Shown: in pieces, positions 1 through 58,760 of the stretch
How positions within the stretch are numbered: position 1 is the first letter of the stretch
Layout of the letters: every line of letters begins with the position of its first letter
IMG/VR virus record: IMGVR_UViG_3300025127_000039
Coordinates: 1-58,760 of that record
Strand: one strand, 5' to 3'
DNA: 58,760 nucleotides
DNA from: a virus
Lineage: Duplodnaviria; Caudoviricetes
Position numbers and translations under genes: made by a program
Notes under the pieces: generated by a model
Seen by the model: the letters and a program-made list of their open reading frames with translations, nothing else
Told to the model about the DNA's origin: nothing
The model's database searches: none

Positions 1-709
1 GTAAGGGAGGTTGAACTATGGCTATATCACGAGCACAACTAGTTAAAGAACTAGAACCTGGTCTTAACGCTTTATTCGGTATGGAATATGATCGTTATGA
101 TCAAGAGCATTTAGAAATCTATGAGACTGAGTCATCTGACAGAGCCTTTGAAGAAGAGGTAATGTTAGCAGGATTTGGAAATGCTGCAACTAAATCAGAG
201 GGTGCCGGAGTGACCTTTGATACTGCAAACGAAGTATATACTTCAAGATATACAATGGAAACTATTGCATTGGCTTTTGCATTGACAGAAGAAGCAATGG
301 AGGACAATTTGTATGATCAGCTTGGAGCTAGATACACAAGAGCGTTAGCAAGATCAATGGCACACACAAAGCAAGTCAAAGCTGCTGCTACGTTAAACAA
401 TGCGTTTAATTCAAGCTTCACAGGTGGTGACGGCAAAGAGCTTTGTGCAACAGATCACCCATTAGGTGGTGGTGGTACATTTAGAAATGAGCCATCAACT
501 GCAGCAGATCTTAATGAAACATCATTAGAAAATGCTCTTATTGACATTTCAAACTTTGTTGATGAGAGAAACATGATTGTTGCATTAAGAGGAATGAAAC
601 TTATTATTCCACCTGCATTACAGTTTGTTGCAGACAGATTGCTTGAGTCTACATTAAGACCAGGATCATCTGATAATGATGTTAACGCAATTAGAAACAT
701 GGGTATGTT
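1..709. repeat. Terminal direct repeat copy 1 (circular overlap with 58052-58760)
   Basis: Nt 1-709 align without gaps to 58052-58760 with about 20 substitutions, all synonymous in the capsid frame. Confidence 0.95.
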
Positions 710-929
710 ACCAGAGGGTTATACAATTAATCACTTCTTAACAGACACAGATGCCTTCTTCATCAAGACAGATGCACCTAATGGTTTCAAGTATTTTGAA
801 AGAATACCATTAAGCACAAGCATGGAAGCTGACTTTGATACAGGCAACATGAGATATAAAGCTAGAGAGCGTTATGCCTTTGGTTTTTCAGACCCTCGTG
901 CTGTCTTTGGTTCTCCTGGAGCCGCATAA
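18..929 (+). CDS. Major capsid protein (HK97 fold, Mu gpT-like family)
   Basis: 303 aa; GGGAGG SD; MAISRAQLVKELEPGLNALFG N-terminus and KARERYAFGFSDPR C-terminus typical of this capsid family; follows scaffold genes in the circular map; strong terminator downstream. Confidence 0.9.
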   Translation: MAISRAQLVKELEPGLNALFGMEYDRYDQEHLEIYETESSDRAFEEEVMLAGFGNAATKSEGAGVTFDTANEVYTSRYTMETIALAFALTEEAMEDNLYDQLGARYTRALARSMAHTKQVKAAATLNNAFNSSFTGGDGKELCATDHPLGGGGTFRNEPSTAADLNETSLENALIDISNFVDERNMIVALRGMKLIIPPALQFVADRLLESTLRPGSSDNDVNAIRNMGMLPEGYTINHFLTDTDAFFIKTDAPNGFKYFERIPLSTSMEADFDTGNMRYKARERYAFGFSDPRAVFGSPGAA

Positions 930-947
930 AAATATTTACATATTTTT

Positions 948-976
948 AAAGGGGTCTTTTCAGACCCCTTTTTTTT
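948..976 (+). terminator. Rho-independent terminator after the capsid gene
   Basis: AAAGGGGTCT-tttc-AGACCCCTTT hairpin followed by a T run. Confidence 0.9.
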
Positions 977-1040
977 GTGTATAGTTAAAGTACCTTGACG
1001 AAGAATTAACTTCGACAACAGCCAAGACAAGGAGATATAC

Positions 1041-1550
1041 ATGGCTAATACAACATTCTCAGGTCCTATTAGATCTGAAAGCACAATTAAAACTATCAGT
1101 AAAAATTCAACAACTGGAGCAATAACAGAGGTAACAACTCTTGGTGGAGCACCAGTTAGTTTATCTGATGGTGACGTAACTCTCACAAATGCAACTCATA
1201 GTGGAAGAGTTTTACTTGTACCAGATGGTGGACAAGATAACACATACACATTACCAGCACCTATAGCTGGGTCAGTATTTAAATTTGTATATGCAGGTGG
1301 AGCCGCTGATGCAACTGATGCTATTATTGTAACACCAGGAAACACAAACTTTTTTATTGGTGGTGTAACATTTTTAGACACTGATGGTAATGAGGTAAGT
1401 TCAGTATTTTCTGATGGTAATTCTAATAGTAAAATTCAAATGAATGTTCCAGCAGGATTTGAGGTTACAATTGTTGGTAAAGACACAACTAATTATCAAA
1501 TTTTTGGAAACGTAACATCAACGACTGCCCCAACTTTCGCTGATCAATAA
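1041..1550 (+). CDS. Putative capsid decoration or minor structural protein
   Basis: 169 aa, T/G/S-rich beta-type composition, AAGGAG SD, immediately after the capsid gene. Confidence 0.6.
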   Translation: MANTTFSGPIRSESTIKTISKNSTTGAITEVTTLGGAPVSLSDGDVTLTNATHSGRVLLVPDGGQDNTYTLPAPIAGSVFKFVYAGGAADATDAIIVTPGNTNFFIGGVTFLDTDGNEVSSVFSDGNSNSKIQMNVPAGFEVTIVGKDTTNYQIFGNVTSTTAPTFADQ

Positions 1551-1562
1551 TAGGAGGTTTAA

Positions 1563-1967
1563 ATGGCAGACGCAGTTACTTCGCAAACTTTGGTTGATGG
1601 ACATCAAACTGCTGTCTTGAAGTTTACCAACATCTCTGATGGATCAGGTGAAAGTGCAGTAAAAAAAGTTGATGTTTCTGCTCTAGCAACAAATGTTAGA
1701 GGAGAAGCTTGTACTAGAGCAACCATAGAAAAAATTTGGTGGCAGTGTAATGGTATGAAAGTTAAAGTTTTGTTTGATGCTTCAACAGACGACTTTTGTA
1801 TTGAGTTGGGTGAAAATCAAAGTGGACATCACGATTACACATCATTTGGTGGGTTAACAAATCCAGCAAGTTCTGGTGTAACTGGTGATATTATGTTTAC
1901 AACAGTTGGTCATTCATCAGCAGATAGCTATACAATCATAATGCAAGTTAGAAAGAGTTATGACTAA
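1563..1967 (+). CDS. Hypothetical structural protein
   Basis: 134 aa, AGGAGG SD, in the head gene operon. Confidence 0.65.
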   Translation: MADAVTSQTLVDGHQTAVLKFTNISDGSGESAVKKVDVSALATNVRGEACTRATIEKIWWQCNGMKVKVLFDASTDDFCIELGENQSGHHDYTSFGGLTNPASSGVTGDIMFTTVGHSSADSYTIIMQVRKSYD

Positions 1968-2251
1968 TGGCTAGAAAGCCTGACAAGCAACCACCTAAAA
2001 CCAAAAAGTATTTCCGTTCCACTAAGAGTGGAGCGGGGATGACTAAAGCAGGCGTGGCTCGTTATCGTAGAGAAAACCCTGGCAGTAAACTTAAAACTGC
2101 CGTTACAGGTAAAGTAAAAAAGGGAAGTAAAGCAGCTAAAAGAAGAAAGTCTTTTTGTGCTAGAAGTGCAGGTCAAATGAAGAAGTTTCCAAAGGCAGCT
2201 AAAGATCCCAATAGCAGATTAAGACAAGCAAGAAGAAGATGGAAGTGTTGA
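1967..2251 (+). CDS. Small Lys/Arg-rich basic protein
   Basis: 94 aa, TAATG coupling, RRKSFCARS motif. Confidence 0.75.
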   Translation: MARKPDKQPPKTKKYFRSTKSGAGMTKAGVARYRRENPGSKLKTAVTGKVKKGSKAAKRRKSFCARSAGQMKKFPKAAKDPNSRLRQARRRWKC

Positions 2252-2252
2252 C

Positions 2253-2411
2253 ATGAAAGCAGACGAGGTTCTAAAATTATTAGAAAAACATGAGTCTGAG
2301 TGCAACAGACGTTATGAAAAAATAGAAAAGAGTTTGGACAAATTAGATGTAAAAGTTTGGGGTTTAGCAGTTTTAATTGTTATAACGCCTTTTTTACATA
2401 AGATGATTTAA
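2253..2411 (+). CDS. Small coiled-coil protein with a C-terminal TM helix (not in ORF track)
   Basis: Read by eye: MKADEVLKLLEKHESECNRRYEKIEKSLDKLDVKVWGLAVLIVITPFLHKMI; fills the gap between neighbours. Confidence 0.7.
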   Translation: MKADEVLKLLEKHESECNRRYEKIEKSLDKLDVKVWGLAVLIVITPFLHKMI

Positions 2412-2579
2412 ATGGTTATGGGAAGGTCACAAATGGCACGACAAGTGTCAAAGCCTCCCCAAAAAAGGAAGTGGAGTAATGCGAGAAAGAGGAAAATCAA
2501 TTGCAAACGACCTAAAGGATTTTCTGAAAAAGCACATTGTGCCTCTAAAAAAAGGAGAGGTTCTAAGAGCAAAAGGTGA
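2412..2579 (+). CDS. Small basic protein (not in ORF track)
   Basis: Read by eye: MVMGRSQMARQVSKPPQKRKWSNARKRKINCKRPKGFSEKAHCASKKRRGSKSKR; starts directly after the upstream stop. Confidence 0.65.
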   Translation: MVMGRSQMARQVSKPPQKRKWSNARKRKINCKRPKGFSEKAHCASKKRRGSKSKR

Positions 2580-2656
2580 ACCATTAAAGGATTGCCCACA
2601 ATGTATGAAAAGAAAGTATTGGTGCACTTGTTGGAAAGTATTGAAAGGAAGATATT

Positions 2657-2944
2657 ATGCCTAAAGACGCTTGTTATCATAAAGTAAAAGCTAGATATAG
2701 AGTTTTTCCATCAGCTTATGCTTCGGGAGCTATTGCTAAATGCAGGAAAGTAGGAGCAGCTAACTACGGAACTGGTGGCAAAAAAAAGAAGGCTAAAAAG
2801 AAAGCAGAAGGTGGTGTAATTGAGTTAAAAAATGGTGGAAATGTGCCAAGAAGAACTCGTAAAAGAAAAACAAAAAATCCAAACATTGCACGAGGTTGTG
2901 GTGTGGTTATGAACAAAAGAAGAAAAGTAACAAAGTTTAGATAA
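2657..2944 (+). CDS. Small basic protein
   Basis: 95 aa, AAAGGA SD, K/R-rich, AEGG and KNGG motifs. Confidence 0.75.
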   Translation: MPKDACYHKVKARYRVFPSAYASGAIAKCRKVGAANYGTGGKKKKAKKKAEGGVIELKNGGNVPRRTRKRKTKNPNIARGCGVVMNKRRKVTKFR

Positions 2945-3225
2945 TGGCTGTTCGTAAAACAAAAGCTGGTCTTGCTCTTAAACGATGGTTTAAAGAAGAC
3001 TGGAAAGATCAAAGAACTGGTAAAAAGTGTGGTAGACAAAAAGGTGAGAAAAGAGGCACGCCTTATTGTAGGCCATCTAAAAGAATATCCAGTAAAACTC
3101 CAAAAACCGGATCTGAGATGTCTGCATCAGAAAAAAGAAAGCGTATAGCACAGAAAAAAAGATTAGGTCAACCAGCAGGTAAGCCGAGAAGAGTTCAAGC
3201 TGTTAGGCGTAGAAAGAAAAAATAA
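2944..3225 (+). CDS. Small basic protein
   Basis: 93 aa, TAATG coupling, LKRWFKEDW and PYCRP motifs. Confidence 0.75.
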   Translation: MAVRKTKAGLALKRWFKEDWKDQRTGKKCGRQKGEKRGTPYCRPSKRISSKTPKTGSEMSASEKRKRIAQKKRLGQPAGKPRRVQAVRRRKKK

Positions 3226-3800
3226 TGGATGACTATAAAAATCTTGAGGATCAAATTTGTGATGAAATTAGAGAATGGTCAAGATTTGCATTAGAAAAAC
3301 CTAACAAAAATTATAACAATCTACCATCTTGTCCTTTTGCAAAAACAGCTTGGAATAATAAAAAAGTCAACTTTGCTTTCAAAAACAAAAAAGAATATGA
3401 CTCTTTATATCCTTTAATAAATAAATTTCACGATTCAAAAGATTTAATAATTGTTATTGATATGAATTATGAAGATAACAAAACATTTCATGATAATTTA
3501 ACAGACTTAAATAAATTAATACATGAAAACAAATTTGACCAAGATGATATTTGGTTGATGGGATTCCACCCTAATGATGATGTAAATGAGTTAATAGATG
3601 ATGGCACATTCAGAGAACTTGTTAAGGAGGAATATGCTTTGATATTCATACAGAGATTAACAAAGCTTCAAGAAAGTGCAAATAAATTGAAGAAACTTGG
3701 ATATTATGATAAATATTATAATGAGTACAATGTTAAAGATATTTATGAGCAAAGACAAAAATATTATAACAATCTTAAAAGGAGATTAAAATGGCAATGA
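3225..3800 (+). CDS. Hypothetical protein (possibly DUF1415-like)
   Basis: 191 aa, CPFA and GFHP motifs, AT-rich. Confidence 0.6.
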   Translation: MDDYKNLEDQICDEIREWSRFALEKPNKNYNNLPSCPFAKTAWNNKKVNFAFKNKKEYDSLYPLINKFHDSKDLIIVIDMNYEDNKTFHDNLTDLNKLIHENKFDQDDIWLMGFHPNDDVNELIDDGTFRELVKEEYALIFIQRLTKLQESANKLKKLGYYDKYYNEYNVKDIYEQRQKYYNNLKRRLKWQ

Positions 3801-3961
3801 GTCCAAGAAAAATGATGGCAATGTCAAAAGACATGGCTAAAGCAGCTAAAATGATGATGGGTGGCGAAGCAAAACCTAAGAAGATGAGAGGCGGTGGCAT
3901 GGCTAAGAAGATGCGTGGCGGTGGCATGGCTAAAAAAATGAGAAAAGGTGGTAAAGCCTAA
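3791..3961 (+). CDS. Met/Lys/Gly-rich repeat peptide (not in ORF track)
   Basis: AAGGAG SD; MAMSPRKMMAMSKDMAKAAKMMMGGEAKPKKMRGGGMAKKMRGGGMAKKMRKGGKA; stop overlaps the next ATG. Confidence 0.75.
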   Translation: MAMSPRKMMAMSKDMAKAAKMMMGGEAKPKKMRGGGMAKKMRGGGMAKKMRKGGKA

Positions 3962-4629
3962 TGGCAACCTCAAGCTCTACAGACTTTGAGTTAGATGTCG
4001 CTGAGTACATTGAAGAAGCTTTTGAGAGATGTGGCTTAGAGGCTAAAACTGGCTACGATTTGCAAACTGCTAGGCGTTCTATGAATATAATGCTTGCGGA
4101 GTGGGCAAATCGTGGTCTTAATCAATGGACTATAGAACAAAGAACACAAGCACTTACAGCAAGTGATTCAGAGTATAGTTTGGGGACTGATTTAATTGAT
4201 ATATTATCTTTAGTTGTAAGACGTAGCGGCACTGATTTTACAATGACTAGAATTAGTCGTGATGCGTTTTTAAATCTACCAAACAAAACTTCAACTGGTA
4301 GACCAACGCAATATTTTTTAGACAGACAAATTACACCTAATTTAAAACTGTTTCCCACGCCGGAGAACAGCACAGATGTTATTGTTTATGACGCTTTAAC
4401 ACGCATACAAGACGCTGATGCACAAGTTAATACTATGGAGATACCTTTTAGGTTTTATCCTTGTCTAACGGCTGGTTTGGCTTATTATATAGCTATGAAA
4501 AAAGCACCGGATAGAATACAGTTACTTAAAACTGTGTATGAAGAAGAATTTGATAGAGCAATGGCAGAAGATAGAGATAGGTCGGCTTTCAACGTGGTGC
4601 CTAAATTAGATTATTATAGGGTGGGTTGA
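3961..4629 (+). CDS. Putative head-tail adaptor protein
   Basis: 222 aa; N-terminal helical hairpin, GRPTQY motif and C-terminal LAYYIA helix typical of podoviral adaptors; position after head genes. Confidence 0.6.
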   Translation: MATSSSTDFELDVAEYIEEAFERCGLEAKTGYDLQTARRSMNIMLAEWANRGLNQWTIEQRTQALTASDSEYSLGTDLIDILSLVVRRSGTDFTMTRISRDAFLNLPNKTSTGRPTQYFLDRQITPNLKLFPTPENSTDVIVYDALTRIQDADAQVNTMEIPFRFYPCLTAGLAYYIAMKKAPDRIQLLKTVYEEEFDRAMAEDRDRSAFNVVPKLDYYRVG

Positions 4630-5120
4630 TGGCATTTGCTAGTGGTAAATATGCTTACAGAATATCTGATAGATCTGGTTTTAGATATAAAATTAAAGAC
4701 ACTCGCAAAGAATGGAATGGATCTATTGTTGGTAAAGATGAGTACGAAGAGAAGCATCCACAACTAGAGCCTGCAAATGTAAGGGCTGATAATGAGGCTA
4801 TAAGAGATGCTAGACCTGATAGAACTGAAACAGCGGTTCCTAATCTATTGCCATTAAACGCTTTTTCAACAACTGCAAGTTCTGCAACTGTTACAGTAAA
4901 TGAACCAAATCATGGTAGATCAACAAGCGATACAGTAAGATTCAGAGATGCACTAAGTGTAGGTGGCATATCTGCTTCAACAATTAACTCTGCTTCTGGA
5001 TTTACAATTACAAACATAGATGCGAACAACTATTCGTTTGCGTCTGGAGTAACAGCAACAATAACCCAGAAAGGTGGTGGAGGACTTGCTAGTGCAGGAC
5101 CTACATCAATTACAAACTAA
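4629..5120 (+). CDS. Hypothetical virion protein
   Basis: About 163 aa, ISDRSGF motif, C-terminal beta-rich domain also seen inside the 16379 gene (VTVxxPxHG). Confidence 0.6.
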   Translation: MAFASGKYAYRISDRSGFRYKIKDTRKEWNGSIVGKDEYEEKHPQLEPANVRADNEAIRDARPDRTETAVPNLLPLNAFSTTASSATVTVNEPNHGRSTSDTVRFRDALSVGGISASTINSASGFTITNIDANNYSFASGVTATITQKGGGGLASAGPTSITN

Positions 5121-5767
5121 TGAGCTTTACACTTGCAACACTAAAAACGGCTATACAAGATTATGCAGATAATAGTGAAACTAGTTTTGTAACAAATCTG
5201 CCAAACTTTATAAAAGCGGCAGAAGAAAAAATATTTAAAGGTGTGGATTTAGACATTTTTAGAAAAAATGTTACAAGTGCGTTTACATCATCAGATCAGT
5301 TTTTATCAGTGCCAAGTGATTATCTTGCGTCATTTTCTTTGCAAATAACAACATCTGGATCTGAAAGTTTTTTACTGCAAAAAGATGTTAATTATTTAAG
5401 AGAATACACACCAGCATCCTCAACAACAGGCCTCCCTAAATATTATGCTAGGTTTGACACAGACAATTTTATTGTAGCACCAACACCAAACTCTAATTAT
5501 ACGCTTGAATTGCATTATTACTATAGGCCTGCAAGTCTAACTGCAGGAGCAGATGGTGGAACAACATGGCTTAGTACAAATGCACCATTTGCTTTACTTT
5601 ACGGATCATTAATAGAAGCTTACTATTATATGAAAGGTGAACCGGATGTTATTGCACAGTATGAAAAGAACTATGTTTTTTATTTGCAAAGACTTAAAGA
5701 TTTAGGAGAGGCAAGAGAGAACGAAGATGCTTATAGGCAAGGACTACCAAGAGTACCAAGGACATAG
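5120..5767 (+). CDS. Putative adaptor / tail tubular protein A-like
   Basis: 215 aa, GLPKYYA and LLYGSLIEA motifs, coupled TAATG. Confidence 0.55.
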   Translation: MSFTLATLKTAIQDYADNSETSFVTNLPNFIKAAEEKIFKGVDLDIFRKNVTSAFTSSDQFLSVPSDYLASFSLQITTSGSESFLLQKDVNYLREYTPASSTTGLPKYYARFDTDNFIVAPTPNSNYTLELHYYYRPASLTAGADGGTTWLSTNAPFALLYGSLIEAYYYMKGEPDVIAQYEKNYVFYLQRLKDLGEARENEDAYRQGLPRVPRT

Positions 5768-5776
5768 GAGTAGAAA

Positions 5777-6208
5777 ATGGCAACAGCAAACGCAGCAACC
5801 AATTATCTAGAGAGACGATTATTACATTTTATATTTAAAAATAACTCTCTTAGTTTTTCATCGCCTGGTGATAGTATTTATGTAGGACTTGCAACGGCAG
5901 TAAGTGCAGCAGAAACTGGTTCCTTAACAGAGGCAACCTTTACAAACTATGCAAGACAACAAGTTACTGCAGCGAACTGGACTACAATAGGTGCAGACTC
6001 AACAGATACACAAACAGCAGTCAATGCAGCTAATATTGAGTTTCCAGCATCTGGTGGCACAAACAATACTATTACACATGTGTTTCTTGCAGACGCATCT
6101 ACTAGCGGTAATATATTATTTGTTGGAGCATTAGATGCAAGTAAGGCAATAGCAAGTGGTGATATTTTTAGAATTAATGCAGGTAACTTAACGATAGAGC
6201 TTAAATAA
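5777..6208 (+). CDS. Tail-associated structural protein
   Basis: 143 aa, AGGAG SD, YARQ and DASTSGN motifs. Confidence 0.6.
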
Positions 6209-7335
6209 TGGCATTAGTATTAAACGACAGAGTAAAAGAAACTACAACCACAACTGGTACTGGTACACTTACACTAGCTGGTGCAGTTACTGGATTTGAG
6301 ACTTTTGGTTCTGGAGTTGGTAATTCTAATACAACATACTACGCAGTTACACTACCTGGCACATCAGAGTTTGAAGTTGGATTAGGAACACTGAATGGTG
6401 ACTCATCTACTTTAGCTAGAACAACAATTATAAGTAGTTCTAATAGTGATAATGCAGTTAACTTTAGTTCTGGTACAAAGACAATATTTTGTACAATACC
6501 TGCATCAAAATCAGTGTTTTTAGATGCAAGTGGTAATGCAACATTAGGTGCAGATCTATCTGTCGGTGATGATTTGACAGTTTTAGGTGGCTTAATTGAT
6601 CTTAAATCTAATAGTGGGTCCGCCTCGCAAATTAAATTTTACTGTGAAGTTAGTAATGCTCATGCACAAACATTAACAGCACAACCACATTCTGTAGCGG
6701 CTAGTAACACACTAACATTACCAGCAGGTGGTAATTCAACACTAGTATCAGAATCAGCTACACAAACACTAACAAATAAAACTATAGATGCTTCTCAGTT
6801 ATCTGGAACTGTAGCAAATGCAAGATTAGATGCAGAGCTACAAGCACTAGCTGGTTTAACATCAGCCGCAGATAAAGGCATACAATTTACTGGATCTGGA
6901 ACTGCATCAACATACGATTTAACAACGGCAGGTAAAGCGTTACTTGATGATGCAGATGCAGCCGCTCAAAGGACAACATTAGGATTAGGCACAGCCGCAG
7001 TTGCAGCCACTGGTATATCAAATACAAATGTCCCAGTATTTACATCAGGTGTAGCTGATAATGATTTCTTGCGTGTAGATGGTACATCAATAGAAGGTAG
7101 AAGTGCATCTGAAGTATTAAGTGATATTGGTGGTCAAGCCTCATTAACTTTTGGTATATCAAACACAAACGCAGTGAAGATAGATAGTTCTAGTGTTGCA
7201 GATGATGAGTTTGCAAGATTTACTGCAAATGGTTTAGAGAGCAGAAGTGCATCAGAGGTGCTATCTGATATAGGTGCAACAAGTGCTACAGATGCAGCGA
7301 ATGAGGCAACAGCTTTAGCAATAGCGTTAGGATGA
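6208..7335 (+). CDS. Tail fibre protein
   Basis: 375 aa, DRVKET N-terminus, T/S/A/G-rich, TQTLTNKTI motif, internal duplication ([10 protein letters not shown] twice). Confidence 0.7.
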
Positions 7336-7339
7336 TAAC

Positions 7340-7687
7340 ATGGCAAATACTTTTAAATTATCAAGCAAAGCAGGAGTAACAAGTGCAGATGTAATCTATA
7401 CAGTGGCTACCAGCACAACAACAATAATACTGGGTTTGATATTAGGAAACACAACAACAAGTCAAGTCACTGCAACTGTAACATTAACATCTGATACTGG
7501 TAATAGAACAAATGCTAATGATGAAGTTAATCAACCAGTAGAACTTATTACCAATGCACCTATTCCAGCAGGATCATCATTAGAACTTTTAGCTGGTAAC
7601 AAAGTTGTTTTGGAAGCAACTGATAGCATATCAGTATCTGCAACAGGTGCAACAGACGTTGCCTTATCTTATATGGAGATTACATAA
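7340..7687 (+). CDS. Tail-associated beta-sandwich protein
   Basis: 115 aa; resembles the 18529-18918 product. Confidence 0.6.
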   Translation: MANTFKLSSKAGVTSADVIYTVATSTTTIILGLILGNTTTSQVTATVTLTSDTGNRTNANDEVNQPVELITNAPIPAGSSLELLAGNKVVLEATDSISVSATGATDVALSYMEIT

Positions 7688-8136
7688 TGCCTTTTGTTGG
7701 TAAATCACCAGTTACAACTTTTGAAGCTACAACTGCTGTACAAAGATTCAATGGCGATAACTCAGATACTACATTTACATTAAACAGAACTGTAAGTTCA
7801 GTACAAGATGTGCTTGTATCTGTAGATGGTGTTGTACAAGATACATCAGCATATACAATACCAGATGGCACAACTTTGACATTTACGGCTGCACCTAGCT
7901 CTGGAACTGCAAATATATTTGTAAACTTTTTAGCACCACAAACTGGCACAGTTACACCAGCAGCAGAAAACAAAGGTAACTTTAAGAATGGTGGTATGTT
8001 TAGAACTAATGCACAAGCCTTAGATACAAATATAACAATACTTGCTACAGAAAATGCACAGGTAACAGGAACACTTACTGTAAATAGTGGGATTACATTG
8101 ACCATCAACAGTGGTGGAAGGTTGGTGGTATCGTGA
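7687..8136 (+). CDS. Tail fibre-associated protein
   Basis: 149 aa, VSVDGVVQ and LTFTAAP motifs; paralog of 10928-11386. Confidence 0.6.
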   Translation: MPFVGKSPVTTFEATTAVQRFNGDNSDTTFTLNRTVSSVQDVLVSVDGVVQDTSAYTIPDGTTLTFTAAPSSGTANIFVNFLAPQTGTVTPAAENKGNFKNGGMFRTNAQALDTNITILATENAQVTGTLTVNSGITLTINSGGRLVVS

Positions 8137-8741
8137 GTACAATTAAAGTAAACGCTATACAACACTTAGGTGGGGGTAGTGCATTAACCATTGATGGAAC
8201 TGGTTATATTACTACAGGTCAACCTGTTTTAGCTAAATTAAGATTGACCTCAAATCAAACAAATTTATCAGATGAAAGTTATAATAAACTTAAATTAGAT
8301 GAAGCGGCAATAGATACAAAGTCAGGTTTTGATAATTCAAACGATCTTTATGTCATACCAATAGCAGGATATTATAGAATATATGTACAAGCACATATTG
8401 GTGTAATATCAGAACAGAATAGTCTGAGAGATTCCGCATTAATTATTACTAACACTCAAGTATCAGATGGCACAGAAGTTCAGATAGCAACTTCACACAA
8501 CAGACATTATGTTAATCCCGGAGATACAAGTGATGTTACAGAAACCATATATACAATTCATCAATTAGCAGCAGGTGATAAAATTGCAGTATATACTTAT
8601 GGTAACACGGACACTGGTACTGCTTATGATGTACTTGCAGATATAGATGCTAATGATGAAACTCACATGAATACTAACTTACCGGGAACTGGAGGGGGTG
8701 AGGATAACTCAACATTTGTTACAATAGAGAGAATATTATGA
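8133..8741 (+). CDS. Putative C1q/TNF-like trimeric fibre-tip protein
   Basis: 202 aa; 'YVIPIAGYYRIY' and 'QLAAGDKIAVY' resemble C1q-domain strands. Confidence 0.5.
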   Translation: MSTIKVNAIQHLGGGSALTIDGTGYITTGQPVLAKLRLTSNQTNLSDESYNKLKLDEAAIDTKSGFDNSNDLYVIPIAGYYRIYVQAHIGVISEQNSLRDSALIITNTQVSDGTEVQIATSHNRHYVNPGDTSDVTETIYTIHQLAAGDKIAVYTYGNTDTGTAYDVLADIDANDETHMNTNLPGTGGGEDNSTFVTIERIL

Positions 8742-9211
8742 GTGAAGTAATATTAGACACAATTACAGGCAAGTCCACTGCAACAACCATAACTGTTGGC
8801 TCAACACCTGTGGTTAGTGCAAGTGCAAACTCTTTGACTATTAGAGGTGAGGGAAGCAATCAGACAAGTATTCAACAAGGGTTAGCTAAAGCGTGGCTTT
8901 TTAATGAGCCTGATAATTCAAACTTAATTCGTGACAGTTTTAATATATCATCATTTAGAGATGGTGGTACGGGGTATGCGGGTATTACATTAGCAACAGC
9001 TATGGGTAATGATGATTGGACTTGTCAAGTAACAGGGACTGGAGGAGGCACAACTAGTGGATTTGCTTCATTAGATTCTGGTACTTGGGGTGGAGGCGGT
9101 GACATGCCTTATCGTACAACTACTCAAGTAAATTGTAGAACCACAGATGTAAGTGGAAATTATAACGATCATAATGATCTTAATTTTCTTTGTCATGGAG
9201 ATTTAGCATAA
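8738..9211 (+). CDS. 'GDLA' family fibre module, paralog 1
   Basis: QGLAKAW...DSFNISS...GTG...HGDLA*. Confidence 0.7.
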   Translation: MSEVILDTITGKSTATTITVGSTPVVSASANSLTIRGEGSNQTSIQQGLAKAWLFNEPDNSNLIRDSFNISSFRDGGTGYAGITLATAMGNDDWTCQVTGTGGGTTSGFASLDSGTWGGGGDMPYRTTTQVNCRTTDVSGNYNDHNDLNFLCHGDLA

Positions 9212-9588
9212 TGGCAAACGGAACAATAGCATTTGATACATTACAGACAAGTGGACAGATAACAGGCACAGCTAAGTCTGTGGATACAGATTATGTTGTT
9301 AATGGTAGTGCAAAGTCTTGGATTCATTTCACTATGGCATCAACTTTTGTAAATAGGAACAGTTTTAATGTAGCTTCTCTAACAGACAATGGGGCAGGAG
9401 ATGGAACGGCAACCGTAACTAATAATATGTCGGATGAGTATTCTTTGCATTTAGCTTACAGTAATCAAATGAATGTATCACAAGGTTCTTTAAGTGCTTC
9501 TGCTTATCAAACAGGTACTTATAACACAAGCAATGCAGCCACAGATGCTTCTATGGCTTCAGCATCATTATCAGGAGACCTCGCATGA
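9211..9588 (+). CDS. 'GDLA' family fibre module, paralog 2
   Basis: GSAKSW...NSFNVASLTDNG...SGDLA*; start taken at the coupled ATG 9211. Confidence 0.7.
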   Translation: MANGTIAFDTLQTSGQITGTAKSVDTDYVVNGSAKSWIHFTMASTFVNRNSFNVASLTDNGAGDGTATVTNNMSDEYSLHLAYSNQMNVSQGSLSASAYQTGTYNTSNAATDASMASASLSGDLA

Positions 9589-10073
9589 CAATAGAAACAC
9601 CAGAATTTCAAGGCACACATCTTTGGGATAGATTGTGTTGGGCAAAAGAAAAGTTAGAGCCTTACAGAACAGAATATTGTGTTGTGTGGGAAGACCCAGA
9701 AACACCTGATGAACCTGCAAAAGTAACGCACCCTGACCCTAATTGGATGGCTTGTGCATTGCAAGGTGGCATATTACCACCAGTTGAGGTATATTGGGAG
9801 TTAGCAAAGGATGAGGCAAAGCCAGACTTTGTAAGGCATACAAGAGGTTATTTATTGCATAACACAAAGCCTATTGATGCAATGACAGAAGAAAGAGCTA
9901 TAGAGTATTTAATTATGAAAGATATTCCACAACATGTGTGGAGAGACTATGATAAAGCAAACAAACCAAGAATGGTTATATGCAGAAAGAACCAACTTCC
10001 TAGCACTAGAGTATGGCGAAATGCTTGGAAGATAAATGAAGAACTAACCATACAGAAAGATGAGGTGGCTTAA
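9585..10073 (+). CDS. Hypothetical protein (tail fibre chaperone candidate)
   Basis: 162 aa, soluble composition, ends in the WRNAW motif. Confidence 0.6.
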   Translation: MTIETPEFQGTHLWDRLCWAKEKLEPYRTEYCVVWEDPETPDEPAKVTHPDPNWMACALQGGILPPVEVYWELAKDEAKPDFVRHTRGYLLHNTKPIDAMTEERAIEYLIMKDIPQHVWRDYDKANKPRMVICRKNQLPSTRVWRNAWKINEELTIQKDEVA

Positions 10074-10445
10074 ATGGCAACAACAAATATAGTAGATAAA
10101 GATGGTAATACTATTGCAGCATCAGACGCGACAGTGCCATCAGATAGACATTTCAGAGGTGCTTGGACATTATCTGGTAAAACAATAACAGAAGATCTAG
10201 CTGAATCTAAAAAGATTTTTCAAGATAAGATTAGAGAAGTTAGAACTCCGTTATTAGCAGAAGAAGATGTAGTCTATATGAAAGCATTAGAAGCTGGAGA
10301 TAGTGATGCACAAGCAGCTAGTGTTACAAAGAAAAAAGCATTAAGAGATGCACCTGCTGCAAAAGCAATTACAGATGCAGACACTATTGCTAAGTTAAAA
10401 GCAGCTTGGGATACAAGTGTATTAGGCGATAGTCCATACGCATAG
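10074..10445 (+). CDS. Tail fibre assembly chaperone-like protein
   Basis: 123 aa, IREVRTPLL...KKALRDAPA motif typical of Tfa-like chaperones. Confidence 0.6.
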   Translation: MATTNIVDKDGNTIAASDATVPSDRHFRGAWTLSGKTITEDLAESKKIFQDKIREVRTPLLAEEDVVYMKALEAGDSDAQAASVTKKKALRDAPAAKAITDADTIAKLKAAWDTSVLGDSPYA

Positions 10446-10454
10446 GAGTAATGG

Positions 10455-10928
10455 ATGACTTTAACTAAAGTACAAGCCGAGGGAATAAATTTAGCAGATA
10501 CCTTTGCTTTTAGTGGAACTGTAAGTGGTGCAGGGTTAGCCTCTCCTTTTCCTACTAATACTGCAAGCACTTCAGAGGGTGGTGCGAATACAACTAATAT
10601 TTGTCAAGGCTTGGCAAAGGCTTGGGTTAATTTTAATGGTGCAGCATCTACTGTTAGCACTAATGATTCTTTTAATGTCGGCAGTATTACTGATAATGGT
10701 ACTGGAAAATACACAGTTAATATTAGTACTGCTATGGGCAATACTAATTATGCAGTTGCAGCACAAACTGAAGATGGTGGTGGATATAATGACCCTCGTA
10801 TAATCAATCACGAAGATAGTCAATCACGTAGCACTACGGCATACGGATTATATCATTGGCACATTAATAACGGAGTCTTAGATGATGCTACGAAATTAAA
10901 TGTAATAGTACACGGAGATTTAGCGTAA
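10455..10928 (+). CDS. 'GDLA' family fibre module, paralog 3
   Basis: QGLAKAWVNF...DSFNVGSITDNGTGKY...HGDLA*. Confidence 0.7.
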   Translation: MTLTKVQAEGINLADTFAFSGTVSGAGLASPFPTNTASTSEGGANTTNICQGLAKAWVNFNGAASTVSTNDSFNVGSITDNGTGKYTVNISTAMGNTNYAVAAQTEDGGGYNDPRIINHEDSQSRSTTAYGLYHWHINNGVLDDATKLNVIVHGDLA

Positions 10929-11386
10929 TGCCATATATAGGACGTTCAGAAAATTTTGGTGTAAGAAGTAGGTTTCAGTATCAAGCCACGGCTGGACAAA
11001 CCAGCTTCAGTGGATCAGATGCCAACTCACTATCACTAAGTTACAACGATACCTTGTATATGGATGTATATCAAAACGGAATATTGTTAGTGCCTGGCGA
11101 TGATTACACGGCAACAACTGGCACAACTGTTGTATTAGTCCAAGCAGCGAGTTTAAACGACATTGTAGAAATGGTCGTGTATGATACTTTTTCTGTAGCA
11201 GATAGTTATACAAAATCAGAGTCAGATACGAGGTATCCTTTCAAGGGCAATAATAGTATTATCAGATTAAACGGACAGACAATCAGTGCAGACATTACAA
11301 TAGATAGTGATGAGAATGGTGTAAGTGCAGGTCCTATAACACAGTCAGCAACAGTCACTGTTAATGGCTACTGGAGTATCGTATGA
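10928..11386 (+). CDS. Tail fibre-associated protein
   Basis: 152 aa, DVYQNGILL motif; paralog of 7687-8136. Confidence 0.6.
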   Translation: MPYIGRSENFGVRSRFQYQATAGQTSFSGSDANSLSLSYNDTLYMDVYQNGILLVPGDDYTATTGTTVVLVQAASLNDIVEMVVYDTFSVADSYTKSESDTRYPFKGNNSIIRLNGQTISADITIDSDENGVSAGPITQSATVTVNGYWSIV

Positions 11387-11820
11387 CAAGTCAATTAAAT
11401 GTAGATACTATTGTAGATAAAGCAGGTAGTGGTGGCACTAATGTTAAGATAGCAAATACATCTGTTACTGTAGCTGAAGGTGGTAGTGGCACACAGAACA
11501 CTGTGCAAGGATTGGCAAAAGGTTGGTTGCATTACGATCAAAGAACACCAACTGTTAGAGATAGTTTTAATATTACAAGTGTTGAAGATACTGCAAATGG
11601 TCACTACAAGGCAACAATTACTAATGCAATGGACAATATATATTATACTTTAGCTCACAGTGGTTCTTATGATGCTGATATTACAAATTCTAGCAGAGCA
11701 GATATTCATTTTGGGTTTCCAGAAACGACAACCCTTTATCAAAACGGTAGTATGAATACTGGCAACTCATATATTGATGATACATATTCCTTGAGTGTTG
11801 TACACGGAGACTTAGCATAA
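11383..11820 (+). CDS. 'GDLA' family fibre module, paralog 4
   Basis: QGLAKGW...DSFNITSVED...HGDLA*. Confidence 0.7.
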   Translation: MTSQLNVDTIVDKAGSGGTNVKIANTSVTVAEGGSGTQNTVQGLAKGWLHYDQRTPTVRDSFNITSVEDTANGHYKATITNAMDNIYYTLAHSGSYDADITNSSRADIHFGFPETTTLYQNGSMNTGNSYIDDTYSLSVVHGDLA

Positions 11821-12212
11821 TGGCTAGTGAACTTAAAGTAGATAAATTTACAGGTGTAACGACAGCAGGTTCTATTGATGTTACAGGTGAAGGCAATAGT
11901 ACAACAACTAATCTTCAGCAAGGATTAGCAAAAGCTTGGCTTTTTGGAAGTAGCTCGGCTGTTTTACAAGATTCTTTTAATATAAGCACTCCAACTGACC
12001 ACGGAACTGGTGATTATAGCTATACTCTAACTAATCCTTTCAGTAATGATGACTACTCTTTAACTGCTACAGCAAATAGTACAGACCAACGCAGAAATGC
12101 TACTGAAAATGGTGCAAGGTCATTAGCTGGTACTTTAGCTATAGAAACTTCTGATGCAGGAACTATGGATAATACTGCTCACAACATTACGGCACATGGG
12201 GACTTGGCATAA
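11820..12212 (+). CDS. 'GDLA' family fibre module, paralog 5
   Basis: QGLAKAW...DSFNIST...GTGDY...HGDLA*. Confidence 0.7.
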   Translation: MASELKVDKFTGVTTAGSIDVTGEGNSTTTNLQQGLAKAWLFGSSSAVLQDSFNISTPTDHGTGDYSYTLTNPFSNDDYSLTATANSTDQRRNATENGARSLAGTLAIETSDAGTMDNTAHNITAHGDLA

Positions 12213-12592
12213 TGGCTAGTATATTAAGAGTAAACACATTAACAGATGCAAGTAGTAACAATAGTATTGCTACGAGTTTTATAGCAAATGGTAGTGCGAA
12301 GGCTTGGGTGGAGGCAAAAACTGTTACTAGTCATGCTATTCAAGGTAGTCTGAACGTATCTTCACTAACAGATGGTGGTACTGGTGCTTTTGATGCAGTA
12401 ACATTTACTTCAGCAATGGCTAATGATGACTATGCAGTTGCAACATCTTGTGGACTTGAATCAAACGATGATGGTTTTATTAGGCGTTATGTACAGACCA
12501 CATCGGCAACAGGTGGCAGAGTAAGAACACACAATGGAAATCTTAACGATGCTAACCTTAATAGTTTCGTTATACACGGAGACCTCGCATGA
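12212..12592 (+). CDS. 'GDLA' family fibre module, paralog 6
   Basis: GSAKAW...SLNVSSLTDGGTG...HGDLA*. Confidence 0.7.
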   Translation: MASILRVNTLTDASSNNSIATSFIANGSAKAWVEAKTVTSHAIQGSLNVSSLTDGGTGAFDAVTFTSAMANDDYAVATSCGLESNDDGFIRRYVQTTSATGGRVRTHNGNLNDANLNSFVIHGDLA

Positions 12593-13662
12593 CCAAAGCA
12601 GCAGAATTAGCAAAGATGGGTGAAGTCTTAACCAATAGTCAGATTGGTGGGCGAAGAAATTTGGTTATCAATGGTGCAATGCAAGTGGCACAGAGAGGAA
12701 CAAGTTTTACTAGCACTGCTGATTTATACACATTAGATAGATTTGCTATTGGTCATGGCACAGTAAATGCTATGACTGTCACACAAGTAACAGATGCTCC
12801 ATCAGGGTTTCAATATAGTTTAAAAGTGCTTACTGGCACTGGTGCTAGTTCAGGTGCCGCAGGTTATGGTGTTTTAAGACAAGCTATTGAAGGTACAAAT
12901 ATGTATCAGTTAAAATTTGGCACAAGTGATGCAGAATCTGTTACTTTATCTTTTTATGTAAAAAGTAGTTTAACTGGAACATTTGCTGTTTCTATTAGAA
13001 ATCAAGCAGGTAATAGAGCATTTGCAGCAACCTATACTATTAGTTCAGCTAATACTTGGGAATTTAAAACAATTACTATTGCAGGTGACACATCTGGTAC
13101 ATGGACAGCAGATACTGGAATAGGACTTCATGTTCAATTTGATTTAGGTGCTGGTTCAAATTATGATATTGCAACTGGAGCATGGACATCAGGTTCTAAT
13201 ATGTTTGGTGGTGAAAGCACAGTAAAGTTAACTGAAACAACAAATGCAACATGGTTTCTTACTGGATTACAAGTTGAAGTAGGCTCACAAGCCACACCAT
13301 TTGAGCATAGGTCATTTGGGGAAGAACTAGATTTGTGTCAAAGGTATTATCAACAATATAATGATGATGGTTCTACTGAAGGATATGTGACAGTTGGTAT
13401 GATTAATTCTGACAGATTTTTTGGAATTTTAAGATACGTTAAAACAATGAGAGCAGTGCCAACTGTTGCAAGTACAGGTAGTGCTTTTAAAGTAATAAGT
13501 GCTGCTAATACTGCAACTGGTTATAGTATTGATGAAGCACACACTCCGACTGTTGATTCAGTTCGTTTAAGAACTGGCTCTAATAGTAACTTGAGTGATG
13601 GTCAAGGTGCTACATTATCTTGGAGTGCTTCAGGAAATATATCATTAGACTCGGAGTTATAA
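12589..13662 (+). CDS. Putative receptor- or carbohydrate-binding fibre protein
   Basis: 357 aa, RRNLVINGAMQVAQRG...ATPFEHR...LCQRYY motifs typical of phage fibre carbohydrate-binding domains. Confidence 0.65.
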   Translation: MTKAAELAKMGEVLTNSQIGGRRNLVINGAMQVAQRGTSFTSTADLYTLDRFAIGHGTVNAMTVTQVTDAPSGFQYSLKVLTGTGASSGAAGYGVLRQAIEGTNMYQLKFGTSDAESVTLSFYVKSSLTGTFAVSIRNQAGNRAFAATYTISSANTWEFKTITIAGDTSGTWTADTGIGLHVQFDLGAGSNYDIATGAWTSGSNMFGGESTVKLTETTNATWFLTGLQVEVGSQATPFEHRSFGEELDLCQRYYQQYNDDGSTEGYVTVGMINSDRFFGILRYVKTMRAVPTVASTGSAFKVISAANTATGYSIDEAHTPTVDSVRLRTGSNSNLSDGQGATLSWSASGNISLDSEL

Positions 13663-13664
13663 AC

Positions 13665-13847
13665 ATGAATATTAAATCAGCAAAATATGTGGCAGAGGAT
13701 GGTGAAAATTCTACAATAAAATTAATTTTAGATGAAATGCCATCAAATGTAAAATTTATGTTTGTACCACTAGACCCTAACAACAGACACTACCAAGCAA
13801 TCCAAGAATGGGTAGCTGAAGGCAACAAGATAGAGGATGCCGATTAA
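13665..13847 (+). CDS. Small fibre chaperone
   Basis: VPLDPNNRHYQAIQEWVAEGN motif; GGAG SD before ATG 13665. Confidence 0.6.
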   Translation: MNIKSAKYVAEDGENSTIKLILDEMPSNVKFMFVPLDPNNRHYQAIQEWVAEGNKIEDAD

Positions 13848-14329
13848 TGTTGGGTCACGCTGCCATAGCAGAAACTGCTCTTGCTGATGTAGGTGGCGTA
13901 TTACAAGTAGCTACAGCAGAGATGAGTGGTATCTCATCTGCAAGTTCTATAGGTGTAGGGGAGCTTGTTGGTGTTGCATCAATGAGTGCAGCCTTTAGTC
14001 AACAAACTGAAGTTAGTACAAAAGTAAGTGGTGTTATAGATCTTAGTTCTGTTTTTCTTATTACAGCAGACGACATAAAAATTGTTAACTTTACCGATGC
14101 AACTTTAAGCACAGCGTTTACACAAACTGCTGATGGTATTAAGATAGCATCAGGTGTTGTAACAAAAGATTTGAATTTTACAAAAACAACATCTGGAGAT
14201 ATACTGTATGTGGCAGTAACAACGGATGCAACAACAGAGACGTACACAGAAATTACGCCAAGTGGTACAGAAACTTGGACAGAGATAACACCGAGTGGTA
14301 CAGAAACTTGGACAGAAATAATACAGTGA
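13847..14329 (+). CDS. Virion protein with C-terminal 11-aa repeats
   Basis: 160 aa ending TETYTEITPSG-TETWTEITPSG-TETWTEI (33-bp period). Confidence 0.65.
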   Translation: MLGHAAIAETALADVGGVLQVATAEMSGISSASSIGVGELVGVASMSAAFSQQTEVSTKVSGVIDLSSVFLITADDIKIVNFTDATLSTAFTQTADGIKIASGVVTKDLNFTKTTSGDILYVAVTTDATTETYTEITPSGTETWTEITPSGTETWTEIIQ

Positions 14330-14337
14330 GGTAAAAA

Positions 14338-14964
14338 ATGGCAAGTACATACACATCAAATACTGGCATAGAAAAAATAGGTGCTGGTGAACAAGCGGGT
14401 ACTTGGGGTAATACCACCAATAACAATCTAGATATAGTAGATAGAACATTAAATGGTGTTGTAACTCTAACTATCACTGGTAATAAAACACTAACTACAA
14501 GTGATGGCACTTTATCAGAAGGACACTATAAAATTTTAGTTTTATCTGGCTCTCCTTCTGGTGCATTTGATTTAACCATAGATCCAAACGACCAACAAAA
14601 ATGGTTTTTTATAAAGAACTCAACCAACCAAACAGCCACAGTAAAACAAGGCGGTGGATCAGGAACCACGGTAGCTTTAGCCACTAACACCTCTGGTATA
14701 ATATTTGCTGACGGCACTGGTGCAAATGCGAATGTGGCATCAGTTCCAACAGATTTAGTAGGAGATACGAGTCCGCAACTTGGAGGTGACTTGGACACCA
14801 ACGGCAATGCAATTTTATTTGGATCTAGTAAATGGGCAATATCATTAGATACTGGTGACAATGAATTACTATTTAAATATAATGGCACAACTGTATTTAA
14901 GTTAGGATCTAACGGTGCAGTAACATCAGCAAATAATATAACAGCGTTTGGAACAAGTTTATAA
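14338..14964 (+). CDS. Tail protein
   Basis: 208 aa, GEQAGTWGNTTNNNL N-terminus, PQLGGDLD motif. Confidence 0.65.
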   Translation: MASTYTSNTGIEKIGAGEQAGTWGNTTNNNLDIVDRTLNGVVTLTITGNKTLTTSDGTLSEGHYKILVLSGSPSGAFDLTIDPNDQQKWFFIKNSTNQTATVKQGGGSGTTVALATNTSGIIFADGTGANANVASVPTDLVGDTSPQLGGDLDTNGNAILFGSSKWAISLDTGDNELLFKYNGTTVFKLGSNGAVTSANNITAFGTSL

Positions 14965-16379
14965 TGGCGGCATTACCAGCATCTGGAGCCATATCACTTC
15001 AAGATATTGAAGAACAATATAATCCCGGAACAAACTTACCAAGTCGAGGATTGAGTGAGTTCTATCTTGGTGGTTCATTGGTTCGTGCTAATGCTGGTAA
15101 TAATTCTGCTACAAACATGTCGGCTGGTGTGCCTACTTCTGGAACAATTTCATTTAATGATTTTTATAGTAAAGAAAGAGCTTTTAAAAAGACATTTAGT
15201 GACGGCAATACAAATCAAAGTGCAGATACTATTTTTGGTGACGATTTTGAAGTAGATTATCCAAAACAACTTGTAGTAGGTTCAGGAGATACTATTGGTG
15301 CAACTAGTACATCTAATGCTGCTTTGACAATAGAAAGCAATGGTGTTGGTTCTATAACTGTTACAAACGAGGGTAGTATCGAGGGTGCAGGTGGTGCGGC
15401 AGGAGCAGCAGGGGGTAATGCTCTTGAAGTTGCTGGAAGTGTTGCAGTCACGCTAGTTAATAATGGTACAATTAAAGCTGGTGGTGGCGGAGGTGGTGCT
15501 GGAGGTGATGGTGGTAATGGTGTTTATACTGCTAATGCTACTTTTTCTAGTTTAGTGGATCGAGGGGGAGGAGGAACATCTACACCTCAAAATAATTCTC
15601 CAAGTTGGTTCACCACTTATGGTGGTTCTGGAAATAATTTAGATGGTCAAGGTGTTGTTGCAGATCGGCTGTGGGGTGGTATTGGAGCACAATTTAGCAG
15701 AGGTATCAATCCATCACAGTTTGATTTAAATTCTTTAGGTGGTGCAGGAACGGGATTATCTGGTAATTGTGCTAACAGAGGTCCTATTTATTTTTCTGCA
15801 CAAACTAATACAACTGGTGTTTATACAGTAACTGCTGGTATTAGCTCTCAATATGGAAGTGGATATGGAACACCACAAATATCTGTAAGCACAAGCACAT
15901 CAAGCTCTGGAACTACTGTATCTAATAGTGGAACAGCAGGTATTACTGCAAACACAACCACATATTTTACTGTCTTTGGCACAACTGCACATCAAGGAAC
16001 AACTGCTCCAAACTTTTATTATAATTCGTTGAGTGGTTCTGTTTCTGGCACTTGTTTAGCAGTACAAGGAGGAGGCTCTGGTGGTGCAGGTGGTGTTGGA
16101 CAAGGTTACAATCAGTCTGCTGCATCTGGTTCAAGTGGTAATAGTGGAATTAATAATGCTGGTACTGGAGGAGCAGGCGGTGCTGGTGGAGCATTTGGTG
16201 CATCGGGATCAACTGGATCAACAGGCAGTAATGGTAGTGGATCAAGCGTAAGTTTCCCATCTTCTGCACCAACAAACGGATCAAGTGGCAGTTCTGGTGG
16301 AGCATCTGGTAAATCAATACAAGGTGTTAGTAATGTAACATCAAGTGGTAGTGGATCATTAACTGGAGGTACAGCATAA
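14964..16379 (+). CDS. Glycine-rich tail fibre tip / adhesin
   Basis: 471 aa with polyglycine stretches (GGGGGGAGG), as in gp38-like adhesins. Confidence 0.65.
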   Translation: MAALPASGAISLQDIEEQYNPGTNLPSRGLSEFYLGGSLVRANAGNNSATNMSAGVPTSGTISFNDFYSKERAFKKTFSDGNTNQSADTIFGDDFEVDYPKQLVVGSGDTIGATSTSNAALTIESNGVGSITVTNEGSIEGAGGAAGAAGGNALEVAGSVAVTLVNNGTIKAGGGGGGAGGDGGNGVYTANATFSSLVDRGGGGTSTPQNNSPSWFTTYGGSGNNLDGQGVVADRLWGGIGAQFSRGINPSQFDLNSLGGAGTGLSGNCANRGPIYFSAQTNTTGVYTVTAGISSQYGSGYGTPQISVSTSTSSSGTTVSNSGTAGITANTTTYFTVFGTTAHQGTTAPNFYYNSLSGSVSGTCLAVQGGGSGGAGGVGQGYNQSAASGSSGNSGINNAGTGGAGGAGGAFGASGSTGSTGSNGSGSSVSFPSSAPTNGSSGSSGGASGKSIQGVSNVTSSGSGSLTGGTA

Positions 16380-18529
16380 TGCCTATGAAAGCTTTAAAAT
16401 TTAAACCTGGCATAGTATCTGATGTTACATCTTATAGTGCAGAAGGTGGTTTTGTTGATGGTGATAAAGTAAGGTTTAGATTTGGTTTTCCAGAGAAGTT
16501 TGGTGGTTGGGAAAAATATAGTCAGAACACATATTTAGGTAGTGCTAGAAGATTACATAACTGGGTAGCTCTTGATGGCTCTGATTTTATGGGTATTGGC
16601 ACACATCTTAAATACTACATAGAAGAGGGTCAAACTTTTAACGATATTACACCAATAAGAGTTACTACAGGTATAGGTGATGTAACCTTTTCTGCGACAA
16701 ACGGATCTACAACAATAACTGTGACAGATCCAGCACATGGTGCAAATGAAAAAGACTTCGTAACCTTCTCTGGTGCAACAACTTTAGGTGGTACAATAAC
16801 TGCTACAATACTTAACGCAGAGTTTCAAATCGCATCTATTATAAGTTCTAACGCTTACACAATCACATCAAGTGTAGCAGCTAATTCATCTGATACTGGT
16901 AATGGTGGATCTAGCGTTGTAGGTGCATACCAGTTGAATGTTGGATTAGATGTAACAGTCGGTGGTACTGGTTGGGGTGCAGGTCAGTGGAGTGGTACAA
17001 CCTCTGGTGCTTTGGCAACACAACTTAATGAAGCTTTAGACGCAAGTGAAACTGCAATAGATGTAGACAGTGCAACAGGGATCACAGCCGGTGATCTAAT
17101 ACTAATAGAAGAAGAACTGATTACGGTTGGCACAATAAGTTCTAATACTTTAGGCACTGGTGGAGGTCCATCAACCAGAGGTGCAAGTGGTACGGATGCA
17201 GCCACACATGCAGACAACACTCTTGTAAGATTAGCAACTGGCAATGTAGACTCTGCCAATGACTTTGTTGGATGGGGTAATGCAGCAAGTGTCACGACTC
17301 CTGGAGCACAGATTAGATTGTGGTCACATGATAATTTTGGTGAAGATATTATTATAAACCCAAGAGATGGTGGATTATTTTACTGGGATAAAACAAATGG
17401 TTTAGGCAACAGAGCCGTAGAACTTAGTGCGACAAGCACATATTCTGGAGAAACAAGTGTGCCTACTATTGCTAAACAAGTTCTTGTATCAGACCAAGAC
17501 AGACATGTTATCGTGTTTGGTTGTGATGGATTAGGTGCAAATTCGTCTGCTACACAAGGGAATGGGGTACAAGATCCTTTGTTAATACGTTTCTCCTCAC
17601 AAGAAAACCCAGTGGATTTTTTCCCAACTGCAACGAATACAGCAGGTGATTTAAGGTTAGGTGGTGGATCTACCTTCGTACAAGCTGTTGAAACAAAACA
17701 ACAGATACTCGTCTTCACTAATAAAACACTACACGCTATGAAGTTCATAGGTCCACCATTTACTTTTGGTTTGCAAGAATTATCTAAGAACATAACCATT
17801 ATGAGTCCTTTTTCTGCTATAGCAGTTGAAGATGCAGTGTTTTGGATGGGTGTAGATACGTTCTACGTTTATTCTGGTGGTCAAACAATACAATTACCAT
17901 GCACAGTAAAAGACAAAGTATTTTTAGATTTTAATTTTGAGGAGCGTGATAAAGTTCATGTTGGTTTAAATTCTGAATTTGGTGAGATATTATGGTTTTA
18001 TCCATCATCTGCTGGCACAGAAATTGATAAGTATGTTGCATATAATTATATAGAAAAAATTTGGTATTATGGCACTTTGGCAAGACAAGCATGGCTTGAC
18101 AGAGGTATAAGAAACTTACCACAAGCTACTGGTAATCAGTATCTTTACAATCATGAAGTAGGATTTGATGATGATGGATCTGCCATGACATCGTTTATTG
18201 AATCTGCATCTATTGATATAGGAGATGGCGACAAGTTTGTGTCTTTGAAACAAGTTATACCAGATATTACATTTAACGGATCTACTAGCGTCAATCCAGA
18301 TGTGTCTTTCACAATGAAATCAAGAAACAACCCTGGTGCTAATTTTAATCAAACTACAGAGAATACAACACAAAGATCTGCGACTAGTCCAGTAGAACAA
18401 TTTACACAAAAGTTAGATTATCGTTTACGAGGAAGGTCTTTTGCTTTAAGGATAGATTCCACATCACTAGGAACAAAATATAAATTAGGTACGCCAAGAG
18501 TTGATGTTAGGGAGGATGGTAGACGCTAA
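16379..18529 (+). CDS. Tail tubular/nozzle (DNA-stabilisation) protein
   Basis: 716 aa; size, beta-propeller-like repeats and position before the ejection proteins. Confidence 0.65.
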   Translation: MPMKALKFKPGIVSDVTSYSAEGGFVDGDKVRFRFGFPEKFGGWEKYSQNTYLGSARRLHNWVALDGSDFMGIGTHLKYYIEEGQTFNDITPIRVTTGIGDVTFSATNGSTTITVTDPAHGANEKDFVTFSGATTLGGTITATILNAEFQIASIISSNAYTITSSVAANSSDTGNGGSSVVGAYQLNVGLDVTVGGTGWGAGQWSGTTSGALATQLNEALDASETAIDVDSATGITAGDLILIEEELITVGTISSNTLGTGGGPSTRGASGTDAATHADNTLVRLATGNVDSANDFVGWGNAASVTTPGAQIRLWSHDNFGEDIIINPRDGGLFYWDKTNGLGNRAVELSATSTYSGETSVPTIAKQVLVSDQDRHVIVFGCDGLGANSSATQGNGVQDPLLIRFSSQENPVDFFPTATNTAGDLRLGGGSTFVQAVETKQQILVFTNKTLHAMKFIGPPFTFGLQELSKNITIMSPFSAIAVEDAVFWMGVDTFYVYSGGQTIQLPCTVKDKVFLDFNFEERDKVHVGLNSEFGEILWFYPSSAGTEIDKYVAYNYIEKIWYYGTLARQAWLDRGIRNLPQATGNQYLYNHEVGFDDDGSAMTSFIESASIDIGDGDKFVSLKQVIPDITFNGSTSVNPDVSFTMKSRNNPGANFNQTTENTTQRSATSPVEQFTQKLDYRLRGRSFALRIDSTSLGTKYKLGTPRVDVREDGRR

Positions 18530-18918
18530 TGCTTATAACCAGTATTCCACAATATATTCAAGGTATTACAAATGCAAAGGTAGATTTAACCACAACAGAT
18601 CTTACAACTTTGTTTACAGTTCCTAGTGATGCCGACTTTAACGCAGCCGTTGTGAGTTCTATTTTAGTTGCTGAAGATAGTGGAAATGCTGATACAATAA
18701 CAGTCACACTCGTAAGTGGGAGTGATACATTTGTACTATTTAAAGTTAAAGCAGTAGGAGCGAACACAACAGTTGAGTTGCTTACAAGAGATCTAATATT
18801 GCAAAGTGGTGAGATATTAAAGGTGCAAGCGGCAACGGCAAATAGATTACACGTTGTAGCTAGTATTCAAGAATTATCTAAAACAAGAGTAACAACAAGT
18901 GCATTGTCAAGAATTTAA
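18529..18918 (+). CDS. Tail-associated beta-sandwich protein
   Basis: 129 aa, GGAGG SD; similar to 7340-7687. Confidence 0.6.
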   Translation: MLITSIPQYIQGITNAKVDLTTTDLTTLFTVPSDADFNAAVVSSILVAEDSGNADTITVTLVSGSDTFVLFKVKAVGANTTVELLTRDLILQSGEILKVQAATANRLHVVASIQELSKTRVTTSALSRI

Positions 18919-18961
18919 AAGGTATATAGACGTATTTATTAAATTAAGGTAAGATAACTTC

Positions 18962-19801
18962 ATGAGTATAGGTAGATTTTTAAAACAAATAGCACCAATA
19001 GCTTTAACTGCCGTTGCAGGACCTGCTATAGGGCAAGGATTAGGTGCTTTGTTTGGGCCTGCAGCAAAAACTGCTCTTGCTAATAATCCATTTTTAGTAA
19101 GGACTGGTCTTGGATTTTTAGGATCTAAAGCTTCTGGTCGTAAATCCAAAGATGCTTTAAGAGATGCCTTAATAACTGGTGCAGTTGGATCGGCATTTGA
19201 TAGTTTTACTGGACCCGAAAATGTTGCTTCAGATGTTGCAAATCAACAGAACATAAGAAAATCTTTAGATCAAGGAGTTTCTCGTAATCAAGCCATAGAT
19301 CAAGTTGTTAAAAACACTAAACCACCAGTTGAAAAAGCATTAGAAAATGTTAAAGGTAGTGCACCTAGAACCTTTGCTGGTGAATTGTTAAAAGCCGGTG
19401 GTATAGGCGATGATAATTTATTGGCAAGATTGTTGAATACAAGAGTTGGAGAGGGATTAACTGCCGGACTAATAGCACAATTATTAGCTGGAGATGATGA
19501 TGAAGAAAGACCTCGTGAGTTTGAGCAAAGACCATTTGGATTTGGTGGGCCTGGAGGTAGATTAGGTGGAATTAGATTTGCAGCAGATGGTGGACTAAGT
19601 GATCCTATGAGTTTCCCAAGACGTAATGGTGGCATAGATCCATCAGAAGGCTCTGGTACAAAAGATGATGTTCCGGCAATGTTAATGGCTGGTGAGTTCG
19701 TTCTAACAAAAGATGCAGTAAAAGGCTTGGGTGATGGAAACCAAAGAAAAGGCATACAAAGAGCATATGACATGATGGATAAATTAGAAGCGAGGGCGTA
19801 A
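18962..19801 (+). CDS. Internal virion / ejection protein
   Basis: 279 aa, Gly/Ala-rich hydrophobic N-terminus, GTKDDVPAMLMAGEFV motif. Confidence 0.65.
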   Translation: MSIGRFLKQIAPIALTAVAGPAIGQGLGALFGPAAKTALANNPFLVRTGLGFLGSKASGRKSKDALRDALITGAVGSAFDSFTGPENVASDVANQQNIRKSLDQGVSRNQAIDQVVKNTKPPVEKALENVKGSAPRTFAGELLKAGGIGDDNLLARLLNTRVGEGLTAGLIAQLLAGDDDEERPREFEQRPFGFGGPGGRLGGIRFAADGGLSDPMSFPRRNGGIDPSEGSGTKDDVPAMLMAGEFVLTKDAVKGLGDGNQRKGIQRAYDMMDKLEARA

Positions 19802-20730
19802 TGGCAAACGGATCAGTAACATATGAAAATATACAAAGATTACCGCCTTTTTTAGAGGGTCTGCAAAAAAGATTATTACAAACTGCATTTGGTGAGTTTG
19901 ATGGTGCAGATCAAACAACACCGGGCCTTTTAGATACTCCGTTAGGTTTGCCGGGCATACAGATTGCTGGTGCAGATCCCTTAACAACAAGGGCAACAGA
20001 GTTAGGCGAACAAATGGTTGGCACTGCCACGCCATTTATTGAGGGTGCAAGAGATCAGTCTTTAGCCGCACAACAAGCAATAACAAGTGGTTTGGGATTT
20101 CTACAACCAGACTCTATACAAAAATTTCAAAATCCTTTTCAAGATCAAGTTATTGATGTTGCGATGCGAGAGCTTGACAGACAAGCAGATATGCAGAGAG
20201 CAGGTGCTAGAGCACAAGCAATACAATCTGGAGCGTTTGGTGGATCAAGAGAGGCAGTAAGACAAGCAGAGGCAGACAGAGGACTACAACAAGTTAAAGC
20301 AGATACATTGTCTAAACTTTTATCAAGTGGCTTTGGACAAGCATTGAAAGCATCACAAGAAGCAGGAAGATTGTCTGGTGGTCTTGGACAAGCTTTTGGA
20401 ACTTTAGCTGGTCAAACAAGTGATGTTGGGCGTTTACAACAAGCTTTAGGTCAAGCAGACATATCACAATTAACACAATTGGGTGCGTTAAGGCAAAGAC
20501 AACAACAAGCAGAATTAGATGCTAACAGAGCAAATTTATTGCAACAATCACAAGAACCTTTTACTAGATTACAATTAGGACAAAATTTACTACAAGGTAT
20601 GCCTAGTGCAAGTATTCCATCAACATTTACACAAGCCACACAACCTGCTGCTAACCCATTTTTACAAGGAATAGGAGCCTATACAACATTAGCACAGATT
20701 GCACCTTCTGGTACAACTGCAAATAAATAG
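19801..20730 (+). CDS. Internal virion / ejection (pilot-like) protein
   Basis: 309 aa, Q/A/G-rich, GAFGGSR motif. Confidence 0.65.
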   Translation: MANGSVTYENIQRLPPFLEGLQKRLLQTAFGEFDGADQTTPGLLDTPLGLPGIQIAGADPLTTRATELGEQMVGTATPFIEGARDQSLAAQQAITSGLGFLQPDSIQKFQNPFQDQVIDVAMRELDRQADMQRAGARAQAIQSGAFGGSREAVRQAEADRGLQQVKADTLSKLLSSGFGQALKASQEAGRLSGGLGQAFGTLAGQTSDVGRLQQALGQADISQLTQLGALRQRQQQAELDANRANLLQQSQEPFTRLQLGQNLLQGMPSASIPSTFTQATQPAANPFLQGIGAYTTLAQIAPSGTTANK

Positions 20731-20739
20731 AGGTCAAAT

Positions 20740-22689
20740 ATGGCACCAAAACAACTTAGAAGAGGCTTAAATATTGGAGATACAGATGCTTTATTACAAG
20801 CTTTAGGTCGTCCAAAAACTTTTTCTGAAATCATGAAACAATATGATTTAGGGTTGCAAGGCAAAGGACCTTTAAAAGACAAATTCATTCCGCCAATAGG
20901 TCAAATTCAACCATCTGCTGGTGAAGGAAAAATCACATCACTATTCAGAAACTTAGGCAATGTTGGTTTAGGTGCTTTAGATCAAATTAGAGGTGGTGCA
21001 GGTATAATATCTGCTTTTACTGATCCAACTGGTAACATAATAGGTGATTATCTTAATCAAGAATCAGAAGCAGGCTTTCAACAAAGATTAAAAGAAAGAG
21101 ATAGGACAAAAGATCCAACTGGATCAGAGTTATTTCTGCCAGAAGGTCAAGAGCAAGCACGATTAAAAGGTAATGTTGGTGCAAAAAGCATGGCAGATGT
21201 ACCCGGAATGGATATATTCACACAAGCGGGTCAAGACGCACTGGGTGCATCGGCAGCTAAAGCAATACAAGAAACTTTAGGTAAAAATGTTGGAGATCCT
21301 AGTGCTTTTGGTGCAGGTGATTTCGCAGATACAGAAACAGTGCAAAAAGTACAAGAACAAGTTGACAAACAAAACATTGATACCTCTGCACCAGATAGTG
21401 ATATTGATTATACAGACTCAGTTGACGATGCAGATTTAGAAACTGCTACAGAAACTGGAATTGAAGGTGCTAATACTGCAGCTAAAAAAGCAACTGTTAA
21501 GGCTTTAGATGAGTTTTTAAAAGATGCGAGACCAGGTGTTAAACCTAAAACTTTTGATGAATATATTAATGAGTTTGGTGAGGCTACTGGTTTAGATATT
21601 TCTGGAGAGGCAGACACAAAACAAGCACTTATGTCTTTTGGTGCTGCCTTGATGCAAAATAGGGCAGGAAAAGGTTTTAACATTAGCAACATACTTAGTT
21701 CTGTTGGCGAGGCCACAGAGGCTGCAATGCCAGACTTTAGAAAGGCAGTTGCCGAGGCAAAAGCAATTAGAGCTAAAGCCGGTGCCTTTGCTTTAAGTAA
21801 ACGTGATGAAGATCAAAAGAAAGCAATGGATAGGCGTTCATATGTAGTTATTCCAAAAGCCGGAGGTTTAGCAAACAGCATACTGCAAAACACAGGAAGA
21901 TTTGCAAGACTTAACAGTTATGAACTCAACAGTCTTATGAATAGTGCAGATTTTAACGAACAATTTGAAGTAATAGATTCTGCTGTATATACGGACATGA
22001 CTAAATCTTTAATTACCGCACAAGGTAAGAACAAAACTTTCCTTGAAAAACCTAAAAGCACACCTTTATTTAGCGGTTCAGATATTAAAATTGACGTGTT
22101 TTATGCTAATCCAAATGTAGCAGATGCTGGCACAAAACCAAGATTAGCTAGTGATCCAAAAAATGCTTTGGCAGCAATACAAAAAATGGAAATAGGTTTA
22201 AAAAGAGGTGAAGATAAGTTTAAAGAAATAGCTAAATTATTACAAGTTACAGATATAACTGGACCAGACCAAATTAGGTCATTTGGAGTGCAACTAGCTA
22301 GATCATTTGGTTTAAAACTAGGTGATGGTCCAGATCCGGTAAAACAAATTAAAGTATTACTAACTGATTTGAAAGCTAGAAATGCAGCAGAAATATTGGG
22401 TGAAAGTGGTAAAACAATTTCAGATAATGATAGAAAATTAGTGGCTGATATTGTTGGAGACATTGACGTATTTGATGGTGATATTGATTTATTAAAAATA
22501 AAGTTAAGAAGACTTTATGATGCTGTTATAAACGCTAGAAGAGATGATATTAACGAGGCATATACTGTTCTAGGTAATGCAGGTGTACAAATAAATAGAG
22601 GTGGCACGGCAACTGGCGGCACCGCGTTTGAAAAAGTAGAAGATGAAGGTGGCGTTTTGTATAGAAGAATTAGACCACAGGCGACATAA
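20740..22689 (+). CDS. Internal virion / ejection protein
   Basis: 649 aa, helical, in the ejection-protein cluster. Confidence 0.6.
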   Translation: MAPKQLRRGLNIGDTDALLQALGRPKTFSEIMKQYDLGLQGKGPLKDKFIPPIGQIQPSAGEGKITSLFRNLGNVGLGALDQIRGGAGIISAFTDPTGNIIGDYLNQESEAGFQQRLKERDRTKDPTGSELFLPEGQEQARLKGNVGAKSMADVPGMDIFTQAGQDALGASAAKAIQETLGKNVGDPSAFGAGDFADTETVQKVQEQVDKQNIDTSAPDSDIDYTDSVDDADLETATETGIEGANTAAKKATVKALDEFLKDARPGVKPKTFDEYINEFGEATGLDISGEADTKQALMSFGAALMQNRAGKGFNISNILSSVGEATEAAMPDFRKAVAEAKAIRAKAGAFALSKRDEDQKKAMDRRSYVVIPKAGGLANSILQNTGRFARLNSYELNSLMNSADFNEQFEVIDSAVYTDMTKSLITAQGKNKTFLEKPKSTPLFSGSDIKIDVFYANPNVADAGTKPRLASDPKNALAAIQKMEIGLKRGEDKFKEIAKLLQVTDITGPDQIRSFGVQLARSFGLKLGDGPDPVKQIKVLLTDLKARNAAEILGESGKTISDNDRKLVADIVGDIDVFDGDIDLLKIKLRRLYDAVINARRDDINEAYTVLGNAGVQINRGGTATGGTAFEKVEDEGGVLYRRIRPQAT

Positions 22690-25600
22690 TGGGTATAATT
22701 AGAGTAGAAACACCTCAAGGTATAATTAGGGTTGAAATTGAGGGTAATGAGCCGACTCAAGAAGAGTTAGCAGCTATAGATCAACAATTCTCCCCTCAAC
22801 AAAAATCAAGAAGTTTTGATGATTTATTAGAAGAGGCTAAGAAAACTACTCCCACTGTGCAAGGTCAACCAACACAAGCGAACTTTAATACAGAAAGTGG
22901 CATACAAGATGCTGGTCTAAGGTCGGCATTATCTTTAGCAGAAAATAAGGCAGAAGAAGAGGCTATACTTTCCAAACAAGGATTTTCAACAGAAGATTAT
23001 ATAAGAGATAATAGAGGTAGATTAGCATTAACACCAAGTGGTGCGGCTAAAGTTGGTGTGCAAACAGATAAAAATGTTCTTATTGATGAAGAAGGATTTA
23101 GTAGGAATGATTTATCTGATTTAGCCGGTATATTGCCAGAGTTAGCAGGTGGTGTTACTGGTGCAATCAAAGGTGCAACAATTGGAACTGGATTTGCACC
23201 GGGGTTTGGAACATTATTAGGTGGTGCAATAGGTGCCTTTGTTGGTGGTGGTGGTGGATCTCTTGCAGAGGAAGCTATAGAAGGAATTGCAGGAGTTTCA
23301 AAACAAACCGCAGGTGACATAGCTACAGATGCGGCAATAGAAGGTGGTATAGCTGCCGCTGGTGAACTGTTGTTTGGCATACCAATATTAGCTTACCGAG
23401 CCGTAGCTCCATCTGGCAGAAAGTTTATACAAGAGGCAAGTAAAGAAGATTTAAGAATTACTGCAAAAGGTATTGAGAAAGGACTTGAACCTACAATAGC
23501 ACAGATAAAAGGCAGACCTATTGCAGCTAAGTTTCAACAATTACAAGAGAGTGTTCTTGGTGGATCTCCAAGAACACAAAGAATTGCAGAAGCTATGGAA
23601 AAAGAAGTTGGAGAACTTAATAAGTTTGTATCACAAGCCGCTACAGAGGGTAGTGAAAAGTCTGCTGGTGATTTGTTTTTAGAGTTTGAAAAAAAGTTTG
23701 GTAAAGAGTTAGCACAAAAACAAACCAAGGCGTATGGCTCTATAATGAACGCACTAAAAGAATCTGCTGATAATTTAGCAGGTGGATTAGAACGTAATCA
23801 ATTAATAGATGATAATATATTTAACTTTGTACAACAATCTGCAAAGAATTTTGAAGATACAATGTCACAACAATGGGCAACAATAAATGAAGTTATTGAA
23901 ACTGCTATTGGTGATACAAGAATACTACCAACTTCAACAATAAAAGAAGTAGCAGATTTAGCTGAAAAGAAATTTGCACAAGCAGGAACTGGTGATTTAG
24001 CTACGGCAGAGGGTCAACTAGGACTTAAATTAGCCGCAGATTTAAGAGCGTTAGGTGATAAATCATCTTTCACCGACGCATATCAATTAAGAAGAAAGCT
24101 TTGGGATTTAAAGAACGCACCTAAAACTGCTCAAGAAGTTGAACAAAAAGCTATAATTGATGGTTCTGTAAATTTAACTCAAGTTTGGGATGATGCAATA
24201 AACAAAGTTGATCGTCTGTTAGATAGCTCAAACATTGATTCTTTAACAAAAGAAATCACAGATCAGTTAGGTTCTGAAGCATTTAAGAAAATGCAAGTTG
24301 CTTCAAGTCTATTACCAAAAGCAAGAAAACAATTTAGAGAAGGCACTGCTCTATATAATGACATATCAAGAACTTTAGGATCTAAAGAACTTGTAGAACA
24401 AATGCGTAGTGGTGCGTTTAATATTAACAGACCGGGAGCGTTAACTGGTTTAACACAAAGAGTTTTAGGTACTGGTGGCAAACCCACAGGTTTAAATAGA
24501 TTAAAAAAAGCATTAGATGATACTCAATACAATCAAATTAAAACACAAATGGGTAAAGAGTGGTTACAAGGTGCTTTAAATAAAACTGGCTTTGATTCCA
24601 TTAAACCTACAAATTTTAAACCTAATGAGTTTATCAAAGCCTTAGATGATTTAGGTGACACTGGCGTAGAGTTATATGGCAGACAAAGATACAATCAATT
24701 AAAAACATTTGCTAAACAGTTTGAAGATTTAAAACTTACAAACATAGATTCAGATACAGTAAGCACATTAGTTAAACAAGGTTTAGACGCAGATGGCAAT
24801 GTTGCAACCGCACTTAGAAATTCAATAGAGCAACTACAAGAAACATCAAGACTTAGAACAAATAGTGTTTTTGCAAAAATCAGAAACAACAACTTAGATC
24901 CGGAAGAAGCATTAGATTTGGTTATGTCACCAGGTGCAACTCGTGGAGATTTAAAAGCAGTTATGAACTTTTATAAAGACAAGCCTGCTGAATTAAAGAC
25001 TATTAGAGGTGCATATGTTGAAAATATGCTTGATAACATTGGTGCAGTAACGAATGCAGATGGTATGAAGCAACTTGCTAAAAATATTAGAAGAGCAGAC
25101 AAAAGCAACAAATTAGATATTGTATTTCCAAACGCTGGCGATACGAAAGAAATTGCAGGTAACATAAGAGATTTTGGTAAAATACTAGAAAGAATATCGG
25201 CTAACATACCAAAAGGTGATTTAGTAGCTGCAGGTATTTTAGCTAATGTATTTAATAATGTTGGAAGAATTGCTAAAATGTTTGTTCTTGGTCAGTTGTT
25301 TACAGGTAAAAAGGCTATGAAAGAAATAGTAGAAGCATCAAAAAAGTTAGATGGCATACAAAGTCCAACTGTTGCAGATCAAAGGGCATTTTTGGAATCA
25401 GTATCTAATGCGTTTAGACCAGGGCAAGTAATAACACAATCTGTTGAAGAAAATGTAAGTGAAGCATCAGATCAAATACAATCAGTTGCAGAAAACACTG
25501 GTATTAATCAAGCAGTAAGAAATGTTGGTGCTAACACAATCAATCAATTACAAGGTATTCAAGCAGTCAATCCAAATACAAATGTTGGAAAAATAGATGT

Positions 25601-25721
25601 TACAAGTCCAGGCACTGGTGCGGCACTTGGTTTATCTCCTATAGATCAAGCCATAGCAGCTAGAAGAGGATCACCATTGACTGTACCAAAAGAACAATAT
25701 GGGAGTTTATTTAATCAATGA
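22689..25721 (+). CDS. Large internal virion / ejection protein
   Basis: 1010 aa, Gly-zipper hydrophobic segment then a long helical region; last gene of the cluster. Confidence 0.65.
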   Translation: MGIIRVETPQGIIRVEIEGNEPTQEELAAIDQQFSPQQKSRSFDDLLEEAKKTTPTVQGQPTQANFNTESGIQDAGLRSALSLAENKAEEEAILSKQGFSTEDYIRDNRGRLALTPSGAAKVGVQTDKNVLIDEEGFSRNDLSDLAGILPELAGGVTGAIKGATIGTGFAPGFGTLLGGAIGAFVGGGGGSLAEEAIEGIAGVSKQTAGDIATDAAIEGGIAAAGELLFGIPILAYRAVAPSGRKFIQEASKEDLRITAKGIEKGLEPTIAQIKGRPIAAKFQQLQESVLGGSPRTQRIAEAMEKEVGELNKFVSQAATEGSEKSAGDLFLEFEKKFGKELAQKQTKAYGSIMNALKESADNLAGGLERNQLIDDNIFNFVQQSAKNFEDTMSQQWATINEVIETAIGDTRILPTSTIKEVADLAEKKFAQAGTGDLATAEGQLGLKLAADLRALGDKSSFTDAYQLRRKLWDLKNAPKTAQEVEQKAIIDGSVNLTQVWDDAINKVDRLLDSSNIDSLTKEITDQLGSEAFKKMQVASSLLPKARKQFREGTALYNDISRTLGSKELVEQMRSGAFNINRPGALTGLTQRVLGTGGKPTGLNRLKKALDDTQYNQIKTQMGKEWLQGALNKTGFDSIKPTNFKPNEFIKALDDLGDTGVELYGRQRYNQLKTFAKQFEDLKLTNIDSDTVSTLVKQGLDADGNVATALRNSIEQLQETSRLRTNSVFAKIRNNNLDPEEALDLVMSPGATRGDLKAVMNFYKDKPAELKTIRGAYVENMLDNIGAVTNADGMKQLAKNIRRADKSNKLDIVFPNAGDTKEIAGNIRDFGKILERISANIPKGDLVAAGILANVFNNVGRIAKMFVLGQLFTGKKAMKEIVEASKKLDGIQSPTVADQRAFLESVSNAFRPGQVITQSVEENVSEASDQIQSVAENTGINQAVRNVGANTINQLQGIQAVNPNTNVGKIDVTSPGTGAALGLSPIDQAIAARRGSPLTVPKEQYGSLFNQ

Positions 25722-26167
25722 ACATAGAAGAGTTAAGAGAAGAAATTGCGAGAGACGAGGGCAGGGTGAATTCTGTGTATTTAGATCATTTGTCGCTGAA
25801 AACTGTTGGGATTGGGCATTTGGTCAATGAATGGGATGAAGAATATGATAAGCCAGTTGGCACACCAGTATCAGAAGAGCGTGTTAATGAGTTGTTTGAT
25901 AAGGATATAAAAGTAACAATATCAGAGTGCAAAGAATTATTTGACAACTTTGATGAGCTACCGGAAGAAGTACAAAAAATCTGTGCAAACATGATGTTCA
26001 ATATGGGTAGACCAAGATTAAGTGGATTCAAGAAATTTCGTGCAGCTATAGCGAACAACGATTGGGAAGAATGTGCAATTCAAATGGAAGACAGTCGTTG
26101 GCATAAACAGGTCACTAAAAGAGCGAATCGCCTAATTTCAAGAATGAGAGCGGTCGAGGGTACCTAG
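25718..26167 (+). CDS. Lysozyme (GH24, T4-like)
   Basis: DEG...YLDH...TVGIGHL catalytic E-x8-D-x5-T pattern; NMMFNMG; DSRWHKQV..RA.R. Confidence 0.9.
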   Translation: MNIEELREEIARDEGRVNSVYLDHLSLKTVGIGHLVNEWDEEYDKPVGTPVSEERVNELFDKDIKVTISECKELFDNFDELPEEVQKICANMMFNMGRPRLSGFKKFRAAIANNDWEECAIQMEDSRWHKQVTKRANRLISRMRAVEGT

Positions 26168-26335
26168 TCCTAACGTCTTGACGTTACTATTTAAATCTTG
26201 TTTTTCATATTCTATATCAACCATTAGTCCTATTTGCTGACGTATGTTTCTACGTTCTTTATCACATATAATTTTTAATTTATTGTAAGTTGATAGGTCT
26301 ATTCCTATTGACTTGAACTTTGATGTATCTGCCAT
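26138..26335 (-). CDS. Ribbon-helix-helix-like transcriptional regulator
   Basis: 65 aa, FKSIGID strand plus two helices; GGAGG SD on the minus strand; only convincing minus-strand gene. Confidence 0.65.
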   Translation of the reverse strand: MADTSKFKSIGIDLSTYNKLKIICDKERRNIRQQIGLMVDIEYEKQDLNSNVKTLGLGTLDRSHS

Positions 26336-26347
26336 TATACTACCTCC

Positions 26348-26722
26348 ATGACTTATAAATACCCAATTATACCCAATAAAACCCGAAGACCAAACAAATA
26401 TTTTGCAAAAAAAACTTTATTTATGGGTTTTAAATTTGATAGCAAATGGGAAGCAGAGCGTTGGGGTCAATTAAAATCAATGGAAAAAGCCGGTGTGGTA
26501 ACTCAACTAGAAAGACAAGTTCGTTATGATTTGACTGTAAATGATGTTAAAATTTGTGATTACATAGCAGACTTTAGATATTTATTAGAAGAAGAAAATG
26601 GATTGTCTAAATTGATTGTTGAAGATGCAAAAGGTGTTTTAACATCAGAGTTTAAGCTTAAAAAAAAGCTAATGAAAGCCGTGCATAACATAGATATTTA
26701 TCTTTCTTTTAAAAAAAAATAA
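26348..26722 (+). CDS. DUF1064-like PD-(D/E)XK endonuclease
   Basis: NKY.AKK, FDSKWEA, LERQVRY, YIADFRY, VEDAKG motifs. Confidence 0.8.
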   Translation: MTYKYPIIPNKTRRPNKYFAKKTLFMGFKFDSKWEAERWGQLKSMEKAGVVTQLERQVRYDLTVNDVKICDYIADFRYLLEEENGLSKLIVEDAKGVLTSEFKLKKKLMKAVHNIDIYLSFKKK

Positions 26723-26731
26723 CAAAAGCTA

Positions 26732-26760
26732 TTGACTTATAGGATATGTATGCCTACTTT
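26732..26760 (+). promoter_or_regulatory. Sigma70-type promoter with TAGG-N9-CCTA operator
   Basis: TTGACT-17-TACTTT; TAGG atatgtatg CCTA at 26740-26756. Confidence 0.7.
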
Positions 26761-26802
26761 ATAGGTATCTAGTGTCTATTTATTATTGAGAAAGGATTAT
26801 TT

Positions 26803-27237
26803 ATGGATTTAGATTTTTTAAATATGCCTTTGCATGATGTTTTTAAGTATCGTGAAGAACTTAAACAACAAATTCAAGTGTTAAAGGACAAGCAAAGCGT
26901 TCTTAATGATGATCTTGCAATAAGGTTTGGTAACAGTGCAAGAAACAAATTGAACGAAGATGGTAAAGATTATGGAACTGTTACACTTAATGAGCAGGGA
27001 TATAAAGTAAAAGTTACCATGCGACAAAAAGTAACTTGGGATCAAGAGGGTCTTGCTACTGCTTTGATGAATATGGATCAAGAAGATGCAAGACATTATG
27101 CTAGAATTACTTACGCTATTGATGAGCGTAAATATAACAACGCACCTCCTGGTATTAAGAGTAAACTACAAGACCACAGAACAGTAGAGCTTACTGGTAC
27201 AACTGTGGATATTACGGAGGATAATAATGGCTCTTAA
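26803..27237 (+). CDS. Hypothetical protein of the recombination module
   Basis: 144 aa, AAAGGA SD, KVTWDQ motif. Confidence 0.7.
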   Translation: MDLDFLNMPLHDVFKYREELKQQIQVLKDKQSVLNDDLAIRFGNSARNKLNEDGKDYGTVTLNEQGYKVKVTMRQKVTWDQEGLATALMNMDQEDARHYARITYAIDERKYNNAPPGIKSKLQDHRTVELTGTTVDITEDNNGS

Positions 27238-28093
27238 AATTATATCAGCTGATGAAAGATTAGCAGAAAAAAGAGGTCATAAAATTGTAGTCTGTGGTCA
27301 AAGTGGTGTGGGCAAGACAACTCTTGCCCGTACTCTTGATCCTGATACTACTTTATTTATGGATTTAGAGGCTGGCGATGCTGCTATTGAGAGATGGCCA
27401 ATTGATGTTATTCGTCCACAGACTTGGGAAGAGTGCAGAGATTTTGCTTGTTTTCTTGGTGGGCCTAACCCAGCCTTATCACCGGAACAACCATATAGTG
27501 TTGTGGAGTATGAAAAAGTTTCACAGATGTATGGTGATGCGTTTACTATCTTGAAGAAATATGATTCTATTTTTGTTGATAGTATAACAGTTGCCGGTAG
27601 ACTTTGTTTTCAATATTGCTATGGACACCCTGACAACAAATCAGACAGAACTGGCAAGATTGATACAAGAGCAGTATATGGTATGCAAGGTCGTGAGATG
27701 ATGGCTTGGCTTACTCACTTACAACACATCAGAGATAAAAATGTTATTTTTGTTGGTATTCTTGATGAAAAGGTAGATGAGTATGGTAGAACTATGTACG
27801 AGCTACAAATTGAAGGTTCTAAAACTGGTCGTGAACTTCCCGGTATCGTTGACGAAGTAATAACTATGGCAGTCATGCCTAGTGAAGAACATGGCCCATA
27901 CAGAGCCTTTGTATGTCAAACACTTAACCAATGGGGTTATCCAGCCAAAGATAGATCTGGTCAACTTGAAGTTGTGGAAGAGCCACATCTTGGTAAGCTT
28001 TTGACAAAAATAAGTGGTAGATCAACAGACAAAGGGGACTTAAACTTTGTTGATCCTAATACAATCAAATCTAGCGATAAGGAGACTAAGTAA
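27227..28093 (+). CDS. AAA_24 / Sak4-like P-loop ATPase
   Basis: GQSGVGKT Walker A, DLEAG, VDSIT Walker B, AKDRSG. Confidence 0.85.
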   Translation: MALKIISADERLAEKRGHKIVVCGQSGVGKTTLARTLDPDTTLFMDLEAGDAAIERWPIDVIRPQTWEECRDFACFLGGPNPALSPEQPYSVVEYEKVSQMYGDAFTILKKYDSIFVDSITVAGRLCFQYCYGHPDNKSDRTGKIDTRAVYGMQGREMMAWLTHLQHIRDKNVIFVGILDEKVDEYGRTMYELQIEGSKTGRELPGIVDEVITMAVMPSEEHGPYRAFVCQTLNQWGYPAKDRSGQLEVVEEPHLGKLLTKISGRSTDKGDLNFVDPNTIKSSDKETK

Positions 28094-28710
28094 TGATTGA
28101 TTTTAATGATGTTCCAAATGACTCTAACAAAGAGTTTGAGTTAATTCCTGCAGGCACTGTTGCAAGGGCAATTCTAACGATGAAAAGAGGTGGTGAAGTT
28201 ATATCAGACTATTCTTCACAACCCATGTTTAAGGTTGGTGCAAGTGGTGCTAAATACCTTGAATGTGAATTTACGATTGTTGGTGGTAAGTACGACAAAC
28301 GTAAGTTTTGGCAAAATATCATGTGTGATGGTGGTAAGATTAATCCTGAAAGTGGCATGCCTTGGTGTAAAGAAATAGGCATAAGAACTTTTAGAGATAT
28401 TATCAATAGTGCATTTGGTCTTGATCCAAACGACACATCACCTGAAGCAGCTAGTAGGAGAAAGGTTAATGATCTTACTGCTTTAGATGGTGCAGAGTTT
28501 TGTGTAAAGATTGCAATTGAAAAAGGCACTAATGGTTATGCTGATAAGAATAAAATGTTAGTTGCATTAGCTTTAAATAGTAATGAGTACATTGGTTCTT
28601 CAAATCAAGCACCAGTGCAACCTCAAGTGCAACAACCAGTGCAACAAGCTCAAACTACGAATCCAACGCCAAATGCCGGTGGTATTCCTCCTTGGGCACA
28701 AAATAAGTAA
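28093..28710 (+). CDS. Single-stranded DNA-binding protein (DUF669-like)
   Basis: IPAG...YLECEFTIV.G.Y..RKFW OB-fold pattern, Q/P-rich tail ending PPWAQNK; follows the Sak4-like ATPase. Confidence 0.7.
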   Translation: MIDFNDVPNDSNKEFELIPAGTVARAILTMKRGGEVISDYSSQPMFKVGASGAKYLECEFTIVGGKYDKRKFWQNIMCDGGKINPESGMPWCKEIGIRTFRDIINSAFGLDPNDTSPEAASRRKVNDLTALDGAEFCVKIAIEKGTNGYADKNKMLVALALNSNEYIGSSNQAPVQPQVQQPVQQAQTTNPTPNAGGIPPWAQNK

Positions 28711-28810
28711 TTTACTAGGTTTCTAGCGGCAGGACTGCTTTCTCGTCTGCTAGAGTCGGTTTGGGTAGCACCGATGCCGCAAAGCTACCCAACATTTTAG
28801 GAACACAAAC

Positions 28811-30496
28811 ATGATTTTAAGACCATACCAAGAAATAGCAGTAGACGATGCTTCAACTGCTTTAGACAAACACAAGAATACAATTGTGGTTGCACCCACT
28901 GGTGCAGGCAAAACTATTATGTTGTCTGCGTTGGTTGGCAAGAGATACAAAGTAGGAAACAAAGTTCTTATTCTGCAACACAGAGATGAGTTAGTAAGAC
29001 AGAATAGAACAAAGTTTTCTAAGGTAAATCCCAACATTACAACTAGCATTGTTGATGGGTCAGAAAAAGATTGGACTGGTAGCACTATCTTTAGCATGGT
29101 GCAAACATTATCAAGAGAGAATAATTTAAATAACATAAATCACTTTGATTTAGTTGTGGTTGATGAAAGCCATCACGCAGTAGCAGATACTTATATGCGT
29201 ATCATTGATAAAGTTAGACAAGCAAACGATTCCGTGGAGATTGTTGGTTTTACAGCAACACCTAATCGTGGCGATAGAAAAGGCTTGAGAAAAGTATTCA
29301 CTAACTGCTCACATCAGATTGAGATTAGCACATTAATCAGAGAGGGTTTTCTTGTGCCACCAAAAACATTTGTTGTTGATGTTGGTGTGCAGAAAGATTT
29401 GGAGAATGTCCGTAAGACTGTAACTGACTTTGATATGTCAGAAGTCGAAAAGATCATGAACAAGAGAGCAATTAATGAAAAGATTGTTAATGAATGGCAA
29501 GACAAAGCCGGTGAAAGAAAAACAGTAATATTTTGTAGCACAGTTAATCATGCACAAGATGTTTGTGATGAGTTTAGACGTAAAAATATTAGAACAGAAA
29601 TTGTTACTGGTGATACACCAAGCGAACAGAGAAAACAAATTTTACATGATTTAGAACATGGCGATGTCCAGGTTGTGGTTAATGTTGCAGTATTAACAGA
29701 GGGTTTTGACGCACCACCTATTAGTTGCATTGTGCTCACTAGACCATGTTCATACAAATCAACGATGGTACAGATGATTGGGCGTGGTCTTAGGACAGTT
29801 AATCAAGAAGAACACCCTGGTTTAATTAAAAAAGATTGTATTGTTTTAGACTTTGGCACAAGTGTTCTTACTCATGGTTCATTGGATGAAGGCGTTGATC
29901 TTGATGGAGCTCAAGCGAACACCTCCGGTGCCACACCACTGAAAGTATGTCCTGAATGTCAGTCTGAAATACCATTGTCATCAAGAGAGTGTCCTATCTG
30001 TGGTCATGAATTTGGCACACAAGACAAAGAAATTCTTGAAGAATTTACTATGACAGAAGTTGACTTGATTGACAGATCACCATTTAGATGGCTTGATTTG
30101 TTTGAAAACAAAAGGTGTATGATGGCAAGTGGATTTAATGGCTTTGGTTTAGTGGCACACTTAGATGACCTATCTGTCGCCATTGTAAAGCGTAACAAAG
30201 GGCGTTTAAGGATTGTTAGTGTAGGAACAAAGGAACAAGCTATTGCGTCTGCTGATGACTTTCTAAGAGGCATAGAAGATAGCGATGGTGCAAGAAAAGG
30301 TAAAAGATGGCTTAATCAAGGCGTTACAGTAAAACAAAAAAATGCTTTAGCCATGTTAGGTCGTTTTATTAGACCAATGGATTTTAGTTGGAATAAATAC
30401 AAAGCGGCTTGTTGGTTAAATTATTTGTGGAATAAAAAGGAAATTGATGCAAAAGTTTTAAATTATTACGAAGGAGGTAATAGTGCAGCGAAGTGA
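28811..30496 (+). CDS. SF2 DEXH helicase with zinc finger (RadD/YejH-like)
   Basis: LRPYQ, PTGAGKT, DESHH, TATP, LTEGFD, QMIGRGLR, CPEC..CPICG. Confidence 0.92.
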   Translation: MILRPYQEIAVDDASTALDKHKNTIVVAPTGAGKTIMLSALVGKRYKVGNKVLILQHRDELVRQNRTKFSKVNPNITTSIVDGSEKDWTGSTIFSMVQTLSRENNLNNINHFDLVVVDESHHAVADTYMRIIDKVRQANDSVEIVGFTATPNRGDRKGLRKVFTNCSHQIEISTLIREGFLVPPKTFVVDVGVQKDLENVRKTVTDFDMSEVEKIMNKRAINEKIVNEWQDKAGERKTVIFCSTVNHAQDVCDEFRRKNIRTEIVTGDTPSEQRKQILHDLEHGDVQVVVNVAVLTEGFDAPPISCIVLTRPCSYKSTMVQMIGRGLRTVNQEEHPGLIKKDCIVLDFGTSVLTHGSLDEGVDLDGAQANTSGATPLKVCPECQSEIPLSSRECPICGHEFGTQDKEILEEFTMTEVDLIDRSPFRWLDLFENKRCMMASGFNGFGLVAHLDDLSVAIVKRNKGRLRIVSVGTKEQAIASADDFLRGIEDSDGARKGKRWLNQGVTVKQKNALAMLGRFIRPMDFSWNKYKAACWLNYLWNKKEIDAKVLNYYEGGNSAAK

Positions 30497-30770
30497 AGCT
30501 TTGAAAAAAGTAGATTTAATAATAAATGGTCCTCGTGCTAAATCGCATGGCGATGCTACAGAGACACATACATATATAGCACAAATGTGGAACATATTAT
30601 TAAGAAAAAAACTAAAGGAGCCGCTTGATATACACGATGTTTACAGAGCAATGATTGGTATCAAGCAAATTAGAAACAGCCAAAATCCAAGAGTTGAAGA
30701 TAACATGATTGATATTATTGGATATGCGGCATTAGCAATAGAGGCAAAAGATGGCAAGAATGGAAGTTAA
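30483..30770 (+). CDS. DUF6378-like hypothetical protein
   Basis: R.KSHG...IAQMW...DNMIDIIGYAAL motif; GGAGG SD. Confidence 0.7.
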   Translation: MQRSEALKKVDLIINGPRAKSHGDATETHTYIAQMWNILLRKKLKEPLDIHDVYRAMIGIKQIRNSQNPRVEDNMIDIIGYAALAIEAKDGKNGS

Positions 30771-31038
30771 ATACATTATTCAAGAAGAAAATGAAGTGGG
30801 CGTAGAGAATGTTAAAGAGGGATCATTGTTTATGCCATTTAAAATAAATGGTGATCCGGAAAAATTGGCAGATGAACTAGGTAAAACATTTAAAAGAATT
30901 GTAGAAACAAATAAGAATGAAGTTTTGCATATTCATTTTAGAGCGTTTTTTGATGGTACAGAAATATTAAATGGATCATTATATTCAGAACAAGGAGAAG
31001 GTAGATGGATAACCCCAGCATCGGAGACAATTCATTAA
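30751..31038 (+). CDS. Hypothetical protein
   Basis: 95 aa, GAGG SD, overlaps neighbours. Confidence 0.6.
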   Translation: MARMEVKYIIQEENEVGVENVKEGSLFMPFKINGDPEKLADELGKTFKRIVETNKNEVLHIHFRAFFDGTEILNGSLYSEQGEGRWITPASETIH

Positions 31039-31253
31039 AGAATTTAACTAAACTTTTTGCTAGGTTTGGTTGGGATAAAAAACTTGGTGATTTAACTGAA
31101 GAAGAGATAAAAGCCACAGTTACAATAATGCAATTCTCAAAGAAGGTAGAAGAAGATGAACAATACAACAAAAAAGAACTCGATAGATTACTTCTTAAAT
31201 ATGTCCACGGGCAAGAAGAGTCAGAACAACGAGTTGATGAATTACCATTTTGA
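31005..31253 (+). CDS. Hypothetical protein
   Basis: 82 aa, AAGGAG SD, GWDKKLGDLT, ends DELPF. Confidence 0.6.
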   Translation: MDNPSIGDNSLKNLTKLFARFGWDKKLGDLTEEEIKATVTIMQFSKKVEEDEQYNKKELDRLLLKYVHGQEESEQRVDELPF

Positions 31254-31941
31254 AGAAGTAATTAATAAAACTATTGTAGATAAAAATAAATCTGAACCTA
31301 AAAGAAAGTATTTAGGTGGGTCTATGTTGGGGGATAAATGTGCAAGAAAGATACAGTATATTTATCAAGGACAACAACCTGATGAGAATAAAGAGTTTAA
31401 TGCACAAACATTAAGAATATTTCAGTTAGGTCATGAGCTAGAAAATAGTATGGCTGGGTGGATTAGAAACGCAGGATTTGATCTAAGAACTTTAGATAAG
31501 AATGGCGAACAGTTTGGTTTCTCAATAGCAGATGACGAGATAAAAGGTCATATTGATGGTGTCATCTGTGGCGGCCCACTTGATGTTAAGTATCCCATGC
31601 TTTGGGAATGTAAATCTGCAAACGAAAAAAAGTTTAGAGATTTCAAATTTAAAGGCATAAAGGCAAATCCTACATATGAAGTGCAAGTAGCGTTATATCA
31701 AGCCTATATGGAACTAACAGACAATCCTTGTTTGTTCACAGTTATAAATAAAAATACAAGTGAAATATTTTATCAACTTGTGTCTTTTAATCAAGAATTG
31801 GCTCAATATGCTAGTGATAGAGCAGTTGACATATTAAGAGCGTCTAAACAAAATGAAATGCTACCAAGAATAGCACAAAATAAAGATGTGTTTGATTGTA
31901 GATTTTGTCAGTTCTCTAATACTTGTTGGGAGGAGGGGTGA
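31156..31941 (+). CDS. Cas4/AddB-like PD-(D/E)XK exonuclease (true start may be downstream, e.g. 31237)
   Basis: YLGGSMLGDKCAR, GHIDG, WECKS, QVALY, C-terminal CRFC..C cluster. Confidence 0.85.
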   Translation: MNNTTKKNSIDYFLNMSTGKKSQNNELMNYHFEEVINKTIVDKNKSEPKRKYLGGSMLGDKCARKIQYIYQGQQPDENKEFNAQTLRIFQLGHELENSMAGWIRNAGFDLRTLDKNGEQFGFSIADDEIKGHIDGVICGGPLDVKYPMLWECKSANEKKFRDFKFKGIKANPTYEVQVALYQAYMELTDNPCLFTVINKNTSEIFYQLVSFNQELAQYASDRAVDILRASKQNEMLPRIAQNKDVFDCRFCQFSNTCWEEG

Positions 31942-31981
31942 TGGCGATACAGAAGGTAGCAAAGTACCGCCATCATAGGAG

Positions 31982-34159
31982 ATGGTAATGAACATTATTA
32001 AATTTGGCAACAGTAAACGCAGTATGGATTCTAAGGAATTAGTTGAATTAATAAGTCAAAAAGTTCCATCACAAGTTCAAATTGATTTATTGAGAGAAAC
32101 GTATCCACAAGGTGTCATAAGAGGGGATCAATTTACTATAGGTTCGCTTGGTGGTGAGGCAGGCAAGTCTTTAAAAATAGACATAAATCCTAGATCACCA
32201 TACTTTATGAAAGGACAAGATTTTAATGGTGCAGACGGAGTAGGTGGCATAGTTAAGATATTGATGGAAGGTAGAAATATGAAGTTACCGGAGGTTAAAG
32301 AGTTGTTCGCCTCATATCTTGATGAAGGCACGCCACAACCAGTTGAATCAATTAGTTCTATTATTAAACCGGAATCAAAACAAATAAACATAAACACGCC
32401 TTATGATAGCGAACATAAATATTTGAACGCTCAAGGTGAGTTACTTTGCTTAGTACGCAGATACAATGATATAGATGAACACGGAAATCCTATATTAGAC
32501 TCACATGGCAAACCAAAAAAAGAATTTAGACAGTTTGCTGGAGGCAGTAATTATCCACGTATGCCTGATGTTCGTCCATTATACAATATACCAAATATTA
32601 TAGCTTCAGAAAAAATTATATGGGTTGAGGGGGAAAAATGTGCAGATGCACTTAATGAACTTGGTTATACTGCAACTTGCACAATGGGTGGTGCCGGTAT
32701 GCTTTCAAGAAAGTCTGCAAACTTATTTGACTTTTCTCCGTTGCATGACAAAGAATTAATCATATGGCCAGATAATGATACTGCTGGTCGCAAAGTTGCA
32801 GAGCTAGTACAAGAACTTGCTCTTAACGCCAGTGTTAAATCAGTTACTACATTAACGCCACCAAGAGGTAAGCCTGAAAGATGGGATGTGGTAGATGCTA
32901 TTGCAGAGCAATTTAACATAAATGAATTTCTCAACACTAACATCAAGCAAATAAAAAAGAACATTAATCTTCTTGATGACAGTTTGTTAATTAACAGATT
33001 TGTTGGAGAGGCACCGGAGCAAAAGTTTTTGATAGCTAACACATTACCTTTAGCAGTGCCTATTATATTTTCTGCCGCAGGTGACAGTGGTAAAGGTATG
33101 ATGACATTGGACTTAGCAATGAAAGTATCAAGTGGTCAATCAATGCAAGAATCTTTTGGTGGCATGATTAGTGAGTTTGGCAATTCAATTATATTTACTG
33201 CCGAAGATGATGAAGCAGAGATGCACAGAAGAATTGATAGACTTGATTTTGAAAACAATAGGCAAAGTTTTGAGCATGAGTTACGAATCGTTAGTTTGCC
33301 TAATGTTGGTGGTGTCTTTCCTATACTGCAAGAAACACATGATGGTTACAGAACAAGCGATGAATTTGATAAAATATATGAACAAATACTGCAAATGAAG
33401 AACTTAAAACTTATAGTATTTGATCCTTTGGCTTCATTTGTACACGCAGATGTAAACTCTGATCCTGCGGCGGGTGCGGCTTTAACTGGTTTGTTAGCAC
33501 AAATAGCTACTGAAACCGGTGCCTCAGTCATAATGTGTCATCATATGACTAAAGTTAAAGAAGATTTAGTTGTAAGCACACCGGAACAAGCAAGAAATAT
33601 GATTAGAGGCACGTCTGCATTAGTTGATGGTGTTCGTTGTGCGTTTGCATTATGGCAAGTTGACGAAGCAACTGGGCGTAGAAGATGTCAAGATTTAGGC
33701 ATAGAATATAAAAGAAACAAATGCTTTGATGGTGCAGTCGTTAAATCTAATGGGCCAGCTAACAGAAACATAAGGCACTTTATTAGAGATGAATATAGTG
33801 GATTACTTGTGGATAAAAGCGAAGATATATCAAGATTACATACCGGCTCAAATAAAGAAATCAAAAAGACTGCGTTGTTTAATTGGATTGCAGATTGTGA
33901 AAGAGAGGGCAGAGCTATGACACAACAGTCCGGTGCAGATGCTATTTTGCAAAGAATGTCTGCTGATACTGATGCACCAAGGGTTTTAAACAACTGCACA
34001 CAAAGAATGATTGATGGTCTTGTTAGAGAGTTAATACAAGAGGGCAGACTGGCTAAGTATTCCTTTAGTACAAGTGGTGGCAGAAAGTGGCTTGGCACCA
34101 TTGATGGCGATATGAGTAGAGGTGAATACGAGGCAACCACTGCAAGAGATAATGTATAA
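31982..34159 (+). CDS. TOPRIM primase fused to an AAA_25/RepA-like helicase
   Basis: VEGEKCADA and WPDND TOPRIM motifs; AAGDSGKG Walker A variant; AEDD, FDPL, HHMTK, RGTSA motifs. Confidence 0.85.
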   Translation: MVMNIIKFGNSKRSMDSKELVELISQKVPSQVQIDLLRETYPQGVIRGDQFTIGSLGGEAGKSLKIDINPRSPYFMKGQDFNGADGVGGIVKILMEGRNMKLPEVKELFASYLDEGTPQPVESISSIIKPESKQININTPYDSEHKYLNAQGELLCLVRRYNDIDEHGNPILDSHGKPKKEFRQFAGGSNYPRMPDVRPLYNIPNIIASEKIIWVEGEKCADALNELGYTATCTMGGAGMLSRKSANLFDFSPLHDKELIIWPDNDTAGRKVAELVQELALNASVKSVTTLTPPRGKPERWDVVDAIAEQFNINEFLNTNIKQIKKNINLLDDSLLINRFVGEAPEQKFLIANTLPLAVPIIFSAAGDSGKGMMTLDLAMKVSSGQSMQESFGGMISEFGNSIIFTAEDDEAEMHRRIDRLDFENNRQSFEHELRIVSLPNVGGVFPILQETHDGYRTSDEFDKIYEQILQMKNLKLIVFDPLASFVHADVNSDPAAGAALTGLLAQIATETGASVIMCHHMTKVKEDLVVSTPEQARNMIRGTSALVDGVRCAFALWQVDEATGRRRCQDLGIEYKRNKCFDGAVVKSNGPANRNIRHFIRDEYSGLLVDKSEDISRLHTGSNKEIKKTALFNWIADCEREGRAMTQQSGADAILQRMSADTDAPRVLNNCTQRMIDGLVRELIQEGRLAKYSFSTSGGRKWLGTIDGDMSRGEYEATTARDNV

Positions 34160-35996
34160 AATAGTAGATTTATTTAGTGGCATAGGAGGATTTAGCTATG
34201 CTGCCGAACAAATAGTAGGTGGCTTTGAAACAATAGCTTTCGTTGAAAGAGACGAATATTGTCAAAAAGTCTTGCGTAAACATTGGCACGATGTACCAAT
34301 ATATAGTGATATAAGGAGTTTTGATGGTAAAGAATACAAAGACGCAGATATCGTTGTTGGAGGATTCCCATGTCAACCCTGGTCGGTTGCAGGAGCTCAA
34401 AAGGGAAGCGAAGATGACAGAGATCTCTGGCACGAAATGGTTAGGATTATTGAAGACATACGGCCACGATGGATCATTGGCGAGAATGTGTCAGGCTTTG
34501 TTACAATGCCAATGGGTCTCAGAAGAAGTCTCATTGACTTGGAAAGTATCGGATACAAAGCCATCCCATATCTTATTCCAGCTGCAGCCGTCGACGCCAA
34601 GCATAGACGAATGCGATGCTGGATTGTGGGCCACACCGAACACGATGGATCATCTGCCACCCCGTTCAGAGGAAGGAACAATGAAGCTGATGGAGGGTCA
34701 ACGCAAGGGACGAACAAAACCGGCGAACTTGAGGGAGCAAGTGGACAACAAGACAATGGATATATACAAACAGACATCTTCGACTTTGTGGCCGACACCA
34801 ACGACACAGGAGATAGAGCACCCGCAAGCGGAGTTGACAACGAACAACAGAAGGTTGAGCAAGGACGGGAAGAGCAGCCACAGTCTGAACTTAGCAGACA
34901 CAGTAAAGATGTGGCCAACGCCAACAACAATGGACACGAAGGAAGATGCGTTGAAACACGCAACCAAACTTTTACAGGGCAAAACACACAGAGCAAGTGG
35001 AGAGCCGATACAGAAGTCATTAGTGGACAAAGTAATGATGGAAGAGATAAAGAAAAATCCGGAATTGATGAAGATTTACGAAGATCACGAAATGGTTTTT
35101 CGTCCAAACTTACCACCACAACAGGAGTTTGTGGCTTATCTCAGAGAACAAACAACAATCAAGGAGTTGTCAGAGAAAACGGATATAAAGAAAACAACAA
35201 TAGAACATTGGTTTCGCAAGGATCAAAAGGGATTCAGTCATCCAAGCATAGAGGATTGGGAGAAGATAAAACCACATCTGAATCAAATCAAGTACGATCA
35301 ACAGATGACCACTATAAAAACAAAAGAATGGAAAAAAACAAATCAAATGTGGAGAACGCCAACGGCAGCGAATGCGACACAGGGGCCGAAGAGCGAACAA
35401 CTTTACCACAAAGTGAAGAAAGACGGCTCAAGTGCAATAACATTAGTGGACGAAGTGAAGATGTTCCCAACACCAAGGGCAAGGGATTGGAAAGACGGAT
35501 ACAGAGTACCACCATCAGTACAGAACGGAACGAGAGCACACACTCTGGGAACATTTATAGCAGAGAAAGAGATAATGTGGCCGACACCGACAACAAAGGG
35601 GTACGGACACGCATCAATGGGTCAAACAATGATCTTCAGAAAAAAAGTGGAAGCCGGGGAAATGACCGAACAACAAGCAGAGCAGATGTTGGGTTGCACA
35701 CTAAGACCACCAAGAATGGAGAAATGGGATTATCCCAAAAAGGAGATGTTCCCTACGCCATCGGCAAACGAAGATGCAGCGGGACGACCAGGGGGGAAGA
35801 TGCAAAAGATGTTAGGCAACCATCCTTCCGTGAGAGACCAGTCCTCTGGAACCCTGAACCCAACGTGGGTAGAGTGGCTAATGGGGTACCCAATAGGGTA
35901 CACAGACTTAGATGTTTAGGGAATAGTATCGTGCCACAGGTCGTTGCAAGAATATTTTATGCTATTAAGGAGGCAGATAAAAATGAAAAAATATGA
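34152..35996 (+). CDS. C5 DNA cytosine methyltransferase, alpha (catalytic) polypeptide
   Basis: Motifs I (DLFSGIGG), IV (GFPCQ), VI (ENV), VIII (HRRMRCWIV) and X (RLRCLGNSIVPQ); about 400 low-complexity codons in place of the TRD. Confidence 0.9.
   Translation: MYKIVDLFSGIGGFSYAAEQIVGGFETIAFVERDEYCQKVLRKHWHDVPIYSDIRSFDGKEYKDADIVVGGFPCQPWSVAGAQKGSEDDRDLWHEMVRIIEDIRPRWIIGENVSGFVTMPMGLRRSLIDLESIGYKAIPYLIPAAAVDAKHRRMRCWIVGHTEHDGSSATPFRGRNNEADGGSTQGTNKTGELEGASGQQDNGYIQTDIFDFVADTNDTGDRAPASGVDNEQQKVEQGREEQPQSELSRHSKDVANANNNGHEGRCVETRNQTFTGQNTQSKWRADTEVISGQSNDGRDKEKSGIDEDLRRSRNGFSSKLTTTTGVCGLSQRTNNNQGVVRENGYKENNNRTLVSQGSKGIQSSKHRGLGEDKTTSESNQVRSTDDHYKNKRMEKNKSNVENANGSECDTGAEERTTLPQSEERRLKCNNISGRSEDVPNTKGKGLERRIQSTTISTERNESTHSGNIYSRERDNVADTDNKGVRTRINGSNNDLQKKSGSRGNDRTTSRADVGLHTKTTKNGEMGLSQKGDVPYAIGKRRCSGTTRGEDAKDVRQPSFRERPVLWNPEPNVGRVANGVPNRVHRLRCLGNSIVPQVVARIFYAIKEADKNEKI
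34324..35919 (+). CDS. Nested +1-frame protein, predicted C5-MTase beta subunit (tandem TRD-like modules plus motif IX)
   Basis: AAGGAG SD at 34313-34318; about 531 aa open; seven W/F-x-T-P repeats; C-terminal LNPTWVEWLMGYPIGYT. Confidence 0.8.
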   Translation: MVKNTKTQISLLEDSHVNPGRLQELKREAKMTEISGTKWLGLLKTYGHDGSLARMCQALLQCQWVSEEVSLTWKVSDTKPSHILFQLQPSTPSIDECDAGLWATPNTMDHLPPRSEEGTMKLMEGQRKGRTKPANLREQVDNKTMDIYKQTSSTLWPTPTTQEIEHPQAELTTNNRRLSKDGKSSHSLNLADTVKMWPTPTTMDTKEDALKHATKLLQGKTHRASGEPIQKSLVDKVMMEEIKKNPELMKIYEDHEMVFRPNLPPQQEFVAYLREQTTIKELSEKTDIKKTTIEHWFRKDQKGFSHPSIEDWEKIKPHLNQIKYDQQMTTIKTKEWKKTNQMWRTPTAANATQGPKSEQLYHKVKKDGSSAITLVDEVKMFPTPRARDWKDGYRVPPSVQNGTRAHTLGTFIAEKEIMWPTPTTKGYGHASMGQTMIFRKKVEAGEMTEQQAEQMLGCTLRPPRMEKWDYPKKEMFPTPSANEDAAGRPGGKMQKMLGNHPSVRDQSSGTLNPTWVEWLMGYPIGYTDLDV

Positions 35997-36231
35997 TAGA
36001 TGCACGAAATGTGAAAAACTATTACCAATTCCAAAGAAGAAAAGAAGTTATAAATATGTCTGTGATAGTTGTGTTGTAAAAGAATTATTAGAAAAAAATT
36101 TAGTAACACCAGTTGTAGAAGAAGAATGGTTTGAAGATGACCCTAGAGCTATCAAAGAAGTAGAGTATGGTAGGGTATCAAGAAACGCAACTCATGTATT
36201 CTCTCGTAATATTTTAGATGATATGGGTTGA
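35983..36231 (+). CDS. Small zinc-finger protein
   Basis: AAGGAGG SD, CTKC and CDSC, FEDDP. Confidence 0.65.
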   Translation: MKKYDRCTKCEKLLPIPKKKRSYKYVCDSCVVKELLEKNLVTPVVEEEWFEDDPRAIKEVEYGRVSRNATHVFSRNILDDMG

Positions 36232-36256
36232 CATATAGGTTGCAGCTACCTATATT
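36228..36256 (+). promoter_or_regulatory. Sigma70-type promoter with TAGG-N9-CCTA operator (drives the putative sRNA)
   Basis: TTGACA-17-TATATT; TAGG ttgcagcta CCTA at 36236-36252. Confidence 0.7.
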
Positions 36257-36262
36257 CAAAAT

Positions 36263-36347
36263 ATAAAGAAAGTGATCGTAAGATTACTCCTTTTGTTTTA
36301 AAAATGTTTGTGAAAGAAGGCCTGGAGTAATCCAGGTCTTTTTTTTT
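36263..36347 (+). ncRNA. Putative small RNA or attenuator, about 85 nt
   Basis: Bounded by a promoter and an intrinsic terminator; two GUAA-tetraloop hairpins; CUCCUUUU tract; no credible ORF. Confidence 0.55.
36318..36347 (+). terminator. Rho-independent terminator
   Basis: AGGCCTGGA-gtaa-TCCAGGTCT plus T run. Confidence 0.85.
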
Positions 36348-36358
36348 GTTCTAATTTA

Positions 36359-36399
36359 TTGACATTTGGCATTGACTTCCTATATGACTATCATATACT
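36359..36399 (+). promoter_or_regulatory. Promoter with degenerate operator
   Basis: TTGACA at 36359; TTGG cattgactt CCTA; second TTGACT-16-TATACT. Confidence 0.55.
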
Positions 36400-36419
36400 A
36401 GCAAATATGAGGAGTTATT

Positions 36420-37748
36420 ATGGATAATAAGTTTAGTAAACCCATGATGGCAAGTGAGATTGTTGCAGCATTATCTGATCCATCACGAGGTGTAAAAGGT
36501 TATATAAAAGGTAAGTATGCTAAAGCTATGGCAAGATCTGTTCAGTCAGATATTGCATCATCTCAAAAATTTGTTTTATCAAATAATTTAGTTGATCATG
36601 TTGTTGCCAACGCATTTTTAAAACCTGAAGCAATGCTTGGACAAATTAAAACCGGCATACCACCATTTACAAATATGTTTATTGAGTGGGATGATTCTTA
36701 TCTTCAAAAGGCTATTTATAAACATTTAGCTAAAACTTTTAATAAAGAGTTGTCTACAAAAAAACAAATGGGTGAAAATTACTTTGATATAGATGATCTA
36801 CCAGCTAAACAACATAAAAATAGAGCTGGTTATCATATTCATCAAGTTAATGATAGTTGGTTGTATGAACTTTGGTTTAAAGATCAAGAAAGCGGCAAGT
36901 ATGCCGCATTTCCAAAATGTATAGTCATTGAACATGATGAAGATTACTCAATGGAAAAACATTATGGTCAATATGAAAAAGAAAAATGGATGATGCCATC
37001 TGATTTACATCATTTTGACAGAGATCAGATGAGACTTGCAGTACATACTGTAGGAGCACATCTTTGGGGTAATCATTATCAAACTGTACAAAGTTATGGA
37101 GAAACCCATAGAAGATTAATACGTTCTATGAGAAAAGATAGTGATAGAGAACTTAGAAGTACAAAGAAATCAAATCATTTCATTAGAAGATTACAAACTT
37201 ATTTTAAAACTGAAGAAAGCACAGCCAAGTTTTTTGATCCATATTATTTAGATTTAATGTGCAGAACTGCTACTGCACAAGGATCTGCAATGCACTGGTT
37301 GATTCCTGAAAGTAAGTTTCAACAAGGTTGGACATCTGAAGAAATGAGTGCACTTACCAAATATACTATGGATAGTGTTTCAATGGATGTACAAATTCTA
37401 ATTTCAACTTTGGCTATTCTTAATTATGAACACATAGTTATGCAAAAAAAGAATCCAAGTGAAGACAAAATAAAGCACGTTGCTTATGGCAGAAGAGTGC
37501 CTGCAAATGAATATTCACTACTTGAAATAGATTTACCCAAGCCTAGAGGTAAACTGTTTTATGAACGTGAATTTACCGGACATGGATCACCAAAGAGGTG
37601 GCACATGAGAAGAGGTCATTGGAGACGTTATCGTGATGCAAAAGGTAATATCACGAAAAGAGTTTGGATTGACCAATGTGAGGCTGGCAGTAAAGAGTTA
37701 GGCTCAAAAATAAACGACTATAACTTACAAAAAGCAAAAGGAGAGTAG
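36420..37748 (+). CDS. Hypothetical protein with C-terminal H-x-RRGHWR motif
   Basis: 442 aa, GAGGAG SD, SPKRWHMRRGHWRR. Confidence 0.75.
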   Translation: MDNKFSKPMMASEIVAALSDPSRGVKGYIKGKYAKAMARSVQSDIASSQKFVLSNNLVDHVVANAFLKPEAMLGQIKTGIPPFTNMFIEWDDSYLQKAIYKHLAKTFNKELSTKKQMGENYFDIDDLPAKQHKNRAGYHIHQVNDSWLYELWFKDQESGKYAAFPKCIVIEHDEDYSMEKHYGQYEKEKWMMPSDLHHFDRDQMRLAVHTVGAHLWGNHYQTVQSYGETHRRLIRSMRKDSDRELRSTKKSNHFIRRLQTYFKTEESTAKFFDPYYLDLMCRTATAQGSAMHWLIPESKFQQGWTSEEMSALTKYTMDSVSMDVQILISTLAILNYEHIVMQKKNPSEDKIKHVAYGRRVPANEYSLLEIDLPKPRGKLFYEREFTGHGSPKRWHMRRGHWRRYRDAKGNITKRVWIDQCEAGSKELGSKINDYNLQKAKGE

Positions 37749-37749
37749 T

Positions 37750-37932
37750 ATGGCTGCTTATCAAAATAATTTTTTAATTGAGGTTGAAGAGTATTTCGGT
37801 GCATTATTGACCGATAATGGACTTACTAATAAACAAGCTCTTGCCTTGGTTAAGAAACAGTATGGCGAACACGGACATGAGTATGTGTCTGATTTAATCA
37901 AGAACGAGGAGCAATTAGACAACGGAGTTTAA
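37750..37932 (+). CDS. Hypothetical protein
   Basis: 60 aa, AAGGAG SD. Confidence 0.65.
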   Translation: MAAYQNNFLIEVEEYFGALLTDNGLTNKQALALVKKQYGEHGHEYVSDLIKNEEQLDNGV

Positions 37933-38025
37933 TATGAACCACAAGTATTTAAAATTACATATTCAATCTACAACAATCCACAAAAAGCCAAACGTGGTTG
38001 TTCGTTATTACAGAAAGTTTATAGA

Positions 38026-38259
38026 ATGGTTAAAATGTTTTTAATGATTTGTGTAGTTTGGGTTGAAGGCCCAAGGTACACTGGGGGTGAAACAAACTGT
38101 ATGTGGCACATAAGCAAGGTAGAATACAAGACTGTTGATGAATGTAACAAAGATATTAACAACAGTAAAAGACTTGTTCTTGGTCGTCTTAAAAAAGAAT
38201 TTGGTCATAAAAATCCACAAGGATATAATGTTCAAGCTTCTTGTTTAAAAGCAGCGTAA
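38026..38259 (+). CDS. Small Cys-containing, possibly secreted protein
   Basis: 77 aa, hydrophobic N-terminus, four Cys. Confidence 0.55.
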   Translation: MVKMFLMICVVWVEGPRYTGGETNCMWHISKVEYKTVDECNKDINNSKRLVLGRLKKEFGHKNPQGYNVQASCLKAA

Positions 38260-38585
38260 TGTTAGTTATAATAGAATCACCCTATATGGGTAATGTTAAA
38301 AGTAATGTCGCATATGCACGCAAGTGTATGAGCGACTCCCTACTGCGAGGCGAATCCCCATTTGCCTCGCATCTTCTTTACACACAAATTTTAGATGACA
38401 ATAAAGATATAGAACGTCTTACCGGAATGTCTAGGGCATTTAATTGGTATCGCCACGCAGATCTAATGGCAGTTTACACAGACAAAGGTATATCAAATGG
38501 CATGAAAATGGGCATGGAAGTAGCAGAGAAGCTCGGAATAGAAATGGTTTATAGGACATTAAATGGAAATAATAATAGAGGGTAG
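38259..38585 (+). CDS. DUF4406 / nucleoside-deoxyribosyltransferase-like fold protein
   Basis: VIIESPY.G...PFASHLLYTQ.LDD...GIS.GM pattern. Confidence 0.6.
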   Translation: MLVIIESPYMGNVKSNVAYARKCMSDSLLRGESPFASHLLYTQILDDNKDIERLTGMSRAFNWYRHADLMAVYTDKGISNGMKMGMEVAEKLGIEMVYRTLNGNNNRG

Positions 38586-39867
38586 TACAGTTTATAATGG
38601 CGACTGTTTAGAAGTCATGGAGAAAATACATAAGTGTTCGGTGGACAGTGTGGTAACCGATCCGCCGTATCACCTTACATCTATTGTTCAGAGGTTCGGA
38701 AAAGAAGGTTCGGCACCAGCACAGTTCGGTACAGACGGAGCGTTTGCTAGGGCATCAAAAGGTTTCATGGGCAAAGAGTGGGATGGAGGTGATATAGCTT
38801 TCCAAGCGAACACTTGGCGTAAATGTTATGAGTTGCTGAAGCCTGGAGGTCATTTGATAGCGTTTAGCGGATCACGAACATACCACAGAATGGCTTGTGC
38901 CATAGAAGATGCCGGATTTGAAATTAGAGATCAATGTATTTGGTTGTATGGTAGTGGGTTTCCTAAAAGCCATAATATCGGCAGAGAGATAGATAAGAAA
39001 CAAGGCAATGATAGAGAGGTCGTTGGAGAGGTAAGGGCAGGCAAAAACGCATTAGGCCAAGATAGTGGTTGGAACAAACACAACAATAGAACTGAAATAG
39101 AAGTTACTAAAGGCAACTCAGAATGGGAGGGTTGGGGTACTGCGTTGAAACCTGCACATGAACCAATGGTGTTAGCAAGAAAGCCTTTGTCGGAGAAGTC
39201 GGTAGCAGACAACGTGATGCAGCACGGAACTGGAGCCATAAACATTGACGCTTGTCGTGTTGGTGGTCAGTCAGAAGATACAGAGCGTAAAAAAGTTGTT
39301 CGCAAAGCTCGGACAGCAGATGGCGTGTGGACTGATGATAATAGTGGCATGAAGTCGGAGGGTTCGGAGTTTGCAGATGCAGACCCAAGAGGGCGTTGGC
39401 CGAGCAATGTGATGCACGATGGCAGCGAACAAGTGCAAGAAATATTCCCGGAAACTAGCAGCACGGAGGTCAGCAGAGAGCGAACACACAAGGGGATTTG
39501 GACTGCCGGTGAACTGGCAGATACCGAACAATTCATGCCAGCATATGGCGACCAGGGCAATGCGTCTAGGTATTTTTATTGTGCAAAGACATCAAAAGAA
39601 GAGCGTAAATTTGGACTGGGTGGTGAGGTTGCAGCGAACACTCACCCAACAGTTAAACCAGTTGAGCTAATGAGATACCTTGTTCGCTTGATAACGCCAA
39701 AGGAAGGTGTGGTTCTCGATCCATTTATGGGAAGTGGATCAACTGGAATGGCAGCTAGAGAGGAGGATTTTAGCTTCATTGGAATAGAAAAAGAAAGCGA
39801 ATATTATGAAATTGCCAAAGCAAGAATTAAAAATGTTAAGCCACAGTTAAAATTATTTGACTTTTAG
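38563..39867 (+). CDS. DNA N6-adenine/N4-cytosine methyltransferase, beta class
   Basis: GDCLE, TDPPY, HPTVKP, LDPFMGSGST, GIE motifs in beta order. Confidence 0.92.
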   Translation: MEIIIEGSTVYNGDCLEVMEKIHKCSVDSVVTDPPYHLTSIVQRFGKEGSAPAQFGTDGAFARASKGFMGKEWDGGDIAFQANTWRKCYELLKPGGHLIAFSGSRTYHRMACAIEDAGFEIRDQCIWLYGSGFPKSHNIGREIDKKQGNDREVVGEVRAGKNALGQDSGWNKHNNRTEIEVTKGNSEWEGWGTALKPAHEPMVLARKPLSEKSVADNVMQHGTGAINIDACRVGGQSEDTERKKVVRKARTADGVWTDDNSGMKSEGSEFADADPRGRWPSNVMHDGSEQVQEIFPETSSTEVSRERTHKGIWTAGELADTEQFMPAYGDQGNASRYFYCAKTSKEERKFGLGGEVAANTHPTVKPVELMRYLVRLITPKEGVVLDPFMGSGSTGMAAREEDFSFIGIEKESEYYEIAKARIKNVKPQLKLFDF

Positions 39868-39869
39868 TA

Positions 39870-39900
39870 TTGACATATAGGTGTTGAGTGCCTATTTATT
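39870..39900 (+). promoter_or_regulatory. Promoter with TAGG-N9-CCTA operator
   Basis: TTGACA at 39870; TAGG tgttgagtg CCTA at 39878-39894. Confidence 0.65.
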
Positions 39901-39931
39901 AATTATAACATTTTTAAAAAGGAGTTTTGTT

Positions 39932-40396
39932 ATGAAATTAGAACTTAAAAATATTAAGTATTTTGCAAGTGGTAGTCAAGAAACCCCATGTTACACTGCG
40001 ACCCTTTACATTGATGGTAAGAAAGCAGTTTATGTAGATAATGATGGTCATGGTGGTTGTGATAGACATCATGCAATAGAACCATTTACATGGAAAGATG
40101 TGGAAAAGGTTAAGAGTTATCTAGCCAAGCAAAGTGGTGATTCATTTGAGCCTTTGGATACATGGTGCCAAGATAAGATGTATGATCATGTTGAGCAAAA
40201 GAAACTCAAAAGAGATATGAACACAAAATATATTTGTGTTGATACTGATAAAAACCAACTTTATGCCTATCCTAAAAAAGTGGCCAATGCCACAGTGTTT
40301 CAAAAGCACATGGAAAAAAAGCACCCAAAGGATACTTGTTTGAACTTTTTGCCTTTTGATGTTGCTTGGCATATTTTTGAGGGAGTAACTGCTTAA
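39932..40396 (+). CDS. Hypothetical protein
   Basis: AAAAGGAG SD; SQETPCY.ATLY.DGK...NDGHGG motif. Confidence 0.7.
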   Translation: MKLELKNIKYFASGSQETPCYTATLYIDGKKAVYVDNDGHGGCDRHHAIEPFTWKDVEKVKSYLAKQSGDSFEPLDTWCQDKMYDHVEQKKLKRDMNTKYICVDTDKNQLYAYPKKVANATVFQKHMEKKHPKDTCLNFLPFDVAWHIFEGVTA

Positions 40397-40590
40397 TGAT
40401 TGCTATTCCCAATAATTGGATAGATGCGTCATTTGATGACGTATCTATCTATCATACTAAAGATTTAGCCATATATTTTAATAAATATGATTATGAGGTT
40501 CATAACATCAACATTAACAAGAGTAAATTTTCATTGTTGCTCAAGGCTAATGATTTTAGTGAAGTAATTAATTTTGTTAATGAAAGGTAG
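40396..40590 (+). CDS. Hypothetical protein
   Basis: 64 aa, coupled TAATG. Confidence 0.5.
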   Translation: MIAIPNNWIDASFDDVSIYHTKDLAIYFNKYDYEVHNININKSKFSLLLKANDFSEVINFVNER

Positions 40591-40594
40591 AGTA

Positions 40595-41047
40595 ATGTTA
40601 TATGGTGCATATGGTGCAAATTTAAATAAAGAAAGCATGAAGATACGTTGTCCTGACGCAAAGCCTATGATTAGTTTCCATTTAAAAGGTTATAGGCTTG
40701 TCTTTAATAGTGTTGCAGACATTGTTAAAGACCCAAAGGGTACTGTTCCTATTGTGCTTTGGAAGATCACAAAGAAGTGTGAAAAGGCTTTGGATAGGTT
40801 TGAGGGTTATCCTTTCCTATACAATAAGATAAGAGTGCAATCAGATATTCCGGGAGCCAAAGGTAAAATAATGCTCTATGTGATGCGTAGGAAAGGTATT
40901 GCCATACCACCTACTTCTTACTTTAAGACCATAGAAGAGGGTTATGATGACTTTGGTTTAGATAAAACATATCTGTATAGTGCCAAAGCAAAGGCTTCAG
41001 AATATCAAGAACTTAATTTAAATCTAGCAAGAAAGGTAGGTTCATAA
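40595..41047 (+). CDS. Gamma-glutamylcyclotransferase (AIG2-like) family protein
   Basis: YGAYGANLN...RCP...LDRFEGYP.LY...P...Y motifs. Confidence 0.85.
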   Translation: MLYGAYGANLNKESMKIRCPDAKPMISFHLKGYRLVFNSVADIVKDPKGTVPIVLWKITKKCEKALDRFEGYPFLYNKIRVQSDIPGAKGKIMLYVMRRKGIAIPPTSYFKTIEEGYDDFGLDKTYLYSAKAKASEYQELNLNLARKVGS

Positions 41048-41364
41048 TGGACAGAAAGCAAAAAAGAATTGAAGCATTGAAGTTTGAGGAAAAAAACGTG
41101 GTGCATATACCTAAAGGTTGGGGTTTATCTAGTGATTCCACATTTGAGCAAGATGGATACACTAAGGTTAGATTTCCGGTAAATGATAAAGGTAGAGCAT
41201 TAAATGTTGCCTCAGAAAATATGTGGGTTAAGATTTCTAAAGGAGATGCCAAGAATGGCATAGGTGTATTAGAAAATGTACCATTATACAGTGATTTTGA
41301 TCATGGTATGATTGTTTATTATGAGGAAGATGAAGATGGTTTTGCCAAATTCAAAGCGAGTTAA
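41047..41364 (+). CDS. Hypothetical protein
   Basis: 105 aa, ENMWVKI...GVLEN.P motif. Confidence 0.6.
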   Translation: MDRKQKRIEALKFEEKNVVHIPKGWGLSSDSTFEQDGYTKVRFPVNDKGRALNVASENMWVKISKGDAKNGIGVLENVPLYSDFDHGMIVYYEEDEDGFAKFKAS

Positions 41365-41656
41365 AGTACGTTGTACTAAGTGCAATGAACTCATATTGCG
41401 TAACCGAGAACTGATTGTGAATAAAAGAACAATCTGTCTTGGTTGTGCAGTTGAGATGGGTTTAACCCAAAAAATGAAACTAGACATAAATCATAAAATG
41501 AACTGTTACAAAGGTGGTGGACTCGGCGATGGCGAGTGCCATTACTGTTGGGTTCAAACGTGGGGTGGTATGCGTGATTTGGGGTACGAATGTACCGATA
41601 ATGGGTCATGGTATAAACGTACAGATTTCCACAATGTTTTGGTGATTTATGAGTAA
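41312..41656 (+). CDS. Cys-rich (zinc finger) hypothetical protein
   Basis: CTKC, CLGC, CHYC; start uncertain. Confidence 0.55.
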   Translation: MFIMRKMKMVLPNSKRVKVRCTKCNELILRNRELIVNKRTICLGCAVEMGLTQKMKLDINHKMNCYKGGGLGDGECHYCWVQTWGGMRDLGYECTDNGSWYKRTDFHNVLVIYE

Positions 41657-41657
41657 T

Positions 41658-41880
41658 TTACTTACCACTTACCAACTTACTTGGTAAGTAGATTATAGAG
41701 GGAAGTAGCAAGTTATTGTTTTTATTGGATAAATTAAATTTACTTACCCAACTTACTTCTTATTATGGTAAGTTGGTTTTGTCTTGTAAGTCATTGATTT
41801 TATTGGTACTTACCAACTTACCGAACTTCCCCCCTATAAGGGGGTATAGGGGGGTGGTAAGTAACCCACCCCATACCCTA
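41658..41880. repeat. Iteron array, putative replication origin
   Basis: About 11 ACTTAC/GTAAGT copies in both orientations, AT-rich core, IHF-consensus match at 41787-41799, GC-rich hairpins. Confidence 0.65.
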
Positions 41881-41899
41881 TGTTTTACTGCAGCAAAAG

Positions 41900-42364
41900 G
41901 TGCGAACTTTGAAACTTAAAACAGTACCAATGAGCATACAAGAAGCTAATGAGTTTGTAGCGAACTTTCATAGACATAGCAAACCAACACAAGGTGGCAA
42001 GTTTGCAATCGGAGCTAGTTGTGATGGATTATTCGGTGTAGCAATAGTCGGTAGACCTATAGCAAGGAGATTAGATGACGGATTCACGGCAGAGGTGTTG
42101 CGTGTTTGTGTGAACTCTAACGCACCAAAGAATACTTGTTCGTTTCTGTATGGAAGGTGTTGGAGAATATGGCAACAGATGGGTGGAATGAAGATGATAA
42201 CATATACCTTACAAAGCGAGTCAGGTTCTAGTTTGCGTGGTGTGGGGTGGAAAATTATGGGAGAAACTGGTGGTTGGAATGAAAACAAAGGTTGGACAAC
42301 TAGACCGAATAGAGATTGGTTGCCAATCTATGGGCAGTTAAAATTTAGATGGGAGAAAACATAA
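41900..42364 (+). CDS. Mom-like GNAT-fold DNA-modification protein (XF1762-like)
   Basis: HRH, GVAIVGRP.AR, EVLRVC, CSFLY, ITYTL..ESGSSL...GW, K.RW motifs. Confidence 0.7.
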   Translation: MRTLKLKTVPMSIQEANEFVANFHRHSKPTQGGKFAIGASCDGLFGVAIVGRPIARRLDDGFTAEVLRVCVNSNAPKNTCSFLYGRCWRIWQQMGGMKMITYTLQSESGSSLRGVGWKIMGETGGWNENKGWTTRPNRDWLPIYGQLKFRWEKT

Positions 42365-42891
42365 TGCCAAAAGTAGGAGAAGATTTATCAAGAGAGCAAA
42401 GGCTTGCTGGTCAGAAAAGATTGACTGATAAACAACAGGCTTTCCTTGATAACTTTATGCACAAGGATATGACGCAGACTGCAGCAGCAAGAAAGGCTGG
42501 ATATGCGAACCCTGGTGTTGATGCTGTTCGCTTGTTGCGTAACCCGGTGGTGCAAGAGCGATACCAGGAGATGCAAGAAGAAGCTCGGTCAAGGTTCGGT
42601 GTAACAATTGAAAAGTCGCTGCGTGATCTGTTAAAGATCCGTGAATTAGCCATAGATAGGGAGAAATATGGCGATGCAATCCGTGCTGAAGAACTCAGAT
42701 TAAAAGCAACTGGACTGCTAGTCAATAAGGCTCATGTGCTACATGAACAAGTTGACAGTCTAACAAGAGAACAAATAGTAGAAAAACTACAAGAATTTCA
42801 AGAACTTGCACAGAAACGCATGAAAGTAGCCACAAAGACCCAAGACGACCCACTTACGATAGAGCATGATAACATAAATACCCAAAAATAA
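42364..42891 (+). CDS. terS: Terminase small subunit
   Basis: LTDKQQAF...TQTAAARKAGY...RLLRNPVV HTH plus helical oligomerisation region. Confidence 0.8.
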   Translation: MPKVGEDLSREQRLAGQKRLTDKQQAFLDNFMHKDMTQTAAARKAGYANPGVDAVRLLRNPVVQERYQEMQEEARSRFGVTIEKSLRDLLKIRELAIDREKYGDAIRAEELRLKATGLLVNKAHVLHEQVDSLTREQIVEKLQEFQELAQKRMKVATKTQDDPLTIEHDNINTQK

Positions 42892-42904
42892 CGCATACAC
42901 TTGG

Positions 42905-43282
42905 TGTGTTCGGTCATGCGTGGAGGATCGGACTTTCCAGTCGGACTTTCGGACTCGGACTTGTTCGGTGTCGGAGGTTGTCGGACTGGCTTCTGCCGTG
43001 CCTTCTGCTGCATTGTTCGCTCTGCGTGCAGCTGCCGGATCAAGCTGTTGAAGCGAATGATTGTTCGGTGTCGGACTGGACGCAAGCTGCTAAACGAATT
43101 ATTGTTCGTTCTGACGTGCTCGGCGTCGAGCACCTTGAACAATTGTTCGGTCTAGGAGGCTCAGCAGCGGGAAGCTGCTACGCATTAGCTACGGCGGTCA
43201 GCACGCTGCAGAAGACTAGCGAACTATTGTTCGCTCCGGCACCAGGCCGCAAGCAGCTCGCTGCTGCGAACATTGGCAGCTT
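42905..43282. repeat. GC-rich repeat array A
   Basis: TCGGAC cluster 42928-42986; (C)GAAYNATTGTTCG at 43054, 43095, 43136, 43220; partial TTGTTCG at 42961, 43013. Confidence 0.85.
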
Positions 43283-43302
43283 GAAAAAAAATTATTTAGA
43301 GG

Positions 43303-43332
43303 TTGACAAGTAGGCATTGAATACCATATAAT
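43303..43332 (+). promoter_or_regulatory. Consensus sigma70 promoter with UP element and operator
   Basis: TTGACA-18-TATAAT, upstream A-tract; TAGG cattgaata CCAT. Confidence 0.8.
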
Positions 43333-43363
43333 ATATATGCAAACGAAACAAAAGGGGGTCATT

Positions 43364-43702
43364 ATGACACAACAAAATAAAAAATATGTTGTTCCTGGTC
43401 AAGGCGACATGGAAAGCATTAAAGAACTCATGAATAAACTAGACGCACATAATGGCGAGTGCGATTACTGTCTTGAAGAAATTAATCAGTATCCTTTAGA
43501 GGTTAAGAAAACTCAAGGCTATGAACTTCTTTTGGGGACTGGGGGTCCGGCAACAAGGATTGTTGGTCAGATCAATGAGTATGGCGAGCCAGTGACGGCA
43601 GAACTGCAAGGGCAAGACTGGGGAACCCAATGGGAAAGAACAGAGGGACAAGATGAAAAAACTCTGTTGCAATTTGCTCAACACTTTTACTTTGGGGGTT
43701 AA
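43364..43702 (+). CDS. Early hypothetical protein
   Basis: AAAGGGGG SD before ATG 43364; acidic; LLGTGGPA motif. Confidence 0.7.
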   Translation: MTQQNKKYVVPGQGDMESIKELMNKLDAHNGECDYCLEEINQYPLEVKKTQGYELLLGTGGPATRIVGQINEYGEPVTAELQGQDWGTQWERTEGQDEKTLLQFAQHFYFGG

Positions 43703-43703
43703 G

Positions 43704-43784
43704 ATGTTCGGAATGTTTATCGTTAACGCACTAGCAGCGATCACCTTGTTCGGTTTTTTCTTCTATCTGCTTCTCATCACCTAG
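43704..43784 (+). CDS. 26-aa single-helix hydrophobic peptide (not in ORF track)
   Basis: MFGMFIVNALAAITLFGFFFYLLLIT; GGGGG SD; starts 1 nt after the upstream stop and precedes a terminator. Confidence 0.55.
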   Translation: MFGMFIVNALAAITLFGFFFYLLLIT

Positions 43785-43789
43785 ATAAT

Positions 43790-44250
43790 TTCGGACATTG
43801 TTCGGAGTTCGGACCCAGATCCTTCACCGGTCTGGGTCTTTTTGTTCGTGCCTCTGCTGCCGTCCGGGTGATAACGAATGATTGTTCGCTGCCTTCTGCT
43901 GCACCGGTGTGCTCGGAGCGAATGATTGTTCGCTCTTCAGCTTGTCCCGGCGGCCGCAAGCTGATCGTTTTGCTGCCGGATCTGTCACCGCACGAACTAT
44001 TGTTCGCTCACGCTTCCCGGCCCGTTCTACACCGCCTAAAAAAAAAGTCCCAGAATTCTGGGATTGTTCGCCCTTCAGTAGCAGCGCAGCTGACACCCTA
44101 GCTGCAACGCTAGACCGGCGTGAAGCACAAGCGAACTATTGTTCGGTATGATCGGACATCGGACTCGGACTGTCGGACTTCGGACATCCGGACATCTGCA
44201 GCACCAGGTTGCAGCTTGCAGCTTTTTCCGGTTTTTTGAGCGAACAATCT
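43790..44250. repeat. GC-rich repeat array B
   Basis: CGAAYNATTGTTCG at 43875, 43919, 43993, 44132; partial copies at 43798, 43842, 44064; CGGAC cluster at 44152-44193. Confidence 0.85.
43812..43843 (+). terminator. Rho-independent terminator
   Basis: GACCCAGATC-cttcacc-GGTCTGGGTC-TTTTT. Confidence 0.75.
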
Positions 44251-44373
44251 AATATTCGTTTGATTTATTCGTTTAAATTAATTTCATAAATAGGTATTCA
44301 ATGCTTGAGATGTTCGCTTAAAAATGTTAACATTGATTCGCACAAACATTAATCATTACGAAAGGACTTTATT

Positions 44374-45486
44374 ATGATTGATATAGCAATAGGATTTGAA
44401 AGAGAAGTTGACTCCTTATCTGTAAGAGATGGAATCAATATCTTTGCAAATCATCCAACTTTAAACTTTATAAAAGTTAAACACGATGCGAGTCTTCCAA
44501 ATGGTTGTGAGATTATCTTTCCACCTTTGAGTAGTAAAGCAGAATCTACTTGGCAATATTCAAGTCAAGTTAATGATTTGATTATTGCAAATGGTGGAAG
44601 AATAACTCGTCAATGTGGTCATCATGTTCATTTTGGATTGAAACCAATAACAATGAATTGTGAGGATTTTAACAGACAATCAATTCAATTGTTTAAAGAT
44701 AGAAACCAATACTTCCAAGACTCAAATGATATGTTTCAATTTGAAGTTATCAAAGACGTTGTTTATAGATATGCACAATATCAAGACTTCATATCAAGTT
44801 TCTTAGCACCTAGTCGCAGAAACTCAAGATATGCAAGTCCTATAAATGGTTTCTTAAATAGAATAGAAGATTCTAGAGATATGACTCAATTAAAGAATTG
44901 TATTAATGGAAAGTTTTATTCTGTTAACTTATCTAATATTGATATTAGAAATCAAAAAGGAACGATTGAGTTTAGACAACATCAAGGAACAGTAAACAAT
45001 ACTAAGTTAAAAAATTGGATTATGTTTCTTGTTAATATGTTTGATTATACAATCAATCATAGAATCCAAGTTGTAAGACAAGGCGAAAAGTTTATTGATA
45101 ACTTACAAAATACAATGCCAAGAAATACCAAACTCCATCAAGTTTTTGAGATGTTACAAACAGATAATGGTGCGACTACTCGTGAGATTATGGACTCTGT
45201 TGGTATTAATGATGCAAGATCTGTAAGAAGAACCATTAACACTATAAGACGTAAACTAGGCGATTGTAGTTTGGTTATTTGTTTGACTCAAGAATACTAT
45301 GGTCATTTAAATGGTACGTCTAATGGTCTTTACGACTTGAATGGATACAAGATTCCAAAGCAAGTTGAGAGAGAATCTCAAGGCGAAGTTATCATTGATA
45401 ACAATGCAGATTCCCATGTGTTTAGTAACTTAGCAGAGTCATTAAAGACATGGTTTAACAACAGAATATCAAGTCTAGGTAACTAG
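44374..45486 (+). CDS. Putative amidoligase (COOH-NH2 ligase type 2) with C-terminal HTH-like domain
   Basis: GFERE, HDASL, CEIIFPPL, CGHHVH, SRR...YA, KFYSVN, GTIEFRQHQGT motifs; AAAGGA SD. Confidence 0.85.
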   Translation: MIDIAIGFEREVDSLSVRDGINIFANHPTLNFIKVKHDASLPNGCEIIFPPLSSKAESTWQYSSQVNDLIIANGGRITRQCGHHVHFGLKPITMNCEDFNRQSIQLFKDRNQYFQDSNDMFQFEVIKDVVYRYAQYQDFISSFLAPSRRNSRYASPINGFLNRIEDSRDMTQLKNCINGKFYSVNLSNIDIRNQKGTIEFRQHQGTVNNTKLKNWIMFLVNMFDYTINHRIQVVRQGEKFIDNLQNTMPRNTKLHQVFEMLQTDNGATTREIMDSVGINDARSVRRTINTIRRKLGDCSLVICLTQEYYGHLNGTSNGLYDLNGYKIPKQVERESQGEVIIDNNADSHVFSNLAESLKTWFNNRISSLGN

Positions 45487-45524
45487 ACTTGATTAACTTC
45501 ACAAACATAAACAAGGAGTCAATT

Positions 45525-45764
45525 ATGACAATCAATAAAACAATCAAAGCGAATAATAAAAAGTATAATTTACAATTTAAACCAACTCCAATTTTAGGTG
45601 GCGAGTATGAGTTGGATTCTGATAATGGAAAACTTCTCCAAGATTACGCAACTTTGAATCCATTTCCAAACCAATTGTTTTTTTACAGTCATATTAATAT
45701 CATTGATAAAGTATTAGATGAACAAGACGAAACGATTGAGTACGTCAAAAGAATCTATAAGTAA
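45525..45764 (+). CDS. Hypothetical protein co-transcribed with the amidoligase
   Basis: AAGGAG SD before ATG 45525; 79 aa. Confidence 0.65.
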   Translation: MTINKTIKANNKKYNLQFKPTPILGGEYELDSDNGKLLQDYATLNPFPNQLFFYSHINIIDKVLDEQDETIEYVKRIYK

Positions 45765-45789
45765 CCGAGCTACTCGAAATAGCTTCGGT

Positions 45790-45819
45790 GGGGGGCATAC
45801 CATATGCCCCCCTTTTTTT
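45790..45819 (+). terminator. Rho-independent terminator
   Basis: GGGGGGCATA-cca-TATGCCCCCC-TTTTTTT. Confidence 0.9.
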
Positions 45820-45916
45820 GTTTTTGCGTTATAGGGTAGCAACGCACTCGGTTTTCCTCAAATACCCCCCAATGTTTTAGAAACGGCAGCTAAAAAAAAT
45901 TTTATAAAAAAATTTC

Positions 45917-45945
45917 TTGACCTTTAGGCACTCAAATCCTATGTT
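45917..45945 (+). promoter_or_regulatory. Promoter with TAGG-N9-CCTA operator
   Basis: TTGACC-17-TATGTT; TAGG cactcaaat CCTA at 45925-45941; upstream A/T tracts. Confidence 0.7.
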
Positions 45946-45951
45946 AAGATT

Positions 45952-46188
45952 ATGAAAACATATATCATGGAAAGTGGTGATGGGTATTCTGAGTTTACTG
46001 GAAGTCCATCACAAATTATAGATCAGATGACAACTCAATCCAAACTGGCGTTTAAGAACAGGGAGGATATGAGGCGTACTTATGCGTCATTTGCTTGTGA
46101 TTGGACAGGCAGTGCAGTTAGGTTTCATTCAGATGAGGATTTGGTTAGCGATTTAATTCTAAGTGGCGTGTTAAAGGAGCAAAAATGA
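45952..46188 (+). CDS. Hypothetical protein (possibly leaderless)
   Basis: 78 aa; ATG 6 nt after the predicted -10, no SD. Confidence 0.65.
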   Translation: MKTYIMESGDGYSEFTGSPSQIIDQMTTQSKLAFKNREDMRRTYASFACDWTGSAVRFHSDEDLVSDLILSGVLKEQK

Positions 46189-46592
46189 AAAAGAACGACC
46201 AAAGTTTTAGTGATTGGAGTGGTGATGAGCTAAAAACTCACCGCAAAGACCTAAATTTAAGTCAGATAGACATGGCAAAGAGGCTTGGTCTTAGCGAAAG
46301 AGGGTACAGATGTTACGAAACGGACAAATATCGCATACCATTGTCTGTAAAGTACGCAGTTTTGTATTGGATTGACACCAAAAAGGCAGAAAAAGCAGCT
46401 AAAACCATAAAAAGTTATGATGATGACAAAAAACCACTAACAAAATTTGAAAAAGAGCGTATTTGGAAGCTATGCAACGCCATAGATCACACAATTGGTG
46501 ATGCAGAGAAGCGACAAGATGAGATTTGGGTAACAAGATTGCTCGATCAGAGCAATCGTGAGATGACAATGATGTTGCAAAAAGAAAGTTAG
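46185..46592 (+). CDS. XRE-family HTH regulator
   Basis: LKTHRKDLNLSQIDMAKRLGLSERGYRCYE...IP; AAGGAG SD. Confidence 0.85.
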   Translation: MKKNDQSFSDWSGDELKTHRKDLNLSQIDMAKRLGLSERGYRCYETDKYRIPLSVKYAVLYWIDTKKAEKAAKTIKSYDDDKKPLTKFEKERIWKLCNAIDHTIGDAEKRQDEIWVTRLLDQSNREMTMMLQKES

Positions 46593-46633
46593 TATTATAA
46601 TATCTTCAAAAGAAGCTTTTTTGGAGATTTTTA

Positions 46634-48649
46634 ATGGCAAATGGACCTTTAGGTGGTTTTATGCCGACACCGGCAGCACCTGCACAGCCACCATCTATAA
46701 AATTAGACACCACAGCAAGTAGTAGAGGCACATTTAACAACTTTTTAAAATCAATGAATGGTGCAACATCGCTTAATCCTCCGAGTATGGCACCTATGGT
46801 GGGTGCCAACCCTATGATGGCACCCGCTGCTAACATAGATATATTTAACGAGCCAGTTGCAATGATGCAAAATGGTGGAGACCCAATGGATGCTTCTTTT
46901 AGTGATTTTGCTGGTTTTAGTGATCCTTCTGATCCTTTTGGCGGTGGTGATACATCAATAGATGATGTAGGTTCAGAGGAAGATCCAACACCAAGCATAG
47001 GTTTGACTTCAGAAATGATACAAGCTGGCACTCGTGATGATCCTTTGAATGTATTTGCAGATGATCCAAGTTCTGCCACGCCAATGGGTTTAACAATGCC
47101 ATCTGGACAAAATTTTAGTACACAAGCAGCCACAGGCACAAACCTAAATTTTGATCAAAATACTCTAAACGAAATTAAAGCACAAATTAACAATAGGAAT
47201 GAGGTTGCTTTAACTGAAGAAGATAATTTTTTCAACAAAGATGGTTCACTAAAACCAAGTGGTATCGCTGAATTAAACAAAAGAAACGCAGAAGATTTGC
47301 AACAAGTCATGGCAGGTAATGTTCCGGCTTCAACATACATATCTGCGGATAGTGCAAGTGATATTCTAGGTGACGCTGATATATTAGATTTAGGTAAAAA
47401 AACAGATCAGATTGATCCATTTGCCATACAACCAACTTTTCAAAACTTTGGATTACCAGGCGTGAGTGGTCTTCCGACTGTTAAGTCAACAAGAAGCACA
47501 GTTGCACAAGATCAAGCAAGAGCTATAGCCAATTTAGTTGGTGATAGAGCACCGACAATAGAAGAGCAATTGCAACAAAACGTATTAGCAGATAGAGGTA
47601 GGGCGTTAGGACCTACAACTTTTAGTGATGATTTAGCAAATTTTCAAGAGAGAGTAACTCTCTCTCCGCCGCCAGATGATTATGAAGAGCAAGTTGGAAC
47701 TATGGGTGCAAGAATTGGTGGGGGAATGTTTCCTAAAATGTACGCTCCAGGTCAATCTGAAATTCAATACACTACAAAAGGCACCACACCTCAAGAGCAA
47801 AGAGAATTAAGAGAACTTAGAGACATAGATGAGGCTATTGAGGTTGCAGAAAGAGGTCCTTTAACTTTTCAAACACAAACTCAAAAATCAACTGCACCAG
47901 AGGATTTTGAGGAAAACGTAGGTTTGCCGTTTAGTGATAGGCGTATGAGAGACATTGAAAGATTATACAATGTTCCTCAAGGCCAAAGAAGAACTGGCGA
48001 GGGTGATGATCCGAACATATTGTCTGGCATACCATCTGCGTTAAATATATTTGAAAGAATACCAAGAGAGCAAATGGCAATAGATGTTGCTTTAGGTAGA
48101 CCGAGATCTTTTACTGAAATGATTAGAGGATTTACTGCCACACCAGCTAGAAACATGGATGAATTTACAGGCAGATTGCAAAGAGATACCATTGGTCCAG
48201 AGGGCGATACTACTGGTTTTACATCTAAAACCATACCAGAAAGTCAATTGATAAGAAACAACAGAGGCAGGATAACGGCTATAACTGATGCTTCTGGCAG
48301 AACAATTACTGGCGTAAATCCAGATGAAGAGATTTTTGGTAGTGATGATAATCAACTTCCTATAATTAAAAGACCTATAGCACCGGTTGTTGAGGAGAAA
48401 AAAGATGATGACAAGCCACCCAACGTAATAGGTGGCGGTGCTCCACGTCCAGTTACAGAACCTGTGCCAACTGTGGTTGCTAGTCCTTTTGCACCATCTA
48501 GTGCAAACATAAGTCCAGTAACATTTGACACTGGTGAATTAAATAAATTGATAGAGTTACTAACTGGCGTATCGGCAAAGCCAGTTGTTGCCAAACAAGA
48601 AGGTGGGTTAGTAAGTGCAGTTGATGAGTTTCTAGCCTCCGGTTCATGA
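46634..48649 (+). CDS. Large acidic, low-complexity protein (probable internal head protein)
   Basis: 671 aa, P/D/E-rich, MQNGG and KQEGG motifs, directly upstream of TerL. Confidence 0.65.
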   Translation: MANGPLGGFMPTPAAPAQPPSIKLDTTASSRGTFNNFLKSMNGATSLNPPSMAPMVGANPMMAPAANIDIFNEPVAMMQNGGDPMDASFSDFAGFSDPSDPFGGGDTSIDDVGSEEDPTPSIGLTSEMIQAGTRDDPLNVFADDPSSATPMGLTMPSGQNFSTQAATGTNLNFDQNTLNEIKAQINNRNEVALTEEDNFFNKDGSLKPSGIAELNKRNAEDLQQVMAGNVPASTYISADSASDILGDADILDLGKKTDQIDPFAIQPTFQNFGLPGVSGLPTVKSTRSTVAQDQARAIANLVGDRAPTIEEQLQQNVLADRGRALGPTTFSDDLANFQERVTLSPPPDDYEEQVGTMGARIGGGMFPKMYAPGQSEIQYTTKGTTPQEQRELRELRDIDEAIEVAERGPLTFQTQTQKSTAPEDFEENVGLPFSDRRMRDIERLYNVPQGQRRTGEGDDPNILSGIPSALNIFERIPREQMAIDVALGRPRSFTEMIRGFTATPARNMDEFTGRLQRDTIGPEGDTTGFTSKTIPESQLIRNNRGRITAITDASGRTITGVNPDEEIFGSDDNQLPIIKRPIAPVVEEKKDDDKPPNVIGGGAPRPVTEPVPTVVASPFAPSSANISPVTFDTGELNKLIELLTGVSAKPVVAKQEGGLVSAVDEFLASGS

Positions 48650-50115
48650 ACCTTGAATACACAGAATATTTAAGTGATGAGGAGTTATCTAAGATAGCAC
48701 CAATGCTTGAGCGTTTAAATATGCTTGAGAAACAAAAAGTATCACAAGATTTATACATGGATTTTGTTAAGCGTATATGGCCTTCGTTCATTGAGGGTAG
48801 GCACCACAAGATATACGCAGATAAATTACAACAAGTAGCAGATGGCAAGATCAAGCGTTTGATAGTGAATATGCCACCTAGACACACAAAGTCAGAGTTT
48901 GCCAGTTATTTATTTCCATCTTGGCTTATGGGCAGACGACCAGATTTAAAGATAATACAAGCAACGCACACGGCAGAGCTAGCTGTTGGTTTTGGTCGTA
49001 AGGTTAAAAACCTTATTGATAGTGATGATTTCCGTGATGTATTTCCAGATGTAAAATTAGCTGCCGATGCCAAGGCATCTGGTAGATGGTCAACGAACAA
49101 AGGTGGCGAATACTACGCTGTTGGTGTGGGTGGTGCGTTAGCTGGTCGTGGTGCAGACTTATTGATTATTGATGACCCAGTATCAGAACAAGATGCGTTA
49201 AGTCCTACTGCACTTGACAGTATTTATGAATGGTACACATCTGGACCAAGACAAAGATTGCAACCTGGTGGCTCAATCATTATAGTGATGACACGTTGGG
49301 GGATTAAAGATCTCACAGCAAGAGTGTTACAAAAGCAAGCTCAAGGAGGTGCAGATAAATGGGAAGTAGTAGAGTTTCCGGCAATATTTCCAGAGACTGG
49401 AAACGTACTTTGGCCAGAATATTGGAGCAAAGACGAGCTAGAAGGCGTGAAAGCCTCAATACCCGTAGGCAAATGGAACGCACAGTATATGCAAAATCCG
49501 ACTGCGGAAGAGGGAGCGATAATAAAAAGGGAGTGGTGGAATATTTGGAATCCTGATAACCCACCTACCTGCTCGTATATCATACAATCATACGACACAG
49601 CGTTTACAAAAAATGAGCGTTCTGATTTTAGTGCTATTACTACTTGGGGTATTTTTACTCCAGTTGAGGGAGAAGGAGATGCCATCATCTTGCTTGATGC
49701 CGAGAAAGGCAGATGGGATTTCCCAGAACTTAAACAAAAAGCAATGGAACTGTCAGAAGCATATGATCCTGACATGATATTGATTGAGCAAAAGGCAAGT
49801 GGTACGCCACTTACACAAGAGTTAAGACGCATGGGTGTGCCGGTTACTCCTTTTACGCCAAGTAAAGGTGCAGATAAATTTGCAAGAATGAACGCTTGTG
49901 CACCAGTCTTTGAGAGTGGCATGGTCTGGAGACCAGACGCTAATTTTGCAGAAGAAGTTGTAGAGGAATGTGCTAGTTTTCCACATGGCGATCATGATGA
50001 CTTGGCAGATTCGATGACACAGGCTATACTAAGATTCAGACAAGGTGGTTTTATAACTGCACCAGACGATGAAGAGTTTGAGCCAATCTACAGAAGAAAG
50101 ATGGAGTATTACTGA
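48646..50115 (+). CDS. terL: Terminase large subunit
   Basis: MPPRHTKS Walker A variant, IIDDP Walker B, MTRW, QYMQNP, SYDTA, HDDLADS nuclease motifs. Confidence 0.95.
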   Translation: MNLEYTEYLSDEELSKIAPMLERLNMLEKQKVSQDLYMDFVKRIWPSFIEGRHHKIYADKLQQVADGKIKRLIVNMPPRHTKSEFASYLFPSWLMGRRPDLKIIQATHTAELAVGFGRKVKNLIDSDDFRDVFPDVKLAADAKASGRWSTNKGGEYYAVGVGGALAGRGADLLIIDDPVSEQDALSPTALDSIYEWYTSGPRQRLQPGGSIIIVMTRWGIKDLTARVLQKQAQGGADKWEVVEFPAIFPETGNVLWPEYWSKDELEGVKASIPVGKWNAQYMQNPTAEEGAIIKREWWNIWNPDNPPTCSYIIQSYDTAFTKNERSDFSAITTWGIFTPVEGEGDAIILLDAEKGRWDFPELKQKAMELSEAYDPDMILIEQKASGTPLTQELRRMGVPVTPFTPSKGADKFARMNACAPVFESGMVWRPDANFAEEVVEECASFPHGDHDDLADSMTQAILRFRQGGFITAPDDEEFEPIYRRKMEYY

Positions 50116-50420
50116 TGGCAATTAAAAATCCAACAAAAGATCCACTTAAAGGTATAGCCAAAGTAATACAGACAGTTGGCAGTGGTAAAACTGGTATAAA
50201 GACAATTGATAGACAAAAAAAGAAAGATGCTATCCTTACAAAAAATTTGAAAAAATTAGCAAAAAAGACTAAGGTTAAAGCGAAGCCACAAAAGTTTGAT
50301 ATTACTCCAGACTCAAAAAGTCAGTTTAGTATTCAAAAGCAGTCAATTATGATGGCTAGTGAGGGTGGAGTTGTAGATATGACTAAATCGAGAATGATTA
50401 ACCCAGAGACAGGAGAGTAA
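50115..50420 (+). CDS. Small basic protein
   Basis: 101 aa, K-rich, ASEGG motif. Confidence 0.65.
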   Translation: MAIKNPTKDPLKGIAKVIQTVGSGKTGIKTIDRQKKKDAILTKNLKKLAKKTKVKAKPQKFDITPDSKSQFSIQKQSIMMASEGGVVDMTKSRMINPETGE

Positions 50421-50421
50421 T

Positions 50422-50823
50422 ATGGCCCCTAAAGATAGAAAAAAAGGTCCAGACTTAATTGACGCAGTTAGGGTCATTGAAATTAATGAAAGACCAGAAA
50501 AAGAGGCAAAAAAATTTGAGGGCAGAAGAAAGTTCCTAAAAAAGATAGTGGGTAAAAAAGATGGTGGACTTGCAGCGGCAATCGAAAAAGTAAAAAAAGA
50601 AGATGCTGTCAAGATGAAAGAGGGTGGTGATCCAACAAAGGAACTTGTTGGTGGTCAAAAGAAATTGGATAAGAATAAAGATGGTAGGATTTCTGGTGAA
50701 GATTTTAAATTACTGAGAGCAGAGCCTATGAAACTTGGTGGTGTTGTCAAAATGACAAAAGGCGGTGGTGTCTGCAAAGGCATGGGCATCGCAAGAGCAG
50801 GTGGAAAGTTTAAGCTTAGATAA
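50422..50823 (+). CDS. Basic protein with an EF-hand-like loop and xxGG repeats
   Basis: LDKNKDGRISGEDF; KDGG, KEGG, KLGG, TKGG. Confidence 0.7.
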   Translation: MAPKDRKKGPDLIDAVRVIEINERPEKEAKKFEGRRKFLKKIVGKKDGGLAAAIEKVKKEDAVKMKEGGDPTKELVGGQKKLDKNKDGRISGEDFKLLRAEPMKLGGVVKMTKGGGVCKGMGIARAGGKFKLR

Positions 50824-50825
50824 TC

Positions 50826-53225
50826 ATGGCTATTGAAAAAGTAAATGGTGTAGAGAATCCAGAACAACCACAAGGTATTCAAGTTCCTTTACCTGAAGCA
50901 GAGATAACTCCGGGTGTTACAGAACTAGAAGATGGGTCTGCAATTATTGGTGAAATGCAAGAACAATTAGAAGCATCTATGCCAGTACCATTTAATGCCA
51001 ACTTAGCAGAATTTATAGATGACGCAGATCTTGGTGTTATATCTAGCGATATAACTGGTGATATTGATGAAGACATATCATCAAGAAGAGATTGGGAAGA
51101 TCAGTACAAAGGTGGTTTAGAATTATTAGGCATGAACTATGAAGATAGGGCAGAGCCTTTCGAGGGTGCATCTGGCGTAGTTCACCCATTACTAGCAGAA
51201 AGCGTTACACAGTTTCAAGCACAAGCATATAGAGAAATGCTACCAGCAAGTGGACCTGTTAGAACACACATTGTAGGTGCAGAGAACCCAGAATTACTTG
51301 CACAAGCAGAGCGTGTTAAAAATTATATGAATTATCAAATAACTTATGAAATGGAAGAGTATGATCCAGAGTTAGATCAAATGTTATTTTATCTTCCAAT
51401 TGTAGGTTCAGCATTTAAAAAGATTTATTTTGACCCTTCAATGCAGCGAGCTGTTTCTAAGTTTGTTCATGCAGAGGATTTAATTGTTCCTTACAATGCA
51501 ACAGATCTTAAAACATCTACACGCATTACTCATGTTGTTCGTATGGATAAAAATGAGATTAGAAAATTACAACTACAAGGGTTTTACAAGGATATAGATT
51601 TACCCTCATCTGATAGCGGTGGAGCGAATTATGATGAGATCAAAGAAACAATTGACGACATACAAGGCGTAGAAAAAGGTTCTAGTTACAACGAAGAGAT
51701 AACATTATATGAAGTTCACACAGATTTAGATTTAATTGGCTTTGAAGATATCGGCCAAGACGGAGAACCCACTGGATTAAAGATGCCCTATGTTGTTACT
51801 ATAGTGGAGAAATCTGGTGAAATATTATCAATCAAAAGGAATTTCAATGAAGGTGATCCGTTCCGTAGGAAGATCCCTTATTTTGTTCATTATAAGTTCT
51901 TACCTGGTCTTGGCTTTTATGGCTTTGGCCTTACTCATATGATAGGTGGTCTATCAAGAGCATCAACATCAATACTTAGACAACTAATTGACGCAGGTAC
52001 ATTATCTAATTTACCTGCAGGATTTAAAGCAAGAGGTGCAAGGATTAGAGATGATGAGTCTCCGCTAAATCCTGGCGAGTTCAGAGATGTAGATATGGTG
52101 GGTATGGATTTGCGTCAAGCAATCATGCCTTTACCATTTAAGGAGCCATCTCAAACCTTGTATTCATTACTTGGCACTCTTATCGACTCTGGTAGACGCT
52201 TTGCATCAATGGCCGACATGAAAGTTGGAGAGATGCAAGGCAACGCACCAGTTGGCACAACAATGGCTATTATGGAACGTGGCACAAAAGTAATGTCTGC
52301 GATCCATAAGCGTTTACACTATTCTCAAAAAATAGAGTTTAAGCTGTTATCAAGGATATTTGCTATGGATGTACCCATGTATCCATATCAAGTACCCGGA
52401 GCACCACCAGAAATTAAACAGTCAGATTTTGATGACAGAATTGATATATTGCCAGTTTCTGATCCAAACATCTTTTCTATGTCACAACGTATTGCTTTGG
52501 CACAAACACAATTACAACTAGCTCAAAGTAATCCAGAAATTCATGGGCCGAATGGTATGTATCAGGCTTACAGAAAAATGTATGAAGCATTAGGAGTTAC
52601 GAACATAGAGGCTGTGTTACAACCTCCCCCGCAGCCTATGCCCATGAACCCTGCAAAAGAAAATCAAGAAGCATTAAAGGGTCAAGGCTTAAATGCTTTT
52701 CCAGAACAAAATCATCAAGCACATATTACTGCACATTTAGCTATGATAAGCACACCAGTTGCACAATCAAATGCAGCTATTGTGATGACACTTCAAGGGC
52801 ATATATCTGAGCATATTGCTATGATGTCAGAGCTACAAGCACAACAAGAAGTAATGGCTACAATACCACCGGAACAACAAGCAATGATGCAACAAGATCC
52901 AAACGCAATGAAAGTAATACAGGATCAAATGGCATCAAGAAGTGCAGAGTTAGCAGCAGAGATACAAGAACAATATGCACAAGCGTTGACACCTCCGCCA
53001 AGTGAAGATCCACTTGTAACAATTAGAAAACAAGAGTTGGCACTTAGGGGTCAAGAGATAGCACAAAAGCAAGATCAATTTGATTCAAAGCAAACTCTTG
53101 AGAGAGAGAAAGAGAGAAATGATATTTTACTAGATCAACAAAGATTAGATCAGCAAGAGGAATTAGCTAATCAACGAGATCAAACTACTAGAGATATTGC
53201 AGCAATGAAAGCTATGAAAGGATAA
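50826..53225 (+). CDS. Portal protein
   Basis: 799 aa after TerL; HPLLAESV, GSAFKK, GFYGFG, IDAGTLSN motifs; C-terminal Q-rich coiled coil as in podoviral portal barrels. Confidence 0.88.
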   Translation: MAIEKVNGVENPEQPQGIQVPLPEAEITPGVTELEDGSAIIGEMQEQLEASMPVPFNANLAEFIDDADLGVISSDITGDIDEDISSRRDWEDQYKGGLELLGMNYEDRAEPFEGASGVVHPLLAESVTQFQAQAYREMLPASGPVRTHIVGAENPELLAQAERVKNYMNYQITYEMEEYDPELDQMLFYLPIVGSAFKKIYFDPSMQRAVSKFVHAEDLIVPYNATDLKTSTRITHVVRMDKNEIRKLQLQGFYKDIDLPSSDSGGANYDEIKETIDDIQGVEKGSSYNEEITLYEVHTDLDLIGFEDIGQDGEPTGLKMPYVVTIVEKSGEILSIKRNFNEGDPFRRKIPYFVHYKFLPGLGFYGFGLTHMIGGLSRASTSILRQLIDAGTLSNLPAGFKARGARIRDDESPLNPGEFRDVDMVGMDLRQAIMPLPFKEPSQTLYSLLGTLIDSGRRFASMADMKVGEMQGNAPVGTTMAIMERGTKVMSAIHKRLHYSQKIEFKLLSRIFAMDVPMYPYQVPGAPPEIKQSDFDDRIDILPVSDPNIFSMSQRIALAQTQLQLAQSNPEIHGPNGMYQAYRKMYEALGVTNIEAVLQPPPQPMPMNPAKENQEALKGQGLNAFPEQNHQAHITAHLAMISTPVAQSNAAIVMTLQGHISEHIAMMSELQAQQEVMATIPPEQQAMMQQDPNAMKVIQDQMASRSAELAAEIQEQYAQALTPPPSEDPLVTIRKQELALRGQEIAQKQDQFDSKQTLEREKERNDILLDQQRLDQQEELANQRDQTTRDIAAMKAMKG

Positions 53226-53228
53226 ATT

Positions 53229-53489
53229 ATGTCAAGTTCAGTAAGAGAAAAAATTTGGGAAGTTGAAAGAGAGAAGAAAAGACAAAGAAGGCTTGTTAAA
53301 GAGGGAGTCGTAGATGCCGTTGAAGAAAGGCAAAAGCCAGAAAACAATCAGCCAGAACATACGCAAGTTGAAGAAGGAGAAATATCCGCAGAAACAAGCA
53401 ATAGCGATAGCGTTGTCGACAGCGGGGAAATCAAAGCCGAAATCAACAAGCCAAAAAAGAAAAGCAAAAAAGCCAGTAAAAAAGCGTAA
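53229..53489 (+). CDS. Small charged protein
   Basis: 86 aa, AAAGGA SD; overlapped by the next ORF. Confidence 0.5.
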
Positions 53490-53553
53490 CGGCGGTATAA
53501 TAAAAAAGTTTTCTGATATAGCTAAACCACAAAAATTTAAAGGGATATTCTAA
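53314..53553 (+). CDS. Small basic protein
   Basis: [16 protein letters not shown]...QAIAIAL; GAGGGAG SD; stop coupled to the next ATG. Confidence 0.75.
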
Positions 53554-54035
53554 TGGATCCCGCAACCATAGGCGTAGCAATTACAGCAGCTAATACTGCT
53601 TTCAACGCAATCAAACGTGGTTTTCAAGCAGGTCGTGAAATTGAATCTATGGGCAAAGATTTAGGACGCTGGATGTCAGCGTTGAGTGATATTGACAACG
53701 CAGAAAAAACTGCAAAGAACGCTTCTCCATTAAGAAAGTTATTTAAAGGCAATGAAATAGAAGCTAGTGCGATAGAGGCTTTTACAGCAAAAAAGAAATT
53801 AGAGGCTCAACGTCAAGAGTTAAAGACCTTCATAAATTTTCATTATGGTAGTAATTCTTGGAACGAGATTTTGCAAATGGAAGCACAAATTAGAAAACAA
53901 AGAAAAGAAGAAGTCTATGCTAGACAAGAATTTTATAGGAAAATATGGGAATACATAGGTTACTTTGTACTAGCTTGCACAGTAGTTGGTTTTTTATTTT
54001 TTCTTGCATGGGTTTATAAAGAGAGTAGAAGATGA
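53553..54035 (+). CDS. Membrane-anchored hypothetical protein
   Basis: 160 aa, MDPATI N-terminus, C-terminal TM helix. Confidence 0.7.
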   Translation: MDPATIGVAITAANTAFNAIKRGFQAGREIESMGKDLGRWMSALSDIDNAEKTAKNASPLRKLFKGNEIEASAIEAFTAKKKLEAQRQELKTFINFHYGSNSWNEILQMEAQIRKQRKEEVYARQEFYRKIWEYIGYFVLACTVVGFLFFLAWVYKESRR

Positions 54036-54352
54036 CACAAAAAAAACTACAAAAAGATTCTATTTTAAATCAGTACGACCTTGATGGTGACAACACAATC
54101 ACAGACGAGGAGCTTCAAAGAGCAAAAGAAATTAAGGAGACAGAAACAAAACTACGAAAAAATCTTGCACAATTAAGAATGGCAAGATACACATTGATAG
54201 GAATGGGAGTATTTACACTTGCAATGTTTTTAGTGCCAATAGAACGAGTAGAAGCTTTAGCAGATATAAGTAATTTATTTTACATATCAGGAGCAGGTAT
54301 TGTTGGTACATATATGGGTACATCAGCATACATGGCAAAGAATGGTAAATAA
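54032..54352 (+). CDS. Two-TM membrane protein with an EF-hand-like loop
   Basis: YDLDGDNTITDEEL followed by two hydrophobic helices. Confidence 0.7.
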   Translation: MTQKKLQKDSILNQYDLDGDNTITDEELQRAKEIKETETKLRKNLAQLRMARYTLIGMGVFTLAMFLVPIERVEALADISNLFYISGAGIVGTYMGTSAYMAKNGK

Positions 54353-54637
54353 ATGGCAAAAAAAGATCCAAAAACTGGTACAGGAAAAAAGCCTAAAGGT
54401 TCAGGCAGAAGACTCTACACTGACGAAAATCCAAAAGACACTGTTAGGATTAAATTTGCAACTCCTGCTGATGCTCGTGCAACAGTTAGAAAAGTTAAAA
54501 GAATTAACAAGCCTTATGCTAGAAAAATTCAAATCCTTACTGTCATGGAACAAAGGGCAAAAGTAATGAAAAAAGCAGAGGTAGTTAGAATTGCTAAATC
54601 TGCCAAAGAATCTTTAAAACGTGCTAGAAAAAAATGA
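54353..54637 (+). CDS. Small basic protein
   Basis: KDPKTGTGKKPKGSGRRLYTDENPKDTV. Confidence 0.75.
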   Translation: MAKKDPKTGTGKKPKGSGRRLYTDENPKDTVRIKFATPADARATVRKVKRINKPYARKIQILTVMEQRAKVMKKAEVVRIAKSAKESLKRARKK

Positions 54638-54831
54638 CTGCGTTTTTTCTCATGTGTTATCTAAATGATAATTTCAATGGTGGGATATACTTTAAAAACA
54701 TTAATGATTGTTTATATTATGCTGAGAGGTTGAGTAGTCAAAAAATAGAAGTTCCGATAAAAGTTGAAAATTATGAGTGTATGTGTAAACTCATACCAAA
54801 TATTGATGATAAAAAAGTGAAGGTATATTAG
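54634..54831 (+). CDS. Small Cys-containing protein
   Basis: 65 aa, ATGA overlap. Confidence 0.55.
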   Translation: MTAFFLMCYLNDNFNGGIYFKNINDCLYYAERLSSQKIEVPIKVENYECMCKLIPNIDDKKVKVY

Positions 54832-54840
54832 GAGGTAGCA

Positions 54841-55236
54841 ATGTTACAAGCACTTATAGGCCCAGTTACTGGGCTACTTGATAAATTTATCCCAGACGCA
54901 GATCAAAAGGCAAAGCTCGCCCACGAGATAGCCACCATGTCTGAAAAACACGCTCAAGAGGCGTTACTTGCTCAATTAGAAATTAATAAGGCAGAGGCTG
55001 CAAGTGGCTCTATATTTAAGGGCGGTTGGCGACCCGCTGTTGGGTGGGTCTGTGCGATTGCCTTCGCATATCATTTTATCGTAAAAGATCTAATCATATT
55101 TGGTGCTAGTTTTGCAGGTGCAGAGTTACCAGATTTGCCGGAATTTGATATGGGTACACTTTTAACTGTTCTTGGAGGTATGTTGGGAATTGGCGGGTTG
55201 CGGACATACGAGAAGCAAAAAGGCTTAACCAAGTAA
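54841..55236 (+). CDS. Holin (3TM / GTA-holin-like family)
   Basis: AGGAGG SD; GWRPAVGW and GMLGIGGLRTYEK motifs; TM segments. Confidence 0.8.
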   Translation: MLQALIGPVTGLLDKFIPDADQKAKLAHEIATMSEKHAQEALLAQLEINKAEAASGSIFKGGWRPAVGWVCAIAFAYHFIVKDLIIFGASFAGAELPDLPEFDMGTLLTVLGGMLGIGGLRTYEKQKGLTK

Positions 55237-55388
55237 TGGAAAAAGAAAAAAAAGAAGTTGTAATTTGTTATATTCATAAAATAGCTATGAAAGAAATAAA
55301 ACATGAGGAGCCTATACCAGAACTTGGTATATACAATTATAAAGAATACAAATGCCCTATGTGTTTAACGTCAGTGATGGAAGATTGA
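55236..55388 (+). CDS. Small zinc-ribbon protein (not in ORF track)
   Basis: Read by eye: MEKEKKEVVICYIHKIAM...YKCPMCLTSVMED. Confidence 0.55.
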   Translation: MEKEKKEVVICYIHKIAMKEIKHEEPIPELGIYNYKEYKCPMCLTSVMED

Positions 55389-55389
55389 T

Positions 55390-55581
55390 ATGGATGGCGT
55401 AAAGGTAGCTCAAACTTTATTAAAGAACATTCGCCAAAGAAGAGATGAATTAACACAATCTTTGGCAGATGGTTCGATAACTTCTATGGAAGATTATCGG
55501 TTCATAACAGGTCAAATACGAGGACTGACTTGGTGTGAAGAAGAAATAAGAACCTCGATGAAAGGTATAGAAAATGAGTAA
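55390..55581 (+). CDS. Hypothetical protein upstream of GroES
   Basis: 63 aa, EDYRFITGQIRGL motif. Confidence 0.7.
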   Translation: MDGVKVAQTLLKNIRQRRDELTQSLADGSITSMEDYRFITGQIRGLTWCEEEIRTSMKGIENE

Positions 55582-56050
55582 AAAATTATATGTCCCAGAT
55601 CGCATTTTGGGAAAAAAAGTGTTAAACCCAACTCCATCACCAATATCAAAGGGATTTGGTAAAAATGCAGAACCTAACAAAAATGAAGATGATCCATCAA
55701 AGTTAGATGCCTCATTACTTGATAGGTTGCCACAACCAACTGGGTATAGAATTTTAGTTATACCTTACTATCCTAAAGAAAAAACAAAAGGTGGCATTTA
55801 TATACCAGACGCTACTAGAGAAAGAGAATCATTTGCAACTGTTGTTGCTTATGTCGTAAAAATGGGTCCAGACGCTTACAAAGACAAAGATAAATTCCCA
55901 AGTGGAGGTTACTGTTCTGAGAAAGAATGGGTGCTTATGGGTAGATATGCTGGAAATAGGTTCAAAGTGGAGGGTCTTGAGCTAAGACTCATAAATGATG
56001 ATAATATTATAGCAAAAATACTTGATCCAACAGATGTTTCTTATGTATAG
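55574..56050 (+). CDS. groES: GroES-like co-chaperonin
   Basis: PTGYRILV, KTKGGIYIP, VVKMGPDAY, YAG, LINDDNIIA. Confidence 0.85.
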   Translation: MSKKLYVPDRILGKKVLNPTPSPISKGFGKNAEPNKNEDDPSKLDASLLDRLPQPTGYRILVIPYYPKEKTKGGIYIPDATRERESFATVVAYVVKMGPDAYKDKDKFPSGGYCSEKEWVLMGRYAGNRFKVEGLELRLINDDNIIAKILDPTDVSYV

Positions 56051-56061
56051 TGGAGAGTAAC

Positions 56062-56991
56062 ATGAATGACACACAAGAAAAAAATTTAGAACAAGAAGTC
56101 GTTGAAGAAAACGTAATTGTTGACATTGAAGAATCAGAAAATGAAAAATCTGAAGCTCCTAAAGTTGAGACAAAAGAAGAAGAGCGAACAAATGTTCGTT
56201 CTGAAGAAACAGAAGAAGAATTAGAAAATTATTCTGACAATGTTAAAAAACGCATTAATCAATTAACAGCTAAAAGAAAACAAGCTTTAGAAGAAGCAGA
56301 TGCTGCTTTTAAATATGCAGAAGAGCAAAAAAAGAAAAACGAGGAGTTGCAACAACAACTAAAGCAACTTAATACTGGTTACACTTCAGAGTTTGGAAAT
56401 AGAATAGAGGCACAATCTGCACAAGCAAAAAAACTTTATAAGGAGGCTTTTGATGCTGGAGATGCTGAAAAAATGTCTGAGGCAAGCGATCTCATGGCTA
56501 AACTTGCTATTGAGAACGAAAGACTTAGAATCCAAAAACTTAGAACCGAAACTCAGGGAACTGAAAAAAATGAGGGACAAAATCAAGAAGTCACCCCTCA
56601 AGCGAGGCAGACCCCGCAAAAACAAGACTTAGATCCAAAATTACAAGGTTGGCTTGATAAAAATACATGGTTTGGTCAAGACATGGTTATGACCAGAGGA
56701 GCACAAGCTATTCATGAGCAAGTTGTAAGTGAAGATGGAATTGATCCATCTACAGATGATTATTACAGGGAAATAGATAGACGTATGAGAGTTGAATTTC
56801 CACATAAGTTTCAGAGTGACAGAAAAGTCGCCCAGACTGTCGCACCTGCAAACGGCAAAGCCGTATCAAGTGGGCGGAAAAAGCAAATAGAACTTACCCC
56901 TGGACAAGTTGCATTTGCAAAAAAAATGAGGATACCTTTAGAGCAGTATGCAAAAGAGGTAGCCAAAATTGAAACCAGAAAAGGAGCCTAA
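56062..56991 (+). CDS. Putative capsid scaffolding protein
   Basis: Acidic N-terminus, long coiled coil, C-terminal LTPGQVAFAKKM...YAK; GGAG SD; upstream of the capsid genes. Confidence 0.7.
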   Translation: MNDTQEKNLEQEVVEENVIVDIEESENEKSEAPKVETKEEERTNVRSEETEEELENYSDNVKKRINQLTAKRKQALEEADAAFKYAEEQKKKNEELQQQLKQLNTGYTSEFGNRIEAQSAQAKKLYKEAFDAGDAEKMSEASDLMAKLAIENERLRIQKLRTETQGTEKNEGQNQEVTPQARQTPQKQDLDPKLQGWLDKNTWFGQDMVMTRGAQAIHEQVVSEDGIDPSTDDYYREIDRRMRVEFPHKFQSDRKVAQTVAPANGKAVSSGRKKQIELTPGQVAFAKKMRIPLEQYAKEVAKIETRKGA

Positions 56992-56992
56992 T

Positions 56993-57445
56993 ATGGTGGA
57001 TAGAGCTAACCGAGAGTCTGCAACTCGTGAAAAACAGGAAAGAAGAAAAGCTTGGACACCTCCATCACAATTGGATGCTCCGCCAGCACCTATAGGATAT
57101 AAGCATAGGTGGATTAGAGAACGAGTTATGGATTACGATGATAAAGCGAATATCTATAAACGGCAAAGAGAAGGATATGAACTTGTGCGTGCAGAGGACT
57201 ATCCAGACACAGACTTCCCAGTGATTGATGAAGGCAAAAATGCTGGAGTAATTGGTCAAGGAGGACTTTTATTAGCACGGATTCCAGAGGAGATTGTTGA
57301 CGAAAGAAATCAATACTTCATGGATAAAACCAACACCCAGATGGAGGCTGTAGATAGAGACTTGATGAAAGAATCTAATCCTGCAATGCCAATATCTAAA
57401 GAAAGGAAGTCTCAAGTCGCTTTTGGTGGCAAGAGGCAAAGTTAA
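56993..57445 (+). CDS. Head-associated hypothetical protein
   Basis: AAGGAG SD; WTPPSQLDAP, HRWIR, GGLLLARIP motifs. Confidence 0.7.
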   Translation: MVDRANRESATREKQERRKAWTPPSQLDAPPAPIGYKHRWIRERVMDYDDKANIYKRQREGYELVRAEDYPDTDFPVIDEGKNAGVIGQGGLLLARIPEEIVDERNQYFMDKTNTQMEAVDRDLMKESNPAMPISKERKSQVAFGGKRQS

Positions 57446-57470
57446 TAAAATTCTTACTTAGGAGTTAAAA

Positions 57471-58055
57471 ATGGCAAATCAAGATGCTGCTTTTGGCATG
57501 AGACCAGTTAAGATGATAGGGGGAGCTCCCTACACTGGTGGTCAAAGCCGATATAGAATTGCTGCCAATTACGGAACTGCTATCTTTCAGGGCGACATGG
57601 TCGCTCAAGTTACTGGAGGTGGTGTAGAAGTACACGCTGATGGTGGTACAGTGCCAATAGTTGGAGTATTCAATGGTTGTAGATTTACAGATCCTACAAC
57701 TGGAAAAGAAACCTTTTCCAACTTTTATCCTGCAAGCACAAATGCTTCAGACATTGAGGCTTTCATTATAGATGACCCAAATGTTATCTTTGAAATTCAA
57801 TGTAATGCTGCATTTCCGGTTGCAGATTTATTTGGTAACTTTGACATTGTTTATACAAGTGCAGGGTCTACTACAACAGGTATTTCTGGTGCTGAGTTAA
57901 ATGTTAGTGATGGTGCAACCACCGCAACTTTATCATTAAAAGCAATTGATATTTCTCAAGACCCAGAAAATTCAGATGTTTCATCAGATGCAACTAATGT
58001 CTATGTTGTGATTCAAAATCACATATTTGGACAGAAGTCTGCAGGATTAGCGTAA
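57471..58055 (+). CDS. Capsid decoration/cement-like protein
   Basis: 194 aa, AGGAG SD, IFQGD and VGVFNG motifs, directly upstream of the capsid gene. Confidence 0.65.
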   Translation: MANQDAAFGMRPVKMIGGAPYTGGQSRYRIAANYGTAIFQGDMVAQVTGGGVEVHADGGTVPIVGVFNGCRFTDPTTGKETFSNFYPASTNASDIEAFIIDDPNVIFEIQCNAAFPVADLFGNFDIVYTSAGSTTTGISGAELNVSDGATTATLSLKAIDISQDPENSDVSSDATNVYVVIQNHIFGQKSAGLA

Positions 58056-58760
58056 GGGAGGTTGAACTATGGCTATATCACGAGCACAACTAGTTAAAGA
58101 ACTAGAACCTGGTCTTAACGCTTTATTCGGTATGGAATATGATCGTTATGATCAAGAGCATTTAGAAATCTATGAGACAGAGTCATCTGACAGAGCCTTT
58201 GAAGAAGAGGTAATGTTAGCAGGATTTGGAAATGCTGCAACTAAATCAGAGGGTGCTGGAGTAACCTTTGATACTGCAAACGAAGTATATACTTCACGTT
58301 ATACAATGGAAACAATTGCACTAGCTTTTGCATTGACAGAAGAGGCAATGGAAGACAATTTGTATGACCAGCTTGGAGCTAGATATACAAGAGCGTTAGC
58401 AAGATCAATGGCACACACAAAGCAAGTCAAAGCCGCTGCTACATTAAACAATGCGTTTAATTCAAGCTTCACAGGTGGTGATGGCAAAGAACTTTGTGCA
58501 ACAGATCACCCATTAGGTGGTGGTGGTACATTTAGAAATGAACCATCAACTGCAGCAGATCTTAATGAAACATCATTAGAAAATGCTCTTATTGACATTT
58601 CAAACTTTGTTGATGAGAGAAACATGATTGTTGCATTAAGAGGAATGAAACTAATTATTCCACCTGCATTACAGTTTGTTGCAGACAGATTGCTTGAGTC
58701 CACTTTAAGACCTGGATCATCTGATAATGATGTTAACGCAATTAGAAACATGGGTATGTT
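58052..58760. repeat. Terminal direct repeat copy 2
   Basis: About 97% identical to 1-709. Confidence 0.95.
58069..58760 (+). CDS. Major capsid protein, 5' part (second copy, cut by the window end)
   Basis: Same protein sequence as the 18-929 N-terminal part. Confidence 0.9.
   Translation, partial: MAISRAQLVKELEPGLNALFGMEYDRYDQEHLEIYETESSDRAFEEEVMLAGFGNAATKSEGAGVTFDTANEVYTSRYTMETIALAFALTEEAMEDNLYDQLGARYTRALARSMAHTKQVKAAATLNNAFNSSFTGGDGKELCATDHPLGGGGTFRNEPSTAADLNETSLENALIDISNFVDERNMIVALRGMKLIIPPALQFVADRLLESTLRPGSSDNDVNAIRNMGM

Follow-up and report, generated by a model that had tools for sequence, protein, structure and literature searches.

A conserved, structured small-RNA gene in an HTVC023P-like marine phage and its predicted pairing with leaders of the phage's own genes

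At the border between the replication genes of a marine phage and the module that follows them lies an independent gene for a structured non-coding RNA, with a predicted transcript of about 85 nt, at positions 36262 to 36347 of the window, by which is meant the whole stretch of 58,760 bp that was analysed. Judged from its sequence across many relatives, the unit is real, conserved and structured, and it constitutes a new RNA family, represented here by covariance model R1. Its near-invariant single-stranded core is complementary to the short leaders of several genes downstream, and on balance we lean towards the RNA being a trans-acting antisense sRNA that would occlude the Shine-Dalgarno (SD) leaders of the phage's own genes.

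Genome context and anatomy of the unit

The record is that of a complete virus (CheckV completeness 100%), with 37.9% G+C and 78 ORFs as called by a crude script of our own, and its + strand carries nearly all of the genes, an ORF of 65 aa at 26138-26335 being on the minus strand. The terminase shares 60% identity with its counterpart in Pelagibacter phage HTVC027P and 56% with the one in HTVC023P, and the window's size and gene number fit the HTVC023P-type group, for which a mean of 58,776 bp and 82 ORFs is given in PMC9599517; we take the phage to be, probably, an HTVC023P-like marine podophage of a lineage related to the SAR11 phages. The terminase, portal, head and tail genes extend from 48.6 kb round to about 25.7 kb, followed by a replication module (26.3-36.2 kb) with genes for a Sak4-like protein, a helicase, a Cas4-type exonuclease, a primase/helicase and a C5 methylase. 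The next module, which reaches to 48.6 kb, holds an N6/N4 methylase, DUF7768, GGACT and amidoligase genes together with many small ORFs. The small-RNA unit occupies a 188-nt gap between an ORF of 82 aa and one of 442 aa (36420-37748), and the features of the locus are as follows.

35983-36231, + strand: 82-aa ORF, CxxC...CxxC, zinc-ribbon-like; its stop codon overlaps the -35 hexamer of P1
36228-36256, + strand: P1, predicted sigma-70-type promoter TTGACA-17-TATATT, 11/12 matches
36235-36253, no strand: palindrome ATAGGT-N7-ACCTAT ('operator') in the P1 spacer, an element shared by the promoter class
36262-36347, + strand: predicted small RNA of about 85 nt; covariance-model match 36262-36346, 95.6 bits
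36271-36288, + strand: hairpin 1, AGTGATC/GTAA/GATTACT, 7 bp, loop GUAA in the window; covarying stem
36286-36311, + strand: single-stranded core ACU-CCUUUUGUUUUAAAAAUGUUUGU, an anti-SD plus a U/G-rich tract; proposed pairing surface
36312-36347, + strand: intrinsic terminator, GC core GGCCTGGA/TCCAGGTC, loop GUAA, 9 T, 15 pairs (36312-36345)
36359-36419, + strand: P2, predicted promoter of the same class, with the leader of the 442-aa ORF; conserved

The original prediction of a promoter, about 85 nt lacking a credible ORF and then a terminator at 36228-36347 was borne out in every part: the promoter matches at 11 of 12 positions, the terminator has 15 pairs and 9 T, and no ORF of at least 25 aa lies within the unit. 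The 5' end of the RNA was placed by its spacing from the -10 hexamer and the 3' end within the T-run. A leader peptide was considered and rejected, since the conserved AUG lacks an SD and opens a frame of 8 codons in the window and of 3 in another clade. For the 85-nt RNA the folding energy is -29.4 kcal/mol (z = -6.0), a value that none of 200 shuffles attains. The features by which an sRNA gene is recognised in sequence, namely a promoter and an intrinsic terminator of its own and the lack of coding potential, are thus all present, and so are Hfq-type sequence features (a terminator tail of 8-9 U and a UUUUGUUUU tract) of a kind that would suit Hfq binding.

Of 41 distinct cassettes, 35 have a P1 that satisfies a strict pattern; inspection of the six misses by eye attributed four to failures of the pattern (an offset, an N or a variant -10) and left two in which the promoter was judged truly absent, and these two cassettes were counted against the sRNA reading. 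At about +1 to +7 of the RNA there is a conserved -10-like TATAAAG, which we take to resemble sigma-dependent pause signals. One metatranscriptome contained 5% of the sampled words; its seven contigs fall on the methylase gene and at 39.6-41.0 kb and none of them on the element, contigs being unable to show small RNAs.

The two flanking genes have no family that would tell of their function. For the 82-aa ORF no Pfam or PHROG family was found, and its Atlas clusters bear only the label 'hypothetical protein'; its homologues end in ..DD(M/I/F/L)x* directly on TTGAC in most cassettes, and the remoter ones (32% identity) occur without the RNA. The 442-aa ORF likewise matched no known family, and tblastn against phages gave no match for it.

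Conservation, structure and promoter class

Loci were gathered from four sources: the 442-aa protein (27 loci), the exact 22-23 nt core in 30 viral stretches, the same exact core in 30 metagenome stretches, and the pattern of the downstream promoter P2, which added four near-variants of the core that had escaped the exact search. Ten of the 14 new loci from the P2 pattern were dropped as chance matches within unrelated genes. Together the loci give 34 distinct full-length variants of the unit, which occurs as one copy per genome in all five related records that were searched whole. Across clades the flanking 442-aa protein is only 39-40% identical, whereas the core is identical or differs at 1-2 positions; among the near-variants, L081 and L093 have one base inserted, L091 has one base substituted and L087 has two.

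Other genomes and records searched did not yield the element. The cultured or complete relatives HTVC027P, 023Pt_psg01, HTVC023P and DSL-LC04 are without it (best match to model R1 20.6 bits, E 0.16), and blastn against 50,697 phage records returned no match at E 1e-5, with only chance-like matches of 19-57 nt when E was allowed to rise to 10. A search of 185,579 prokaryote species, one genome each, for the exact core or its complement gave two matches; both look like chance, scoring 25 and 16 bits with the model and having no terminator. The Rfam search that the original prediction had proposed was run with Rfam 15 over the whole window and gave no family at the gathering score, RsaE and C4 included. 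The sub-threshold matches, to MicX (28.6 bits vs 75), ncr1015 (29.0 vs 60) and rpsL_ricks (29.1 vs 60), were all driven by the terminator and were set aside.

Structural conservation had been named as one of the points on which the idea should stand or fall, and both helices proved to covary across the relatives, with 7-10 pairs changed on both sides depending on the alignment. In a MAFFT alignment of 17 variants, 98.5% of cells were paired, as against 26-53% when the partners were slid; seven pairs were changed on both sides, including five of five outer pairs of hairpin 1, and the covariation score was reached by none of 500 shuffles. When 20 variants were aligned by fitting to the model, a procedure that favours the structure, 100% were paired and 10 of 16 pairs changed on both sides (6 of 7 in hairpin 1). 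The terminator helix contributed 2-4 such pairs in the two alignments. Between the helices the core is single-stranded and nearly invariant. A further helix at the 5' end (AUAAAG/UUUUGU), drawn by RNAfold and RNAalifold, was rejected: its sides are near-invariant, and the three sequences that changed break it. Of the two hairpins with GNRA loops that had been described, the helices hold and the loops do not, since the loop of hairpin 1 varies freely among relatives (GUAA in some variants, and elsewhere AUC, GUCA, UUAUU, CUC, UAA, UUUU and others), so that GNRA is not a feature of the family.

The switchable fold fared less well. The 9-nt complementarity between 36282-36290 and 36324-36332, which had been read as an antiterminator pairing, does exist in the window, but it is neither conserved nor competitive: it is specific to the window's clade and absent in others, and the best fold containing it lies at -20.5 kcal/mol against a minimum free energy (MFE) of -29.8, which is 9.3 worse, with a pair probability of about 2e-6. 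When the RNA was truncated before the 3' arm of the terminator, hairpin 1 was kept in 20 of 20 variants, and the 5' arm of the terminator was paired weakly and differently between variants. Conserved, mutually exclusive terminator and antiterminator folds, as expected of an attenuator or riboswitch, were not found among the variants, and the proposal of an attenuator is not supported, there being no conserved alternative pairing, hairpin 1 standing in all truncated folds, and a promoter following the terminator. That promoter, P2, lies within 45 nt of the terminator in 39 of the 41 distinct cassettes, which makes the downstream genes independent of read-through. In relatives it precedes other genes, in L081 a tRNA-Cys, from which it follows that P2 is a real promoter and the small RNA a separate unit.

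P1 and P2 belong to a predicted promoter class of which ATAGGY-N7-RCCTAT in the spacer is the hallmark in this lineage. As an exact pattern ATAGGT-N7-ACCTAT is unique; the looser motif TTGAC-(2-3 nt)-WGGY-N7-NCC-TAT occurs five times on the + strand of the window and never on its - strand (0.025 in the shuffled window), at P1 (36228), P2 (36359), 39870, 43303 and 45917. There are 3-4 copies per genome in three related genomes, and none was found in three cultured relatives. The spacer palindrome is a good candidate for the site of a dimeric regulator. What had been called an operator-controlled RNA therefore does have its palindrome, which recurs across the spacers of the class, and control through it is plausible only.

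Complementarity of the core to phage leaders

A duplex scan of the + strand with the core placed its best sites before the starts at 44374, 45525, 43364, 37750 and 39932. These leaders, and the one class promoter not yet described, are listed here with their predicted duplex energies.

37734-37743, + strand: SD region of ORF 37750, GCAAAAGGAG, a weaker candidate; -14.7 kcal/mol
39870-39934, + strand: type-A promoter-leader cassette of ORF 39932-40396; predicted pairing of leader 39907-39925, SD covered
43303-43366, + strand: predicted promoter (12/12) and type-B leader of ORF 43364; -17.2 kcal/mol
44341-44366, + strand: leader of the amidoligase-like gene 44374-45486; -20.9 kcal/mol, the best predicted site in the window
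45500-45519, + strand: leader of ORF 45525-45764, CACAAACAU AAACAAGGAGU; -15.0 kcal/mol, the second target of the earlier note
45917-45945, + strand: fifth predicted class promoter, TTGACC-TTTAGGC-N7-TCCTAT; class motif

The two targets first proposed for the anti-SD tract, 39932 and 45525, are among the seven best of 78 ribosome-binding regions, ranking 4th and 7th. Just before the ATG at 39932 stands AAAAGGAGT (39917-39925), and in the leader of ORF 43364 AAACAAAAGG (43346-43355) is the perfect complement of CCUUUUGUUU. In the leader of gene 44374-45486, the product of which falls in Pfam Amidoligase_2, CACAAACAUUAA and GAAAGGA are complementary to the core, and the homologous amidoligase leaders in three related genomes that carry the RNA (G001, G002 and G003) are again among the top sites. 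The site of ORF 37750 recurs in homologous position in G001 and L052.

Tested against 300 dinucleotide shuffles over the ribosome-binding regions, the core beats 299 by its best site and likewise 299 by the mean of its top five. Because an anti-SD word alone would favour ribosome-binding regions, the test was repeated with the heptamer fixed, that is, with the first seven bases kept and the rest shuffled 200 times, in seven genomes whose gene starts were called by our own crude script. Among the RNA carriers, the top-5 mean was reached by 8 of 200 shuffles in the window, 4 of 200 in G001, and 1 of 200 in each of G002 and G003; among the genomes without the RNA it was reached by 87 of 200 in HTVC027P, 97 of 200 in 023Pt_psg01 and 199 of 200 in HTVC023P. 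In the seven genomes compared, leader complementarity thus rises above shuffles only where the RNA is present.

The leaders are of three types, and each addresses the core, of consensus (A)CUCCUUUUGUUUUAAAA(A)UGUUUGU, in its own way. Type A, found behind a class promoter, reads AUAACAUUUU(U)AACAAAAGGAG..GUUAUG; type B reads ACAAACA..AAACAAAAGGAG or ACAAACA..AAACAAAAGGAGUC; and the amidoligase leader reads ACAAACAUUUUAA..AGGA. Jointly the three use the whole core, and its conservation from end to end would thereby be explained. The type-A cassette is nearly identical before 11 different ORF starts in the relatives and the window, about 10 of them unrelated as judged by eye on unaligned proteins, and it is this recurrence before different ORFs that argues for selection on the leader itself. 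Cofolded with the type-A leader in four genomes, the full RNA kept its terminator in all four, and the ddG ranged from -11.1 to -12.0 kcal/mol; in the window (-12.0) mRNA 39907-39925 is predicted to pair with RNA 36286-36294 and 36299-36308, across a 4-nt bulge and with the SD covered. With the core alone the energy of this site is modest (-13.3 kcal/mol, again with the 4-nt bulge).

The lengths of the A and U runs in the two partners also go together. RNAs with A5 accompany type-A leaders with U5 in three of three distinct pairs, and those with A4 accompany U4 in seven of eight, the exception having U3, so that the runs track one another in 10 of 11 pairs (exact test 1 in 165, ignoring relatedness, the 11 pairs being phylogenetically non-independent). 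L040 and L032, identical in their hairpin, differ in both runs. Such length covariation could also arise if two copies of a single DNA motif evolved in concert. Two further observations count against an antisense reading: a U-rich RNA pairs easily with A-rich leaders, and the core substitutions of L087 are uncompensated in that genome's type-A leader, the change in L091 being cited to the same effect.

By computation, then, a conserved single-stranded seed is complementary to conserved target sites, as is looked for in an antisense sRNA, and the comparison across genomes favours the suggestion that the RNA is a trans-acting translational repressor of phage mRNAs, through a near-invariant core that would be antisense to several conserved leaders. 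In the mechanism that we infer from the anatomy, conservation, structure and complementarity described above, transcription from the host-type promoter P1 to the unit's own intrinsic terminator would yield the RNA of about 85 nt, in which hairpin 1 and the terminator would stabilise the molecule and frame the single-stranded tract. The tract would pair in trans with the short 5' leaders of several downstream phage mRNAs, themselves made from promoters of the same class as P1, and the duplex would hide the SD, lowering translation and perhaps mRNA stability for what may be accessory or DNA-modification genes. That the effect would be repression follows from the occlusion of the SD. The placing of the small RNA and its proposed targets on one promoter class was counted against the scheme, a matter of threshold versus shut-off logic.

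A wider proposal, which we hold tentatively and with less confidence than the antisense role, would make the small RNA the post-transcriptional master switch of a plug-in system in this lineage of highly abundant marine phages, in which exchangeable accessory genes sit behind standard promoter-leader cassettes. The cassettes would share the spacer operator, and their leaders would be antisense to different segments of one core.

Other readings and known phage RNAs

The antisense reading has to be weighed against four others. It is conceivable, if unlikely, that the RNA acts mainly on host transcripts, or that it sequesters a host RNA-binding protein such as Hfq, in which case its matches to phage leaders would be secondary. 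A 5' hairpin, a U-rich single strand and a U-tailed terminator are typical of chaperone-dependent sRNAs, and this RNA has all three, its terminator carrying 8-9 U. A conserved host target would be in keeping with a core that hardly varies from phage to phage, and the known phage sRNAs VpdS and PreS act on host mRNAs (PMC12197685). Against this, the only two occurrences of the core or its complement in the prokaryote genomes (185,579 species, one genome each) are chance-like, and leader complementarity that is specific to the RNA-bearing genomes would go unexplained. It is quite unlikely, in our estimation, that the locus is simply an operon junction, with the replication/methylase operon ending at the terminator and the next beginning at P2; P1 and the RNA would then be a by-product with no function in trans, and hairpin 1 with the U-tract a second, weak terminator. 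The lie of nearly all genes on the + strand, the position of the element between the replication module and the next one, the CCUUUUGUUUU directly after hairpin 1, and the two cassettes without P1, which must rely on read-through, agree with such a junction, yet a plain terminator needs no conserved promoter, no invariant strand of 22 nt and no covarying AU-rich hairpin, and hairpin 1 fails a terminator scan in which at least three G-C pairs are needed.

We regard as very unlikely a leader acting in cis, either an attenuator with alternative folds or a module like lambda PR'-6S-tR' in which a phage factor bound at the palindrome causes read-through. The succession of strong promoter, short transcript and strong terminator, the -10-like TATAAAG near the start of the RNA, the palindrome in the P1 spacer and a small regulator-like ORF (82 aa) ending on the promoter would all be at home there. 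However, the antiterminator helix is missing from the other clades and is energetically out of reach (9.3 kcal/mol above the MFE), hairpin 1 survives every one of the 20 truncations, and with P2 so close behind the terminator in 39 of 41 cassettes read-through is unnecessary. To our knowledge, moreover, Q-type antitermination would require neither a conserved RNA structure nor a conserved RNA sequence. The locus also departs from a lambda-type Q module in that P2 follows the terminator and the 82-aa ORF has no family. Least probable of the four, and only faintly credible, is that a phage or host protein binds the tract as double-stranded DNA, at a site recurring in inverted form in the leader regions, and that the RNA complementarity is a side effect. 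The same words do stand at about +5 to +25 of several promoters, and length covariation is equally expected of co-evolving protein sites, but the leaders match different, partly non-overlapping and bulged segments of the core, as suits RNA pairing and suits one protein site badly; all 11 distinct type-A pairs are in the orientation of an antisense RNA, and covarying RNA helices frame the tract.

If the antisense reading holds, the mechanism is of a known kind. The c4 RNA is processed from the operon transcript of its target, uses two loop sequences and serves the immunity of a temperate phage. The RNA here differs in having a predicted promoter and terminator of its own, a linear single-stranded tract and several predicted targets; PMC12753301 describes the cultured relative HTVC027P as lytic. 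The likeness lies in a phage RNA acting in trans on the phage's own mRNA around the ribosome-binding site, as is predicted here and as is reported of c4 in phages P1 and P7, where an antisense RNA of 77 nt blocks translation (PMC12197685). The two share no homology of sequence or structure, Rfam giving no match at the gathering score or at E up to 10. The genes of the sar and OOP RNAs overlap their targets on the opposite strand and are fully complementary to them, whereas the RNA gene described here shares the strand of its proposed targets, stands 1.4 to 9 kb upstream of them and is complementary to them only in part. Both sar (P22) and OOP (lambda) are short RNAs of phages and reduce the expression of a phage mRNA by pairing with it (PMC12197685). 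VpdS of VP882, which alters both phage and host mRNA levels, and PreS of lambda resemble the present RNA as small, terminator-ended phage RNAs that pair with mRNAs (PMC12197685). They were found by experiment, are Hfq-dependent and chiefly affect host genes, whereas the targets here are predicted and are conserved leader cassettes of the phage itself.

With the lambda PR'-6S RNA-tR' region the unit has in common a strong promoter and a short terminated transcript at the border of gene modules; it differs in the promoter that follows the terminator and in the conservation of RNA structure and sequence, and searches of Pfam, PHROG and Atlas identified no Q-like protein. The RegA protein of T4 sits on the initiation regions of many phage mRNAs and so lowers their translation, and the logic of one factor for many mRNAs is the same as that proposed here, with an RNA in place of the protein. 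Base-pairing RNAs of phages are known mostly from temperate phages of enterobacteria, going by Table 1 of PMC12197685, and for the HTVC023P-type group the main text of PMC9599517 and PMC12753301 does not describe promoters, terminators or small RNAs. The RNA family is new.

Model R1, if the reading is right, would provide a new RNA family for the annotation of marine viromes, and the phage would possess a defined RNA regulon with predictions at the level of sequence that are testable in a heterologous host. Standard promoter-leader cassettes would explain how newly acquired genes are wired into the phage programme, and in a plug-in system of this kind a gene, once acquired, would at once come under both transcriptional and RNA-mediated control of its timing.

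Sequence surroundings of the small RNA in relatives

The region around the small RNA (36262-36347, + strand) varies among the loci of relatives. In one clade (loci L006/L053 and L122), an insertion of about 130 nt separates the small-RNA terminator from P2, the conserved promoter that precedes the 442-aa ORF, and this insertion carries an extra hairpin and T-run (AGACTGGTTAGCGATTGCGATCAGTCT TTTTTTT). In L081, a tRNA-Cys (GCA) gene (4870-4943, - strand of the locus) follows immediately after the conserved P2, occupying the place where the homologue of the 442-aa ORF otherwise stands. On the upstream side of L057/L124 and L131 (two cassettes), which retain the small RNA and P2, unrelated sequence stands where P1, the small RNA's promoter, and the last part of the 82-aa ORF before it would be; in these loci only read-through or processing could be the source of the small RNA. 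A contig from run X3 has 311 other letters in place of 35980-36262, and the junction of this replacement coincides exactly with the 5' end of the small RNA.

The type-A leader, that of ORF 39932-40396 and its counterparts (window 39905-39934 and relatives), can pair with itself through AUAACA(U) and (A)UGUUAU, a predicted fold in which the loop would hold the SD and the stem would have the start codon at its base. The energy of this fold in the related genomes G001, G002 and G003 is -3.3 to -5.3 kcal/mol; the MFE fold of the window's own leader is a different one.

Promoter class, candidate regulator and terminators

P1 and P2 are of the same class, whose motif has TTGAC(A/C) as its -35 and TATnnn as its -10, the latter immediately after the spacer element WGGY-N7-NCC. 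A motif scan of the window found five occurrences on the + strand and none on the - strand (0.025 in shuffles).

Promoter class members and strong intrinsic terminators in the window
36228, +, promoter (P1)
36359, +, promoter (P2)
39870, +, promoter
43303, +, promoter
45917, +, promoter
948-971, +, terminator after the major head gene
43811-43839, +, terminator after ORF 43364-43702
45790-45812, +, terminator before the 45917 promoter

The three terminators, which are additional to that of the small RNA, mark out short transcription units (43-46 kb region). The promoter class was also found in G001-G003, which carry the small RNA, and its motif was not found in three cultured relatives.

The sole convincing minus-strand ORF of the window (26138-26335, 65 aa) has a lysozyme-like gene (25718-26167) on one side and, on the other, the gene that opens the replication module (26348). 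By eye its N-terminus looks like that of a ribbon-helix-helix repressor, a search of the ORF gave no Pfam match, and it is a candidate for the regulator of the promoter class.

Overlapping frames with methyltransferase matches and a repeat-rich stretch

Long frames and repeats
34122-35996, +, 624-aa frame, DNA-methyltransferase match (PHROG)
34321-35919, +, 532-aa frame, DNA-methyltransferase match (PHROG)
41654-41864, 245-nt repeat-rich intergenic stretch (repeat search)

The two frames, whose matches are phrog_363 and phrog_1008, overlap, and contigs from other samples skip 438 nt within them, from 34906 to 35345; possible explanations are that an element has been inserted here, that the frame has shifted or that one gene is nested in another. 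The repeat-rich stretch is dense in ACTTACC / GGTAAGT words in both orientations, with five direct-repeat families, 12 inverted pairs and a CCCCCCTATA/TATAGGGGGG palindrome, an iteron-like arrangement that may be a replication origin or an array of protein-binding sites.

Follow-up and report, generated by a model that had tools for sequence, protein, structure and literature searches.

Helically phased palindrome arrays beside terS flank a variable gene slot in a marine phage group and may form a control region

Directly downstream of terS, a podovirus-like marine phage carries two arrays of a short palindrome that flank a small expression cassette. The complete viral record analyzed (IMG/VR IMGVR_UViG_3300025127_000039; 58,760 nucleotides [nt]) is referred to as the window. 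In related phages, the sites are conserved, helically phased, and linked to promoters and terminators, and the cassettes turn over. The copies lie on one helix face, relative to each other and to downstream sigma-70 promoters. With its extension to ~22 bp, the palindrome resembles the sites typically read by dimeric helix-turn-helix (HTH) proteins. The best explanation for the locus is a control region. On one side of it lies the terS end of the replication/modification module, and on the other, a conserved operon (amidoligase, p78, XRE, and p671) ahead of terL. Tentatively, and with somewhat less than even confidence, we read the palindromes from comparative sequence data as operator-like targets of a phage-encoded HTH protein, which would control or insulate early/accessory cassettes. 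Protein binding, the identity of the binder, and the direction of control are the parts of this reading that we infer.

The locus was originally predicted to hold two noncoding blocks that are far more GC-rich than the genome, right after terS, and both parts of this description held. The GC content was 0.557 in block A (42905 to 43290) and 0.543 in block B (43785 to 44250), compared to 0.379 in the window and 0.407 in the stretch between the blocks. The arrays start directly after the terS end, 14 nt past it in the window. No intergenic gaps of the genome are larger than those holding blocks A and B (445 and 588 bp); the others measure ≤188 bp and mostly have a GC content of ~0.3. Long open frames across the arrays were not retained in the nearest relatives. 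Relatives differed over the arrays by a 26-nt deletion and unit gains, and contigs of other strains showed 1-nt indels at 43051, 43084, and 43936. By TerL, HTVC023P-type pelagiphages are the nearest cultured kin of the window, and its gene content is related to HTVC023P-type phage. The locus DNA had no match in 50,697 phage records, Rfam at E values up to 1 returned nothing for 42500 to 44600, and no tRNAs were found in the window. The arrays folded better than shuffled sequences (z scores of −3.4 and −5.3). These scores were given no weight, because repeated palindromes alone yield such values.

All seven exact window copies of CGAAYNATTGTTCG were located inside the locus and on the + strand. 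An eighth near-full copy on the same strand (43136) had one mismatch. The spacings between sites were 41, 41, and 84 nt in array A and 44, 74, and 139 nt in array B. The word ATTGTTCG was found 14 times in the window, with 12 copies within 43012 to 44248 and 11 on the + strand, while 100 shuffles contained 1.12 ± 1.04 copies (maximum, 4). Thus, the eight near-full copies with their predicted spacings and the half-sites are present far beyond chance, and the window sites are restricted to the terS-adjacent locus. The outer TCGGAC clusters predicted at both extremes were also recovered: 13 of the 14 window copies fall within 42928 to 44185, all on the + strand and in two outer clusters (shuffles, 4.78 ± 2.18). 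In cluster 1, the copy number was strain-variable (+6 and +12 nt at 42948), and the units in other clades read TCGGGC or ATCGGGCT. The spacers TGCCTTCTGCTGCA, GCTGCCGGATC, and GGCCGCAAGC each occurred in both blocks, as had been claimed, and both hairpins named at that time could be located. In the alignment of array A with relatives, the sites were invariant and the spacers variable. In the close clade, the word ACACTTGGTGTGTTCGG was retained directly past the stop codon of terS, and its ACACTTG part was retained in more distant loci, too. A CRISPR array, defined by identical repeats of ≥23 nt and unique spacers of similar length, was rejected; here the core is 14 to 22 bp, and the spacers are shared between blocks and 20 to 125 nt long. 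The features are compiled in Table 1.

Table 1. Coordinates of the features at the terS-amidoligase locus of the window
Feature	Position	Strand	Remarks
terS, small terminase, 180 aa	42349..42891	+	Pfam Terminase_2, E 5.5e-11; phrog_51; conserved left anchor
Post-terS word ACACTTGGTGTGTTCGG	42897..42913	+	Includes TGTTCG half-site
Outer cluster 1, TCGGAC-type units	42926..42986	+	5 exact copies, 6-26 nt apart
Array A	42961..43233	+	Half-sites 42961, 43013; full sites listed separately
Array A full sites	43054-43067, 43095-43108, 43136-43149, 43220-43233	+	One mismatch in 43136-43149
A-tract and sigma-70 consensus promoter	43286..43332	+	-35 at 43303-43308, -10 at 43327-43332
Cassette ORF	43337..43702	+	Likely start 43364 behind AAAGGGGG, giving 112 aa
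26-aa hydrophobic ORF	43704..43784	+	3' end of cassette, read from sequence
Array B	43791..44145	+	Half-sites 43798, 43842, 44064
Intrinsic terminator	43811..43848	+	Hairpin 43811-43839; T-run enters TTGTTCG half-site at 43842
Array B full sites	43875-43888, 43919-43932, 43993-44006, 44132-44145	+	
Hairpin TCCCAGAATTCTGGGA	44048-44063		Within array B
Outer cluster 2, TCGGAC units	44150..44192	+	5 exact copies and CCGGAC, period 6-8 nt
Amidoligase operon control region	44238..44333	+	Inverted half-site GAGCGAACAATC at 44238-44249
Putative amidoligase promoter	TTGAGA (44305) -17- TAACAT	+	TGTTCG at 44311-44316 within spacer
Amidoligase with DUF3489-like winged-helix tail	44374..45486	+	Pfam Amidoligase_2, E 6.3e-13; conserved right anchor
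XRE-family HTH protein, 135 aa	46185..46592	+	Pfam HTH_3; candidate regulator

When presence in close relatives was checked, arrays were found at all 54 related loci in which the sequence extends ≥600 nt past terS. Each locus had at least two + strand copies of TTGTTCG after terS, and 46 had at least three. The 44 distinct terS-amidoligase intervals (108.6 kb) contained 411 + strand motif copies, compared to 149 in 272 kb outside. A logo made from 373 distinct instances revealed the symmetric extension to ~22 bp, with A.A.CGAACAA followed by TTGTTCG.T.T. Spacings between neighbors peaked at ~41, 52, 64, 75, 85, and 95 nt. Site-to-site phasing, calculated for 135 spacer clusters (collapsed at 70% identity), gave R values of 0.375 to 0.41 at 10.5 to 11 bp (Rayleigh p ~1e-8 to 1e-10). 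The sites were invariant while the spacers, the number of units, and the enclosed gene changed. Maintained sites between diverging spacers, helical phasing (R 0.38 to 0.41), and the occurrence at 54 of 54 loci are consistent with arrays for protein assembly, as the original prediction had proposed, and give this proposal support at the level of sequence.

We then related the sites to promoters and terminators. A site was present ≤150 nt upstream of 59 of the 74 distinct near-consensus promoters in the locus, with distance classes of 45 to 48, 54 to 58, 64 to 70, and 75 to 79 nt. These classes may partly result from descent of a few duplicated modules and not from selection on phase. In more distant relatives, the perfect palindrome was found at terminator-promoter junctions between small variable genes (60 distinct perfect-palindrome sites read). 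Many cassette junctions show the order terminator, ~10 nt, perfect palindrome, GC hairpin, A-tract, and TTGACA..TATATT promoter. In nine relatives, the palindrome directly follows the stop of a head gene.

Between the arrays of the window, the promoter TTGACA-18-TATAAT (43303 to 43332) scored 12/12, and no second match of this quality occurs in the genome. Its −35 box lies 69 nt downstream of the end of the last array A site, a distance within the 64- to 70-nt class of the relatives. The predicted self-contained expression cassette could be confirmed, since this promoter is followed by a small ORF and a terminator. The cassette ORF matched no Pfam or PHROG family; its relatives were found in two IMG/VR loci only, and Atlas returned only unnamed viral clusters. 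A function search with this gene and 16 other cassette families yielded only DUF7222 and unnamed PHROGs. Unrelated cassettes in five loci end with a peptide like the 26-aa hydrophobic ORF. Close kin carry other genes in the slot, and its content varies even among loci with 100% identical TerS. Contigs of other strains depart from the window sequence at 43149 and 43357. The RNA-library material consists of assembled contigs (Logan) over parts of arrays A and B and does not show transcription. The tie of the sites to promoters and terminators, the variable slot content, and a match to a Gram-positive-type LexA box (see below) go beyond the original prediction.

Candidate binders of the palindrome are XRE, the HTH of TerS, and the winged-helix tail of the amidoligase. 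TerS, XRE, and amidoligase accompany the motif in every relative found, and thus their co-occurrence singles out no single binder. HTVC027P and 023Pt_psg01 are without the motif and without detectable XRE, amidoligase, or this TerS type. XRE is syntenic in relatives, and the search for XRE relatives yielded 67, every one a member of the same clade. Among solved structures, a profile built from XRE came closest to Aca2, Aca1, and the 434/P22 repressors, with weak E values (3e-5 to 2e-2). The XRE recognition helix is clade-dependent (SERGYRCYE versus SLRTWCHYE) while the motif stays the same. We rejected covariation of the TCGG-type units with this helix, since loci L029 to L036 keep SERGYRCYE yet have TCGGGC-type units. 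The HTH stretch of TerS was nearly invariant across 42 distinct relatives, a conservation that is inflated in appearance, since the set was partly collected using a peptide from this very HTH. It was still recognizable at 49 to 63% overall identity in loci found by the DNA motif alone, and TerS varies less between clades than the XRE recognition helix. The DUF3489 match of the amidoligase (E 4.5e-5) is below the family cutoff, and the tail is conserved in the alignment of the relatives. Half-sites are located in or beside the promoter of the amidoligase-XRE operon in relatives: TGTTCG or CGAACA was found in 24 of 38 distinct 120-nt regions upstream of the amidoligase gene, compared to 0.7 expected.

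In the operator-like reading, a phage-encoded protein would coat the two arrays that flank the slot, in which a small exchangeable gene lies between a very strong promoter and a terminator. This protein would also contact the promoter of the next operon. It would thereby shut off, time, or insulate these transcription units, which probably contain early or accessory genes. In a second role, the sites may serve as crossover points for cassette swaps between phages, because every junction bears the same short sequence. Several features argue against operators. Full sites are located 45 to 80 nt upstream of the −35 box, whereas a simple repressor would usually bind over the promoter itself. Six to eight sites per array are far above the need of an ordinary operator, and all array sites are co-oriented, which a symmetric dimer does not require. 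The change of the XRE helix between clades, together with the lower variation of TerS, favors packaging. A bolder version, which we consider distinctly unlikely, sees the locus as an integrase-free, integron-like cassette platform of an abundant marine phage group, with a protein-coated, helically phased scaffold. The palindrome would then have two jobs: as an insulator/operator, it would restrain very strong early promoters, and as a crossover point, it would allow exchange of promoter-gene-terminator cassettes between co-infecting phages. The exchanged cassettes would possibly be counter-defense genes.

Timing data are available for HTVC027P. According to the accessible part of the report (PMC12753301), gp35 to gp39, which lie between terL and a GC-rich repeat region of comparable kind, are Early, terS and terL are Late, and the repeat-flanked gp33/gp34 form a temporal class of their own; the Early genes are all of unknown function. 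By position only, and by analogy, these data would support control of early/accessory genes. Between HTVC027P, which lacks the motif, and the window phage, no homology was detected except for TerL.

PeSLs, reportedly described by Arbiol et al. in 2010, are said to be composite terminator/early-promoter motifs of T4-like phages. They likewise are short conserved terminator and promoter modules between small variable ORFs without known function, and they mark points of gene gain, loss, or replacement in a plastic region (Comeau et al. 2014, PMC4122927, in its accessible part). In the window and at many of the 60 sites of the relatives, a terminator and a host-type early promoter are located between small variable ORFs. 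As to exchange end points, other strains diverge at 43149 and 43357, and slot contents differ at 100% identical TerS; crossovers at the motif may account for this. Unlike PeSLs, the locus adds the 22-bp palindrome in helically phased arrays of six to eight and outer TCGG-type clusters. It is one plastic slot beside terS, whereas PeSLs occur in many regions; it shows no sequence likeness to them and belongs to a podovirus-like marine phage that is no T4 relative. Kinship to T4-type PeSLs was rejected based on the different motif sequence and the HTVC023P-type-related gene content. HTH Aca proteins reportedly control anti-CRISPR operons, which likewise have very strong early promoters, small fast-changing genes, a conserved HTH gene nearby, and inverted-repeat operators. 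The syntenic XRE, with its weak profile likeness to Aca2/Aca1, is a candidate for such a regulator, and half-sites are located at the amidoligase promoter. In contrast to Aca systems, XRE is encoded outside the operon of the variable genes, in the next operon, full sites are located upstream of promoters and not over them, and the number and phasing of the sites far exceed those of Aca operators. Another difference is that the cassette genes here are candidates for anti-defense functions. T7 SRL and SRR are short-repeat arrays beside the terminal repeat. Like the TCGGAC clusters of the window and the GCTTGNN clusters of HTVC027P, they are unit clusters with a period of ~7 bp that flank a central segment. 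Anti-defense gene sets of archaeal viruses, like the locus described here, conserve the regulatory sequence better than the genes it drives (PMC11065993, in its accessible part).

Other roles of the arrays were weighed against operator-like control. If they constituted a pac site, which is unlikely but the strongest of the alternatives, TerS oligomers on the phased sites flanking the slot would loop the DNA, and TerL would make the first headful cut nearby. Consistent with packaging, the arrays directly follow terS in all 54 checkable loci, their layout is phased, multi-site, and two-block, and the TerS HTH is highly conserved, even in the motif-found loci. Moreover, among 67 related contigs, no fewer than 9 terminate 104 to 868 nt past terS, and the weaker TerL matches include Aaphi23-like phages, which are headful packagers. 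SPP1 (pacL/pacR) and P1 (pac with hexamer sets on both sides) also have two flanking terminase-recognition blocks, with multiple short sites beside terminase genes and an expected nucleoprotein assembly. Unlike in SPP1 and P1, the blocks described here are 350 to 450 bp long, are 0.5 to 3 kb apart, and enclose variable genes, and the site recurs at other genome junctions in relatives. This recurrence weakens the pac explanation: the window sites are confined to one locus, but in relatives each cassette junction has the same perfect palindrome, whose position with respect to terminators and promoters recurs. The palindrome also follows the head gene, a place that would be senseless for pac. In addition, ring-shaped TerS is expected to read direct repeats and not palindromes, the contig ends are scattered as expected from repeats or strain variation, and the collection of TerS sequences with their own HTH peptide inflates the conservation. 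A replication origin appears quite improbable. The phased sites would be iterons for a phage initiator, and transcription would assist melting of the neighboring AT-rich promoter region. A possible initiator is, for example, the Toprim/RepA-like primase-helicase, through its unassigned C terminus (~160 residues); the primase-helicase as a P4-alpha-like origin binder was rejected, since a solved structure was matched only by its RepA-like helicase core. Loci of the iteron type, origins as well as control loci, are known from P1 (incC/incA), F, RK2 (oriV), and P4 (ori/crr), and in P1 and F two blocks of co-oriented, helically phased repeats flank a gene. In the window, too, the phased repeats are co-oriented and form two blocks, with an A-tract and a very strong promoter in an AT-rich region next to them. 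Furthermore, L039, L040, L046, L048, and L050 have two perfect TTATCCACA words, which we take to be the DnaA-box consensus, ahead of the amidoligase gene. However, TTATCCACA words are confined to this one subclade and absent from the window, the gene between the blocks is variable and no conserved initiator as in P1 or F, and each repeat is itself palindromic. Single sites at each cassette junction and after the head gene would be unexpected for an origin, and the replication genes are ~9 kb away. We rank lower still the idea of pure recombination scaffolds, in which the repeats would be kept only as short homologies for cassette exchange, without a dedicated binder. Cassette turnover between conserved flanks, the departure of other strains at 43149 and 43357, the gain and loss of array units, and the Sak4-like annealing and Cas4-like exonuclease genes of the phage agree with such scaffolds, but homology alone leaves the 10.5- to 11-bp phasing, the symmetric 22-bp logo, and the promoter phase classes unexplained.

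The remaining alternatives concern the words themselves. The palindrome corresponds to the Gram-positive/actinobacterial SOS box, and as host LexA boxes, the arrays would tie the cassettes to the SOS response or soak up LexA; we consider this very improbable. Four of the eight full window sites fit GAAC-N4-GTTC exactly. According to the accessible parts of the sources, the perfect site form is identical to an experimentally studied SOS box, CGAAC-N4-GTTCG, with CGAACAATTGTTCG as the core of the M. tuberculosis dnaE2 box (PMC8607333), and host SOS genes are upregulated during HTVC027P infection (PMC12753301). However, the only cultured kin infect SAR11, and in five of five SAR11 genomes lexA is preceded by GAAC-N7-GAAC and CGAAC-N4-GTTCG is absent. 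Based on these genomes, LexA of SAR11, the only host known for cultured kin, was rejected. Thus, the likely host group uses another box, and the position relative to promoters differs as well, since the full boxes do not overlap promoters. We know of no LexA arrangement with arrays of six to eight boxes. A scan of bacterial genomes for the exact palindrome gave, among the matches listed, a taxonomically mixed picture without a marine signal. A search with terS in 185,579 species genomes revealed no close relative and one distant match (28% identity, Clostridia MAG). In a bolder variant, the sites would be true LexA boxes of an unrecognized non-SAR11 host, and the arrays would couple the cassettes to SOS or titrate LexA. 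The original prediction also considered methylation-sensing or restriction-decoy pads of GCWGC and CCGG, read through the phage C5-methyltransferase. Its counts by eye (~20 and ~11) were accurate: we computed 21 GCWGC and 11 CCGG in the two blocks, a real excess over dinucleotide shuffles (4.3 ± 2.0 and 2.7 ± 1.5, respectively; none of 1,000 shuffles reached either count). The phage encodes a C5-methyltransferase (624 aa) and an N6/N4 methyltransferase (434 aa), and its genome avoids many other short palindromes. Still, the excess is common only to the three nearest relatives, L008 to L010; in many relatives with equally GC-rich arrays, GCWGC is not enriched and CCGG is absent (0 compared to 2 to 7 expected). 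The saturation with these words is therefore lineage-specific and not part of what is conserved. Methylation sensing or restriction decoy as a conserved function is thus not supported, and we give it hardly any credence.

A full-text literature search with the 14-mer and parts of it returned only LexA and unrelated papers and no phage report, and no mention of such repeats was found in the accessible part of the HTVC023P-type phage literature. We found no earlier report of this motif in phages.

If operator-like control applies, a conserved cis-element marks an early/accessory slot and provides a handle on fast-evolving small genes across hundreds of uncultured genomes. The locus may also explain the frequent breaks at this place in metagenomic assemblies of these phages. 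The ~22-bp site and its three candidate binders make up a clean test system for the timing of the strongest promoters in a lytic marine phage, and the small slot genes are candidate host-takeover or counter-defense genes.

The array features listed in the original prediction (motif copies, shared spacers, hairpins, and GCWGC/CCGG words) were all present and non-random. No intergenic gaps of the genome are larger than those of array A (~42905-43290) and array B (~43785-44250), whose whole-gap GC content is 0.53 and 0.48 compared with ~0.3 in most other gaps, and the promoter that they bracket is the genome's only 12/12 match to the sigma-70 consensus. The proposal that both blocks are non-coding was borne out: open frames in the arrays were not preserved, even where TerS was 100% identical, relatives differed by a 26-nt deletion, by gains of whole units, and, in the TCGGAC cluster, by steps of 6 or 12 nt, and contigs of other strains carried 1-nt indels within the arrays. 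The two TCGGAC clusters share one orientation and occupy the outer ends of the locus, at the left edge of A and the right edge of B. The simplest layout would be one long array flanked by these clusters, with cassettes inserted into it. TCGGAC copy number (42926-42986 and 44150-44192 in the window) was strain-variable; the cluster at 42948 was 6 and 12 nt longer in contigs of sequencing runs X3 and X16, and the clusters of three related loci (L008-L010) showed steps of 6-12 nt.

All credible genes of this complete, 58,760-bp IMG/VR virus record are on the + strand. The recombination and replication set consists of a resolvase, a Sak4-like ATPase, a helicase, a Cas4-like exonuclease, a Toprim/RepA-like primase-helicase, and a 624-aa C5 methyltransferase. 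The seven paralogous ORFs in a row (126-157 aa) all matched phrog_11355, "tail fiber protein." By TerL, the closest named phages were 023Pt_psg01 (60%), Pelagibacter phage HTVC027P (60%), and HTVC023P (56%). The preprint bioRxiv 10.1101/2019.12.14.876532 cautions that some HTVC023P-type members may infect other bacteria.

Positions of annotated features in the window
Feature	Position (nt)	Strand	Remark
Head, tail, and ejection genes	18 to ~26,000	+	gene annotation
Seven small paralogous ORFs	8738-12592	+
Recombination and replication genes	after ejection genes, to ~36,000	+	gene annotation
C5 methyltransferase	34122-35996	+
DNA/nucleotide modification block	after replication genes	+	N6/N4 methyltransferase, gamma-glutamyl cyclotransferase, Mom-like protein
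N6/N4 methyltransferase	38563-39867	+
Gamma-glutamyl cyclotransferase	40574-41047	+
terS	42349-42891	+	array locus next
26-aa strongly hydrophobic ORF, MFGMFIVNALAAITLFGFFFYLLLIT	43704-43784	+	directly before terminator
Amidoligase with DUF3489-like tail	44374-45486	+	small ORFs next
XRE-family HTH protein	46185-46592	+	671-aa ORF next
terL	48646-50115	+	SU10-type portal next

A terS search of IMG/VR yielded 67 loci of 67-100% identity, in which the order terS, variable interval (1.26-4.2 kb), amidoligase, p78, XRE, p671, and terL was kept. Synteny, which the original prediction had proposed as a check, supported the arrays: they were found in each of the 54 loci that extend 600 nt or more past terS, with at least two + strand TTGTTCG words over that length in every locus and at least three in 46. 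The + strand word occurred 411 times in 108.6 kb (44 distinct intervals) versus 149 times in 272 kb outside; 79 of the 164 - strand copies within those intervals were parts of perfect palindromes. The logo from 373 distinct instances was symmetric, A.A.CGAAyaA|TTGTTCG.T.T, and spanned ~22 bp. Word statistics picked out only two motif classes, the palindrome and a TCGG-type unit. Members of the close clade have this unit as TCGGAC and those of the 67-74% clade as (G)ATCGGGC(T), with TCGGGC and TCGGAT as intermediates. Spacer GC was high everywhere among the relatives.

Related motifs were also seen elsewhere. At L053:4338-5730, seven + strand AAATTGTTCGG half-sites lie within two ORFs 5' of terS in differing frames, so their conservation is at the DNA level; eight further loci (L042, L043, L045, L047, L052, L055, L057, and L062) showed this pattern, and the window did not. 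Perfect CGAACAATTGTTCG follows the stop of a head gene, ahead of a terminator hairpin, in nine relatives (L325, L331, L339, L344, L345, L358, L366, L390, and L401) that share 90-96% identity with the window in this head protein; it is missing from the window (927-1000), where an unrelated AT-rich word stands instead. In the window, a CGAAG-N6-CTTCG palindrome and a TTGACG word share bases within 996-1016. At least 9 of the 67 related contigs (several of 20-37 kb) stop 104-868 nt past terS, five more stop inside terS, and several 67-74% clade contigs begin <150 nt before it, making the locus a hot spot of assembly breaks.

Distances between neighboring sites peaked near 41, 52, 64, 75, 85, and 95 nt, the distance classes, like the logo, being counted on distinct sequences or clusters of related phages, in which shared descent partly remains. 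As a control for kinship, clustering at 70% identity reduced 254 distinct spacers to 135 clusters, in which the periodicity survived (R = 0.375 at 10.5 bp and 0.41 at 11 bp; Rayleigh p ~1e-8 to 1e-10), indicating that sites are held on one helix face while spacer sequence drifts. This phasing is the strongest argument for a protein complex assembling on the sites; that the repeats are recombination scaffolds without a binder appears very unlikely.

The sites were also related to promoters. In the 67-74% clade, the interval holds a small post-terS site cluster and then several small genes, and 60 distinct perfect-palindrome sites were read. At many of the gene junctions, a terminator hairpin with its T-run is followed by ~10 nt, a perfect CGAACAATTGTTCG, a GC-rich hairpin of short length, an A-tract, and a TTGACA-17-TATATT promoter. 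Pooled over the relatives, 74 distinct promoters scored at least 10/12, and 59 of these had a site within 150 nt upstream, with site-to--35 distances falling into classes of 45-48, 54-58, 64-70, and 75-79 nt; the last array A site of the window ends 69 nt before the -35 element.

Of 38 distinct 120-nt stretches preceding the amidoligase gene, 24 contained TGTTCG or CGAACA (0.7 expected). The half-site sits in the spacer of a putative promoter both in the window (TGTTCG) and in L071 (CGAACAA), and directly before the -35 element in L034 and L044. In one subclade (L039, L040, L046, L048, and L050) and limited to it, two adjacent perfect TTATCCACA words, which match the DnaA-box consensus, stand by a T-rich stretch ~100-150 nt before the amidoligase start. 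Because the cyclotransferase and amidoligase genes stay together in all clades, and the former directly precedes the latter within the variable interval of the 67-74% clade (L039-L064), a functional pair is suggested.

The bracketed cassette varied. Its gene in the window had relatives in only two IMG/VR loci, and L009, with 100% identical TerS, holds a 107-aa gene of a different family in the slot. Clustering gave many small families, among which no known function except DUF7222 was found. A hydrophobic ORF of 26-27 aa was kept at the 3' end of differing cassettes, and a peptide resembling MFGMFIVNALAAITLFGFFFYLLLIT closes cassettes with unrelated first genes in five loci. Arrays and cassette were unchanged in DNA contigs of two other samples (X2, 43120-44415; X3, 43262-44292); contigs of other strains depart from the window sequence at 43149 and at 43357, the latter just inside the cassette.

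Every relative found to carry the motif also has TerS, XRE, and amidoligase. Of these candidate binders, the TerS HTH varies least, although a peptide from its own HTH region was used to collect part of the TerS set; the XRE recognition helix varies between clades, and the amidoligase winged-helix tail is moderately conserved. Nearest solved relatives of the XRE profile, with weak E-values, were Aca2, Aca1, and the 434/P22 repressors. LexA boxes were also considered, as the M. tuberculosis dnaE2 SOS box (PMC8607333) has a core identical to the perfect palindrome. All five SAR11 genomes carry GAAC-N7-GAAC before lexA, and CGAAC-N4-GTTCG was absent anywhere in the five. The SAR11 LexA box being of another type, the binder would be phage-encoded if the host is SAR11, and we regard LexA boxes as most improbable.

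The proposed role as methylation or decoy pads is hardly credible: only L008-L010 shared the GCWGC/CCGG excess of the window, and most other relatives had no CCGG in their arrays. Outside 42905-44250, short palindromes were strongly avoided in the window (GCGC, 0 versus 52-68 expected; TCGA, 20 versus 57-189; AACGTT, ATGCAT, CTTAAG, and ATCGAT, 0 each), GCWGC, CCGG, and GATC were not, and CGCG has two copies in the whole window. This fits heavy restriction pressure, with some sites protected by the phage's own methyltransferases. Pfam DNA_methylase spans only residues 12-285 of the C5 enzyme (the PHROG match is full-length), and the N6/N4 enzyme matches over residues 27-419 a profile of just 221 positions; both thus seem to contain large inserts, which may be additional target-recognition parts.

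In the cultured relative HTVC027P, the palindrome was not found, and TerL was the only detectable protein shared with the window locus. Its terS-terL interval contains GC-rich clusters of 7-bp period (GCTTGNN; L077:4942-6190), which surround gp32-gp34 and precede gp35, and that of 023Pt_psg01 contains GC-rich clusters of the same period that read GCTCGCT/GCTTGCT (L078:6356-6460). Since one HTVC027P cluster falls inside the annotated gp32 CDS, gp32 may not be a gene. In the infection time course of PMC12753301, gp35-gp39 are Early with very high expression, terS (gp29), gp31, and terL (gp40) are Late, and gp33/gp34 form a separate temporal class, gp33 being labeled Middle in the supplementary expression table. 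The Early-gene position corresponds in the window to array B and the amidoligase operon, a likeness of position only.

We tentatively favor a regulatory or insulating role for the arrays, giving it somewhat less than an even chance. It is based on the recurrence of sites at many terminator-promoter junctions, the phase that they keep relative to promoters, and the half-sites that the adjoining conserved amidoligase operon carries in its promoter, all of which are hard to square with a locus serving purely as a pac site or as an origin. Array size, the single orientation of the sites, their fixed place after terS, and the constancy of the TerS HTH keep both of these readings alive; we consider a pac site rather unlikely and a replication origin distinctly unlikely. 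The readings are not mutually exclusive. Phage phi29 protein p6 is a precedent for one nucleoprotein complex serving transcription together with packaging or replication, and a single complex on the arrays could do the same.

Follow-up and report, generated by a model that had tools for sequence, protein, structure and literature searches.

Selection in both directions on the GANTC content of an amidoligase gene in marine phages

The GANTC content of a single gene, encoding a predicted amidoligase, is selected in both directions in a family of phages, and this selection is confined to that gene. The window, by which we mean the entire 58,760-nucleotide stretch of viral DNA analyzed here, contains 19 GANTC sites between positions 44330 and 45764, compared with 94 across the other 57.3 kb, which corresponds to 13.2 per kb inside the island and 1.64 per kb elsewhere. 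All 19 sites listed in the initial annotation were located (44335..45755, no strand assigned), and the extent of the island is that of a transcription unit. Outside it, the maximum in any 1,435-bp segment was 6 (287 segments scanned). Directly 3′ of the island, GANTC is absent for 3,797 bp (45756..49547, no strand assigned), further than anywhere else in the genome. We give this gap little weight, as it is not conserved in the clade: the downstream regions of the window and 20 related loci contain 45 GANTC in 33.3 kb.

The excess exceeds what composition and coding predict. The expected number of GANTC in the region is 4.0 from base composition, 5.7 from a Markov-1 model and 6.2 from a Markov-2 model. 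When 3000 short patterns were scanned blindly, GANTC was the most over-represented of them (Poisson p 9e-6 against Markov-1), with a Bonferroni-corrected p of ~0.03. The initial annotation had raised the possibility that the bias is lost under codon shuffling, and the shuffles that we ran left it intact. The amidoligase reading frame has 14 GANTC, a count reached or exceeded in 0/3000 synonymous shuffles (mean 7.4, maximum 13), and the expectation of 7.4 is itself raised because the protein is rich in Asp/Glu-Ser. Codon permutation of the same frame gave a mean of 3.7 and reached 14 in 0/3000 cases. For the amidoligase and the small open reading frame that follows it, the 17 observed sites compare with 8.8 expected from their own codon usage and 7.3 from genome-wide codon usage, and 17 was reached in 0/1000 resamples under either scheme. 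By itself, the small frame shows no significant excess (3 vs. 1.4; equalled by 291/3000 shuffles).

The four forms of the motif do not contribute equally: GACTC is enriched 5.2-fold, GAGTC 2.6-fold, GAATC 1.6-fold and GATTC 1.2-fold, the last being inside the shuffle range. The sites occupy all three reading frames of the island gene. The bases around them differ between the strands (A at −1 and +5/+6), and coding constraints may therefore supply part of the signal.

Relatives of the gene fall into two opposite states. Among the matches listed (the best 80 of 523 were scored), all 20 clade loci, at 43–97% identity, carry 7–16 GANTC each vs. 3–5 expected, whereas all 61 distant loci, at 28–39% identity, carry none. 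For these 61 orthologues together, synonymous shuffling predicts 140.3 GANTC (minimum of 100 shuffles, 109). CCNGG is excluded as well, with 2 sites vs. 51.7 expected (minimum 38, 100 shuffles), and dereplication to 32 genes leaves the result in place (GANTC, 0 vs. 74.7; CCNGG, 1 vs. 27.8). GATC is unaffected in the distant orthologues (184 vs. 176), and their G+C content matches that of their own flanks. Generic bacterial Amidoligase_2 genes, unlike the present subfamily, lack this control of the motif and do not avoid GANTC (55 vs. 68 expected in 42 genes).

The choice of serine codons reveals the same opposition. In the site-free genes, all four GANTC variants are at zero, and serine following Asp or Glu is encoded by AGY in 105/105 pairs, though 65% of all serines are TCN. 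In the rich genes, on the other hand, TCN is used in 112/121 such pairs, and the Asp/Glu-Ser dipeptide itself occurs at twice its expected frequency. The positions of the sites are fluid: 17 genes have GANTC at 53 different alignment positions, only 4 of which are common to at least 13 genes, indicating that density is maintained by turnover. In the flanks, GANTC stays near expectation, with ratios of 0.87 in relatives without the methyltransferase described below and 0.67 in its carriers. Recent horizontal acquisition, which the initial annotation had named as a possible sole cause, does not account for a bias found in 20/20 clade loci. Since the bias withstands shuffling and recurs in all 20 orthologous loci, it reflects neither chance nor recent import; the GANTC signal is real, selected and unusual.

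Other palindromes tell a weaker story. The initial annotation had described the region as purged of common restriction sites. Its counts are exact (GCWGC, CCGG, CCWGG, GGCC and AGCT, 0 each; GATC, 1), but a purge beyond the protein-fixed expectation is not significant in the window. With the protein fixed and genome-wide codon usage, only 0.18 GCWGC, 0.06 CCGG, 0.52 CCWGG, 0.53 GGCC, 2.47 AGCT and 1.74 GATC are expected, so no single absence is significant; summed, the six palindromes give 1 observed vs. 5.5 expected (roughly p 0.03, Poisson). The missing GC-rich palindromes in the window thus follow largely from the protein sequence. Across 11 divergent clade members, CCNGG (1 vs. 6.1), GGCC (0 vs. 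6.7) and RGCY (27 vs. 54.9) fell below all 100 resamples and GATC was not depleted (32 vs. 27.9), so a purge across the clade is only partly supported.

The island gene (44374..45486, plus strand) encodes a 370-aa protein in which an N-terminal Amidoligase_2 domain is followed by a winged helix resembling DUF3489 and by a C-terminal region that is also conserved, and it is predicted to be a carboxylate-amine ligase of the Amidoligase_2 family. The protein matches PF12224 over residues 37–220 (49.6 bits, cut-off 22, E 6.3e-13). Its match to PF11994 (DUF3489) over residues 249–294 reaches 23.9 bits, below the cut-off of 29.5; three homologues (P0041, P0043 and P0045) carry PF11994 in precomputed annotation, and the AlphaFold model (pLDDT 89.9) places three helices at residues 253–295. 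The best folds for the model are YbdK, glutamate-cysteine ligase and glutamine synthetase; the top Foldseek matches (1tt4, 3ln7, 1r8g (YbdK) and glutamine synthetases) have probabilities of about 1.0, with TM-scores of only 0.3–0.37 over the whole two-domain model. An alignment of 26 homologues contains 22 invariant columns, including E46, H84, H86, E199 and R201. When the unit was compared as DNA with 50,697 phage records, nothing matched, and a protein search returned only distant partial amidoligases (24–29% identity).

The signals around the gene suggest that the 44305–45812 region is a single sigma-70-type transcription unit. It would begin at a promoter-like site (44305..44333, plus strand) consisting of TTGAGA, a 17-nt spacer and a TAACAT preceded by TG, with 9/12 hexamer matches; the first GANTC (44335) abuts this consensus match. 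It would end at an intrinsic-terminator-like hairpin (45790..45812, plus strand) with a 10-pair stem, 7 of the pairs being G-C, followed by a T run. Between them, downstream of the amidoligase gene, lies the small 79-aa frame (45525..45764, plus strand), which has an AAGGAG ribosome-binding motif, is poorly conserved and is of uncertain coding status. Family searches with it gave no match; it is 84% identical in the relative L005, with partial matches of 23–36 aa in L003, L004 and L006 to L009. One contig from an RNA library covers 45336–45644, possibly through DNA carry-over.

The GANTC-rich state co-occurs with a DNA methyltransferase. The gene at 38563..39867 (plus strand), present only in the GANTC-rich clade, encodes a beta-class N6/N4 enzyme with a long insert, matching PF01555 at E 3e-35 (122.6 bits, cut-off 26.7, profile positions 1–220 spread over residues 27–419). 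Every contig that holds both this gene and the amidoligase is GANTC-rich (8/8), and all four informative site-free contigs lack it; it was not found in G001 and G002 (98–99% complete), in the syntenic stretch of G003 or in ~27 kb upstream in G004. The association may stem from a single evolutionary event, which would make it a correlation whose effective sample size is about one. The carriers are not relaxed for GANTC elsewhere, having 1.6–2.0 sites per kb like the relatives without the enzyme.

The co-occurrence leads us to infer that this enzyme may methylate GANTC. Its nearest solved relatives are an H. pylori adenine methyltransferase and CcrM, in the motif regions only, and the alignment to 5hek covers the regions of its DPPY and FxGxG motifs. 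The match to the CcrM structure 6pbd spans only residues 346–427 and is no better than that to a non-GANTC enzyme. The enzyme is not a CcrM equivalog (NF050803, 83.9 bits vs. a cut-off of 830), and comparisons with the PDB and NCBIfam assigned no target sequence to it. Given the co-occurrence, dense m6A marking of the unit is plausible.

The window has further modification genes. A 624-aa C5-cytosine DNA methyltransferase (34122..35996, plus strand; PF00145, E 1.6e-43) has its catalytic core at residues 12–285, followed by a long unmatched C-terminal part; the frame encodes 360–493 aa in relatives. A Mom-like DNA-modification gene of the XF1762 family (41900..42364, plus strand; phrog_1384, E 4e-32; NF045478, E 5e-49) is variably present, being absent from G007, and contigs in two runs join 41881 to 42364. 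We also considered a 442-aa clade-specific protein as a partner restriction enzyme and rejected it, as it has no Pfam match and no sign of a nuclease; as a lead only, its nearest ESM Atlas clusters are AcrVA2-like.

The explanation that we favor, with somewhat less than even confidence, is direct selection on GANTC at the DNA level, tied to host GANTC methylation or restriction, with the rich unit serving as an m6A-marked patch. Among marine Alphaproteobacteria, GANTC methylation of the CcrM type is general. The amidoligase unit would be of an early type, presumably read by the host RNA polymerase. The usual state of the family is the complete exclusion of GANTC and CCNGG, as for DNA that works before the phage is protected. 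In the window's clade, which has an adenine/N4 methyltransferase of its own, the sign of selection is reversed and GANTC is continually gained; here the unit would most likely be a patch of DNA with dense m6A. Such a mark may protect the A+T-rich early DNA, or it may tell the fully methylated parental DNA from newly replicated copies, a distinction by which expression of the unit could be timed. To our knowledge, there is no mechanism by which gene-body m6A is useful in bacteria.

Could the gene body itself serve as an epigenetic device? On this bolder and rather doubtful proposal, gain of the methyltransferase would have turned the exclusion of GANTC into its accumulation, and the dense m6A island would time expression by telling parental from replicated DNA, or bait GANTC-binding host enzymes close to the nascent winged-helix amidoligase, which would modify them; the site-free and site-packed states would then be two solutions to one conflict, that with GANTC methylation or restriction by the host. 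That the amidoligase has a protective function is conjecture.

Several features of the neighborhood invite other readings. Upstream of the unit lies the terminase small subunit gene terS (42349..42891, plus strand; PF03592 Terminase_2, E 5.5e-11), whose homologues hold the same position in 5/5 compared relatives. It is directly followed by repeat array 1 (42900..43300, no strand assigned), which contains repeat families D1 to D7, many GCWGC, AGCT and CCNGG sites, and a 14-bp palindromic box, CGAAC(A/T)ATTGTTCG, that is conserved in 6/6 genomes. A consensus sigma-70-type promoter with 12/12 hexamer matches (43303..43332, plus strand; TTGACA, 18-nt spacer, TATAAT) precedes a 121-aa frame (43337..43702, plus strand), after which comes a terminator-like hairpin at 43811–43839. 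This frame has no family match below E 0.01; its homologues are in L004 (85%), L014 (74%) and L029 (45%). Repeat array 2 (43860..44250, no strand assigned) has further palindromic boxes at 43875, 43919, 43993 and 44132.

Does the unit lie on the first-entering end of the genome, as the initial annotation proposed? In phage T5, the first-step-transfer DNA has no EcoRI sites, and gene 0.3 leads the genome of T7; a few model phages are known to avoid restriction sites in part of their early DNA. By analogy with these precedents, the arrays would act as an injection stop and the unit would express an early anti-restriction function. The order terS, array, promoters and amidoligase unit is kept in 6/6 genomes, and strong host-type promoters are present. 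Furthermore, the GANTC- and CCNGG-free zone of distant relatives begins at the array end and takes in the second array as well as intergenic sequence. In G001 (3,459 bp) and G003 (1,679 bp) no other gap free of either motif is as long, and in G002 the longest GANTC gap (4,899 bp) is at this zone. The sequences of these relatives show the pattern that would be expected of restriction-exposed early DNA. G001 and G002 have no methyltransferase of three major families, yet their GANTC and CCNGG sites are at near-normal density elsewhere.

On the other hand, the window is a circularly permuted assembly: its two ends share 709 bp at 97% identity, and relatives continue across the junction. Contigs of two runs also span 42813–44432 and 45241–45820. 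The sites avoided by the unit are abundant in the arrays, which also have their conserved box, a predicted protein-binding site, beside terS; a packaging or operator region would account for this at least equally well. The restriction-avoidance logic of the earlier proposal also predicts few GANTC where the window has 19, and it leaves the enrichment unexplained. The likeness to T5 and T7 leading DNA is that kilobases that are early and read by the host polymerase lack sites common elsewhere, here GANTC and CCNGG in 61/61 distant orthologues. The differences are that the window's clade is GANTC-rich and that the gene encodes an amidoligase rather than a known anti-restriction protein. We regard staged entry as unlikely.

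A methylation-gated packaging site is less probable still. At P1 pac, where the cut has been mapped, 162 bp of non-coding DNA contain seven Dam sites, and with this as an analogous precedent, the arrays and the GANTC cluster might form a methylation-dependent terminase cleavage site. As in P1, clusters of methylatable motifs adjoin the small terminase gene, since the arrays abut terS in 6/6 genomes with 6–15 CCNGG each; the window's stretch from terS to the amidoligase holds 6 CCNGG, 22 GCWGC and 13 AGCT, and the G001 array has 5 GANTC within about 330 bp. However, the GANTC island falls on a coding region with its promoter and terminator, whereas the window's arrays hold only 2 sites and the G002 array none. 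The 19 sites are spread over 1.4 kb of a coding unit, with no regular spacing and with positions that shift among relatives.

Comparably improbable is a role of GANTC as protein-binding or roadblock sites, whatever the lasting methyl mark, for the methyltransferase, a factor like GcrA or the winged-helix protein that the unit itself encodes; binding would switch the unit off or act in cis on the bound protein. Such a role would suit an island that matches one transcription unit, one of whose sites abuts the −10 element and whose product carries a conserved winged helix, and the turnover of positions at constant density looks as if occupancy, rather than position, matters. Nevertheless, four specified bases offer little specificity, and the conserved 14-bp array box is the better candidate operator.

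An artefact of composition or ancestry (low G+C, amino-acid or codon usage, or recent horizontal acquisition) is very improbable: the unit has 31% G+C vs. 38% for the genome, its protein is Asp/Glu-Ser-rich, elsewhere GANTC-dense windows do come from Glu/Ser-rich low-complexity proteins and the protein sequence largely explains the missing GC-rich palindromes, but codon-preserving shuffles do not reach the count, the sites lie in all three frames, and orthologues show the bias with turnover in the clade and the opposite extreme in 61/61 distant members. L185 and L176 also have dense windows next to homologues of the methyltransferase, but these are of this low-complexity kind and were rejected as parallels. 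Hardly credible, too, is an RNA-level signal in which GANUC is targeted or avoided through a ribonuclease controlling the life of early mRNA, like RegB of T4, a sequence-specific ribonuclease acting on early mRNA; it would suit a transcribed island with strand-asymmetric context, but both excluded motifs are type II restriction/methylation palindromes, all four GANTC variants are missing from the site-free genes, and the site-free zone covers intergenic DNA and the second array. Site-specific nicks as in the amidoligase-bearing phage tf were also rejected, the sites there being 9-bp and strand-specific.

What is known of the motif and the gene family offers points of comparison. Amidoligase_2 systems in phages, as described by Iyer et al. 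in 2009, reportedly have AIG2-like cyclotransferase or GATase partners. The present protein shares with them PF12224, a fold predicted to resemble glutamine synthetase and YbdK, and an AIG2-like gene in the genome, but it differs in its fused DUF3489-like winged helix and conserved C-terminal region. The AIG2-like gamma-glutamyl cyclotransferase gene (40574..41047, plus strand; PF06094 (GGACT), E 1.2e-7), with homologues in 5/5 compared genomes, is a predicted partner that is not adjacent but 3.3 kb away from the amidoligase. The work of Iyer et al. 2009 is cited in PMC10580990.

The phage appears to be a marine podovirus. Its large terminase shares 60% identity with the one in Pelagibacter phage HTVC027P (HTVC023P-type pelagiphages), and two full-length homologues lie on small contigs from bins with the labels Rhodobacteraceae and Alphaproteobacteria; together, these weakly suggest a host among the marine Alphaproteobacteria.

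Seong et al. 2022 (PMC9516812) report methylation of GANTC in Pelagibacter and Caudovirales metagenome-assembled genomes, with a genome-wide GANTC density, depleted in some clades, that partitions the pelagiphage phylogeny. The motif, the marine setting, the CcrM link and the clade-wise split into low and normal density are the same as here; density there is a whole-genome property, whereas the present signal is restricted to one gene, all-or-none, and in one of its two states strongly enriched. Many marine Alphaproteobacteria have CcrM homologues, according to Hiraoka et al. 2022 (PMC8919816), who also find CCNGG methylation in 4 viral metagenome-assembled genomes; GANTC is under negative pressure in host genomes, where m6A is a regulatory mark. 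The same work reports GAWTC-specific CcrM variants of SAR11 that leave GASTC unmethylated, unlike the present case, in which GASTC is the most strongly enriched form. Known control by CcrM and GcrA likewise uses m6A at GANTC as a regulatory mark; it acts at promoters, whereas the sites here fill a gene body and the phage enzyme scores below the CcrM equivalog cut-off.

Our literature searches found no report of a gene-level pattern of GANTC exclusion or enrichment. Three aspects are new: selection on one methylation motif acts within a single gene only, its outcome is all-or-none across dozens of lineages, and its sign flips to strong enrichment in the methyltransferase-carrying clade. The pattern singles out the gene combining amidoligase and winged helix as a prime candidate for an early role in counter-defence or takeover. 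Furthermore, the paired site-free and site-packed alleles are a clean natural experiment on gene-body m6A in bacteria and phages. The all-or-none GANTC pattern points to a link between the amidoligase gene and host or phage DNA methylation in abundant marine phages.

We observed that all 19 GANTC positions listed by the initial annotation in the unit at 44330–45764 are correct, giving a density of 13.2 per kb compared with 1.64 per kb in the rest of the window (94 sites). The total of 113 is lower than in every one of 100 dinucleotide shuffles of the window (mean 147), so the genome is mildly depleted of GANTC and the unit forms an island within it. The composition of the region itself predicts only 4.0 to 6.2 sites, and a blind scan of 3000 patterns ranked GANTC first. 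The excess also persists under codon shuffling. The amidoligase ORF contains 14 sites, compared with 7.4 by synonymous shuffling and 3.7 by codon permutation, and none of 3000 shuffles of either kind reached 14; for both ORFs of the unit, genome-wide codon usage predicts 7.3 sites, compared with the 17 seen (0/1000 resamples). Sites occur in all three frames of the large ORF (8, 2 and 4), and the enrichment varies from 5.2-fold for GACTC to 2.6-fold for GAGTC and 1.6-fold for GAATC, with GATTC inside the shuffle range. The longest GANTC gap of the window (3.8 kb) lies directly after the island, but it is not conserved in the GANTC-rich clade.

Does the island correspond to a genetic unit? All long ORFs of the window lie on the + strand, and the large terminase shares 60% identity with its counterpart in Pelagibacter phage HTVC027P and 56% with the one in HTVC023P. 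A C5 methyltransferase identified by profile match (34122–35996) is followed by a 442-aa protein without a Pfam match (36420–37748), a DUF7768 protein, an N6/N4 methyltransferase (38563–39867), an AIG2-like cyclotransferase (40574–41047), a Mom-like/XF1762 gene (41900–42364) and terS (42349–42891). Next come array 1, a perfect sigma-70 promoter with a 121-aa ORF and its terminator, array 2, a promoter-like site (44305–44333), the amidoligase and winged-helix gene (44374–45486), a weakly conserved 79-aa ORF and a terminator (45790–45812), after which a further promoter, small genes, a 671-aa protein, terL and the portal gene follow. This order indicates that the GANTC finding coincides with one transcription unit.

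The initial annotation had anticipated the same bias in orthologues. We compared 81 other loci coding for the same three-part protein, drawn from two viral-contig scans (the 80 top-ranked among 523 reported relatives, together with L003, which came from the first scan). The expectation held in all 20 loci at 43–97% identity, which carry 7–16 GANTC sites compared with 3–5 expected, but was reversed in all 61 loci at 28–39% identity, which carry none compared with 1.6–3.5 expected each; GANTC density in their flanks is ordinary. Summed over the 61 site-free genes, 0 sites stand against 159.8 expected by a Markov-1 model and 140.3 by synonymous shuffles (minimum 109 among 100), making GANTC the most depleted short pattern scanned. 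CCNGG is next (2 compared with 85.2 and 51.7, respectively), and GATC showed no effect in the shuffle comparison. The depletion is also seen in 32 dereplicated site-free genes (GANTC, 0 vs. 74.7; CCNGG, 1 vs. 27.8). Where site-free loci have any GANTC nearby, a distance of at least 201 bp on the upstream side and at least 167 bp on the downstream side separates the nearest site from the matched part of the gene. In 42 generic bacterial Amidoligase_2 genes, avoidance was found neither of GANTC (55 vs. 68) nor of CCNGG (113 vs. 103).

The choice of serine codons is the clearest proof that selection acts on the DNA. Each of the 105 Asp/Glu-Ser pairs in the site-free genes has an AGY codon for serine, whereas TCN makes up 65% of serine codons overall, and the dipeptide itself is rarer than expected (105 vs. 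165). The rich genes use TCN in 112 of 121 such pairs and contain the dipeptide at twice its expectation (121 vs. 58.7). Across 17 rich genes, 53 alignment positions carry a GANTC, of which only 4 are common to at least 13 genes, indicating that the density is kept by continual gain and loss. Separately, GANTC-dense windows beside methyltransferase homologues in the loci L185 (5457–7631; 15 sites per 1.1 kb) and L176 (6957–9296; 10 per 1.1 kb) were rejected as parallels. Their sites arise purely from GAN-TCN codon pairs, because the large proteins encoded there have low-complexity segments rich in Glu and Ser; scans of motif density should allow for this effect.

The reported purge of restriction palindromes from the unit was borne out in part. 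GCWGC, CCGG, CCWGG, GGCC and AGCT are missing from the unit, which has a single GATC, but with the protein fixed the expected number of each is just 0.06 to 2.5, so that the absence mostly reflects the protein's make-up. In 11 divergent clade members, CCNGG (1 vs. 6.1), GGCC (0 vs. 6.7), RGCY (27 vs. 54.9) and TCNGA (9 vs. 24.6) fell below all 100 resamples, and no depletion of GATC was found (32 vs. 27.9). The codon-level depletion of TCNGA in these amidoligase genes (window 44374–45486, L007 to L025) is accompanied by enrichment in the rich-clade flanks (ratio 1.37), a gene-versus-flank pattern opposite to that of GANTC. We also noted a near-absolute, genome-wide avoidance of GCGC and CGCG (once and twice in the 58.7 kb of the window; 1 vs. 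191 and 6 vs. 101 expected in the flanks of rich-clade loci), which more distant relatives do not share.

In six genomes spanning 28–86% amidoligase identity and 38–47% G+C, terS always precedes one or two arrays, after which promoters and small genes lead up to the amidoligase gene. The arrays of all six contain CCNGG clusters (6–15) and a near-invariant 14-bp palindrome, CGAAC(A/T)ATTGTTCG, copies of which lie between terS and the amidoligase gene (43054–44148 in the window, 10150–11540 in L149, and in four other genomes). This box probably serves a conserved DNA-binding protein, terS or the winged helix, as its operator or recognition site. The array of the site-free genome G001 packs 11 CCNGG and 5 GANTC into about 430 bp and is directly followed by 3.46 kb without either motif, the longest such gap of that genome; in G002, the longest GANTC gap is 4.9 kb. 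Judged by their translations, ORFs of G001 (L149 11628–11867 and 13274–13858) include a putative stand-alone DUF3489-like winged helix just upstream of the amidoligase gene and a candidate HNH-AP2-like homing endonuclease within the site-free zone. In array 1 of the window, one RNA-library contig carries an additional TCGGACTCGGAC at 42948, which points to copy-number variation of a short repeat.

The encoded protein combines an N-terminal Amidoligase_2 domain (profile match), a DUF3489-like winged helix scoring below the Pfam cut-off and a conserved C-terminal region. Its structure model (pLDDT 89.9) predicts a fold akin to YbdK, glutamate-cysteine ligase and glutamine synthetase. The AIG2-like cyclotransferase, kept in 5/5 compared relatives, is reportedly a predicted partner of Amidoligase_2 ligases, as Iyer et al. 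2009 are said to have proposed.

Could a methyltransferase account for the two states? The N6/N4 enzyme is present in the window and in the relatives G006, G007 and G008, and a homologue scan yielded 33 loci, of which the 7 that also carry the amidoligase gene are all GANTC-rich (9–13.7 sites per kb). It was not found in G001 and G002, two site-free genomes that are nearly complete and in which C5 and Dam-type enzymes were also sought and not found, nor in the syntenic stretch of G003, which is the site-free relative closest to the window, nor in G004, whose contig extends ~27 kb on the upstream side. The association of the enzyme with the rich state is consistent, but probably represents one evolutionary event. 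The enzyme is no more similar to CcrM than to an H. pylori enzyme that does not target GANTC, and both matches are confined to the catalytic motifs; its score against the CcrM equivalog profile is 83.9 bits (cut-off 830), and no relaxation of GANTC was found elsewhere in the enzyme-carrying genomes.

The neighboring genes vary as well. The C5 methyltransferase has 624 aa in the window and 360–493 aa in relatives, with the catalytic profile matching residues 12–285 only, a combination that would fit a variable number of target-recognition modules. The 442-aa protein occurs only in the GANTC-rich clade, and among its nearest ESM Atlas clusters, AcrVA2-like PF26125 is found in 32–41% of members. 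A counter-defence block at 34–42.4 kb would comprise this protein, both methyltransferases and the Mom-like gene. The Mom-like gene shows presence/absence polymorphism; two DNA runs contain contigs in which 28 different letters connect position 41881 with 42364, and G007 lacks the gene.

GANTC is reported to be m6A-methylated in Pelagibacter, other marine Alphaproteobacteria and some Caudovirales genomes, with pelagiphage clades split by genome-wide GANTC density and one viral clade methylated at GANTC and CCWGG (PMC9516812). In SAR11, the activity of CcrM homologues is often restricted to GAWTC, and four viral genomes have methylated CCNGG (PMC8919816). These reports show both excluded motifs to be real methylation targets in this environment. 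No description of the gene-level pattern was found in full-text searches on phage GANTC, amidoligase/AIG2 or DUF3489.

The initial annotation had proposed that the unit enters the cell first, in a T5-like staged entry. T5 and T7 provide precedents for this model, which may hold, especially for the site-free relatives, but leaves the GANTC enrichment unexplained; the P1 pac site is a precedent for methylation-gated packaging. The ends of the window are uninformative on physical termini. The record is rated 100% complete and 'linear' by IMG/VR; nevertheless, positions 1–709 repeat 58052–58760 at 97% identity (21 mismatches), and G006 and G007 are contiguous across the junction. It follows that the assembly is circularly permuted and holds ~58.05 kb of unique sequence, and that its ends are not mapped genome ends.

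We conclude that selection on the motif content of the unit relates to methylation or restriction at GANTC (and CCNGG). The usual solution is exclusion, which fits early DNA being exposed ahead of protection. In the window's clade, the sites would have become useful once a methyltransferase had been gained, most likely by forming a patch of dense m6A. Such a patch may protect the DNA, time the expression of the unit or serve as bait.
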